A stretch of 64,000 bases of DNA from Lingula anatina (GCA_051362555.1 CM120646.1:12338001-12402000); one strand, 5' to 3'. Positions 1 to 64,000 are shown, counted from the first letter of the stretch. Numbers and translations are program-made. The notes: generated by a model not told the origin, from the sequence alone.

Positions 1-1150
1 AGGTCATCAGCATATAAAAGGTGACTGATTGTAGTGTTGGCATTAATTTTTACGGGATCACATGTGCTATTGAATACATTTTTCATATCATCTATGTAAA
101 TATTAAAAAGCATTGGACTCAAGCTGTCACCTTGCCTTATTCCTATATCTGTCTTAAAGTAGTTTGTGCGTCTTTGGCCAATTTTGACACACAGCTCTGT
201 AGTTTGATACATGTGTTTTATTGTTCTATAAAAGTTTCCTCCTATTTTTTGTTTTAATACTTTGAGGAATAGACCTTCAATCCACACGCTATCAAAAGCT
301 TTTTTAAGATCTATAAAACATGCGTATAACTTATTATTCTTATTGATGAATTGGTTAATAAGGCTGTTTAGAATGAACATATTGTCTGAGGTTCTATATG
401 TAGGGCGGAACCCTGCTTGTTGTTTAGAAAGAGATTCACATTCTTCGATGTAGGAGAGAAGCCTGGTATTTAGAATTGAAGTGAAAAGTTTTCCTAAACA
501 GCTGTTTATACAAATTCCTCGGTAGTTTTGTGGGTTCGAGGGATCTCCAGACTTCAGCAGTGGCTTTATCATACCTTTATTCCAAAGAGAGGGGAATTTA
601 CCACTACCTAGGATTAGATTGAATAGTTTAGCCAGTGATTTAGCTATGAATGCGGCAGACGTTTTTAGCATTTCATTAGAGATTGTATCTTCTCCGCATG
701 ATTTTCTGATTTTCAGAGCTCTGATAGCGGATTTAATTTCCTTGATGGTAATGGGGTAGTCCAACTTTTTGAATTGTTCTTGGTCTAAGTGTTTTTCTAG
801 GTTGGCTAGACTTTCGTGTAAGTTCTGATCATTTGGAGAGTTCTGACTCTCACCTAATTTTTTAAAGTAGTTGTACCAAGTATTGGACTCAATGTATTCC
901 GATGAGTCACTTTTCATTTGCCCCTTCAGTTGCCCTATGATTTCCCAAAATTCTTTAGGGTTTTTATTTTCCATGTGTAATAGGTTGTTCAAAATATTGT
1001 TTTTCATTTGCTTCTTTTTATATTTTACTAGTTTTTTGTATTCTTTTGTTGCTCGACGATAACTAGTTTTCAGTGCCATATTAAATGGGTCTCTTCTCAG
1101 CTTTTTTCCTAGTCCTATACTTTCTTTTCTTAGTATGTTAGCAATCTGGA
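1..1150 (-). mobile_element. Non-LTR retrotransposon (LINE) reverse-transcriptase remnant, 5'-truncated and frameshifted; continues past the left window edge
   Basis: Minus-strand translation gives RT motifs KSGDPSNPQNYRGI, QQAGFRPTYRTSDNMF, YACFIDLKKAFDSV, then after a frameshift near 170 RQGDSLSPMLFNIYIDD and LLYADD (positions 1-20). The clade (RTE-X/L2/CR1-like) cannot be resolved by eye. Confidence 0.9.
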
Positions 1151-2476
1151 TGCCACTGAGTACATTTATCATTGTGACTGGGTCGTGCATTAATATGAAC
1201 ACCTTTCCATAACCATAACTAATTCCTCTGTTATTTCAAGATATCTTATCTATACGTTTTGCTAACATGTTTGGTTTCAGATTTTCCTCCAAATTAATAT
1301 CAAAGAATATTCAATATAATATAGAAAGGTAGGAATAGGATGGACTGCATTGTAAAATATCTCTGCAATTTAATTCAGTCATAGGTAAATTTGTTTTAAA
1401 ATGAATTATAAAAAATTTAACAGAAGGTTATTATATTCAGCTGGTAACAAAACGCTATACTCAGTTGCATCAAATGACTAGACTTAGTTTCAATCTAAGT
1501 CAAGTGTAAATGCACCCAATAAAGAGAAACCCCTGGGACCTCACCATTGCTTTTTCTTAATTCAACAAAAAAATCTTTAGCACAGCCCTTTATCTAACAT
1601 AAATGCATCTTAATCAGCAAAATGTGAAAGGGCATATTGTAAATGACATAGATAAAGATAAAAACTACAGTGAACTTCATGAAAGCAATCCTCGAGAATA
1701 TCATTTATGCCATGAACAGTCCCTACATTCCTTAATTGTTTAAATTCATCTGTTTGGATAAAGAAAATGTACAATAAATTTTAGGGGTATTCCTTTTCAT
1801 TTTAAAACACTGAACATTTTAATAACATTTCTTATTTGGTTATATATCTTGAATAATATAGTCACCATTGTGAATGAAAATTATTGCCATGGCAATGAGA
1901 ATTCGATCAAAGTGCTTAGATTTAAAACCACAACAAAAAGCAAGCTACCATAGAGATTTATTACAAAATACAACTCAGGTTGGCTAATGAGATTCTTCCC
2001 AGGCTAAGCTAACAGTACACCTCCTTTGTGGAACACCACCTTGGCTGAATTTTACAAACCACCATGGAGATCTGGGGCCAGTTTCTCTAAAACATTGGCA
2101 TGAAAATTGTTCTCCAACTTTAGAAAAAAAAAGTCTATTTCGGTTCATGATATATTCGCAACAGTCCACTTAATAAAGAAAGAAGAGGTTTGAAAACATG
2201 TATTTTTTTTTTTTTTTGGTATAAAATGGGCACATTACATCATTTTAATGGACAAAAGCTGATTTATCTTGGGTCAGTAGAAAAAAAAGGTTTTAAAGTT
2301 AAATCTAAATTGTAAGGCTAAAGCTCATTATAAAACTGGACCAGGTGAAATTTAAGAAATTGCCTTAATGTGCACTGTATCAAGGCATTGGGTGCCATCA
2401 AGCTGTACCAATAGTATGTCGTCAAGCAACAAAGCATCCTCAAAAAAAAAAAAAAAAAAAAGTTATAATTTCAGTT

Positions 2477-2883
2477 CACAATGTGCACTATGTGCATGCA
2501 TTATTTCAAATGAAAAAAAATCCAGGCCTACCCAACTACCAGACGCGGCACCGAATGATCCTGAATTCACTGGCAGATCAGACCACACTATCCGTTTTCA
2601 AGGTGTGTGTCAGATCGCATTACACAGTATCATACCCTGAACAAATTTTGAGTGGTGATGCAATGCTTTTCAACCCCGCTGAGAATCGTCACTATCACAT
2701 CGCGTACCAGGCAAAAGCGGTGTCGCGTCTGATACTGTGTAATGCGATCTCACACACCTTGAAAACGGGTAGTGTGGTCTGATCTACGGGTGAATTCAGG
2801 ATCATTTGGTGCCGAGTTTGGTAGTTGGGTAGGCCTGAATTTTTTTTCATTTGAAATAATGCATGCACATAGTGCACATAGTG
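2477..2883. mobile_element. Fold-back non-autonomous DNA transposon (MITE) with ~155-bp inverted arms and CAC...GTG termini
   Basis: 2477-~2632 is the near-perfect reverse complement of ~2730-2883. The termini read CACAATG and CACTATG. Confidence 0.85.
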
Positions 2884-2885
2884 CT

Positions 2886-3181
2886 AAAGGGGGCAGTCAG
2901 AACAAGTTCATCTACAACTAACAGATTCGAGATCAAATATGGCCGACCAACATTAAAGCAGAGCCGACTAATCCACTGATAGTCTCTCCACCTCCACACC
3001 CGCTATCCCTGCAGGGGTCTAGCAATTACACCTTGGAGCTGTGATTTAATTCATTTTGATGGCGTGTACGGAGGCGGGGAGACCATCAGTGGATTAGTCG
3101 GCTCTTCTTTTATGTCGGGTTGGCTATATTTAGTCTGTGAATCAGCATGTCCACGGATCATCTGTTCTGAGTGCACTCTTA
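2886..3181. mobile_element. Second fold-back MITE abutting the first
   Basis: aaatatggccgacc...gagccgactaatccactgat (2935-2980) pairs with atcagtggattagtcggctc...tggctatattt (3085-3131). Termini aagggggcagtcagaaca / tgttctgagtgcactctt. Confidence 0.75.
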
Positions 3182-3196
3182 GAGTGCTAGCATACA

Positions 3197-3419
3197 CCCC
3201 ATTTCCATAGATTTTAGATCGACCTATCCCTGTGGGAAGTCTCACTAGATTACTGTCAGCTTGGCCAGCTTAAGCATCTGTCCCGCCTACTAAAAGCTGT
3301 AAGGGGGTAATTAACTATGGTGCCTGCTCGGCTGACTGCAATTTAGCATGAACCCCCAGGGAGTTAGGTCGATCTAAAACTCAATCTTTAGATCGATCTA
3401 AATCTCTGGGAAAGCACCC
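3197..3419 (-). mobile_element. MITE family A, copy 1 (TIR containing ttcccaga...tagatcga)
   Basis: Homologous in reverse orientation to 34132-34346 (shared cccgcctac, agctgtaagggggtaattaac, cccccagggagttaggtcgatc). Has terminal inverted repeats. Confidence 0.8.
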
Positions 3420-3665
3420 ATAAACTGCACATTTTCAAACTGGATCTACATTTTGTCATCACGCAACAAACATGGAAATTTTTTATAGCGCAACTGACTC
3501 TACGTTCTTCAGTGGAACTAATAATGTCTGCAGTAAAATCTGTTCTAATTAAATCTGTTTGTTTCTCACATTTCTTCAATAACACAAAGTGCCAAAAGCA
3601 TCACGTAATGTGCCCTTCTATTATTAAACTGAAGTTGTTTATTATATGCTCTGTGTATAAATATT

Positions 3666-3838
3666 CAGGCCCATAGCCAAAAGTTTCAAAGGGGGGGGGG
3701 TTCTTTTTCTGAAAAAAAAATGGACCTTTAACCAGGAAACCTCCTATTCCAAGATAAAATTTACCTAAAGGGGACCTTTTCCCAGCTAAAAAAGGGCAGT
3801 TCTTTCGAACCCCTGATCCCCACCAGGCTACAGGCCTG
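3666..3838 (+). mobile_element. Short MITE family B (caggccc.tagcc...ggcta.aggcctg)
   Basis: TIRs caggcccatagcc / ggctacaggcctg with near-TSD atatt/atatc. A reverse-orientation homolog lies at 33115-33280. Confidence 0.75.
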
Positions 3839-6389
3839 ATATCCATAGTAAGCATGGAACATGATGTTCACCACAAATGACAACGTTGTAGGTTGTTATA
3901 AAGATTATATTGTTTTGGAGCTTGATACAGAATATCCTGTACCAGTAGATGTAAATCTTCATCCTGTTCATGGTTGCACACAGTTTTTCTGTGTTGAATT
4001 TGATCCGTGTTCAGGTTTGCCCTTTTACAGTATAATTTCATATATGTAATCTCCATGATAAGCAAACAACATCATGAGTGGAAGACTAGGTTACAGATAT
4101 ATTATGAATAGGATCACAATTATCAACTGCTTTCTTCCTAGAGATAGCACTAAAATGCCTTTTTTTCCCCCCAAATGCTTGGCCCTGAGAACCATAGCAT
4201 GTATTTCCATACCCAACCCATTTCAACTGGTGGTTAGCGAATTTAGTTAATAAAAATCACTTTTTGGTGAGGGAAGGAGGGGTGGGGGTGGGGGGGGGGG
4301 GGGGGGCTTCCAGTGCCAGAAGCTTTTGTTGTAGTTTGTTAATGGTAATATTTTTTATTCAGTTTCCCTGAACAAAGGATATTGCTAACTATATTACCAT
4401 TAATTAGAATTCCTGTGATGTACTATCTTGACATTTTCTTTTAGTGTGTTCAGAGAATCTTCTTGAGATATAATTAAGACTCTGAAGAACACAGTTACTG
4501 TTTTAAAGAAACCCCACATAATGATATATATCTTGATCTAGAAGGAGTAACAGGTACATGCATTAATGGCACTAGTGGAGGAAGCTTTAATTCTCTTTGG
4601 AGTAAAAGGAAACCAAACCTGTTAAGTCTTAGCATTTCTGTACAATATTCATTTGTTATTCAGTTTAAGTATGAGCAACAGAAATAATGACTGCCAGTGA
4701 ACTTTATTAATTACACCTATATTGCAAATTTATACTTCTTTCAAAAATCCAACAAGGTAAATAATTTTTTTCAATGAGTATGTTAATTAAACAATCACAG
4801 TAGGCCTCCTCCCCCCTTTCTCTCTCTCTCTGTATATATACAACAGTTCTCCCATCTCCTAGCAACATTACAGAACTCTCCACCTGGATTTATATAGATT
4901 GCTGTTACAGACTCACACATGTGAAACTGTCAATGTGTCCACTTTATACTGCTGCACCTTTAGCTTCTAGGGGCTGGCTATATAAATAACCCCGTCAGCT
5001 GAAGATAATGGATTTGTGTCTAAATATAGTGGAGCTTTTGTTCAAGCATTACACGAGGTAGAAACCACAGCAGCCCAGAGATGATTCAGCTATGCCATAT
5101 TATATTAATGTTATTTTGTAAATGGAGAAAGAGAGAATGCTGCTAATATAAAAACACTGTCGATTTCCTTTCAGGCCCAAATAAACAGTTCACTTACACC
5201 TGTGAACAGTCAGCTGATCTATTATCATAATTTATGCTGACATCACCAATGAGATCACAAATAGCCAATCAAAATGTAGCACTCCTCATTCTAATTGGTT
5301 GGTTGGCTTCTTAGCACCTCCTACTTTAAGATATGTCCGCTCATTCTTGCCCTAGGCCAATCAGGTTGCAGAAGAGAGGGAGATTGACAGGTACTGCATC
5401 TGTGCAAGACCTGACTGCACTCTATTTACACACAGAGACTGACAAAACTCTACAGGTCCTTTAAGTCCACTTGCATAAAAACCGACCCAGAACTTGGCCT
5501 TTTACATGACAATCAGCTTAGGTTAGTGGACTTCAATGACTAGAAGACCCAGAGTGAGGAATAAACCCTGAAACTGGTGCATTTTCATCAAGGAGAATTA
5601 TATATGGAACAACTCATTGAGGCAGCCTGTTCATAAATAATTCTTCATTGAAGTTTGCAATGTATTGATTAACCCAGTAAAGCTCAGTGTAAAGTATTTA
5701 GTGACATTTTCCTTGAACTCTGGCTCACACAGAGTGTCAGATAACATTTCAGTGTGGAACATTGCTTTCATGAAATAAAAAATGAAAAATGACTTGCACT
5801 TTTGGTATTTTGTACTAGCTTAATGACACCAGTTGGTATTTTTCAGAACGAAAATCACATCAAAATCATGACTAGTTTTAACATATATATGATATGATAC
5901 GATCAGTGATATTTGACAAAAAGAATTAGTAATCTTACTCATTTGTCATCATGTTTCACAGATATTTATTACACAATTTGAACTTTTTTCTATTTTTGGA
6001 TGCTCCACATGCTCGTCATGCCAGGTGTATTCATTTCGAATGCGCATGATGTCAAGCATTGGGAATGGCATATTTATCTTTTCTTTATGCCCACAATGAA
6101 AAATGATATAATGTCTGAAGTCACACCACATTTAAGCCCAGTGTTATATAAATAATAATTACAATTACAATAATAGGCAGATTCGCAATCTTTTAAGAGC
6201 CCCTGGTATAGTCAACTCCTACACAGCCCTTGATGTATTAGTCTACTTTCTATGATTTATTGAATAGTATAACAAAAAAAAAAAAAATCATAAGACATAC
6301 TTGTGCTACTCCTTCAGCCCCATTCCCACATCAAATCATGGATTTGGGATTTGCAAGTGTTAAATATCTAATAAAATTAAATGTCTTAC

Positions 6390-9018
6390 CTGTAATGGTC
6401 TTGGTTTCTTTGTCACTGCTGTTGACCAGGGGCATTACTGGCAGGAGTGTGGCGGGGGTCGGGTGACTGGTGACCACAGACAGCTGCGCCACCGGTGTCT
6501 GCAGAGCCACCACTTTATTCTCAGACACACTGGTCGCCGGGTGAGTTGATGCTGCCTGTGTTCCTATTGCTGATGTGGATGTTGTTGTTATTGCTCCTGA
6601 TGATGTCGACGATGTTGATGATAAAAGATGCACTGTATTTTTGTTGCAGTCTTGCTGCAACTGCTGCTGCTGCTGTTGTTTCTGAACCACACTGAACAAA
6701 CTATTCAGAGCCTCCATGGCAGAGGTGCTCTGAACCACCTGCGGAGCATGACTCTGCGGGGCATTAAGGGCGGGGCTGAGAAGGCTCTGCTGGAGAACGC
6801 TCCCACTTGTGCTACCAGCAGTGCCACCACTGGTTAGAGGGGCGGTGTACTTAGACTGCCCTCCAGGAGGCGCCCCTGTGCTGAGCTCACGAGATCGCAT
6901 CAAACCTCCCCCACCACCACTGCTACTGCCCTTGGTCGATAGGATGGAATGCCCTGGGGTCACGGGGGTGGACAATGGTGTCTGGACATCGATCCCAGAA
7001 TCCCCTCCTTCGCTATAATGGTGTTCACCCTTAGTTGGGAAAAACCGCTGTGGTTCTGAGCTGTGCCGCACCTTGCTTGGGCTCGGAGGGGAATTGAAGT
7101 TCAAGTGCATGATCCCATAGTTAGGGGCGGGACCGAGTAAGGGTCTTCCCCCTGGGGACATCAGCTCCATGGCCCCACCCTTGGGTGTGCTTGCATTCCA
7201 GTGGTGTGCGGAGGCTAGCAGGGAACCTGGGGTGTGGGGGTGGGGAGAGATGGGGGCAAAGGTGTTCCCGGACCTGTACCCCACTGGTGGATACGGGGAG
7301 TGACCTAGAGCTCCATGATGGGGTGATATTGGGTTTTGCACAGGGGTCGGAGAGAAGGCTGGAGTGCCTGATCGTGAATTACCCAGCGACACCAGCATGT
7401 TTGCAGCTTCTTTCTCGTCCATGTCAAATCTGGAGTGGTCGTATGGCATGTCATCATCTTGATCTTCCCAATCTAAGTCTTTGCCATCACGACCAGGATA
7501 TGAGAGATTGCCAGGACGCAGGCGATTGCCCTTTTGTGATAGGTGCCTCGAACAATACCCTCTCCTCTGTGATTCTTTAGTGCAGGCCTCCTTTGAACAA
7601 AGTCGCCGCCATTGTTTTCCATTGAACTTTTTCCTAATTCCATTTGGTGTAGATACCACATCGCCCTTCTTGTATTTCTGTGCTGTTATTGGAGATCGTG
7701 GTGTGCTAGCACGACTTTCAGACGATTGTGCACTTTTGCTCCTGGCTGCTTCACGCTTCTTTGGTGGTTGCACAGTGGTAACCATGGGTTTGATGCTCGG
7801 CACAGTGGCTGCAGGAGTGGCAGATCGAGAGGTGGGAGTGCTTTCTGGTTCAAAAGCAAAAATGTCATTTTTAATTTCATCGTCCGAGGAATCACTGCCT
7901 TCTTTCTCTGCAAGCTGAATCTCATTGCTTATTTTCACCTTTTGTTCTGATGGTGGCTTAGGGGAGGGGCCCTGCTGGGTGGGGCTTGGTTGGGGCTGGT
8001 GGATATACTGCTGCTGAGGTTCTGCAGGGGGCAATGGGGGAATCTTTGGCTGTGCGAGATTGCTGGTCTCCTCAGTCTGAGTCATGCTGGCACCAATTTC
8101 TTCCAAATCTTCATGCCACGGAGGTTGTAACAGACGGATGTTGGCCCTAGATACCCACAAGACTTCTTGTCTGGTGCCTTGTCCCTTCTCATCCTGATAT
8201 GTGATTCTCACACAGTAGCTAACAGGAGAGAGCTTCTTCTCCATAACTTCACCCTCGTAAAATACAGTCTCTTCTGTGTTCCCACGCACACACACTTGCG
8301 ATCCTGCGAACACTGTCATGGCGGGAGGGCTATGGTCACTAATTAAGTCATTACTGCTGGGGAAATCAGACACATTAAACTCTAATATTTTCTTATCGCT
8401 ATCAAACTGAACACCCAGGATCCTGTTGTGTTTCACAGTCTTAATCATACCAGGGTAATATGCACCATCTTTTCTGGCAAGAACCCTGTGCCCTTTCCAT
8501 TCCTTGAAGTCCACTAGAGGGCGCTTGACAGGTGGAGGAGGGGGCGTCATGTCATGCTCTACTTCTGCACCTTTCCTCTTTTTGGGAGGCTTGGCGATTG
8601 TTCTTTGCTCTTTTTCTACTGTCTTTTCAGTCTCTTTTTCCTTAGATGCTAACGTTTCTCTCTCCTTATCTTTTACAACTGGAGGTGACTTCTCAATCCC
8701 AGAATCCCCAGGAGTTTGACTGAAATGAGGAGAGTCATGAACTGTAGGTGGAGTAGCAGAAGCTGACATCTCTTCTCTTTCATCACTGCTGGTTTCGTTG
8801 CGCTTAACTCTTCCACTGCCTCTTCCTCGGCCCCTCTTATGCTCAGGGGTATCTTTAAGTCCAGGAGCTGCCTTCTTCTGTTGTTCCTCCTCCTTGTCTC
8901 CATTCTCACTTTTGGCATCATGTTCCTGGTCAGAACCAGCAGGATTCTTCTTTTTAGATCTGCTCCTCATGGCTGGGGAGTTGCTGCGAGTGCGCTTGGC
9001 GGAGGATCGCCTGTTCAT
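6390..9018 (-). CDS. CIC: Capicua (CIC) long-isoform N-terminal coding exon; the HMG-box exons would lie left of the window
   Basis: Contains the CIC-L Tudor-like region ([19 protein letters not shown]...[14 protein letters not shown]) and the conserved N1 block [47 protein letters not shown], followed by [14 protein letters not shown]. Acceptor ttttcag precedes 9039, ATG at 9018, donor CAG|GTAAG after 6390 (phase 1). Confidence 0.93.
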
Positions 9019-9879
9019 GGCATAACATAACAAAGAATTCTGAAAATAAAGAAAACATATTTGCCTCACTTTACAGTAAATCTAGTCCATTATTTTCACA
9101 AATATTGTAATTATAGGAAACAGAACACTCTTCCAAGAAGTCAGGAGATAGAAAAAGGGAAGTAGCAAACACTAGTGTAGAAAGACTCTCAAAGGGACCA
9201 CAAAAATATCATGTGGATAAAATTCTTGCCCTCTATTAATATGCCGAAGACACAGGTTTTCCTAAATAAAACTATAAGAAATTATCTGACAAACTGATTA
9301 CTAAGTTGATAAAACATTCTATGAATCTCTGTTTTACAAAAAATGAAAATAAGGAAATGAATAAATTTTCATAACTTTATCAACCTTAGGTGACAGTTTC
9401 ACACAACCTTTAAGTAAGGAGTTACGACCGATAAAAAAACAGCAGCATTAGAATTTCATTTAGCAATGGCTATTTTTAGACATTACACAGGTTGCGGTGC
9501 CCCGTGTAGTAATATTCGAGCAGGAAATTAGGTCAGCGAGAAGCACGCATATTTCCGATAACGATGTATATAATTTATTTCATTAGCTGGGCCAGGCAAA
9601 GTAATTCGTGTATGCAAAGTCTTGATTATGATTTAAGCAGCATGGCATTTTAAAACCGCCCATTTCGAAGACATAGTTTTAGTGGCAGTACGTCCGAATG
9701 TGTCTTATGTACAGTCAAGACTCCAGCTGTTGGTATTCGACCTAAAAAACACGACACAAAGAACTTCCGTTTCGTAAAAGATTGCACCCTTTTTACACAA
9801 TGCTCATGATTGCATATAGTAATCAAACCATGCCCATGTACGTAAAAAAGATTTCCCCATTGATGTAAAGGTGAATCAA

Positions 9880-10870
9880 TTCATATACCTTGAAATCTAC
9901 GCAGTAAATGTTACTCGAACGATCACCACGGCATCAAGGGGATTTTTTCTTGCACACCTTCGAGTACACCCTCATTTCGATCTCCGAAATACCTGTTCGA
10001 TCACTGATCAATCAACTAATAAAGACACGTACGTACACTTCATTCATTCATAAACACAAATAGTAAACACTTGGTACCTTAAATCAGTTCAAAATGTCCT
10101 TTCGGAGGTGAAATTGCACTGCTTTTTTGGCTCGAGCTTCATGAAAATCCCGACTTGTCACTATAAAAGGTGAATGAGCAAGTGCCCTGGAAATATCTGC
10201 AGCTGATTGGTCGATCTGTAGTCACATGGCCTTCATAGACGATTTTACTCCTTCTGATTGGCTAAAACTAGGATGATCGTCACATGTTATGTTTATTCAA
10301 TCATTTCCCCCACGTCGTCACAACATGAATTTCACTTGCATTCGAGGACAAAATTTGTCAATTTAAAACACTATTTCCACCAAAAAATTAGTGCAATGAT
10401 AGTCCACATGTCAAATCCATAGTAAGACATCATTAAATCTTTTGTTGCACCATAAACTTTGGAGAATTTTGACATTTTGCGATGTTTGTCTCACAAAGCC
10501 CATGCCCCGGCCTGCCTTACCGGTACGACAGCCAATCAAAATCCGCTTCATTGTGGGCAGAGCTGCATAATTTGGACGCAAGTGGCAGCACGCCAAAGAT
10601 CGAATAACATTTGTATGCAGTTACTATGCGCTATTTCTAACCCAGTCTATTGTGATGCTGGATTACATTGTGCTTAACTGCATCAGAAAATGCTTTTATG
10701 CGTCAGGGTCTGATGCGAGATTTGAAATATCTTCACTGTGCAATTTGAAAGACAGCTGCAACAAGGCTGAAGCGTTCTGTTTATATGGCCATTCTAAATC
10801 TGTCTGGGCTCGCATCCAGGGCCCCGGGGCGGGTCCGTCGCGTCACGTGAGTTGGTCCCAAGTGAAACAA
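9880..10870 (-). promoter_or_regulatory. Probable CIC promoter and non-coding first exon region
   Basis: Locally CpG-rich. CCAAT boxes (ctgattgg ~10203 and ~10254, agccaatca ~10530), E-boxes gtcacatg (~10221, ~10279) and gtcacgtga (~10842). Candidate donor AAG|GTATAT after 9889. Confidence 0.55.
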
Positions 10871-11701
10871 ACATGTAGACCCTGTATTCATAAGACTAAT
10901 TATTCATGAAACCTTATCACAATATTATTGTGTGTTCATGAATTAAATCGAATTACATTTTCTTGAGCAAAAAAGTGTTTTTCTTAGATATCAACATGAC
11001 ATACTTGATCGACGTATATTCTCAAAATGCGTGCGGCTCTGCGTGTTTATCTGGAGGGGTACGGATAAGGGGGGGGGGGGGTGAGGGTATGGGAGGGGGT
11101 TGTGAGGGGGGGGTTGCATATCCAGCGTTTTCTTGGGCAACAGATCGATCGATAAATAGAATATTTGCTGCACCCATAACACTAGTCTGAGGGTTACCTA
11201 TTTTTAGGAATCATCTTTTAAAATTTTGCAAACTCTGGGATCATCGCGTCTGTCGATATTCCTGGAATTTGTCACCCGCAGCTTCAAACAATGTCGGGCT
11301 AAAAGTTTCATGTAGAATGCAGGCGCGTGTATGTTCAGCACAAAGAGCTGTATATATAAACCTCCTAGCTTGTGCAGCGTATATGTTAATTATCTATGGT
11401 CATCACACAAGGTCGAAAAACGTCTCGGTCTTATCGCACCATGCATTTATTAATAGAAAAGAGAGGGCTTTTCACGCTAAGGGATAAGTGTTTATTGGTG
11501 ATATTGATATGAATTGCAGACGACGAGAAATCAAGTACAGAATCAACGGACTTACTAATACAATGTAGATGAAAAAAAAAAAAAAAACACTAGGATTTAA
11601 GTTTGGTATCCACTATTTGGCTGATAGCCTTTCACATAATAATCATTTTATAAAAGAAAAAATATCAACAAACACGCCAATCGTAAAATACACATAATTA
11701 A

Positions 11702-12032
11702 AGGGATAACAACTGTTCATTTTGCCCCCCCCCCCCCCCCAAAAAAAAAAAAGGATTTTCCTGGGGTAAAGGACAATTTTCCCATACTGAAACAAATGGT
11801 TAATGGATCCAATCCGATATCCGAAGTTATTCCTTTTTTTTTTTTTTTTCTAAAAATTTTTTTTTTTTTGTAAAATTCTCTTAAGAGATTATTACAGAGT
11901 GTAGCCACAAATTCCAAAATAATTGTGTTAACCGCCGTTTTGGTGGCAAAGTAGAATTTATTATATTTCTATGAGTGGTTTACAATGTATTTATTGTGAA
12001 ATATGGATATTATATGAACAGGTGTTATCCCT
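11702..12032 (-). mobile_element. TTAA-flanked MITE (Kolobok-like), copy 1
   Basis: TTAA|AGGGATAAC...GTTATCCCT termini. Internal homology to 38457-38793 and 51672-52009. Confidence 0.8.
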
Positions 12033-13338
12033 TCAACCTTTAATATCTAGCTCTAATCAGTCCTGATCAACGACTTGTGACGCACTTATCTTGTTAATCA
12101 AAGCCATCCTGAGAATACCATTGGTAGCATGAGCACGTCATAGTGAAAGTACATGCACCACCTCGTGTCATTATTTACATCCGTTTTGGTATAATTCCAG
12201 CATATAACGGCCTGAAATTGGTTCAATTTTTTCTAGTCGCACATAATAGAAATAAGACCTTTAGGAAGAACAGACACGATCACTTATATTAAGCACCTTA
12301 TAAAACGTGACCTATGGTAAGGAAAGCCAGAAGTGCCATATTGTCTTTCATACAATGGCAGGAGTCAAAGTAACGTGACCATGAGTATAAAGTGGTTCAT
12401 CTACTTTTTCTTTTTCTTTATTAAGTGCAATCATCACGTTGGGATTCAGCTAAGCCATTGTTGTATTAACCTATTAACCGTGTTATACTACATGATGCCA
12501 GTTTCAGTGTGTAATATAGATAAAATGGGGGGGGGGGGGGGGAGTATAATAATTTTAAAACGGGAAGTAATTTTCTTCTCCTGTTTATTTTATTTTTATT
12601 TTTTTTAAATACTAATACCACACTCTAATTATATTGGTGTAAGCTAGGCTGAACTTCACGTCTTTTACTCTACTTAAAGGTTGTAACTAATTTGTAGCGG
12701 AAAATGGTGAGTTCTTTAATGCTGCTCATGTACGAGACACAGTACGATAATAATCTTTATTTTGTTCTAAATTTGGTAAAAAGTGAGTGAATGTCAACAT
12801 TTTACAGTAATAGGCCTAATTATTAACAGAGATGATACTTGCTAACTTATTGAAGTTGTTCGTAGAATGAATACAGTAGATATGATTTTTTTTAAGTTAA
12901 AAACAAATCAAAACAAGGAAGATAATTTTTGGATTTGTTCAATATATACAAATGTCAGGTATAATGCGGCAGAGGAAATAAGGTTGCGCCATCTTTTGAG
13001 AAAACAATAAACTAAAGTAAGAACGAAATGCACATATCACCAGATTAGCTTCGTTGCTTCCAGAAAGTGGGGAAAACACACTGCTTTGTTTAATCTTTCA
13101 CGTAAAGTTCACTCCAACATATTGTTTTGTTTATTTTTTTAAAGTTTTGGGACAGCAGACATTTTGATCATGTAGTCTACATTTTATTGGGTAAAGTTCA
13201 AGGCCGTCTCTATGGGTACGTTTATATGTGACGTCACACATAATCATAGCGCTACCGTGGGTTAAACTATTTAACAGCAGGCGTGTGGAAAAACGCGAAA
13301 ACAGTATTGCACGAGACAAATACTCTTAAAGACTTAAG

Positions 13339-15751
13339 ATGAGTCAAGCAGAAACCAGTCGAGACCCCCCTTTCCGCTCAATAATCCGTTCTTCAGGGCT
13401 TGCTGAAGTTTGGACCCACACCCACGATAAGCTGAAATTTGACCAGGTGAGTTTAATTTCTAATTAACAGGTAAACGGCTCACTTAATGTATATCCACCT
13501 CAAGACTGCTTCAGCCCTAAGAACTAATTTTGATACAATTACATGTAAGCCAGACGAACATAATCGGATCAAGGCTGGAAATAAGTAAGCCTCTTAATTT
13601 TAAGTTGGTAATACCAGAACTGCAGTAGACAGGATATCTAGCTTTACTATTTCCACCGCCAGACACTTGTACTTCCATGTTTTATTCAAACTTCCTGACA
13701 CATATTCTGATAACAGAATTTTCTTCTTTGAAATTAAAATATTTCAGTTAATCTCTTAGATGCATGCCCTCAATCCTGTTCTATTTCTATTTAAAATAAT
13801 TTATGTCATATATATTCTGGCAATAATTCTTATTTTTATTTTTTCCCCAGTTTGGTTGGAGATGCACCACCAAGGAAAATGCATACAATAACAACACTCT
13901 TATTGGCAACTGGGATGAGGAGAGATATGATATTGAGAAACAAAAGATTCCACAGCGGTTGCCCTCTCAGGTAAGGTTGGAAGTGATCTCTTATTAATTC
14001 ATAATGCAGTAGTGGATTAAGGGGAAGGGCCCCCCTTCCCCTTAATCCACTACTGCATTATGAATTATGAATGGTCCTGACCCCCCGCTTTAATTTCTGA
14101 AAAAAAAGTCACACCAAGAATTTTGACTAGCTGAATCATACTTCTAAACCTTACCAAATGGCACCATTTGCCCTCTAAAATACCAAAATTTTTCAGGGCC
14201 CTCTAAAGGGCTCGCAAGCCCACGCCAAGGGGGTAGGGGGGTGGGGGGTGGGGGAAGGGTTGGCATCTGAGGACCCCCCTTCAAATAATCCTGGATCTGC
14301 CCCTGTAATGCCTTAGCTACTGAACAATTTTAGCCATTCCTCGTTAATGATACTGGTATAAATATACGCAACTCAAAACATGTCGAAAACGTTTTTGTCC
14401 CTGTAAATAAGGATTGAAAGTAACTTAGAAAGACAAATCTTGAAAAATGTATGAGATATTTGAACATTATTTGAGAATAATTCCAATGGAAGAAAAGTGA
14501 GGGGAAATCTCAAAAAAAGAAGAAAAAAAAAGAGTAAGAGAGAGAAGACATTGTGATACCTAACTTGACCATCAAAAAGTCATTTAAAACATGCTAATAT
14601 TATTTTTTTTAGCATAATCATTATTTTGAGACAACATATGGAGTAGCCCACAATACACAGCCTAGGAAAGTTCCAGAAAGCTTGAAACACCTGAAAAGTA
14701 AGTTCCTTTTCAATAAATATGATTGAATGACTCTTTGTTATTCTTTTCGTCCAGTTATGATAATGTCAAAGGCCAGTCTAAATGTAAGTTAAAAGATTTT
14801 TTTTATAAATTTGGGGTTAAATCAGTGAAGAAAACTGATTCTTAACATTTTTATGTTGATTCTTTTTATCATATTTTATCATTGCTACATTTCCTTGCAT
14901 CTCTTTATATGCAGTAAGCTGTTGCTTTTTAAAATTCTATTTACATATGGAACATAAGTGAACGCATTTTCTGTATATTCTTTTATTTTTCATTTGCTAG
15001 TCAGTAATTTTCATAATGCTGTAAAATCAGTTGCCATTTTATTTCAAGATCTGAACATTTATAGTTAATAAGATTCTTTTGTGTCATATATGTGGACACC
15101 AACCGCTTCATAACCAGTCTGTTATTTCCTTGTTCAGAGGCCGATTTCAATTCAACTCTGAAGATTTTTTTTGTCTACATGAGCATTTAATAAAGATGAA
15201 AAAAAAAAAATCAATTCCTAATTAATGTAGCACATTTAAGTATTATTAAATTAACTGCATCAACTTTTCATGCTCTCTAATATTTCCAAGATAACTCGCA
15301 GTTCAAATAATAACTGTTCAAAATTTCAGTGCGCTATCATAATGCATTCCCCCACCATCAACCAGAACTAGATACAAATACAGCCAAAGAAATAAATAAC
15401 AGCTGGGAAACCACCACTAGGGTATCATACTGTGATCCACGAGTAAGGCAACAGCCCCTCGAGCCACCAGCTCAGACTGTGCAACCAGTGTCATTTGAGA
15501 AACCTGCGTCCCCAGTAAAAGCAATGTCACCAGTTCAGCCTGCACCTGTCACAGACATGGGGCAAATGCAAATGGGAAGTGCCACAGAAATTCCTCCTCA
15601 GCCTGCTCTGGCTGGTGCTCCTATAGAGGGCAGCACTCCCTCACTAATGGACCTTTACCACCAACAACAAACTCTCCACAGGGAAAGCCCTATACAGATG
15701 ACACAGCCAGAGAAAAGTTTTACGCAGAAGAAGCAAGTTTCCTTTGCTTGA
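13339..15751 (+). CDS. CFAP68: CFAP68 / C11orf1 (UPF0686) homolog, long-tail isoform (244 aa); exons 13339-13446, 13851-13970, 14613-14697, 15330-15751
   Basis: Spliced translation MSQAETSRDPPFRSIIRSSGLAEVWTH...FDQ|FGWRCTTKENAYNNNTLIGNWDEERYD...LPSQ|HNHYFETTY...|MRYHNAFPHHQPELD matches my recollection of C11orf1 (EVWT, GWRCTTNE, TLMGNWNQERYD, PLPSQ, HYFETTY, FPGHQPELD). All introns are GT-AG with consistent phase. Confidence 0.9.
13995..14305. mobile_element. Short MITE (right end ctggatctgcccctg) with TAATG target duplication and a perfect 35-bp hairpin at its left end
   Basis: taatg|cagtagtggattaagggg ... ctggatctgcccctg|taatg. 13995-14029 is the exact reverse complement of 14033-14067. 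Confidence 0.65.
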
Positions 15752-16102
15752 TCATTTCGGAGGAACAATCAAAGACGAACCATTTAAACAGTTCACTGAA
15801 AACTGATCAAGTGGATTAGGAACAGAAAATGAACAGATAGGCTAAATGTGCTGACCTTATTTAGCCATTGCATGGAATCATACACAGAGTGACTGTGCTG
15901 TAATCGTTTCCATTTATCTTTCACTTTTAGGGTCTTCTCCTCATTCTTTTCTATTTTTTCCTTTCCAGACTCTACTTTCAGCCTTCATTTCTCGTTTTCT
16001 CCAGCATTGCAGTTACTTCTCTTTAAACCTCTTCTTTTCTTTGTAATAATCTCATCTTTCATTTTTTTCTACTATATCTATCATCTTCACCTTTCCTCTT
16101 AG

Positions 16103-16254
16103 AAAAAGACCCTCGGACCTTTCCGTGTCATCAACCTGAGCTTGACCATCCAGAGGACAAACAGAAATATGTTGACATGACAACATGCTATAGAGCAGCT
16201 TTCTGGCAATCTCCAATGGCAGCAAAAGTGACCAACCCCCAAGACAAATTATAA
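16103..16254 (+). CDS. CFAP68: Alternative last coding exon of CFAP68 (short isoform, 154 aa)
   Basis: Acceptor ctttcctcttag, phase 1 matching the donor at 14697. Translates KKDPRTFPCHQPELDHPEDKQKYVDMTTCYRAAFWQSPMAAKVTNPQDKL*, paralogous to the start of exon 15330. Confidence 0.8.
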
Positions 16255-19200
16255 GACATTTCAGCCATGAAAGTTTAAGGCTATACACATGAGAAGACTT
16301 TTCTCTTTACTGTAAAGAGGAAAACAGATAGAACACTGCTCTGTTGAGTTGAAAATCATGTTCATCAAAAATTATTTTGAATTGTTGACATTAACGTCAC
16401 TAAGTAATAATGAATATCAAATTAACAGTTAAAATCAAAACTGAAAGAACTGGACAAAAAATATATTGGGAAATTATATTCTTTGTAAAAAGTGAATATT
16501 CAGCAGTGCTCAAAAATAGATAATTGTGGTATCTTTAATAACATTTTTATTTCTTCTTGTAACATTTCCCTACAGAATATACATAATATGCTCAATGTAT
16601 AAAGGTATTTGTGTTAAAATCAAAACATCTGAAGGACTAAACCAGACACTCATAGACAGACATAAAATGGGAGGGAACCAAAAGACAGAAATAAGTACTC
16701 ACTTTCACTTTTTGTTTGAGACGTAGCCAACGATTGAGGAAAATAGTGAATAAAACTTGTGGAAATGTTTTTCAATTCAGTCTTGAAATCATCATAAAAA
16801 TATTGGAAAATTACAGCTTTAGGGTAAGTTAGCAAGGACATTGCTCTACTGTGAAATTCCAAAACTACAATTTATGTCCATCAGTGAGTGTTTGACATCT
16901 CCCAACATAAATGAAATATCAATGATGAAAGCAGCTATCTGTATTCAATATTTACTGGCCTGGAAGAAGCAATAATCACACCTTTTACAACATAATTACC
17001 TTTTAGAAAGGCATTGGTTTAAAATAATTATTTTACCTTCACTAGAAGGTAGATTAATCCATACAAAACTCTATAAATTATTAATAAATGTAAATTTATT
17101 TATAAATATGTACAATTCAACTAAATTCATTCAGGAATGATTCAAATGTTTACTGCAGTACTTATTTAAAATCTAATCATTAGTAATTCAAAACAAGTCG
17201 GAAACTGAGTAAAACTCAACTTGTAGTGATCTGCTTTTTTTTTTTTTAAGTTGGAAAGAAATATTTTGGATGCTGCACTTATTTAACACGATCTCCTTGT
17301 ACTGGAAACTGATCAGACCAAAACTAGACCCACCAAAGCAAAGGTATATTAACTCTACTCAATAGTTGCGTATCACTGTTTTAAAAAAACATACAAAAAC
17401 AAACAAATAAATAATTAAATAAAATTTTGGTTTGGAGAACAGTGCAGTTAGCAGAAGCCCTCAGTTACAAATTCATTGGGTGCAAGAAAAGCATTGTAGG
17501 AAATAGTAAATATACAACTGTCAAAGTTTAAATGTTCTATATTAAAAAAAAGACCAAATGGTGGTATCAATTTCTCATAAAAAATGTGTAACCTTAAATT
17601 CAGTATAAATGTGTTATAGTCCATTGAAATAGAGTAAGTATTGGTCTAAAACAGTAAGAATCTCTCATATTATAAACAGGCACAATATTTAATCTAATTA
17701 AACTGCTGCCAATTTATCCAGGGTCAATAGTTTAGACCATAATTTGGTCTGAAGTCCTGTGAAATGGGTCTTTGTTTTGCTAGGTCACTATGGCACTAGA
17801 ACTATCCCAAAACAGGCAATACAATACATAATATGCAATCCTGCATAACATAATACATATAAATATCATATAAAATGAAGCTTACTGGCCTTGTTTGTTT
17901 GTTTTTTTTTACAATAATCTGAAGGATAATTCAAGTTCTGAAAAATAACAATATAAAATGCTATAACAAACTTCTCTTAGTATGGAACAGTGCAATTCAT
18001 ATCTCTACACTGGGTAGACTTTTATTTTTTATCAAAATATGCTTGACAAAAATATAACTCCCACCCAACAACTAGAACTAGGAAGAATACTGCCTACACA
18101 TTTCTTACAAGCACAGTTGTGTTACCTTTTTATCCTGATCAATTTCTCATCCACATATTTGTACGTATAAAGATCACATATAAATCCATCTAGCACATCC
18201 AGCAACCCCACACCTAGCAAAATTTCTTATAACTATAAAGTCTTGCTCTTATGGCAAGAACCCCACAACACACACATACCCCCCCCCCCCCCAAATACAA
18301 TTTCATTAATTATAAACATTAAACAAACATAAATAATGTTAAATGTTAAAGCAAAGCAACCAAAAGACACCTCAAAGCTGTTGCTGTGACATTTGGTACA
18401 TAATATAAATCAACTGGAAACCAACAATCTGGAAACCAACAACACAGTCATATAGTTTCTATCCTGATTTAGCTACATTGTTTAAGGTGGTTTTTGCATT
18501 AATATACATCTGAAAGAGAAGTAAACATTGGAAGCAAAATACTTTTTAAACTTCCGATAGGTGCACCAATGAAATATATATTAAAAACAATATCTGGTGA
18601 CCTAGGGAATAAATTCTGAAGGTTAAGTGGCATGCGCAATAGTGTACGAGTATACAAATAAAAAAGTAAAAAAAATATGTATATATGGTTAAGATTTTAA
18701 AATAACGAAGCACTGAAGGTTATGATCATGATGGTCAACTGTTATAAAGTAATATAACAATAAACTAAATTACAAATTGCAATAATGACCCAATAATGGC
18801 AACATTAATTTAACTTTAACACTATGATTTTTCCATGAATTTTTAAATAATTTAAGCAATGTTTGTCAAAATAGTAAGGATTCAACAACTGCTACTTTTT
18901 TATGTATTACATTCCTATTCTGGTAAGCTACAGTAATGTTGTATTTTTAACTCTGAAACTTAAAATCAATCTCTAGCAGCTGCCATTTCACACAATCAAG
19001 AACATTCTTGATATTTTCTACGCTCTACATTACCATTTCAAACGTAACTAAAGAAATTTCAACAACAATAACACATTACACTCATTTTGACTTTCTTACA
19101 ATGTTTCTACTATATCACTTGAACTGTGATGCCTTCAAATTTCATAACTTTTTTTTTTCTTTTTTATACAAAGTTTCTTTTATGTACTGTGTGGCCGCCT

Positions 19201-19662
19201 GTCTAAATGCAGAATATGAGCAATTTGCATAAGTAGGGAGCTTTGTTTTCAAGCGATCAGTTAGTCATATTTGTTACACACACACACACACATACACGCA
19301 CACACACAAAGCATCACAACAAACATCCCTTCAACTATCCAAAACCTAACAATTACAAACTCTCTGTTAGAACACTTCACAAACATAATTGGGACCTTAG
19401 CATTTTGTTTTAGAAGCATCATTTTAAATTGATTTAAACTGTGCCAAGTACTTTACCCCTTCACAATACTCGAACAATATAAATAAAACTGATATATTTT
19501 TGGTCCCTTTGATAATAAATCCTCTTCCTCTAACTCACTCCATTATATGGGAATCTGGACCCTGAATTTCAGTGATTCAGTATATCATTCTACCAAAACC
19601 AAGTGATTGGCAAGATCAAAAGAACAAGTTGAGGAAACTCTGGGCATGAAAAACGAAAAAGA

Positions 19663-22600
19663 TCATGGATCAACTTCTTTTTTAATCCTGAAGATGGGAA
19701 GTGGATCTGTACTTGTCTGTGCATCAAAGCGCAGCTTTGACAGAGACTCAGCATTATCCAGTGACAAAGAAGAACCATGCTGAGAGTCCTCCATTTTCTC
19801 TGTTGAATCCAATTGCGAGGTGTTTTCAGGTGAATTTCTCTTCTGAACACTGTCATCGCAGCCTTGGTCCTCAGCTTGATGTGGGTTAGTATTAAAATGG
19901 GTTGAGTTCCTGACGGGTGACCTTGAACTTGAAGCCAAATTAAGAGCAACACTGATGTTCTCCGTTACACATGGCGATTTGGATGTTCTTTCCTGAGTTG
20001 ACATGTTCAAAACTTGACTGTGACCTTCATCATGGGTGTGACCTTGAAAATTGTGATCGCCATCAACCTGGCCTTGCTGATATTGATCTTCATGGTAATG
20101 ACTTTGGTCTTGGAATTGAGGACCCAGTCTGTGGGAATAGTGACCATGACCTTGCAAATAAAGACCTTGGGAAAACTGACCTTGACCCTGAGGGCTGTTG
20201 CTAAGGTAGTTATTAGATTTATAATTGCTGCCCGATGGTGACTCAGCAGTTTGCATAGTCTGTCCTGAGCTCATGGTAGACACGGTATAGTTTTGTGCCC
20301 TCTCTCTTGGGCCGAGGTGGCTCTCCCCTTGGCTGGAGAGATCTTGCATAGGCTGGTCATGTCCTGGGTTCCTTGTGACACCTTCACCGGTCTCAGAGCT
20401 CTGGTGAACCGCAGGCAAGTGTATACTAGCATGTATCTCTGGCACTCTTCCCTCACCTAGAGTTCCCCTAGAAATAAGCTGGGCAGAGTCATGCTCAACA
20501 CCACTGGTGACTGGGTATCCATGGTGTTCATGCCCACTGCCATCACCGACTCCACTGCCCTCTTTTGGAGAACCTTGGGCTGCAATGGGCATTGCTGTGG
20601 CGCGATGCTCCACCACAGGAGTGGTGTTAGTATACAGTGGAACACCAGCCCCATGCTGAGGTGAGCCCTGCAGGTGAAGACTGGACTGTATGGCTGCTGC
20701 TGCTGGTCCACAATGAAAGTTTTCATTTGGAGTCTCTGATATAGCTCGTCTGTACTGCCGGCTTGGGGGCCACTGTGTTGGCTAAAAATAAATAGTTCAC
20801 TACAGGAGTTCTGTTATGAATGAAAAGTAGATTGAAATGGTATATTTTGAAGGTCTTGTAATACGGATGTTCTTGTATGATACCTACCTGTGTCAAAGCC
20901 ATTGAGACAATTATTCGATAAAAACTCCTTTCATGTATGTACATCATTTATTGCATCATAAGAAGGAGCCTTACTTTCGTCTGAACAACCTGACTTCCCA
21001 ACTCACCTGTTCTTCCTCCCAGCCAAAAGCCTTTGGGCCAAACTTAAAGCAAAGCTTCTTGGGGTAATTGGAATCTTTGGGAAGATCAGCGAAATAGCCA
21101 GCAGTGCGTGCAAACCTGGTGAAAAGAGTTTGTTGTGTTATAAAATGAGTCCCTGGTGTTTAAAGAAATAGTATTTCTTCCAAAGTAAGTAAAAAACTAA
21201 AAAAAATAAATAAATAAAAAATAAAAAAATGAAACAATATATGGAACTATTTAATTGTTGAAATGAAAATATTTCCAATGTACCAAAAAAATTTTGTAAG
21301 GGGTTACCAAGACAAGGCTGGGAATAGTGGAATATTATCAAGAACTTCTGTGTTTACTGTACATGAAATCTGCCAATCAATAAAATTGAAGGTCTTCAAA
21401 ATTCAATCTTAATTTCTTATAATCTATCACTCAAAAAAAATCCCCTAATATGTTACTTTTTAAAGTTCTTAGTTCAGTCTTTAATCTCAATGATATCTCA
21501 GATATCTTTTATAGAACATTAGAAGCTTTTGTATTCTGTGAACAGTCTTGTAAACTTTTCCTTCTCTGACCTGATAGCCCTGCTCAGATTTTCATAGGTC
21601 ATTATGGGATTGCTTTTCTTCCTTCCCCACAGTTTTGCCACTTCCTCTGAGTGGATGATTCTAAAAACGCCATCTTTCTGGTTCTCCCACTTGATGATGC
21701 GGGGGCAGTAGGTGGGGTTTTTGAGAAGGTCCCTTATAAATTGCCACAGCAGCGGTCCCCTTGTACCTAAAATGAAAATTAAATGCTTCCATCAAAATAC
21801 TGGTGCTGGTAAATGGGCCATTTAAAGTTGGAGAGATTAAAGTAGAAACACTTTCTTCACAATTACAACTTATTTCTAACTTTGTCTACTTTAGTGACAA
21901 AATGAAACATGAAATATAATTTTCTGATCGTTAAATAAAAATCAAAGCAAAATCTTAAACACAACTAATATACAAGTGAAACAAGCTTTTCAGTCTCTCT
22001 TGTGTAAAGATAACTAAACAAATATTATTGTTATAAAGAACTGAAACATTTTTTTCTTATCACGTGACTTGCCCTTTGATGAAGGTTTGAAACAGTGTGT
22101 CTCACAAATAGAAAACATTTCATATCTTTAGAAACAATTTACATTTTTATTAACTGTAACACCATACTGAGATTCTTGGCCTCGAGAAGATTCTTCAAGA
22201 GGTCAAACCTCAGCAACCAAATTGAATACTTACAATGTCCAGGCTTGGGGCCTCTCTTGGCATAAATCTTCCCCTCTGCCCCTGGGCTGCCTTGATCACT
22301 ATCGCCACCTTCAGTTCTGAGGTATTTTGGAGGGCGTCCAGGACCTCGCCTTGCAGTTGTAGCAGGGTCGGCTAAGGCACTGAATAATCTAGGAGGGGTA
22401 TCATTGGGGTGGTGAGACTGAAAGAATAAAAAACATTCCTTTATGGAATTAATATAAAACGTAATGAAATTTTTACTGAAGATAAGTTCATGTAACCTCC
22501 GTTGTTCCAAATATCTTCATAAATGAACTAATGACTCTACAGATTACATAAACAAAAGACCTCCATCTCAAACAAGCTCAGAAAAAGCACATCAGACTAA

Positions 22601-25600
22601 TTCTACATAATATCCACATTTTGGACCATAGTCGAAAATTAAAAAAATTCTTTTAAAAATCACTGCACCAAAATGGGTTCTTGAAACTTCCCCAATCACC
22701 ACAAGGGGATCTTGAAACATCCTACCTCCTGAGGTGTTCCTGGTGTGAGCAATGGTGGTGGATCATCTTGGTTACGGAAATGCCCAGAATCTGAGTAACT
22801 TCGGAACAACATCCTGTTGTCATGGCGATGCTCAGGTGCAGGGGAACTATTCTGTGAGGCTGAATAAAAAGAAAAAAACCTGAATACTTATCATGCATCA
22901 CTTAATTTATTCAATATATCTTAATATAGCAAATCATAGTAAGACAGGGGCAGATTGAGGCCGTCTTCTGGGTCTTCCAGAAGACAGTCAGATTTTCAAA
23001 TCTACATTGACAGGTATCTAATTTTACCAAATCCCTCATAAATTGTCCAAAACATTAAATATTACAAAATTAAGCAAATGGTTTATCCTTATATGTTCCC
23101 ATGAGCCTGCTCTACCTATACACACCTGACCCAGAGTAAAACTCCTCCTCGTAATTCATCTTCCCCTTCTTTCTTTTCACAGTAAATTGCCCAATGTCCA
23201 CCCCCTGTCCAGGCCTCTTCCTGACCTGTTCTCCAGGTCTTGGCATCATTTTGTCTTTCCCAAGATTCAATATAATTTCAGCAGCATTCTGCACAGCAGG
23301 GTCTTCCTCTGCTGCAGCCTGGGGACCTGGAGCCGACAGGTTGTGATCCATTGGCTCCGTTTGTCCATCTGTCTGTCTCTCCGATGGTTTTTCTGCCTGT
23401 GGCCTGTCCCTCTGCTCCATATTCTCCTCGGTTTGACCCTTTTCACTGTCAATAGGCTTGCTGGGACTGGACTGAGGGGTCCATGCAGGCCCAGACCCTG
23501 GGACCAGGGTGATAGACCCCCCTGTCAGAGTTCTCCGTGAGACTTGAGGTACTCCTGGCAATGTGGGAACCGAAGGGTTAACAGTGCCTGGCAATGAAGG
23601 GTTAAAAGAACCTGGCAATAAAGAGTTAGCAGTTCCTGGCATTGATGGGTGTGTGGTAGCTGGCACTGAAGGGTTAATAGGACCAGGCATCATGAGATGT
23701 GAAGGGTTAAAGGTACCTGGCACTGAAGGGTTAATGTTCCCTGGTAACATGGGGTATGCAGGGTTAACTGGAGCTGCCATAAAAGGGTGCATTCTCAACA
23801 TTGGTTGCTGTGGGAATGGAAACATTGCCCCCTGAGCTGGTAACATATTAAATGATGTCACAGACGGAGCTGGAAGAAAATGCATACCAGATGGCAGTGT
23901 GGCATTCTGGGAACTACCACTAGGTGGCAGTGTAGTATTCTGAGAACTACCACTAGATGGCAGTGTAGGTGTGGTTACAGCCTGGAAGCTAGCCACCTTA
24001 GGAGCAGTTTTGTCTTTTATAGACAAGTCCAATACACCATCCTCAAGTTCAACAACATCCTGGGGCTCCCTTTTGACCTTGATTGGAGAAGAGATGTCAT
24101 TTTTCTTGTCACTGTTTGTGCTTGGCACTGTTTTACTCCCTGGGCTCTGACTTGCAGAATGAACAGTAGTCACTGCTTGAGGCTGTGGGTGGCGCATTCT
24201 AAACTGAGGAGGGGGGTGTATCGACTTTGGGTTCACAACTGGCACCATGCCAACTGGCATCCCTGGCATGCGAGGGATAAAGGTGCTTGTCGTTGCCATG
24301 GCAGCAGGTCTAGGAGGAGGAGGAGGTTGTAAGGTGTGCACAGGTCTATAGATACCTGAGGCTGATGAACTACTGGGCAGTGCAGGGGTCAAGTATGAGG
24401 GCACCTGATGCTGTTGCTGGCCAGTACCGCAAAATGTGGCAAGATGACCACTGGTATTGGACACTACTGCTCCCCTCTTCATGATGGTACCAGGAGCTCC
24501 ATCAGTGCTAAGTCCCTGTTGGTGGTGTTGGTGGAATGTCTGTACTGAGCTGGCCTGGTGATGCTGGACTGCTGAACTAGAACCCTGTCCTGTCATGGCT
24601 GCTGTGGGACACCACTGCCCCCTATTGTCTGTTGCCATAGAAGACTGAACAACGGCTGAAGATCGTTGTCGACTGGTGAAGGACTGAGAAACACTGCTGG
24701 AAGGAGGAGGAGGATGTGAGTGAGCAGGAGGTGGAAGTAGCAATCCTCTCTCATTCTCATGACCCTGTTGGAAAGATTTGGAAGAATTTTGGTGTGCCAA
24801 TGGGGGTGACAGTTTCATTGACTTGTCCTCTGGGGTTGCAGTGTTCATATATCTTATGGCACGTGTTTCTGGCTGGGAGATGGCTGTGTGTGACCTACTT
24901 TCTAAAACAGCGCCACCTGACTGAATCTGAGGCTTGTACACCATGTGAACACTTGTTGAACTAAAGGGAGAGCCATCTCTCTGTTCATGCATCCGACTCT
25001 CCTTGTCATTACCAATGCTAGGTGTTCTTTCATCCTCCAAACCCGTTTTCCTACCATGAACAAAATTCAGCTTACCATCTTGATGACCTGTACTGTTTCT
25101 TCCACTGAAATTCTGAGGTGTCTGAAATGACTGTGTCCTTGGCAATGAGCTCAACGGGGCATGGCCCTGACAACTTCTCAAACCCCCCTCTTGTTTTGGG
25201 ATGATGCTTCCACCTGACATGTTCAAAGTCGTTTTTAGATTGTCATTATTACTGGTGGCAGTATTCATCCTGCTGTCTTGTCTAGGAGAAAGAATGGGTG
25301 TCCCCCTGTTGGAGGTGGTTTGATGACTGTGATATGAAGTGACCAGTGAACCCACTGGCCTCAGAGGCGAAGTTGAGCAACTTCTGCTTTGTTGACCACT
25401 GCCAGCAGCTTCCCAATGAGGATGCAAAAAATTCTCCCTGGGAATATAGTCATTATCATCTTGACGGCTGTCATTGTTGTCATCTGTCTGACAACTTTGC
25501 TCCCTGAGGATTGTAGTAGCAGTATTGGATTTTGTATGACCAGACAGAACAGGACCATTAGGGTGGTCCCTGGGGGTTTCTGCCCTCCCAATAGTGCCCC

Positions 25601-28600
25601 TCACAGGAACAACTGCATCTTCATCTGTATAAAAACCCCCATCGTGCATGGGCTCCACCACCTCTTGTGGTTCTTGCTCTGGGGAAGCAGATATCTGGAC
25701 TTTGCAAACTCGGTAATTCTTAATATTGTAACCTAGGTGTGGATGGCACTGCTGGAGATGTAGCAAGTGGAAGAACCTTGAATATGTGAGGTAGCCACAG
25801 TATTTGCAAACGAACATGTGCACCAGGATATGTTCCGTGAATGTCTCTTGGTCGGTTGTTTTGTAAGAGCAGAAGCTGCAGTAATAGTGTAGAATTTCAC
25901 TCGAGTTTTCATGGAGTTCTTCTGACACGAAACCACACACGTCAGACAATTCTTCATCTTTAGGATTACTCAGCTTTGTCCTATCAATAAACAGCAGATT
26001 TAAATGCAAACTCGAGTATGGTTCAGCAGTTGCAAACGGAACTGAACCTTGTGATTCCGATCCCTCTTGTTGAGATCTAGGCTCAAACCTGGGTTGGGAC
26101 ACTACAGATTTTGGGAGCATGTTTACCCTTCCTGTACTTTGCCAGGTTACGGGAGAAGTTCCTCCTCTATGGTGGCCAATAGCAACATGACCTGCTTTGC
26201 TGTGACTGGTTTCCATGGAAACCATGCTGTGGCTGGTTTCCATGACACCAGCATTACCAGTTGGCCATCGTTGTGGATGGTTTCCAATGGCAATGGGAGC
26301 CCACTTGGCCTGCCTGCTTGACACTGGTAAGAGATGATGAGTTAAGTCCGTAGTTACCCCTTGGGCTGTTTCCATGGCAACTGCACCTGGCCCTCTAATC
26401 TGTGGGGCAACTCTGGCACACTTTCCATCTAAGAAAAAAAGAAAATATAAAAATGAAAGAAACGTACTTCAAAATCTGTACGTAAAAATATTTTCTTTGT
26501 GTATGTTTCCTTATTAAATAGTATTGTACAATACATAACAAAAACCTGACATACCTAGTACGCACTTTTTGGTGCAATCTTTATCACATTGTGCTGCAAT
26601 AAACATTGTGTAGAACATCATCCACATGAAGAAAATTCTAACGTGATCTGATACAGGATATTCTGATATAATGCGTCTAATTGTTAACATTAAATGCACT
26701 GAAGATGTATTAGGAGTTCACAGACAAGGACATCATTAATCAGTGTTCTTGTCTCAATAAAAAGGCACACTAGTAGTTCACAGTATCTGTTTCGGGAAAA
26801 GGGATAGGTTTAAGCACAACCTGTAGGAAGTGAACATCCTGTTTCATACAGGAACGGAAACAAAACAACTACACAACTGAGTTTAAGAGAAATACTTTCA
26901 ATTAAAATCAACCATCCCATTTTTTAAGCCATCTGAAAGCTGTACAAGTCAAGGAACCCGGAAACCACAAATTAACCTAGTTAAAATCTAAGACATTTGG
27001 ATTTAAAACACTTACGGACTCCAACTATGCTATGATACAACAAAGAGTATTTGGGTCCTTAATACCTTTTTTCTTGAACCCATCAAATTATTTACTATAT
27101 TCTTCTTATCTTTTTCAGATATTCTAAGTTAATTCCGAATTTAAGAAATATAATTTTTTTTCAAATTTAATGTACCGACCAATGTATTTAACATTCAGCA
27201 TTTCCCTACCTACTTACATTGCATTATTCATCACAATCTCATTAGTGTCACGACAAGTTAAAATACAAAGATTTATTGTCACCTTTGGAGTGTGGCGCAT
27301 TCCTGACAAATCCTCCATCATGGTTACCAGACGCTGCCATATCATTATTTTCTTGAAAAGCCCCAGGTGGGATCTGCATCACACCTTTGGCTGCGTCTTG
27401 TCTTGGTTCAGATGTCCTGTTTACCCTGCTTAAACTATTATTATTACTTCCACTTCTATTATCTGCAATTGGCATCCCACTTGACGGAGTTGCACTAGCA
27501 CCAAGGTGGATAACTGGAGGACTTTCATTAAAAGCACCTTTATAACTGGGTTGCACGTGGACCTGGTTGCCCCTAGCAATAGTAGGGTTACCATGACAAT
27601 GGGTGGAGATATCCTGGTTGGTAGGTGTGACAAGGGGCGGAGCTACGTGGTTGCTTGGCGATGGCTTTTTCATACTGAGGTCCAGAGCTGCCTTGTCTGC
27701 CATGTCATCATCCTCTGTAACGAATTGGCCCAGGAAGACTGTCTGGGTCGGGTCAAAGGTCAGACTGCCCTGATCATGCTCTTCGTTTTGAGTTTTCATC
27801 TCCACCTCGGCTGAGTCTGAAAAAGTGGGTTTAACAACTTAAGAAACCATATGCCAGTTAAATTACCTAACCTGTTCTTCTCACATTCAACATTTCACCA
27901 TAATTCATTTTTGAAGGGTTATTCATTTTTGAAAGACTTGGCTTATTCCACACTCATAATTATCAATAATAATAATTTCATATTTCAAACCTATACCTTC
28001 AGTCAACTGTTCATCTTGACCATTCAAGAAGGAAGACTACCTAGGAGACCTACAAGATAAATCATACTAAACCCGTCTATGCAATAAGTTTATCCAATTT
28101 TAACTTCTCTAGATCTTTGCATAAAATTGTAATAATATCCAGGATTTAGCTAAAAACTATGTCAGCTACTTAAACGCAAAAATCTCATGCCTCAGCGCAT
28201 TACACTCTTCCATAAAGTAAACTCCATGCCAACCTGTAAATTTGACCTCCCCACCCCCAAACGGAGATTAAACAAACTTTGTTTCCAGGCAAAGCCGCTA
28301 AGCTGACTGAAGTTTAAATGCAAAAGAACAATTTTACCTTTATCAAGTTTATGAAACCCACTGATCTTTGCTGAACAAGACAAACATATCTCACTAAATT
28401 ACTAGTACTGTATGTACCTGAAATTTGCAGCCTCTAAAGCTAGCATTGCAAGGAATCTGGACTTTCCTCTGGCACTTTTCATTTTACATTAATTTACTTT
28501 GAGTGTTGTCCTAAACCACTGGTAAACAGTGTTTTTTGTCACTTTTGTATCCTTCATAAAAAGTGAATAACTCTGCTTCGAGTTATTTTTAGATTCTGGA

Positions 28601-31600
28601 TAAAAAACATTTCAAAGAATTCTATCTCAGTGGGTTAACAGGCTTTTCAGTTAGGTAAACAACCTGAACCGTAACTCAACTCTCACATTGATTTTTCTGT
28701 CATGAGGCATATAAATGCCTGGTTAATAAGATATCTAAATAATAAATATATTTATATACAGCTGATTCCTAAATCAAACCTAGACTTTTTCAAAACATTA
28801 AAATAACCTTGGTTTAACCAATGATCTAAATTCAGATTTCTCTGTTTTACAACTAGTAAAAAGTCCGATTTATTTTGTTTACCCCCACACCTACATTGCT
28901 TCTATGCAGTACTTTCTGTTTCATTGTTATGAGAATAAGTTGGCAGAAATGAGGTGGGGGGCTCGTAAGGTCTCATCCAGAGAGGTTGTTATAAAAATAT
29001 GTATGTATTCAGAAGGAAGGCTCAATTGCAAAGCCCTGCCTTGTAGCCTACCCAAAGTTCACCTGGGGTAGAAGGGACTAGTACAGGTTACTGATGAAAG
29101 ACATCCGTTCAGTGTTTAAGCAACCAGCTCTACACAATGTCTATATTTCTATTTTTAATGCCTAATACCATATTTTCATGGACAATTAAAAGACATGGCC
29201 AAAACCAATAATGGTTATAACAGAATGATACAATCTACTTCTTCTTGCAGATCCAACCTTTTTTCGCGAGCATCAGTACCTGATGTGGCACTGGTAATGC
29301 ACACTAACAGCCTTCCATTGATTCTTCACTAGAGCTTGACAACATGCTAAGTACCTGCTGATACAAGAACCGTACAATACCACACCTTGTCAAGTGCCCT
29401 GAAATGAGTTTCTCTTTTTACGTCAACTCAGCAGAGCATGTCTTTTTTTTTATAAATTCAGTTGTTATTGAGTGTTTTACCTAGTCCCACCTTATATATA
29501 AACAGCTTGTTGACAATGACAAGGGTTTGAGGGCGTGACAACCCACCCTTTTTCACTGGTAGACCTTCGTATTGGTAAACAATCCCCCCACACCCCACAT
29601 TGAAAATTTGTGACGACTTTAAGGTGGTTGATTTTGATTTTTATGTTGCTTTCATCTTCCATGACATAAAAAATTCTTATTAGGGAAAAGATGCAGCATA
29701 CGTGAATTAAATGAAATTTAGACTAAAAAAGTGTGTAAAGTTTTTATTACACTGTCTCACCTTTGAGTCAGCGCGAATTTCCTAGAATGCTTTTCTTTTT
29801 CTTCATTTTCCCTAAAACTTGATTTAGGGTTTGTGTGTATGCTGCTTTTTTTCCAAAATGTGCAGAAATAAACCGTTTGCCTGCTCAGACAAGCACCAAT
29901 TCAGACCAAGAACGAGACAAAATCTTGTTAAAAGACCATGGCACACAAATCAAGATCAGCATCCAGTACTTAATCTAAAGAAGTCCTACAGAACAAATCT
30001 GCCTTAATTATTTAAGTATAAAAAACTATAAGTACCCTTATGGCTGGTTTCCATGACAGCTTTTTTTTATGTCCTCATCATGTTGATCTCAGAACTGTGT
30101 TACTTATCTTACATTACAGAACCAAGTGTGGTCGCACTCAGCACAGCGAAATGTGACCTGCTGACTTGTGGGTTACTGAGCTGACTACCTTGTGAGAGCT
30201 TGCTCTTGTAATACTACCCAACAGGGCGTAGCCAGAAATTTGTCAGGTGTTGGGGTTTCAACTTCTGTATGGTGAAGTGAAAATGCATACGAAGAAAATG
30301 GATAAAGGAGGCCTACCTCCTTTCTTTAAGAACATATTGAGACAATGATTTTGAATATTCTGGGGTTGCACTTCAGAGTTTCAATTTCATGCATGCACAC
30401 AACACACACACACATACACACACACGAGGAGGAGACAGCAAGCAGCATTATAACCTTTTCATACATAACTTTATGTTTATGCCCTGGTTTTTCAAATAGA
30501 GTACACTTATCAGATTAAAATCCTGCACAATTCAGTTTAATATAATAGTCACATTCACTGCTACGGATCTGGATAATTCATGGCACATTTCTCCAAAGCC
30601 TTAGAGACAAGTGCACATTATTAAACAAGAGGGCAACCGGTCACCCAATAAAACTGTTATAGAAATGTCTTGATTCATAAAATTTTCAATCACTGGTTTT
30701 ATGCGAGAATATGCTTGTTTCAGCTATTCCCATCTTTTGGGAACTGACAGAATTGTAAGACTGAATTAATAAAGCGTAGCCAAACCTTGTCTCATTTTTC
30801 AAGTTATGGTATAGTTGTTCCTTTTGAATTATTTACTAAATAGCCCAGATGTGGGGGATATGAAGAAGTATATTTTCTGAAAAATTCTTGTCAATAGCAA
30901 AATATATAGAAAAATTTAAATTAAAAAAAAATTATAATAATAAAATAAATACACAATCTGTACAAATTAAAATTTGCCAAAAATATATTTTTTCCGCCCT
31001 TATGTTGTGCTAAGATGATTATGTTTAGGTTTATAATATGTTATCAGGACAACATAACATGCTAAACCATGCTATTCATCACAGTCCAAAAAGGTAAATG
31101 ACCTGCACTTCTTTTCTTCTTATTATCTAGTTTGGAAGCATTCTAACGTCAACATGAAACATTGGACAGGATTCTAATGTTTGTTGCTCATGTAATCTGA
31201 CCATAAGATGTACACTGAAGGTGAAATTTAAATTCAGAGCACGGGGCTTATAAAAGCTAAAACTACCTATACTTCCAAGGGCAACTGCTGGTTTTTATAG
31301 CAATAATGTCCACTTTTTATTGACTTGGAATATTAAGTATTTATGAAACAGCCATGTTTTGATCTTTCAACAAGAGCTTCATCAAGATGTATGTTCCAAT
31401 TTGGGCACAGGTTGTTGGGTATGTGTTGATTGAACTGTAAATGATTCCACCCACGGTAGTAACAATGGCAAAAAGGTGTTTCATAAATATTTTAAGTTCC
31501 AAAGGAGTAAATTATCCTTATCACTTAACTGTTAGTATATACCAAATCTTGGAACCATGAACAATGTAACAAAAAGAAAATCAGTATGGCACTGTTGTTT

Positions 31601-31896
31601 TGCCTTTGACATTGAGGGAAGTGCCACAGGAACAGGACAGGCTGTAGCCTGAGCGAATAAATTTGCTGTCAAGCATATATATAGTCTTTTTTCCTATATT
31701 TCAAGGAAGGTAAAATATTTTTCTTTTGTAAACATGTTAAGAGTATGGTAATGTGCTACATTTGTGACTGTTATTATTCATTAACATCCTCATGACTGAG
31801 TTCACTGTGGCATTCTCGCTATATCATTTCTGTCACACAATCAATTTCCTTGCTGCTGTTAAATTAATTTCCTTGCCTGTTTATATTCTTAGTAAA

Positions 31897-31990
<94 letters not shown>

Positions 31991-34900
31991 CTGTAGACTA
32001 ATTATTAATGTCAAAATTATATTAATGAAAATCTCTTTCAACTAATATCTAAAAGACCTCTTTTCTACTCTGCTTCATGTCAGATGTTCAATTTAAACCT
32101 CCAGTAAACATAACACTTCATCAACTGTATATACTCAGACACTTAATGGACATGTATACATGTAATAAACCTGAATATAATTATCATAGCATTTAACTGC
32201 ACTTACTGCACTGTATTCTGAAGTCTAGAAATTAAGTACTAGTATGAGAAGTACATTGCTGTCAGTCTTAACAAATATTTACAAAAAATTAAAAACAACA
32301 TTTCCTATTTTTCCAGGTGTAGACATCGCGGTTTACAAAATTTGAAGTTAGAATAATTTTTCTATTGTGAATGAGACAAGAAAATAATAATAATAAAAAA
32401 AACATTGAGAATAAAGTCATTTTCTCTTCAATCAAAAGCTTATATTGAAACTGTTTACATCCAGTATTTGATATCTGTCAGAGCCTCTTCATCAGTGAAT
32501 GAGGCTATCCAAGTGAAAATTTAGCTTCTATTCAGGAGAAAGACTTGCTCCCCTCCCCACCTACTGCCTACAGAAATTCTCTGACAAACCCAATTATTTT
32601 GAAAATGAATCAAGCACTTTGCTTAGTGCATTTTTTCAGCCTGTACCAGGATAAGGAAATGAAGCAATGTGTCCAGAAAGACTGCAGTCAAGGAAGCTTG
32701 CAGCAGGTGTCATTTTGTAGGTGGTCAGGTTCATGAAAGGTCAACAAAGATATTCATCAGCTAACTGACTGTACATTGTCTGGGGTTAAGAAGAAAGCAG
32801 TAATCTTTTTGTCAATGTACAGCAAGAGAGATGAAACTTTTGTTTAAAATTTGTTTTAACAGTATTTTGATGCCAATTTAGACCATCTTCACCAGGTAAT
32901 GAACCTATCCAGATGGACAGCCTCCATCTAGGGGAAATACTTATCCTTCTCCCCTCTCTAAACTACAATTCTAGCTGTCGATTTATGAAAAAAAAAAAAT
33001 ACTGGTAAAGGTTTTTTCTGAACTTGCATAACATAGCCCTTGCAATTCTTTTCTGATTTCTGTTGATTGTCTTTTATAGTTTCAGTTAAAATGCTGCCAA
33101 TTACACCTTATCAGCAAAAGGGGGGGGGGGGGGGTTTCGAAAAAAGAACCACCCGTTTTGCTGGGAAAAGGTCCATTCTGGGTAAAATTTGATCAATGTA
33201 CTTGAGGATTTGATGGTAAAAGGTCCACTTTTTCAGAAAACGAACCCCCCTCCCCTCTGAAATTGGTGGCTACGGGCCTGTCACACATACACATGTACAA
33301 AACAAATAAATAAACAAATAAATAAGTCAAAAATATAAATAAAAGACTTTGAAAGACTTCATTTTTTCACTGTTCCAAAATTTGGCAAATGATCCCTTCA
33401 GACATCCTCCATACTAACAGGCACTGAGAATCCAAACCCAATTTGTTATTTCCTAAAACCTGACAGCTGCACCTCCATGTTCTAATAACATCCTGTTAGA
33501 GAGCACCAAACACAGCAAAACAAACCTAAATCTGAGACCACAACTAATGGACACGTATTCTTTCCACAAAAATATAGCCATCTCACCTTGAATAATTAGC
33601 CAATTATTGGGACCACAAATTGCAGGTCTTTATAATACAAAGAAAAGCCCTTGTAATATATACGAGGATCAATCAGATAAAGTACTGCTGAAACCAGAAA
33701 CCGACTTTATGATATCCAAGGCAAAAATACAACAAAGAGACTTCAATCAGTATGGATTGTATTACTAGTAAGCTTGAAATCTTTAATAAATGAAATTCTA
33801 AATTTTTCCACTTTCTGGTAAAAAATATGGTCTTCAAATGTATCTTATGCCATAAAATGCTAACAACAAACCTGAATAAAAACAATTTCTAATCCCTTTC
33901 AAGAGAGACAACTACCATACTTAACTAGTATTTAACAATTATCACCTCAGTATAAACCATCCTTTGACTCATCTACAGGTGCAAGATAATGTATAAAAAA
34001 TGAAAATGGATCATAGCTATACAAACTACACTCTCTTCCCCCCCCCCCCCACTCCAACCAGTAAAAAAAGGGGGAGGGCTCACACCAAGGCCTACCAAGT
34101 GAAACTGAGCAAGTGGACAGACCTGTCATTAGGACCCCATTCCCACAGATTAGATCGATCCAAACTAGATCGACCTAACTCCCTGGGGGTTCACGCTAAA
34201 CAGCTGTCAGCCCAGCGGGCACGAAAGTTAATTACCCCCTTACAGCTTGTAGTAGGCGGGACGGACATTTAAGCCGGATTATATGACAGTAACCTAGCGA
34301 GACTCCCCACGGGGATAGATCGATCTAAATGTCTGGGAATACGCCCTAGGTCACCTGCTCCTAGTTATATTCCAGGACTACAAAAGACAGAAAACATACT
34401 GAAAGGTTGTCATATGATAACACTAGTTAAAAGATAATACAAAATACCTTCCATCATTGTCTACTATGTCTAAAATCAAATCATGGAAGAAACTTGAAAT
34501 ATCGATGGAAAAGCAGTCCTTTTCTTAGGCCCCTGTATTTAGTTGATGTTTTTATCTTTTTTCGAAATAGGTCAGATTATGCAGCCTTGACCCTAAGATA
34601 GCCTATTTTATCAATGTTTATATTGTGTTATGAAGCCACCTGACTAGTACACTACACGTACAACAGTTATATTATCCCATTTATTCCTTTGTCTTAAATA
34701 AAATCAACAATATTCATTTTAGATAAAAACAATCTTTATACTGAATACTGACTTTGTACTGAATTAAAACTCCATTTGAATTGAACAGTGCACTGTTTTT
34801 TTATTTTAATTTACAAATTGTCAATTTAACAGAAGAATAAATTACATGACTCAAACACTTTATCTTAGGCCTCGACACATTACTATTTCTTTAAACAATA

Positions 34901-35421
34901 GGATTTTTGGCTTTCTATACACATAAAAGGTGATTTAATCCACTTTTTTGTTAAAAAACTTAATCACAGATTTTATATAAAATAGAACAAAACAAGTTGG
35001 TGTTTATTCATTCAATTAACCTGTCTTGTTGCATCTTTGCGCATTTTTGCGTATTTAAGCATGACTGCAGTTAATGTAAGCAGCTTAATTTTCTGGCAAA
35101 TCCTTCCATTCTTGGGTTAGATCATGAAAACTTTGTGGTCAATAATGTTGTTCAGGTTGCTTTTTGCGAGGGGGCGTGCCAGACAATTCAACTGATTATA
35201 CTGACTGCATCGTAGCAAGAATCTCCGCTGAGATAGAACTATCCTACTTGTGAACACAGCCTATGTTTCCCGTCCCATCAAGCTTTCAAACACAAAATCA
35301 AGTTTTATCTGAAGGCAAAAACTTTAACCCAATTATAAACTTATCATTTCATCATTATTTTAAAGGCATAGTATGTATTAACAAATAAATAAAATTGAGT
35401 TTGAAGCTACTAACCTTCCAT
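19663..35421 (-). CDS. Large ETS-domain transcription factor (ESE/ELF3-ELF5-like ETS domain) with tandem C2H2 fingers and an AT-hook, ~1861 aa; exons 35421-35415, 27816-27283, 26428-23126, 22859-22726, 22417-22234, 21766-21571, 21115-21007, 20781-19663
   Basis: ETS domain LLWQFIRDLLKNPTYCPRIIKWENQKDGVFRIIHSEEVAKLWGKKKSNPIMTYENLSRAIR|FARTAGYF...KKLCFKFG across two exons. AT-hook RRGPGRPPK. Fingers CSFC-x12-HILVH and CKYC-x12-HLQQCH. All eight exons join in phase (5586 nt). The tiny first coding segment is the least certain part. Confidence 0.85.
21007..21766 (-). CDS. ETS DNA-binding domain exons (21766-21571 and 21115-21007)
   Basis: Conserved ETS tryptophans (LWQF, IKW, LWG) and the MTYENLSRAIR recognition helix. 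A phase-2 intron falls within the second Arg codon. Confidence 0.92.
30624..31255 (-). mobile_element. Possible Helentron-associated (HINE/DINE-like) element
   Basis: On the minus strand it starts ttttataagccccgtg and ends with the short palindrome gggtgaccggttgccc followed by tcttgttt, as is typical of HINE ends. Confidence 0.35.
31897..31987. repeat. Compound (TG)n(AG)n microsatellite
   Basis: Direct observation. Confidence 0.95.
33115..33280 (-). mobile_element. MITE family B copy with one end lost
   Basis: The reverse complement aligns with 3666-3815 (caggccc.tagcca, ttttctgaaaaa.tggacctttta, gaccttttcccagc). Confidence 0.7.
34132..34346 (+). mobile_element. MITE family A, copy 2
   Basis: TIRs attcccacagattagatcgatc / gatcgatctaaatgtctgggaat. 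Homologous to 3197-3419. Confidence 0.8.
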
Positions 35422-35997
35422 TGTTGCTGTTCTCTGAGTTTCTTCTGTTCTCACCTCTCCATTCTGTTCCTGAGGAAATAAAATTCGGTATTTAGTAACT
35501 TAAAACCACAAAGAGGAAGTCAAAAGAGGAAATAGATGTTACAGTCCAATTGAATATAGAAGAGTGACTGTTTTATCTCTCCCACGCATCATTGTGCTTC
35601 AATTTGTGACTCAAGGTTTGGTTCATTCTTGATCTCAAACTAAATACCGCAGGCGTTTACTTCTTATGTTTTCATGTTTACAAATTTAACTTTTTAGAAT
35701 GGTGATCCCTTACGTATTTTATCAGTCCAACGTGACACTTGACAACTGTTTTACATTGTGTTTTAATGGAAAACAAAGTTATGTCAATTTGCAGTATTCT
35801 TTTTTTTTAAATTCCTAAACAAAAACGCGTCAACTGATGACTCAGTTTGCACAGGAAATTAGGGAGTGGGGGTGGTGACAAGTTGTAAACAGCTAACATT
35901 TCTACGTTTTCTGACAATTTTCTTGCATATATGTCACTAAAATCGATCGCTACGTGATAAAAGTATGAGTCCAAGAATAAATTTGATAAGCACTAAC

Positions 35998-36381
35998 CTT
36001 TCCATTTTAATGCAAAACCTTACGAAGCTTTACTTGACTGTTCCAATTCTCAACCCATAGTGCTTACGATAAATAGGTCATGGTCTCGTTCTCAGGTGAA
36101 AGGTCAAATACTAGCTACGGACTTAAGATATTTTGAAATGTATTTTTAAACAAAATATAGAAAGTGTTGCAACATCTTTGAATTAATAATATCAGTATAT
36201 ATATCTGCTTTTAGATAACTGCTCGTGTAAATATTTCACATCAAACTTGCTTTTATCAAAGCACTTTCGTTTTAAGCCCGTAGCTAAGCTTTATTAGACA
36301 AAATGGAGGGAGAAAGTGGGTCAAAATTGCGAAGTTTTTTGCCCAATATTTTGCCACAATGAAAGTATAAAGCTACAAAGT
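35998..36381. promoter_or_regulatory. Compact bidirectional promoter and first exons shared by the ETS gene (-) and the IRF-fusion gene (+)
   Basis: Divergent donors: AAG|GTTAGT on minus after 35998 and AGT|GTGAGT on plus after 36381. Local CpG enrichment at 35.6-36.7 kb. Inverted 15-mer pair at 36112-36126 and 36272-36286. Confidence 0.6.
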
Positions 36382-37428
36382 GTGAGTAAAACTGATACTT
36401 AATATTTGATATTAATGAATTACAAAAGTATACTTATTTTGCTGTGTCTTTATTTCTGTGGGGTCGCGTTGACTTTCGCGTTCAGGGATGGGCATGTGGG
36501 AGGTCAACCACTTTTGTTTGTCGAGGGGCCACGTTTCGTTTCGTCCTTAAACTAGTTTCAGCATCCCGAATAGCACTGTAAACAGTTCATTGATATTGCG
36601 TGGGCTATTTTTGGTCACAGTTAGCTGAAAATCAATTTTCGATGATTGAATATGAGGCAAATTTTCTTATTGAAAAGGTCGGTGTTACGTGTGACAATGT
36701 TGTTCATATGGTGAATTATTTTCAGTCAGTTATTTTAGGGTATTTAGACCAATTATTTAAATGTTTATCAGTATTAGGGGTTTATCCACTTTTCTAAATT
36801 TATTTATATTTATTTAATTTTTTCAGCTACCCATTAAATGTATTTTACATAATTTTCTGGCAAAGCAGTATCAAATTTGACAGTTTAAAAAATCTGGCTA
36901 ATAGTATTTAGTTAAGCTTTATGTGATTATTCATTTATGAATATAAGCATTATTTTGTTACGTAAATTCATTGTGATCTTGACCTTTATTCTAAATTTAT
37001 CTAATACATGTCCTTGACCTATATTTTAAATTGGTCAATAAACATTTCAGATCAATTTTTATGTGTGCTATGTACAGCATTTTCTATGATTTTATAGTTG
37101 TAGTTGATATGTCCTTTAGTGCCAAAGTTGACATAAGATTGATTCATTAGTTTTGTGACCAGAGATTCAGTTTCTTTTTTCACTTTTAGATTTTATACAA
37201 TTGGTTTTAATGAAATTTACCAAGTAACTTCTTTATCAAACTAGCCACATTCTCTGCTTTAGGGGCAGTAGATTCATAGGCCCCTTTCACATCATGATGA
37301 TTACCTATCTATATGGCAACGTTATGACTGGTCCTTAGTTTCACAGTTGAGTCGAGTTTTCTTATAGATATCTGTTGGGACCAATCAAAATAAAGTTCTG
37401 TTGTGGTTTCAGACATTCAGTTTCACTT

Positions 37429-40400
37429 ATGGCCAGTAACAGAATGGAAACAGAAGATAAGGAGACTCAGTTTGAAGAAGATATGCAAATCAAAGAAGAG
37501 CCCCCTGATGACAGCGAGGAGGTAGACTATGCAGTGTCCAAGATGGATAACAAGGATGAAAGTCAAAGTGGTAAGATTGGGGTTTCAGTGAATCCAGTAT
37601 ATTTCAGTTCTTGGTGCTCTTTCAAGAAAAAGTAACTACTGTGTTGAACTCATTTTAGAATGTGGTGGAAATTCTAGCAAGAGACATACAGACAGACAGA
37701 TAGGGAGAAAGACAGATATACAGATGTGCACAGAAAAACGAGCCACTTCAACATAAATCGGTGGATTTTTTTTGTGATAGACCAAAATGTTGTATTATAT
37801 TCACAATTTCATTCGAGTGCCTTTCACCTTTTTCCATAGTTGTATATGTGCGCTCCATTCATTCCTTTGTATTTTGATAAGACAAGCATATAGATTACTG
37901 GCTACAACAAAAGGAAAACTGATATGATTGAATAGTTTCTGTATGCAAGTATCAATATATGGCAATTCTTCCTGTTTGCTCTAGATGAGGAAGGAGATGG
38001 GGAGCCTCAGATGCGCCTGTTGTTGCGCCCATGGCTGGAAGCCCAGATAGAAAGTGGTGAGATTCCTGGTCTCAACTGGATAGATAATGAGAGGACGCTG
38101 TTCCGAATACCCTGGAAACATGGTGCCAAGACTACCTTCACCGCCACAGATGGACTCATATTCAAAGTAATTTTTAATGTGATAGTGTGAAGAAAACTTT
38201 TTTTTAATGTGAAAAAATATTTTTTTATGATGAATTTAATAAGACTAACAGAAAAAAAATGTGTAAAAGAAAGATGGCATATTAAAGTAAACTTTCTGAT
38301 AAAATATTATAAAGGCGACTGCCTTCGGATCAGATTATCTATATTCAAGCAAGATGTGAAAATGTTTTCAACTGCAGATAGTAAGCAGTTGATGGTTGAC
38401 TTGAGCCATCTGGCAAAGACCTCATGAAGGGGACAGTCTTCATAGGAATTATTTAAAGGGATAATAACTCTTAGTATGAGATCTATATTTCACAATAAAA
38501 ACATTGTGAATAACTCATAGAAATATAATATATTCTGTTTTACCACAAATACGGCAGTTATAGCTATTATTCTGATGTCTGAGCTTGTCTGCGTACCACG
38601 TGACCTCCATTGATGGCTATACTCTGTTATAATCTCTTAAGAGATTTTAACAAAAAACCAAACTTTTTAGAAAAAAACCAGGGACTAACTTTGAATGTAA
38701 AAATGGATTCATTTACCATCGGTAAGTATGGGAAAATTGTTGTTTACTCCAGGAAAATTCATTTTTTGGCCGAAACGAAGAGTTATTATCCCTTTAATGA
38801 TAAACATTGTTAATCAGTGTAAATCCAGTGAAAGATAAATAAGATATATATTCATATATATATATATCAACTGTTAACTATCAACTGCTTATTAATCTTC
38901 ATGAATTGTCATTTCGTGATATTTTCAGAAATGGTCAATCCACACTGGAAGGTTCCATGATGGGGAGGACCCAAACTATGCCATGTTAAAGACCAGGCTG
39001 AGAATGGCCATTAATAAGGCACCAGATATTGAAGAAGTAAAAGAGCTGCGGAATAAGGAAGGCGACAGTCAGTTTAAAGCCTTCAGATTCCTGCCAAATC
39101 CAAAATGTGGTGAGTGTCGAGTGGTTATCCTGTGTGGTTTTTCATAACTTTTAAAATAGAATTTTATTTTATTATATTTTTTTCATGAAAAAGCAGTTTG
39201 TTTGATAGTTTTAGACTTGAGGAGGTAATTTAAACTTAGGCAAAATTTTGTATTGCCTTCTTTACTTGCCAGTGGGCAGTTCTGAGAAATGGTTAAATCT
39301 TACCATTTTCAGATTTATTGTGCCAAAGTCATTTTCATGAGTATCCGTTATAGCTGTCCAATCCCCATCCTTCCCCCATTTTATAAGTTTTCTCTAGAAA
39401 CATGAAAATTTGAATGACTTCTGTAGGGTACATCTTTTCTCCCCTTTTGGTCAGGGCTGGGTGATCAATCTGCCTTTTTATGATAGAATATGAAAGCAAA
39501 GGGGTGGGGGGTTGCTTTATGTTTCTGATGACGTTGATGATGATGATGGTGATGTATTTATCTTAAACATTGAAAATATCATAGTAATATAGCAGCAAAA
39601 TATTTACACCAAGCAATGCAATTGCCATTGCTTGAAGCTCAGTAAAAGACATCTCCAGGTTAAACTCCCTGTCTAATAAATAACACCAAATGAATTATCA
39701 TTTATGAACCATCAACTTTTTCGTGAAATTTCAATCACTATTTGATTGATGTTTGACTTAGGGCTAAAAAATGCATGCTGTCAGTTGACAAGGATCCCAT
39801 CTTAAAATAACCAGGGATATTGTTATTCAGGATATTAGTATTAAACTGTTTGGTACCATTCGAAAGAAAAAAAAAAAGGTTTCTTTGTTGGTTCCTGACT
39901 CCTGAACTTCTCTTGATTTATGATATCCAAGGCGTAATCAACCTTTTTCTATTAAGGTTTCTTCCAACAGGAAACATTTATACCGAAGGTTGGAGGTTGA
40001 CCCTTTTTTAATCTTCAGTGAGGGCATATTCAGTTTAAAAAAAGTGTTGGTCTAAACTGATCTTCTCTTATGATGGTGCTATCTTTGAGTCGGACAAGAA
40101 GTAGTGACGCTGTTGTGACTGCGCACGTAATTTTTTTGGCAGATGTATCCACAGCACTTTTATGACTTTTATGAGAGAAGAGTGAAGATGGGATCTTTAG
40201 TTAACTGCTGCAGGTGAGACGTGAAAGTCTGGGCTCACCATAGCATGTGAAATATTTTGCCGGTGGTTAAAGATAATATATTTTGGATTCTGAAAATTGG
40301 GAAAAACAGTTTGGCCAAAGTTGTGTCGATATGATGCATAATATCAAAAACAAGATTTCACTTGGCCAATATTAGAATTTAAAAGAGGAAGTATTTCATT

Positions 40401-43400
40401 AGACCACTTGATACCTTTGGGGTGTTTTAAAATAGATATTTTTATGAAGAGACATTTCTTTGCTTTTGCCAAGAGCAGATTTGGCTGAAATTCTTTAGCC
40501 TATTGGTTAAAAGTAAAATTATGCTAGGGTGAGTCCAGCTACAGTTCTCTTCAGTATTGTATACTATGTGGGATAGCCTGAAAACTTGTAGTTTTTGAAT
40601 AATTGAAATTTCTGTTTGCATAAATCATTACTTTAATGCATGCTGATGAACATATTTTTCAAGTGAGTTGCAGGATTGGTTTTCATTTGTCCATAATAAG
40701 AGGCAAAGGCAGGGTACTTTATTTTGAAGTTTGAAAAAAAATTATTTTCCTCTTTAAAGGCCGTTTTCTAAAACAGTGACAAGTCTTTGCAATGATTTTT
40801 GTTACCATTAGCCAGAAATTACTTTTGATCTTTGGACTGGTTTATTTCCTTTTACTTGCGTAAAAGTTTCTTATCAGCAATCACATCTTTTTGAGCATTA
40901 TGGATGAAAAATGGGAGTGGGTTAAGTAGTCAAAAGATTGTTTGGAATATGAACCTTTTTTTCTGATACAAGTGCTAGTTTGAATGCACATTTTGGGAAA
41001 ACTTGAATCCGTTACTAAAGCTTGTAGAGAAGTTTTAAGACTGCTTAAATATTCATGGCTATGTTATACAGCTGAACTTTTTGGGGCTATAACTAGGTTT
41101 AGAGCACCATTGTCTATCACCTTGAATAATAATGATAAAAGTGTAATAAAAAACAAAAAAAAAACAAATTTATCACATTGACCATTTACCATAATAGTAT
41201 CTTGTGCTGGTCTTTCTGTGAATTGTTAAAGAACTTGATGTGAATTTGTTTGCAGGTCAATCCCCATTCACCACCAAAACTTCAGTGTATATGCATTCTC
41301 CACCCAGTTATAACAAGAAGAAAAGAATATCTTCCAAAGACGTGAAGTATCAGCCCCCAGCCACTAGTAAGAGGTTTAAATCAGCAGGCAGTAATAAGCC
41401 AGGATCAGTATCGGTGTCAGGGATGTCTGGAATTGATACGCTCATAGCTGCTGCAGGTAAGGGTGAAGAAAAAAACGTGTAGGGGCATTAAAAATACACT
41501 GGTAAAGGTACTGAAAAATGACTTGTTAAGGTAGCAAAAAATATATACTCGTGAGGGTACTGTAAAATATACTCCTCTGATAGTTTACTCATTTTGTATT
41601 TAATAATACCACTGAAAGGTTTGATGAAACTTATCCAATCTTTTTTTTTTTATTCTTACCCTCCAGAATCGAATGTCACACTAGCAGCCTCCAGTTCCAG
41701 TGGTCATTTGTAAAAAAACTCAAGAGTTCCTTCAAAACGATAGGTCAATATATGGCAATAAAAAAAAAATAATAAAACAACAGAATGAAGATTTGATGAA
41801 ATTTTTTATGTTAACCTCATGGTTGTATGTGTATTCCAGGTGTAACAGCCAGTCAGATGAGTACAGAAGAGGACCACATTGGTGGACCTACGTCTAGTCC
41901 ACTTGATAGAGCCAGTCCTAACAATGACAAGTCTTTGCCTCAGCAACAGCTTCATGTGCCAAGTGTCCAGCAGCAATCCCTACAGGTGCCTGGTGTCCGT
42001 GTGCAAACACTGCAGGTGCCTGGTGTTCAGCAGCAGTCACAACAGGTGCCTGGCACCATGGTTCAACAGCCACAGGTGCCTGGTGTTCAGCAACAGCCAG
42101 CAGAGAAACCCGATACAGATACAGCATCACTGCTGCTCCAAGCCGCACAGTACACTTCCCATGTGTCAGTGGCATCGGCTGGTCATGTCCAAAGTCGACC
42201 AATTGTCCAGGTAGCCATGAGTGGTCAAACTGGAGGTCAGCAAACAAGGTTTCAGCTGCCCAGTGGAGAAATAGCCATAAGGATACCAGGAGATTCTTCC
42301 CAAGGTCAAGGTCACAGCCTGCCAGGCACATCAGACCCCCAGTTATACTTAGTTAACAATGCAGCGACATTACAGCAGACAGCAGCAGTAGCCGGCAACA
42401 GCACAATGTTTGTTAAGAGCCCTGCACTTAAACCGGGCACTACCCAGGGAACATTCACTGTTCCTTACCACAAATCATCAGCTGCAACTTCCTTGAGTAG
42501 TGCAGGTGTCAGTATGACCCCAACCACTGCTCATGTTAATGCACCCCTGACCACCCTCCCTTTAAACACCCCCATCCTAGGGAGCAGAGTCCCCAGTGGT
42601 GCACATACTGACCGTCCTGTAGTGGTCAGTCCGGCCAGTGTCCAAGGGGGTGATAAACAGGTGGTCAGTCAAACCAGTGTGTATCAAGTTAACAGAGCAG
42701 CAGGCGAGTCCTTTGTTTATGCCACCAGGCGGTCTTCAACTCAGTCTGCCCTGCAGAAAGCAATTCTCAGGAAACAGAGGGCCAACGAGACTGTGGAATA
42801 TGGGGCTCAGCCGACAAAGCAGCGGAAGCAGTCTGAAGGGAAGGGGACGGAATATGTTGTTTCTCAAGGTTCAAAATCTGCAAGACACCTAGAAGGACAA
42901 GGAGCCCCAGTTTCTGCTAAGTCTGCTATGAGAGACAATGCAGTCACTTCTCCCACAGAGAAAAATGGCTTTGTTTCTACCTCTTCAGTCAAATCCAAGT
43001 CCAAATCCTCTGACAATTGCGGCTTTACGGAGATATGCGACATGTCAACGCAGACGGAGATGACGGGAGAAGCATTAGAGGCCATACTTTTGGAACATGC
43101 TCAGTTAAAATGCAGATTTGCAGACACAGACAAGTTACGCAGGGAGTTATTCTTAGAACATGTCCTGTCGTCTGATAAAAACATAAAACGCTACACAGGA
43201 CTGCCCACACGAAAGATTCTAGATGGAGTTTTTGATATTTTGGACACACCAGATGTAAGAAAAAGATACTGGAATGAAAGTCAATTGTATCCAGTGGAAA
43301 GTCCAGTGAAAAATGCAGAATGCCAGACACCTGTGGCTCCATCTAAAAAGGAAAATCAGCCAGTGAACTTGGTACAACAATCAGGGCTGACCAATCAGGC

Positions 43401-44400
43401 TGAAGCTGTGCCTCCCCTGGTGACCTCTGGTGGGGAACCTGGTATAGAATCCACAGGGAATCAGAGAGGAAAACGAAAGAGAAAGGTTCCCCAAAAGCAT
43501 GTACCATCATCTCTGGTGAACAATGTCAATAGTGTAATGACTGGTGATTTACCCGGTAGTACTGTGCCACAATATCATGTCAACACCAAGGCCACAAAAC
43601 CAACCTCAGATTGGCCAATTCTCAGTAACTATGAACAGTTCTTATTGGCAATTATAAGGTTTCGGCTTGGTCTCGTGGCGTTTATGATAGGCGATCTGTT
43701 TGGGATTTCAGATCAGCAATCCTCTCGGACTTTTTCTACGTGGGTAGTGTACATGTACAAGGTGATGGGACCGTTACTCAAATGGCCATCACGACAACAA
43801 ATTCAGCGTTTCTTACCTGAGGCTTTCAAGGAGATTAACCCTCAAACCCGGGCTGTGATTGACAGCACAGATTTAGTGTTTGAGGGACCCCAAAGACCTA
43901 AAAAGAAAAAAGGGGGAAAATACCTCGATAAAGTGAATTACACACCAAACACCAAACTGAAGGCTTTATTAGCAACAACTCCATCAGGAGCATTCACTTT
44001 TGTGTCACAACTATGGGACAAAAAAGTATCAAATGCGCACATGGTCCAACAGAGCGGTCTGTTGGACTTGATCGAGCCAGATGACAACATAATGGGCAGT
44101 CATGATTTCCCGGTGGATGCGCTCATGGAGAGCAAAAAGGCAACAATGTCAAGGCCTCATATACGCCTCAAGACCAACAAGTCTTACAGGTGGAGGGCAG
44201 GAAAATCGCTGTCCCATAAGGAGATCATAAAGAATCGTAAAGTCAGCCAGCTTCAGACTGTCACAAAAAAGGCACTGCAGAGGTTGAAAGGTTACAGGAT
44301 GTTGCGTCACGTGATTCCCAGGAAGTTGAAGGATATCTCCCATGAGATGTTGGTGTTGGGAGCAGTCCTGTCCAACTTTTCGCCTCCTATTGTGAAATGA
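37429..44400 (+). CDS. IRF DNA-binding domain fused to a Harbinger-superfamily (ISL2EU-like) transposase-derived domain, 1088 aa; exons 37429-37570, 37985-38166, 38929-39109, 41256-41456, 41840-44400
   Basis: IRF DBD: RLLLRPWLEAQIESGEIPGLNWIDNERTLFRIPWKHGAK...IFK|KWSIHTGRFHDGEDPNYAMLKTRLRMAINKAPDIEEV...FKAFRF. The last exon has SDKNIKRYTGLP, the HTH_Tnp_4-like LSNYEQFLLAIIRFRLGL...DLFGIS...SRTFSTW, and the DDE_Tnp_4-like TRAVIDSTDL...LKALLATTPSGAFTFVSQLW...SGLLDLIEPDD. All introns are GT-AG with phases 1,0,1,1 (3267 nt). AATAAA at 44659. Confidence 0.85.
37985..39109 (+). CDS. IRF (interferon regulatory factor) DNA-binding domain exons (37985-38166, 38929-39109)
   Basis: Tryptophan-repeat IRF signature PWL, GLxW, FRIPWKH, FKKW; recognition helix KTRLRMAINK. 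Confidence 0.93.
38457..38793 (+). mobile_element. TTAA-flanked MITE (Kolobok-like), copy 2, in the intron that splits the IRF domain
   Basis: TTAA|AGGGATAATAACTC...GAGTTATTATCCCT|TTAA with perfect TIR and TSD. Confidence 0.85.
43150..44400 (+). other. Transposase-derived domain (HTH_Tnp_4 + DDE_Tnp_4, PIF/Harbinger-ISL2EU group), apparently catalytically dead
   Basis: Motif order matches THAP-associated DDE_Tnp_4 transposases. The first catalytic Asp is kept (IDSTD, 43861). The ADRGF motif reads GSHDF and the HVER motif reads VTKK. Confidence 0.85.
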
Positions 44401-47400
44401 TCAACCAATTTTTACATTCATAGTTATGTCTTTGTTATCAAATTTCACCCACGAATTTATGAGATTTGGGTGTAAGGAGAGTCTTAATTCAACTTCTTTA
44501 TACCTTTTGTCCAACATTTGCCCTTTGACTTGCTTCCTTTTTTTTCTTCCTTTTTACTAAGGTCAAAATAATATCATTCTTCAAAAATGGAAATGGAGTG
44601 AAGCCAGACATGTCTTATACAGATTGAAATGGTAGACATAAGCAACCTTCCTGTCACAAATAAAATAACATGCAGTACATATATCAAAATGCACTTGAGA
44701 TTGAACTGTAATAATTTGCAGTTCAAGCTGTTAATTTATTTGAAAGTCAATTTTTTATACTTGCATTTACTGTAATTTATATACTATACAATATGGTCAG
44801 TTTAAATGGTTAAGTTGTATCATATATACATTTGGTTGCATTGTTGAAAGATTTGCATAGATTTTCATTTTTACCACTAAAAATTCTGAATAGATGTCTC
44901 CTTAACAAAAGGGTTGTAAAGGTAGTGCAGATCTAGCTCAAGCAAAGTCTGATATTTTTCATATTGATACAATTATTGGAGTATAATGTAAGAGATGATG
45001 CAAAATTCTATTGAACACGCTGTATTTTCAGCCCATTATTGTAAGCTCATTATACCCGGACTTCACTTTTCAGTTCCTCAGTAACTAACCTTAAGTGGCT
45101 GCATTTTCTAGACCCATTTTTACCTTTGCCATAGCCAGTCTTTTAAGTTATACATTAAATCTTTTTTTTTTTTTTGACTCACTTGTTTTGTTTCTTAGTA
45201 TAAGGAACCTTGGAAAGGTCCAAATTACATCAGTAATATATGTTAAACATAGCAGGTTCAAATGGTATTATGATCATTGGTCAATTTTATTTTAATATGA
45301 CCCCCCCCCTCCCCCCACAACCTCCTTTACCTTCAGTTTGAAAGTAGTTTATTGTTAGATTAAAACATAATGAAATATAGGGCACATTTTTCATTTTACT
45401 CTATATGGACAATGTTTGTCAGATTCATTAATATAGAGAAATTCATCCATTATATTGGGAATTAAAAGTTAAAGAACATTTCAAACATGTTTTGGGATGT
45501 GGAGAAATTTTATCCATTTAATTTAAGTTTGAAGAATATTTCGCTCCTTGCTATGAAGTGTGAAGAAACTTAACCCATTTTATGCAAATTATTTCAGCCT
45601 TTGTTATATTTGTCATTTTCATATAGGCACATTGCCATAGTTTAGACAGTCTGTCAATGATTCATTTATAGTAAGTTGTGAAGAACATCCGCCAACCACT
45701 GAGGAAAATTGCCTTTTGAAAACTTGAAAAATGAAAGGAATATAATATCGACTTTAAGGTATGGTAAGATGTGGTGATAAAATGATAGTGCAAGACATAA
45801 TCGAAGAAATTGAAAGGAGCTTTAATTTGAAGCACCTGTAGAAGTGTGCTGTAATAGTGTTATGTGCTTCTTTGGCATACATAATGGAAAGATAAGAGAA
45901 TTGATGATAAAGATGCAAGAGTGGCAAATGTAAGTAAAATGAAGCATGAAGTCATATTTTTTAAGAGGTGTGAGTATAGATCTGCCAAAATATTAAAAAT
46001 TAATTTTTTTTATTTGATTATTATTTTTTTAAAATACATAGATGTCAACTTTTGTTTTTGAAACAATGAACTTGACTATTTGATCTAAACATCTGTTATG
46101 TTGCCATTTTATTCAGGAATAGGCCAGTAAGAAAGAGAACTATTATGCCAGTACATTTATATTGAAATAGGCTTTATATAAATATATACATGTATTTATG
46201 CAGGGAGTAGTTAGAAACATGTTTATCTTAGAGAAATCTTGACTGTGTGATTCCCAGAAAATATCTCCAGATATATATATAAAATAATGATTACTCATAA
46301 TATTGTAAAGAAGTACAAAAAGCAATATGGATTTCAACAAAGAATATTCTAAATGAATGAAAATGACAATTAATTGTAGTATGGACCTTGGTATCTGTAA
46401 AATTATATACACAATAGATTGAAAAAGAATGGTGATTTACTTCATAGTCAAGTATATTGTATTTGAAACAGTCAGGATTGCATATTAACCAGGTACAATA
46501 ATCTATAATGGAAAGATTGTCTGTTATAATGAGGATTTTCATTGCTATTTTTATTTATTTATTTATTTATTTGATTGTGTTATACTGCTATGCAAAGAAT
46601 TGGGCTTGATCATAGCCAAGTCTTAAAGACAACTTAGGACCATCTTTTTCATTTCCACATTTTCATGGATAATTCTTGCTGTGCATATGGAGATTTGAAA
46701 ATGAAGAAGTTGCCAACTATTGGGACTAAACCTCAGGAGAGCTTAATAGTAGATACTATTAGGTAGTGTTTTTGTCCTGATTGTTAATTTGTATAATTAG
46801 AAAATGGATATCAGCTGTCTGTGTCAGCACTGAAGACAAAGTAACAAATTTTCACTCAATTGATCAATTGTGGATAAATAAAGACGAAAGCACCTGTAAG
46901 GTAGATGATGTACATATTAAATATTAAGTAAATTGTATTGGTAGATGATTATATATATAGAGAGGAGTGATTCCTCATATTATTTGTATATAGAGAGGCA
47001 TTGTGTGTATATAGTTTGGGCTATTTGTGTTAAGAACATTGTTTTCATAGTTATTGAATGGCATTTGTGTTGATGAAGTCTGCTTTAGTTCCCCACCCCT
47101 GTATTAATGTATTGTAATGGATTGAGAGATCATAATGTATGGGGCTATTTACAAACATTTCTTGGATTTTGGATATCACCAAATCATTGTTGTCTGGATT
47201 ACAGATTCATAATGTAATCCAGTGAACAGCTTTCAATAATCGAGGCATCACAAATGATCCTTTTAAAATTATGATAGGGGGCGTCTCCCAGCTCTTAGTG
47301 TTGGGCCATGATACACGTTTGATCACAGAATGTTTGAGCAAAACAAATGCTTAGGCTGCTAAGAAGTGTTATTAATATTGTGATGTGGATACTACTTGGA

Positions 47401-47838
47401 ACAATTGTAAAATTGGAAATGCGTTCTTTTGTTTGTAACATGGCCACTGTGACAGTTATTGTAATTACTGGATTTTTTCAATGGGCAAATGTTATTAAAC
47501 TTTCAGATACATAATTTTGTAATCAAAATATATTTCTATATGGCATTGGCGGTGCTTTTACTGCATGGAATAGAACCGTAGTGTAACCTGCTTATTAATT
47601 TTGTTGCTACCACTCAAGGGATGTTTTTATTTTTAGAAATTATGACTAAAAAATACAGTATCTATAAAATTTGAAATTTTTCCCCATTGAAAAGATTGAA
47701 TAATTATCCTAGTTCAGGTTCCCTGAAGAAGTCTGTGTGTGTGTGTTTTGTCCAGTTAGGGGTTTGATTTTTTCATTCTTTTATTATGTACAGACACAGA
47801 TGTGTCTGTACATATAGCCGTCACCTGCGTCTGTCGTC

Positions 47839-47869
<31 letters not shown>

Positions 47870-47881
47870 GCGTGCACTTTT

Positions 47882-48347
47882 ACCGTAAACACGATAAGTG
47901 GAAAACAGTTTTACGTTTTGACTTGAAACTTACAGAACTGATGAATATTCATAATATTCAGGTCAAGTTCGAAAATCAGCATGATCGGGCCATTTTTAGG
48001 GAAGTTATGCTGTTTTTTCACATTTTTCAGCATATATGCAACACCGTAAACATGATAAGTGGAAAACCGTTTTACCTTTTGGTTTGAAACTTACAGAACT
48101 GATGAATTTGTATAATACACAGGTCAAGTTCGAAAATCAGCATGATCGGGTCATTTTTAGGGAAGTTTTGCTTTTTTTCACATTTTTCAGCATATATGCA
48201 ACACCGTAAACACGATAAGTGGAAAACGGTTTTACCTTTTGGTTTGAAACTTACAGAACTGATGAATATTTATAATACACAGGTCAAGTTCGAAAATCAG
48301 CATGATTGGGTCATTTTTAGGGAAGTTATGCTTTTTTTTCACATTTT
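47882..48347 (+). repeat. Tandem repeat, ~160-bp unit, ~3 copies
   Basis: accgtaaac recurs at 47882, 48043 and 48203 with high identity between units. Confidence 0.9.
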
Positions 48348-48747
48348 CTCTGATTCAATTCTTAGGCATGTTAATAGTCTCATTATTGAACTAATAAGAT
48401 ATGTAAAAGAGTTTTTTTACATTTCCTGCATCTTTACAACATTTTTAGTTGATTATGTAAAAATGATGGTAAACTTGTTACCGGTATTGTGTAATGAAGT
48501 GTCAAAAATGGAAATAAACACATATCATTGCAGTTTGTCAGATTCAATCATCCACTATGTTCAGAATCTCAGAATGGAGGAAATTGGACATTTAATACTG
48601 TTCTATTGATATTTTTCCCATCTCATCAATTTTCTTAGTTGGTCATATAAAAATTGCAGTAAACTGTTAATTTTGTTTTAAGTTAAAAAAGTGTTAAAAA
48701 TGGAAATAAACCCATTTCAGAAAAGTGCTGTCTTGTTTACATTTTGA

Positions 48748-50260
48748 CATTTTCAAGATGTGACTTTGAAGTTCCATGGTCCTGAAGACCTTTGCTAGTC
48801 ACATTTTCGGAATATCCATGATACTACTATTTTATTATTAATAATTGATGGTCATTATGCTGTTAAACATTATGTAATATTGCATCAAAATTTGAAGAAA
48901 CCCCTATTTTAGGCACTGCTCCCATGATGACCATTTAAGGAAAATCATGTCACTTACTGTTCTCAAACTTACAGGAAAGAAACATGGGACTAAAATACAG
49001 CTTCAGTAGGCAATGCATTCTGTTTGGTAATTTTTTCTGGCAGTTAAACAGTTTTTTGTGAAAATTTAATTTTTCACATATTGGCATTTTCAAGGTGTGA
49101 CTTTGAAGTTCTATGATCCTGAAGACCTTTGCTAGTCACATTTTCGGAATATCCATGATACTACTATTTTATTATTAATAATTGATGGTCATTATGCTGT
49201 TAAACATCATGTAATGTTACACTAAAATTTGAAGAAACCCCTACTTTGGGCACTGCTCCCATGATGAGCACTTAAGGAAAATCATGTCACTTACTGTTCT
49301 CAAACTTACAGGAAAGAAACATGGGACTAAAATACAGCTTCAGTAGGAAATGTAGTCTGTTTGGTAAATTTTTCTGGCAATTAAACAGTTTTTTGTGAAA
49401 ATTTCATTTTTCACATATTGGCATTTTCAAGGTGTGACTTAGAACCTCCACGGGCTTGAAGACCCATGCTAGTCACATTTTCTGAAGATCCATAATACGT
49501 ATATTTTATTATTAAAAATTGATGGTCATTATGCTGTTAAGCATTATGTAATGTTGCATCAAAATAGAAGAAAACACAATTTTTGGTGCTGCTGCCATGA
49601 TGACCATTATGGGAAAACCGTCTTACTTATGACTGTCAAACTTTCAAAAAAGAAACACAGGACTAAAATGCAGCCTGAGTTGGAAAAGCAGTCTAATTGG
49701 CTTCTTTTTCTGGAAGTTATACACTTTAGTGAAAAATTCATTATTATCGTGTTGGCATATTCATTGTGGGACTCAGACCTCCCATGGACATGAAGCCGAA
49801 TGGTAATCAAATTTTCTAAATGCCCATGCTATTTATAGTCAATAATCAAAAATTGGTGATAATTATTTTATAATTTATTATGTAATGTTACATCAAAATT
49901 GACAAAAATCTTTTTGCACTGCTACTGCAAACATTATGAAAAGAAAACTGTGTTACTTATTATTATTTTTAACTTACAAGTATGATTTTTAGGATTGGCA
50001 TGCAGTTCAAATTAGAAAGCCAGCTCAATTGGGTTATCTTTTATCATTGAATTCATGCTATTTTGTGTGAAATTTTCATTTTTCTCATTCTGGCACTTTT
50101 AAAGTATAAACTTGAACTCTGATGGGCCTGAAGCCTTATGCTTTTACTTTCGTTGGTGTTACCTGTTGTGCATAATTAAAATTTGATGTTGACTGTGCAG
50201 TTAAACATAATGTATTATTGCATCAGAATTGGTAGTCTCCTATTTTGTGCATTATTGTTA
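48748..50260 (+). repeat. Tandem repeat, ~337-bp unit: three conserved copies plus about two degenerate copies
   Basis: cattttcaag.tgtgactt recurs at 48748, 49085 and 49422; weaker copies near 49755 and 50093. Confidence 0.85.
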
Positions 50261-50498
50261 TGTGCTTTTCTTAAGATGTGACTTATGGGCCTGAAAGATC
50301 TTTGAGAAGGTCAGTCTGTAAATTTCCCTTGGGTATCACTTAGCTAAGTTATAAAATCATTTGCCTAATTAATAGGCCATTAAATGAGATTACATAAAGC
50401 ACACTTGTTGATATTTCCCTGTAAACTGCCAAAGGTTAAGCTCTCTGCTAGATAAATAATAAGGAAGCAGTGATAATTATACAGGTAAATTATGCAGG

Positions 50499-50502
<4 letters not shown>

Positions 50503-50545
<43 letters not shown>
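50503..50545. repeat. (TA)n microsatellite
   Basis: Direct observation. Confidence 0.9.
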
Positions 50546-50547
<2 letters not shown>

Positions 50548-50591
50548 AACTTGAAGATTGAAAGTTTGAATAGCAGCTTCATTGGAATTAT

Positions 50592-50811
50592 ATTTACCTC
50601 AGGCTCTGCCTAGGAGGTTATGGTTTGTCTGTCATCAACATAACTCAAAAGTTATGGACCGATTTTGCTGAAATTTTCAGGAACTGTCAGAAGTGGGCCA
50701 AAGAGGACAATGATTAGTTTTTGGTGGTGGTCTGGCTCAATAATCAATCAATAATAATCAACAATTGCTGCCTTGGCAGAGGTCTGCACTCTCGGAGTGC
50801 TTTTCTAGTTT
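50592..50811 (+). mobile_element. Small nested HINE-type element
   Basis: 5' ttacctc...gcctaggaggttatg and 3' ccttggcagaggt, followed by hairpin gcactctcggagtgc and ttttctagtt. Confidence 0.65.
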
Positions 50812-51671
50812 TGTTATGTTTCCTTTATAATTTTTTCTCAAACACTGCATTTGTGACTTTTAACTCTCATCCACCTGAGACTCTGCACATTTTCTGTATT
50901 TCCACATAAGCAGTTGTTTTTTATGTCTTTAAATAAACATAATAATGTAATAAAATGTAATATTATTTTATGCACTATCATCATTTTTCAAATATTGAGA
51001 CTTTCATCATGTGACTTTGGTCTCTCATGGTCCTGAAACTGTAATCTTATTTAAGGGGTGGATTGAGACCATCTTCTCAGTCCTCCGGAAGACAGTGAGG
51101 TTATTAAGTTTATATTGACTGGTATCTTTTTTTCTATTGGAAGACCATCAAAATGGAGGATGGATCAACATAGATACTTTGGAATACTGTCAGAAAATAT
51201 CTCAGGGTCCGCTCCTGTTATTGACCATGTTACCTGTTGTGCATGATTAAAATTCAATGTTGACTGATAGTGCTATAATAAGCATTATTTATTTTTGCAT
51301 CAAAATTGACAAAATGACCTTTTTTGCATCTTTATTTTCTGTTTTTTGTCTGTACATTTGACAGCTTTGCTGCCTTGTTCTTTGACACTACAACTGGAGA
51401 AATCAATCTATACATTTCAACGTCTTTGTGATAATTTACTGAAGTTGATGTTTTATACACAGTTGCAGCTAGTCTTTTCTATTGCATTTGTCTTACGTTG
51501 CTACCTCAAATGTTCATTATAAATGATACCAACCCTCACACACTGATAAATTTCAGAAAGTGAAATTGCACAGCAGGTTGCAATGTGAAGATCATGGTTC
51601 ATTAGGTCATTTACCGGACCTAAACTTCAGGATCATTGATCATGGCTTTAATAAAGAATTAATGAAGTTAA

Positions 51672-52009
51672 AGGGATAACAACTGTTCATTTTGGCCATA
51701 AAATGAATTTTCCTGGGGTAAAAAGCAGTTTTCCCATACTTACCAATGGTTAATGAATCCATTTCTACATTCAAAGTTAGTTCTTGGTTTTTTTCTAAAA
51801 AGTTTTTTTTTTTTCTGTAATAATCTCTTAAGGGATTATTATAGAGTATAGCCATCTATGGAGGTCACATGGTCAGATGGCAAGCACAGATTTCAGATGT
51901 ATTGCTGTAACTGCTGTGGTAAAATAGAATAATTTATATTATATTTCTGTGAGTTGTTCACAATGTATTAATTGTGAAATGTAGATCCCTACGAAGAGTT
52001 GTTATCCCT
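51672..52009 (-). mobile_element. TTAA-flanked MITE (Kolobok-like), copy 3
   Basis: TTAA|AGGGATAACAACT...AGTTGTTATCCCT|TTAA. Homologous to the copies at 11702 and 38457. Confidence 0.85.
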
Positions 52010-53975
52010 TTAAATTTTATGACATATTTGAACATGTTTTCTCTGGCTGTTTCATTTCCACCGTCAGGAAGAAATTCTTAGCATGTTGGCACAGCTTTTG
52101 CAGTGTTTGAGATGTTATATTGCTCAATACTATATTTTTCAGGATTCATGAATTATGGGCATTAAACTGTTGGCTCAGGTATTAACAGCTATTAACTGTA
52201 TTCTGCGGCAGAAACTTAGAAATCAGTTTGTGGTTAGTGTGGATGTTGTTCCCTGCTAAAGCAACAAAAGGATGTTGATTTTCTTTTCATATTCTATTGT
52301 AAACCAGATTTCATGGAAGTTTTTTAAAAAGTTTGCTGGAGCATAAAACTTCATTTAAATTTGATTGTTATTATCTAGACCCCTGACTTTGTTTGAGATG
52401 CTAAGATTTAGAGTTAGGATTGACACATTTAAGCATATGTTATTATTTTTGTTGCACTGGTATATTTTGTATTCAATATTATATTCTGTAGATAGATGTC
52501 AATAAGATTTATATTACTGCGTATGGATGCAAGGGTCAAACTTTATTAATTTTCGTTCATTTTCAGTAACCGGGATATATATATATATATGATGATAAAG
52601 AATATTCTTTTCTGTAGTGAATAAGAAGGCTACAGTTTGATTATGATGATAGATGAGAATTCGGAGGTGTATATAGTAAAATAACAAAAAATGAGTATGA
52701 CATAAAATAGAATATTTTGCAGCTTCCCTGTAAAAGGGATATTTCAGGTTGCCAATGTTATTGACATGGTGTATCTAGGATATGAGGCAAGGGGCTCATT
52801 CTTCTTCCCCCCCCCCCCCTTCCCATCAACAGGGGCAGATTCTTCTATTTAGAATTTGAAGAGGTGGAGGGGGTTCGGTGCTCAGCTGAATGCATCTTTG
52901 ATGCATTTTTGTGATGATTTACCAATAGTACCCCCAAGTTTTAACAAAATAAGTTGAGACTGAAAATTGGTCTTGATTTTTTTAGCCAAAATTTAGTTCC
53001 ACTTCATTTCTGGTTAAATCGTAGTTATTATTTAACACAAAGTAGCTGTTGGACTGTAGTGTCAGCTATGTCTTGACCATTATTTAACAGACACAATATT
53101 TCATATAAGTAGACTTGGTTTTGTCTAAATGTTGAGACCAACTTTTGGTGTGAACTTTACTTTGCAAAACAGGCCTCAGATAATCAAAATTGGTAATGGA
53201 ATATGTGGTCAGTATGGACACATTAGTATGGCATTGGCAACTGGTAAAATGAGTAGAATATTTAAGGTAAAAGAAATTCTTTGTTATAATTTTGAAGGCC
53301 AGTAAATTTATTGTTGTTTATTGTTATTCTTGTTGGTAATAATTTTGGGTTGCACTTGTGAGAGTTGATATTGAAATATGACTAGAGTTCGTAAATTCTT
53401 TGCAGAGATCATGTAACAGTTGATACCGTATGGAAATAAATCACAGAGTTGCTGAATGAAATTTATTGTCTTGTTAATTCTGATTTTTCTGGCAGAATAT
53501 TGTCATCTTTTCTTTTGGGGTCAATTTTTAAAAAGCTGTTGTGTAATTATTCAATTTCCTACTATTCAAAAGTGTAAAAAGGGGAAAAAGGGTTTAAAAT
53601 AATAATGAAAATAATATGAATAAAAGTGAAACACTTGAAACACAACATTTAGATTATTTAATAAATAAATTAAAACTGTCTACGAATTTCAAAACCCCAG
53701 TTATTCTAAATGTTGTATTTATTGTTTTTTATTGCAAAGAAGAAGGTTACTCATTATTCAGAATTGCCTAAGCAAAGAGAGAAAAAGGGAATGGCCGGAC
53801 TTGGAAAGCCTGAGGATTATCGAAAGTCCTTTGAACTAATCTAAGCAGGGTTTACAAATGGAAATAGATGGTCCCAGAAAAGTAATATTTTGTGATGAAG
53901 GCTGAAGATAAAAGTATGCTTGACTTACAGAGATTCAACTGAACCCAGCACAAATCAGAGTATTTTTACTTTCAG

Positions 53976-56900
53976 GGAGGGGGCAATCAAGTGGACATGT
54001 AAGCACCAGTGAAGAGGAGGAAGATGACTGCAAACTTGATGTGTTGGAGCAAAGGTTCCCCCTGCTGGAGCCAAAGTCTGAAAAGACGGAAGGAGGCTGT
54101 GGATTGCTGGAACAAACCTCCCCCTTACTGGTGCCAAAATCTGAGACCAGCAGTCTGCTCAACACCGAGTGTTGTGATGAAATGAGTCTACATCAGCCAG
54201 CACTGTTGGCAGAAAATGGTAGTGGCAGTAATGGCGACAACCAGGAGAAATCAATAATAACCCTCGCTGTAAACCAGGTTCCAGTGACTTCAACTTATTT
54301 AAGTGAAGAAACAATGGGTGATAAACGTCAGAGGACTGATGAATCTAAAAGTGAAAATTTGATGAAAAGCTTTTGCCCTAGTTTCATGAAGCCACAGTCT
54401 GTAGATGTTCCAAAAGTAGCACATTCTCCAGGCCTGCCCATTTCTGACATACCTAAAACTGTTGAAAGTGAGACTGATATGCAACAATCACAAGATGACA
54501 GTGATCAAAAGTCAAACACACTGAAGAGAAAACCAGAGACCAAAGAAATGAATTGTCAAAGTACTGAGATGACTGTAAGCTCAAAAATATTCCCAAGTAA
54601 TCTTCAAAGAAAAAACAGGACTCTATATTCATTTTTGACGACAGAGGATGACCCTAAAGAAGATAGAAGGCCTCGCATATTGAGAAAGAAGCCAAAGATA
54701 TATGTGATCCTGCATCAAAAAACTGCATTGAAACCAGATTCAATATCTCAGCCAGTGCAGTCACTATTAGTGGACAATAATTCTCCAGTCACAGTACAGG
54801 CAGTTTCAAATGATGATACCAGTTCATCTGTGGCAGCACAGGCAATTCCAGTTAGTTGTTCCAAACATGATGATGTTGGATCTGTTGAAGGGAATATGAA
54901 AATGAACAACAGTGAAACCTCACAGTCAGAGGTGACCTCAGCAGTATCGCATAACGAAATCACAAGAAGAATTAAGAAAATACTAACAGCAAAAAATGAC
55001 AAAACCAAGCTATACTTGATTTCAGACAGTGACAGTGATTTAACAAAATATGAAGTTAAAGACCCACAGATGAAAATATTGAACAGGTTCAAACCAACCA
55101 CAACTATCACAAGGGACCACAGTGGCCCAGAGCCTGATCAAACCAATCCACAGCATTTCACTTATGTAAAGAGAAATATAGAGCCCGTAAAGGACATTGG
55201 CTTTCAGCTCATGGACCAACTCCAAACTGATACAAACACCCTTGCACCTAGCAAATGCATGTCCAGACATGTCAGTCAAAGTAGAGAAGGCATCTTTCCT
55301 GAAAACAAGGAAAGCATTTCCACAGTGCAGAGGGAGGGCAGTGTAGATAAGCCAGCTCAGGAAACCCAAGGTGCTGATAAACCGGAACAGGAATCACAAG
55401 ATGTTGCAAAGTCTGAGCAGTTGGTAACCTGGAAGGCTGTGAAACAGACTACACCTTCAGGGAACAATGTAGCAGTATTGACTAAGGTTGCTTCAAGCAA
55501 CATACCCAACCAGCCGGTGCCGGTCTTACTCATACGCAATTTGCATCAGAAAGACACCCTGCCACCATCCTTCTTGACATCCACGGAGCAAACAAACCAG
55601 ACAGACACCTCCCCATTGCAAGTTTCTTTAACTGATCCCTCCAAAGATGAACCACTGCCTTTGGTGATCAGTGATGTTCGAAGCCTCTCAGGGGAAGGTC
55701 AAAAACAAGGTGTTTTGTCAAAGAGTAATCCAACAAAGGAAGAAAAGGTACTTCCAAAACATGGCCACAGTGGTGACTTAAGTGAGGCTGGAATGAAAAC
55801 AAAACCAGCAGTTTCAAGTTCTGCAACGGCTCCAAGTTTTTTAGTGCATGCAGTCAGAACAGGTGGAACTATGTCAGTTGTGAAAATTATTCCAACTACC
55901 AAAAGTGTAGTGCAATCAGCGTTTTCATGTGTTCAAAATAAAGTGGAAAATCCACCAAAGATTTGGAGTAGGGCACATCCAAGAAAAGCCAAGGAGAAGG
56001 CCATAGTTAAAATACATGAGGAAGCTCAAACTAACATAAATGAAGATTCTGGAGATGATGGATCTGAAGTAAGAGATAAGGTGAGATGGTCTAAGAGTTA
56101 GTTGTTGTTGCTATTCTTCTTTTCTGCTCATATTTTATTGTCCCTTATGATTGTTAGTCTTTTTTCCCCAGCAAAAATAACTAGGGTCTCGGGAGAGAGC
56201 TTTCAAATTTTAACGTAACTATTCAAAAAAGTTGCCCATTCATAAATACATGATTATTATATGTAGTTTTTTATATTAGAATTTAAAAATGTATATTTCA
56301 ATGACTTATGGTGACATTTATAAACTAATATTTGCTGAATAATGGTCCTTCTCACCCCCAGCCCATGCACACTGCTATAAACACTTTCATTAATTAGATG
56401 TGAACTATGTACATCACTAGTGTATGTCCTTGTAGTGTGGACAAATTCTGTGTAACTTGATTCAAACACAAATGGCTGTATGTAGGCAATTATGATGTCT
56501 TTACCTTCTTGTTTTAGTTGTTGGGCAAATTGGACAAGTCAGTACAATTTCCAGAGGATTCTGATGATTGCAGTCTTGTCAGCAAGGGTGACAGTAACAT
56601 TCATGGTCAAGGTCAGAGCACTTACTTTACCAAGGAAGGCAATGCTCTGGCAGGTAAATTACTGAAATCTGAAAAGCAACTCAAATATATAGGCACCCGC
56701 AATTTTTTTAAAGCAATGGATTCGGGGAATTCTTACCTGTTTTGTGAAATATGCGGTCGCCTCTTGACTACAACTTATAGGCATCGTTATGCACACAGAA
56801 GATTTCCAGAAATTTGCTTGTGGATTTTGGCTCCAAAGACTTGCCGCCCAGAACATAAATTTCAAATGTGTTGCTGTGGCAAGAAAAGTATTAAAATGGG

Positions 56901-59900
56901 AATAGACATGTATAAAGGACACCAGACAAATTGCCAGGCCTTTGCCTCCCGTACTTCATTGATGGCAACACAAACCATCCAGAACTTTTCATGTTGGTAT
57001 TGTCCAGCAAAATTCCCCACATTTTTGAAGGGAAAAAACCACTTGCAGGTGGCCCATGCATCACAACCCCCTATTTTGGTTGATCTGGCAGTGACAAAGT
57101 CTCAGAGCAAGTGGTTCCTGTGCCCTGGTTCAAATTGCTTTTTCATGGCACTCAGAGCACAGACAATTATGAGACATGCCAAGGCATTCCATAATTCAAC
57201 AGACATAATGTGTCATGCAGCTTTGGAGCAACTTGCCATTATGGAAGATCCATTGGAGCAAGACCAAGAAGAGGAAGAACTGCTAAATGCTGACAGGATA
57301 GAAGTGTTGATAGCTCATGAGGAAACAACCAAGGCAAAAGAAACTGAGCTGCTAAGTGAAAATGGAGGGTTTGGGAAACAGGTTGAGGAGTCATTGGCCA
57401 GTGATGGTCCAGAAAAGGGGGAACTTTCAAGCTGCAATGAGGCGACATATGCAGAGAGCTTTGAAGACTATATAGAACAGAGAAGAACATTAATGGGAAG
57501 GAACTATGGTTATTTGTGTGTGCACTGCAATTTTAACTCCATGCGAGAAATGCCAATGAAGGTTCACATTCTGGAATGTCACCCTGGCAGAGAGGTAGTC
57601 ATGGTGGATTTGCGTAGACGTCAGCGCAAGCAGTCCATGTTGGCGTATTTCTGTGAGGACAGAAATTGTGACATAGCTAGTCCTTTGATGCACTGGCATA
57701 CACCAGAAGATATTTATTTCACAAAGCCTGAAAAGAAAGCAAGACAAAATCAGTTCCTGAAACCTGACATGGAATTTAGTGATTCAGCAAATGACACTGA
57801 TTGTGATATTATTGTAAATGAGAGTTTGATAAAAATTGACCAAGACGAGGAAGATTGGAAAAGTTCTGAATCTCAAGAAATGGTGCAAGAAGATAGAAGT
57901 GAATCACAAGGGGTGCCACATATATATGAAACAACAAAGGTTCAGAGAAACTTTTTTTCAGATGAGAGACTATTACAGTCTTCTCTAGGTTATAAGTGTA
58001 AGTACTGTGATTACCAGTCCTTGCAAGGTATGGATGTCAAAATGCACATGTTGGATGTTCACATCAATTCCAACCCAGTAATGGTCAATTTGGATAGATT
58101 GCGGGGAAAATTAGCTAGTAAAATGTTTTTTTGTAAGAATAGAACCTGTGACATTTTCAACCTCAACAAGCATATTCACTCAAATGGACAGGTTATTTTC
58201 CAAAGTGTGGATATTGTTAGGAGAAACAGGACTAAAAAAGAAATAATACTCACCCAACCAAGAAGGAGAGATGACCGTGGGAATAACCTTAGACATGGCA
58301 TTGGACCTGAAAAGGGCCTTGGTGTTGAATCTGACTCAGAAACCTTAGATTCAGGTTCAAAGGATTCTTTCCAAGAGGAGCTAAGGGCTTACACAACTTT
58401 GGGTAAAAGAAAAAGAGGGGAAGATTCAAATTCAGAAGACTCATTCCACACCATGAATGAAATAAGTGCAGAACCAACTAATCCCTTCTATTCTCTTGAC
58501 TCAGCTCAAGAAATCGAGCAAGAGGGTAGACATAAATCAGAAAGGGAGGATGTGCCACATGAACATGAAGCAAAAGAGGACCAGAGAAGGTTAGGTGAAG
58601 TCGTGTCACGGTGGTCTTTAGGTTACAAGTGTTATTACTGTGATTACAAGTCTGTTCTAGGTATAGATGTCAAAAGCCACATCCTGGATACTCACTGCAA
58701 TTGGGAGCCAGTCATTGTCAATTTGGATAGACGACAGTCAAGATTAGCCAGTAAAATGTACTGTTGTGAGGACAGAGCATGTGAAATTTTAGACTTCAGC
58801 AGGCATAGTCACTTAGACAGTGGAAGGGTTGTTTTCAAGCCAGTGGATGTTAAGAAAAGAAAAAAGATTAAAAAAGAAAAAACACTTACTCAAATGAGCC
58901 TGAGGCACCTGGGGAAGGACAGTGGACACAATAAAGATCTTGATATTGAGTCTGACTCAGGAAACGTGGATTCAAGAGACCTATTCCATGCCATGAATGA
59001 AATAAGTACAGAACTACCTGTCCATACCAGGGGGAGCAGCAGTTTTAATGAACCATTGGTCTATCTTGACCATGACACCAGTGGTTCAATTTCATCTGAG
59101 ATATTGGAACATCAAATGAGATTACAGAGAAAGGAAGAAAAAGAAACAAATAAAAGTATGTCTGACTCGGACTTGGAGTCTTCCAAACCCCTACAGGAGG
59201 ACATTGACTTTGATAGCAGCGGATGCCATACATCCGAGACCACAGGAAAATATCTCGATGGTCAAGACCCTTATGAAAAGATGCTGACCCATGCTGTCTC
59301 TCCTTTGTTTCCTTCAAGTCGTAGAAAACAAACTATCTTAAGCAGACAGGAGGTTGTAGAAGAGTTTTCAGTTGAAGGTATGGAATAAGGGCAAGGTGCT
59401 TTACTCTACCTCATGTACAGTGTATTTATTTTATCACGGCAAATAGTTACATGTTGCTTCTATGTGCAATAGACTTAATTTTTACTTGTTTTATTTAAAA
59501 AAATGAATAGCCTATTAAAAATTGCCATGAAGCGTTAACATTTTACTTTTTGTATGAGGAGGGCAGAATAACTTGATAGTTTTAACTTAAAAATGTTTGA
59601 CTGAAGACTTGATTTTATCCAGTCACAGGAAGGGTGGCTCTTCTTCAACCAGAGTTTGAAGTCTATGGCAAACTTTTTCAGTAGCTTTCAGAAATCACTC
59701 CTAGATGTTGTCAGTTGTAGTGTTGAGTTTCCAATTTTTTTTATCACTTCTAGTTGAAGATGGTTCAGTCAATTTTAAGCCACGTGTCAAGCAGGCAAAA
59801 AAAGGAAGAGTTCAGCAGTGTTTTTACTGTAGAGATGGCTATATTTCTGACGACCTTGACAGTTAGTAATTTTCTTAATTATCGTACCAGATAAGTATGC

Positions 59901-60322
59901 CATCATTTTCTTTTTCATGAAATCAAATTGTTTGGGGTAAAGGAGCAGTTCAATTTGTTTTTAAAGAGTTTAAATGTGGTCAAGTAAGTCATGTGACCAA
60001 GGCAGTCATATAATCAAAGTCCTTTGAAGGATTGGATCCTCATGAAAAAAAAAGTACCTCTTAAGGAATGGTTTACTTTTTTTACATCTATAAACATGAC
60101 AATTTTTCAATAAAAAGATTTATAATTTAATTCACCATTGTTTATTTTTGTTTAGGAATGCGCATGCACTTCCAGACAGACCACAAAGGCCAGGAGTGGC
60201 TGGTCTTCGGCTGCTTAAGGTCCAATGATAAACACCAAACTTTGTATGTGTGCCCATCAATCAATTGCCCCACTATCAAGCCATCCAAAGAAGAGCTGTT
60301 AAAACACGAGGCAAGTCATTAG
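53976..60322 (+). CDS. Multi-zinc-finger protein exon block (53976-56080, 56518-59377, 59754-59861, 60156-60322); 5' exons unresolved
   Basis: Long open exons with GT-AG boundaries. Entry is phase 1 and the introns are phases 0,1,1. Repeated CxxC-x12-H-x4-H fingers are each followed by a C-x4-C module. The last exon ends in a complete C-x4-C-x12-H-x3-H finger (CPSINC...HEASH*). Confidence 0.8.
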
Positions 60323-60624
60323 TGTCATTTTCTCTTCAAAACTTTAGGTAGTCTATGCACAAGTGGACTTGGTCATAATAAAAGAAAATGGCCCAAAAAA
60401 CTACTACATTACCTTATAAGTGTCAATATCTCTATAGACCTATTGATTTGCCATTTTTGTGATTATTTAAAAAGAATTAGTTTAATGAAATCTTCTTTTC
60501 AAATGCATAAAGGTACAGTACAATGAGCTAACAAGAAAAACACATAACACATTACAGTTGGCCAACAGTGTTATGCCCCCTAGTAAAAGAATGTGTACAG
60601 GGGAGGATCCAGGATAATTCTCAC

Positions 60625-60995
60625 GCAGAACATTCCTACCAGTGTTGTCCTATATTTTTCAGGCAGAACATTCCTACCAGTGGTATCCTATGTTTTTCAG
60701 GCAGAACATTCCTACAGGTGTTATCCTATGTTTTTCAGACACAACATTCCTACCAGTGTTATCCTATGTTTATTTCAGGCGGAACATTCGTACCAGTGTT
60801 ATCCTATGTTTTTCAGGTAGACCATTCCTACCAATGTTATCCTATGTTTTTCAGGCAGACCATTCCTACCAATGTTATCCTATGTTTTTCAGGCAGAACA
60901 TTCCTACCAGTGTTATCCTATGTTTTTCAGGCAGAACATTCCTACTAGTGTTATCCTATATTTTTCAGGCAGAACATTCCTACCAGTGTTATCCT
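60625..60995 (+). repeat. Minisatellite, 38-bp unit (aggcagaacattcctaccagtgttatcctatgtttttc), ~10 copies
   Basis: The unit recurs with period 38 (e.g. 60661, 60699) and has no unique spacers. Confidence 0.95.
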
Positions 60996-61420
60996 GGGAT
61001 TGGGTACAAGAAACCCTCTTATTCATGTCAGTTTGAGTGTGCAAATTTAAAAGGTGAGAAAAGAATAACACAAACATACACAGTGTATGCAGGGGAGGAT
61101 TCAGAGATATTTTCTGAGTCTTTCAACTTATCTTTGTTGATTCATCCTCCATTTTTGAATGTCTTCAGACAGAAAAAATTAGATGCCAGTCAATGTAAAC
61201 TTGAAAAATTCTGACTGTCTTCCAGATAACTCAGAAGATGGCCCCCATCTGCCCTTGGCATGCATCCATATATGCAGTTTTTATTGAATAATTAAGGATA
61301 CACGTACATAAACATTTAGGCAGACTGCCTGACAGACAGACACACAGAGAGACAAACAAGCTAAGACAGACACATGGACAAACAATTCCAATTAACAAAA
61401 AAATTTTATGGCCCTTTCAG

Positions 61421-61635
61421 ATATGAGAATGCACATTGAGGCTTGTCATAGAAGCGAAGTGTTCAAAGTCTTCAGGGATAAATTGCGTGCCCAGAGGAAA
61501 CAAATGGCAAAGGTTTTTGTGTGTTTGCTTCCAGAATGCGAGCTTCTCATGATGACAGAGGATTTGTTCCTTGAACATAAGGTGAGCTGTGGAATAGATT
61601 CTCACAATAATTTGAAAAAAAAATTGAAGAAGTGA
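61421..61635 (+). CDS. Alternative (paralogous) zinc-finger exon B of the zinc-finger block
   Basis: Acceptor ccctttcag, phase 1 matching the donor at 59861. Translates MRMHIEACH...RAQRKQMAKVFVCLLPECELLMMTEDLFLEHKVSC, parallel to exon 60156 (MRMHFQTDH...YVCPSINC...HEASH). Possible internal donor AAG|GTGAGC after 61581. Confidence 0.65.
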
Positions 61636-63107
61636 AAAAAACTTATTTTTCGAGTCAGGATGTCTTTATAGGTGATTACCTTAAGGAGTTTCAGGCTTTC
61701 AAAGAATTAAAGAATGTTAGAACGAAAGATCTTATGCAAAGTTTAAATTTTTATGAAAAATATTTTGTGTTAACATAAATGTTATTACAATATTAATTCA
61801 ATAATTTAAGCAATACATATTATTATTATTATTATTATTATAAACAGCGGATGAGGGGGAGTGGCTTGGAGTGAGGAGCTGACAAAATCAGTTCATACTG
61901 ACAGTTATCAGTCCTCAGTCCCTGATGAAGGCAGGCTAAGTAGTTGGAATATTGGCTAGTTAGAGCATCAGTTTATTTTACAAGCTATTTGCATGTGAAA
62001 GTATTAGCTGATGATACTTTTCAACATATATCATACTTTAAAAATTTCACTACATTCTTCATTTTCCAGGAAGCTGCCCATACCTGAGTCTGGATAGGCT
62101 TTGGTGAGTTCTAATAACCTGTTGATAATTTTGCTTTCCCAGTGTGTGTGTGTGTGAGAGAGAGAGAGAGATAGAGAGAGAGACTATTTCCCTCCCTTTG
62201 CTGGGCAGGTTTAAAGTAGTACCAGATGAGGACAATTTTACTATCATGTATGTACTAGTAGGGCACAGAGATTGGAAAATTACACAATCGAAGTTGGTGG
62301 GGTTATTTATTTATTTGTACTGGCATTCGCATTCTTGTAGAATTATTACAGTAAATTTTATTTTTTTGTTCCAGGATGGCTTACAAAATATGTCTGAAGT
62401 TTTCCAAGGCTGGCAGTTACAGAAAACTCCTGTATAACTTTGTGCCAGGAAAAGGTGCAATAGTTACAGACATTTGCATTTCTGAACACATTACTAATTA
62501 AAGTGAAATCAAATTGAAAAGTTAGTTAACAAACCCATCATCCCTTTTTTGATGAAATCAAATTTTTTTACCTTCATTTTTTAATGGGACTGGTAAATGG
62601 GAGAAATTTACAGTTGACATGAAATAAAAATGCATAACAGTAAATTTATTTTAATGCTCTTAAATCACTCACCATGTGGGTTTACATTTCCTTCCATGTA
62701 AAAAAAAAAAAGACAGGTTCTACAACTTTGCTGCTATGCACATTAAACACATTTGCATAGTAAAAACAGATTCATTTTGTTAACCACTGTTTACAGAGAA
62801 TCGCTGCTTATAAGCCAACTTATCAATTTTGTCTGGGCTAAGGGGTAATTTTATCTTAGGTAAGGCAAACAACAGAAAGATCCTATTTTAAATCTCACGT
62901 GGAAAAGACATTGAAATAGGGCAAAGGCCTGCAATGTTTTAAATGAGACAAAGTCTGATGACTGTGATAGGGAGAAAAGTTGCAAGTTCCAAATATGTTC
63001 AAAATGTTCCAATCACAACATTAATTTTCGTAACTTCATAGAAGTATATACAGGAATGGTAGTAACAAATTTTTGGGTTAGACGCAACAATGATTTATTC
63101 TGACATA

Positions 63108-63109
<2 letters not shown>

Positions 63110-63153
<44 letters not shown>
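63110..63153. repeat. (TTA)n microsatellite
   Basis: Direct observation. Confidence 0.9.
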
Positions 63154-63156
<3 letters not shown>

Positions 63157-63518
63157 TTGATAACATATTGAGGGAAATTTGTAATTTAAATAAGGGAAAT
63201 TTAGATTTTGCAATAAACGTATGATAATTTGATAATTGTATGTCCTAACTCAGGGAAATAACTTAATTTGCGACAGACTAATATGGCTCTTAATTATTGT
63301 CCAGTTATTTATTCGTAGTATTATTGTTAGAGAATAATAAAGGGAGTTGCTAAAACATACTTGGTTTTATTCAAAACAAATAACATTTCTGAATTACATC
63401 AAATTATATATCTTCCTCCAGTCAGTTTTTACAAAATAAAACGGGTTAAATATTGCATTTCAATACCAAGGTACTGGGACGATTTTGAAGATTTTTTAAA
63501 AGCAAACTCTCTGTCACG

Positions 63519-64000
63519 TTAGATAGGAATGTCAGGTCTGTCAACGCAGCCACATTCGCCGTCACCGCTGTGACAATACAGTTCCTGTCTGTGGCACGTC
63601 TTGTATAACGTCCGCTGCTCATACACCGTGCTGGAATAGAGGAAGAGAAACCTGAATGGTAATTACTTACAAATTCTTCATATGTCGCATACATACATTT
63701 TTTTCTTTCGTGTTTTATGAAATTTAGGGACAAAATCGGGAAAAGTACCGACCAACTACCCTTTCTCTTAAAGAAAATGGAAGTCATTTATTTCACATTA
63801 AAATGTAGCAGGCATTGTTTAGAAATATTTTGCTTTTTATGTATCGGTATACTACCTATTTAACCCAAAGCAAAGTAGACAGAAGTTATGGTCTGAACTC
63901 CGGTTCTAAATTAGCCCTATCTGCTTCATGAGTTCGTAATCGCTAACTTACCGTAATCCCGTCTCCTCACAAATAGTACGGCAGTAGTGGCAGAGACCAG
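63519..64000 (-). CDS. 3' end of a convergent gene encoding a Cys-rich C-terminus; exons >64000-63952 and 63630-63519
   Basis: Donor CG|GTAAGT and acceptor ctcttcctctattccag join in phase 2, giving ...GLCHYCRTICEETGLRTVYEQRTLYKTCHRQELYCHSGDGECGCVDRPDIPI*. Minus-strand AATAAA near 63370. Family not recognised. Confidence 0.6.

What the first reader, a model, noticed from the sequence alone, without database searches (positions are those of the whole stretch)
37429..44400. IRF DNA-binding domain fused by splicing to a Harbinger/ISL2EU-type transposase: candidate domesticated immune-family transcription factor
Seen: five exons join in frame through GT-AG introns into a 1088-aa ORF with an N-terminal IRF DBD and a C-terminal HTH_Tnp_4 + DDE_Tnp_4-like region. 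No IAD/SMAD-like domain is recognisable, and I saw no TIRs around the transposase exon. Established: IRFs normally pair the DBD with an IAD or an unstructured tail. ISL2EU-type transposases normally carry an N-terminal THAP domain. Host-transposase fusions such as SETMAR, CSB-PGBD3 and the KRAB-transposases arise by exon capture. Inference: here an IRF DBD stands where THAP would be, giving a chimeric regulator I do not recognise as described. The ORF track misses it because the IRF exons are short.
Basis: partly seen in the sequence, partly recalled or inferred. Interest (0 to 1): 0.92.

Follow-up and report, generated by a model that had tools for sequence, protein, structure and literature searches.

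The report
IRF fused to dead transposase
An animal gene, whose four splice junctions all appear in RNA reads, joins the DNA-binding domain of an interferon regulatory factor to a jumping-gene enzyme that has lost two of its three cutting residues, so it likely makes a gene regulator built from a tamed transposon.

Summary
Confirmed. Five GT-AG exons (37429-44400) give a 1088-aa frame: IRF DNA-binding domain (Pfam PF00605, exons 2-3), a ~460-aa low-complexity linker, then HTH_Tnp_4 + DDE_Tnp_4. All four junctions appear in RNA reads from three studies (16, 22, 6, 6 reads); no single read spans IRF to transposase. The transposase part is ISL2EU-type (closest relative 42% identical, a THAP-HTH-DDE transposase) and is predicted catalytically dead: the triad reads D-S-K instead of D-D-E. 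It lacks THAP, TIRs and a YqaJ partner, carries a ~90-aa in-frame insert, keeps a confident RNase H-like fold, and its listed read variants lean synonymous (8 versus 5). The IRF exons have the intron pattern of IAD-bearing IRF genes, so the transposase exon likely replaced an IAD. No orthologue was found and genomic copy number could not be counted, so age is unknown. Downstream junctions have fewer reads than upstream ones (12 versus 38), and a zinc-finger exon at 53976 has a compatible acceptor: an alternative 3' end is possible but untested. Host-transposase fusion is a known route; this IRF-ISL2EU pairing was not found in print or databases searched.

The parts
37429..37570 (+). Coding exon 1: ATG and acidic N-terminal tail (aa 1-47); phase-1 donor
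   Evidence: junction 37570>37985 in 16 reads, 3 of 4 runs
37985..38166 (+). Exon 2: first half of IRF DNA-binding domain (W64, W79, W91, H93); phase-0 donor after IFK
   Evidence: PF00605 E 3.2e-16; junction 38166>38929 in 22 reads, 4 of 4 runs
38929..39109 (+). Exon 3: second half of IRF DBD with recognition helix (KTRLRMAINK; Trp>Leu128, Cys>Met134 against IRF1 and P0187); phase-1 donor
   Evidence: PF00605 E 1.9e-10; alignments; junction 39109>41256 in 6 reads, 3 of 4 runs
41256..41456 (+). Exon 4: basic Ser/Thr/Pro-rich linker (aa 170-236) with a lysine cluster, a possible nuclear signal (inference)
   Evidence: junction 41456>41840 in 6 reads, 3 of 4 runs
41840..43014 (+). Exon 5, 5' part: low-complexity Q/S/T/P-rich linker (aa 237-627) with 30-nt QVPG repeats; no THAP
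   Evidence: an in-frame 3-nt insertion is seen in reads of 2 runs
43015..43857 (+). Exon 5: transposase helical region and HTH_Tnp_4 (43633-43770), interrupted by a disordered stretch (about 43279-43617) some 90 aa longer than in relatives
43858..44400 (+). Exon 5: DDE_Tnp_4 RNase H-like domain and stop; D910 (43861) kept, Asp>Ser989 (44098), Glu>Lys1045 (44266)
44401..45000 (+). 3' UTR, covered by reads to the end of the stretch laid; AATAAA at 44659

Best explanation
This is a spliced, transcribed host gene whose IRF DNA-binding exons are joined in frame to an ISL2EU-type transposase exon lacking two of three catalytic residues, and its product likely acts as a nuclear regulator that binds DNA through the IRF domain and uses the dead transposase fold as a chromatin- or partner-binding module in place of the usual IAD. 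Shown: the exons, the four junctions, the domains, the lost residues, the absence of THAP, IAD, TIRs and a YqaJ partner in the window. Predicted: a well-folded RNase H-like core with an unusually basic surface. Inferred: an ISL2EU element landed 3' of the DBD exons of an IAD-type IRF paralogue, was captured as a terminal exon through a phase-1 acceptor, lost THAP, ends and catalysis, and has been kept by selection since; the Q/S/T/P linker would serve as a regulatory or activation region. The DBD's changed recognition helix would shift or weaken binding to the classical IRF element.
For: Junctions 16, 22, 6, 6 reads in 4 runs of 3 studies; the two stranded runs put the RNA on the + strand. Triad: Asp989 is kept in 99% of 105 relatives and Glu1045 in 96% of 103, the window has Ser and Lys; it keeps 27 of 44 conserved columns, fewest of 106 rows, with losses clustered at the active site. 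The fold survives: pLDDT 78.7, 257 of 461 residues >=90; best matches are integrases and transposases, Z 10.2 (rmsd 4.1, 132 aligned) and Tn5 Z 9.8 (rmsd 6.0, 234 aligned). DDE domain net charge +19 against +4.3 +/- 5.6 in 102 relatives, 2 of 102 as high. Listed read variants: IRF exons 9 synonymous/0 non-synonymous; transposase part 8/5, pN/pS 0.18-0.26, p 0.003-0.015; the one coding indel is 3 nt, frame-breaking ones lie outside the CDS. In simulation this frame stays open in 0.6% of runs at 0.1 neutral substitutions per site, while the end branch is 1.1-1.7 amino-acid changes per column. Intron position after IFK and phase-1 donor after the DBD are shared with IRF loci L001, L003, L005; L003 has an IAD downstream.
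Against: No read or contig spans IRF to DDE: the link is a chain of 150-nt junction reads plus one unbroken exon. Junctions 3+4 have 12 reads against 38 for junctions 1+2 (p 0.0003 under equal expectation), and run X4 shows neither, so the fusion may be a minor or tissue-limited form. The selection estimate rests on 13 sites from 40 shown of 169 variant rows, chosen by read support. No orthologue: best relative 42% among 1.84 billion representatives, nothing in metagenome contigs, so dN/dS between species and age are unknown. No genome is held: copy number untested beyond the window. The DBD has lost a conserved Trp and the recognition-helix Cys. No evidence on protein, DNA targets, partners or immune induction.
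Confidence: 0.68

Rival explanations
1. The transposase gene was domesticated first as a stand-alone gene with a long disordered N-terminus and was later joined to an IRF paralogue by gene fusion; the product is the same but the order of events differs.
For: The long linker lies in the same exon as the transposase and has no match to relatives; a THAP-less, long-N-terminus relative exists in a sea slug (P0073, 798 aa); exon 5 has a Met at aa 243.
Against: P0073 does not group with the window protein; no stand-alone orthologue was found.
Confidence: 0.14
2. The main product of the locus is another IRF isoform (DBD spliced to the zinc-finger exons at 53976 onward, or ending early), and the transposase-containing form is a tolerated minor by-product without a function of its own.
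For: Junctions 3+4 have about a third of the reads of junctions 1+2, none in X4; the 53976 acceptor is phase 1, with 68 open codons before its first Met and no convincing start exon seen between.
Against: An unselected exon would not keep an 853-codon frame over this divergence; variants lean synonymous; in X7 and X9 exon 5 is covered about as deeply as the IRF exons.
Confidence: 0.1
3. A recent intact ISL2EU insertion acts as a neutral exon trap.
For: Single large terminal exon as in exon traps; CpG depletion is weaker in the transposase part (0.49) than in the other coding exons (0.17-0.43).
Against: No TIRs, THAP or YqaJ frame; two catalytic residues lost; ~90-aa in-frame insert; longest branch in the tree; read depth on exon 5 is low, unlike the multicopy element in intron 2.
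Confidence: 0.04
4. A mobile element that captured an IRF domain in place of THAP and still transposes.
For: Domain order DNA-binding, HTH, DDE resembles THAP-HTH-DDE transposases.
Against: Catalytic triad broken, host-type IRF introns, no ends, no second copy in 64 kb.
Confidence: 0.02

Closest known systems
Host-transposase fusion genes (SETMAR, CSB-PGBD3, KRAB-transposases; Cosby et al., bioRxiv 10.1101/2020.05.07.082677, passages; PMC2268245, passages)
   Same: Host exons spliced in frame to a transposase held in a separate terminal exon; catalytic triad altered, as in PGBD3 (DND) and SETMAR (DDN) per PMC2268245.
   Different: Those are tetrapod genes in which the transposase typically gives the DNA-binding domain and the host gives an effector such as KRAB or SET. 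Here the host gives the DNA-binding domain (IRF) and the transposon has lost its THAP and gives HTH plus a dead catalytic fold. IRF, interferon and Harbinger occur 0 times in the preprint's main text; its supplements could not be seen.
ISL2EU transposases (PHIS superfamily; PMC4482050 part 1 of 4, PMC9179366 passages), e.g. P0003 = XP_070548516.1, Ptychodera flava
   Same: HTH_Tnp_4 + DDE_Tnp_4 core, 42% identity to P0003, nearest by tree path.
   Different: No THAP, no YqaJ frame, no TIRs, triad D-S-K, ~90-aa insert, five exons.
ALP1 of Arabidopsis (domesticated PIF/Harbinger nuclease; PMC4671723, passages)
   Same: Same superfamily fold with two of three catalytic residues lost (DGA there, DSK here), kept as a host protein.
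   Different: ALP1 is a stand-alone PRC2-associated protein from classical Harbinger; not fused to a transcription-factor domain. No partner is known here.
IAD-bearing invertebrate IRFs (P0187; loci L001, L003, L005)
   Same: DBD 57% identical to P0187 over 105 aa, same DBD intron position and phase-1 donor after it.
   Different: No IAD; acidic 58-aa leader; Trp>Phe99, Trp>Leu128 and Cys>Met134 in the DBD; 0 of 7 IRF loci hold a transposase frame in the DNA fetched.

Membership tests
IRF family | N-terminal IRF DNA-binding domain (PF00605) | tested here: met
   both halves above the curated cut-off (60 and 41.4 bits versus 27), together profile 2-104 of 105; PDB IRF matches
IRF family | Conserved tryptophan cluster and recognition-helix Arg-Cys (the five-Trp motif is recalled, not from a call) | tested here: inconclusive
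   W64, W79, W91, W110, H93 and R133 kept; Trp>Leu128 and Cys>Met134 against IRF1 and P0187
IRF4-branch IRFs | C-terminal IAD (PF10401) | tested here: not met
   no hit on exon 5; tblastn with P0187 finds no IAD anywhere in the window
IRF family | Binds IRF elements and acts in immune signalling | not testable with these tools
   no binding or induction data
ISL2EU transposon | HTH + DDE transposase of this lineage | tested here: met
   44 of 110 best relatives scanned carry THAP (my count) and P0085, P0147 carry YqaJ
ISL2EU transposon | Intact DDE triad | tested here: not met
   D910 kept, S989 and K1045
ISL2EU transposon | THAP domain and YqaJ second frame | tested here: not met
   no PF05485, no CxxHF motif, no tblastn hit with the YqaJ part of P0085 in the window
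ISL2EU transposon | Terminal inverted repeats with AT target duplication | tested here: not met
   no inverted repeat of 14 nt or more between 41457-43100 and 44401-48000; shorter ones are A/T runs
Host-transposase fusion gene | Transposase and host domains on separate exons joined by splicing in frame | tested here: met
   chain of short-read junctions, no full-length read
Host-transposase fusion gene | Purifying selection on the transposase part | tested here: inconclusive
   within-species pN/pS 0.18-0.26 on 13 listed sites and open frame on a long branch favour it; no between-species dN/dS possible
Host-transposase fusion gene | Single copy, syntenic orthologues in related species | not testable with these tools
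   no genome held; no orthologue found; one copy in the 64-kb window

The most novel reading that the evidence does not exclude
One IRF locus uses its DNA-binding exons as a shared head for two interchangeable tails, a domesticated dead ISL2EU transposase and a downstream zinc-finger protein, having discarded the IAD. The transposase isoform is then an IRF-targeted chromatin regulator of reversed host-transposase design (host supplies DNA specificity, transposon supplies the effector), a new way for an invertebrate to rewire its IRF pathway.
Probability: 0.3. Interest if true: 0.85.

Novelty: new variant of a known kind. Interest (0 to 1): 0.66.

Why it matters
Transposase capture has been charted mainly in tetrapods, where the transposon usually brings the DNA-binding domain. 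Here an invertebrate-type animal appears to do the reverse: an immune-family DNA-binding domain is kept and a dead ISL2EU nuclease fold sits where the IRF association domain normally is. If the protein is made and conserved, it extends IRF architecture beyond DBD plus IAD or tail, adds ISL2EU to the sources of captured exons, and gives a testable case of what a catalytically dead Harbinger-like fold does in animals.

Tried and rejected
No genome for the window. The run search listed no indexed RNA holder; only runs with the same species label were offered. Word-based protein searches were weak: 2 THAP transposases for the exon-5 region, none for exon 3, one IRF+IAD protein for exon 2; these blanks are weak evidence. 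Single-sequence fold was unusable (pLDDT 40.8). Foldseek gave no match at E<=0.001, best rows were transposases and integrases. The Atlas gave generic DDE_Tnp_4 clusters for exon 5 and generic C2H2 clusters for the downstream exon, below its recognition level. Metagenome scan with the transposase found nothing. The careful 105-row tree did not finish; a 37-row careful tree (36 relatives picked by me from the quick tree) pairs the window with P0003 at 94/76, not starred. The host lineage was not determined. Earlier scan notes: none near this place, none by sequence, none holding all the words. Not in print as far as searched: ten full-text searches listed no paper on an IRF-transposase fusion; I saw listings and abstract starts only, except for the papers named in the full report. 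InterPro architectures could not be queried.

Full report
Observation. Pfam places the two halves of the IRF DNA-binding domain on exons 2 and 3 (E 3.2e-16 and 1.9e-10) and HTH_Tnp_4 and a full-length DDE_Tnp_4 on exon 5 (E 2e-7 and 1.1e-17); nothing else reaches E 0.1 on that ORF. An IAD-bearing IRF used as tblastn query finds only the two DBD exons in the window.

Transcription. Four of nine offered RNA runs with the same species label (three studies, 6-30% of each run read) were laid on 36500-45000. All four junctions appear: 37570>37985 in 5, 5, 0, 6 reads; 38166>38929 in 9, 2, 4, 7; 39109>41256 in 2, 0, 3, 1; 41456>41840 in 3, 0, 1, 2. The two stranded runs read the + strand. Exon 5 and the 3' UTR are covered thinly, and no joint inside exon 5 is listed. 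Reads are 150 nt, so no molecule spans IRF to DDE; the link is a chain. The last two junctions have 12 reads against 38 for the first two (p 0.0003 if equal were expected), and one run shows neither.

The transposase part. A search of 1.84 billion representatives gave 3757 hits at E<=0.001; the best is 42% identical (P0003, a Ptychodera flava protein with THAP, HTH and DDE). Of the 150 listed hits none shows an IRF domain (110 scanned at E<=0.001, two of them with only the best five families shown; 40 at E<=1e-8); 44 of the 110 carry THAP by my count and two of the 150 carry YqaJ. THAP-HTH-DDE plus YqaJ is the ISL2EU signature (PMC4482050, part 1 of 4 read; PMC9179366, passages). In an alignment with 105 of these relatives (fragments left out) the first catalytic Asp is kept (D910), the second is Ser989 (Asp in 99%) and the Glu is Lys1045 (Glu in 96%); E913 and D967 are also changed. 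The window keeps 27 of 44 conserved columns, the fewest of all rows, yet most structural Gly, Pro and aromatic positions remain. A disordered stretch about 90 aa longer than in relatives splits the helical region. With that alignment AlphaFold gives pLDDT 78.7 with the core above 90, and the best structural matches are integrases and transposases (Z 10.2, rmsd 4.1, 132 aligned; Tn5 Z 9.8, rmsd 6.0, 234 aligned). The DDE domain has net charge +19 against +4.3 +/- 5.6 in 102 relatives. There is no THAP motif, no YqaJ frame, no second transposase in the window and no flanking inverted repeat of 14 nt or more. The window's branch is the longest in the quick tree (1.72; 1.1 in a 37-row careful tree); its pairing with P0003 is not firmly supported.

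Selection. Reads differ from the window at many sites. Of 169 variant rows 40 were shown, 24 of them in the coding frame: IRF exons 9 synonymous and 0 non-synonymous, exon 4 2 and 0, transposase part 8 and 5 (pN/pS 0.18, or 0.21-0.26 with transition bias; p 0.003-0.015). The only coding indel listed is 3 nt. A neutral simulation keeps this part of the frame open in 0.6% of 500 runs at 0.1 substitutions per site and in none at 0.2. This favours a selected exon, but the sample is small and support-filtered, and no second species was available.

The IRF part. The DBD is 57% identical to an IRF with IAD (P0187). Its phase-0 intron after IFK and the phase-1 donor just after the domain are shared with IRF loci L001, L003 and L005, and L003 has an IAD downstream; vertebrate IRF4/5/8 also begin phase 0 then phase 1 (PMC2885996, passages). 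So these are host exons, likely from the IAD-bearing branch (branches as described in PMC3308963, passages). None of the 7 IRF loci holds a transposase frame in the 2.7-20 kb fetched. Four tryptophans, His93 and Arg133 are kept, but Trp>Leu128 and Cys>Met134 alter the recognition helix, so DNA specificity may have shifted.

How it likely works. Shown: a spliced IRF-linker-transposase frame without IAD, THAP, ends or a full triad. Inferred: exon capture of an ISL2EU element behind the DBD exons of an IRF paralogue, then loss of catalysis and retention. The protein would reach DNA through the IRF domain, while the basic dead nuclease fold and HTH would bind chromatin, DNA or partners, taking the slot of the IAD. 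Precedent for the last step is ALP1, a Harbinger nuclease with two triad residues lost that joins PRC2 (PMC4671723, passages); precedent for the first is CSB-PGBD3, an alternative terminal exon with an altered triad (PMC2268245, passages). I put the reality of a selected fusion gene near 0.8 and this functional reading near 0.68; the immune role is untested.

An open lead. The next + strand coding exon begins at a phase-1 acceptor (53976), matching the donors of exons 3 and 4, stays open for 68 codons before its first Met and leads on to atypical C2H2 fingers. With the drop in junction reads after exon 3, this could be a second tail for the same IRF head, as young fusion genes often keep both transcripts (Cosby preprint, passages). 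A separate gene with a missed first exon is equally open.

Novelty. Host-transposase fusion is a known route (94 events in tetrapods, 55 host domains). That preprint's main text never mentions IRF or Harbinger; its supplements were closed and may list the host domains. A survey of transposon-derived transcription factors across animals has no IRF in its text and only an 'IRF' letter string inside one protein sequence in its five supplements (PMC10027918); PMC9710019 gave no passage on fusion or IRF. Ten searches listed no IRF-transposase fusion, within an open-access library only. Verdict: a real, expressed, apparently undescribed variant of a known kind, limited by one species and no functional data. 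Interest 0.66.

Noticed in passing
window 38453-38797 and 51665-52016: A ~345-bp miniature element with 23-nt terminal inverted repeats beginning TTAAAGGG sits in intron 2, with an inverted second copy downstream; RNA depth of hundreds with loose ends on both sides shows many copies elsewhere. TTAA ends with AG/GG termini resemble Kolobok-type elements (recalled, not tested).
   Followed up: partly
window 53924-56101, 56518-59388, 60157-60322 (+): Large exons with atypical C2H2 fingers and no obvious start exon; phase-1 acceptor at 53976 is compatible with the IRF donors, so it may be an alternative 3' end of the IRF gene.
   Followed up: partly
window 6331-9081, 19663-20781, 23112-26468, 27248-27838 (-): Minus-strand exons head to head with the IRF gene; the first carries DUF4819, which I recall as the N-terminal domain of long capicua. 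A useful synteny anchor for finding orthologues; whether all four frames belong to one gene was not checked.
   Followed up: no
window 47852-48332 and 48715-50300: Tandem arrays of about 160 bp (3 copies) and about 337 bp (5 or more diverging copies) between the fusion gene and the zinc-finger exons.
   Followed up: no
window 37178-37185 and 37421-37428: TTTCACTT, the reverse of an IRF-element half site (motif recalled), occurs twice just upstream, once directly before the ATG; autoregulation is a possibility, chance not excluded.
   Followed up: no
L003:10171-10599: The DBD intron of this IAD-bearing IRF gene appears to use a GC donor (GCAAGT) at the same position as the GT donors of L001, L004 and L005.
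   Followed up: no
P0073 (GFO29226.1, Plakobranchus ocellatus): A 798-aa THAP-less ISL2EU-type protein with a long low-complexity N-terminus and altered C-terminal catalytic motif: perhaps an independent domestication.
   Followed up: no
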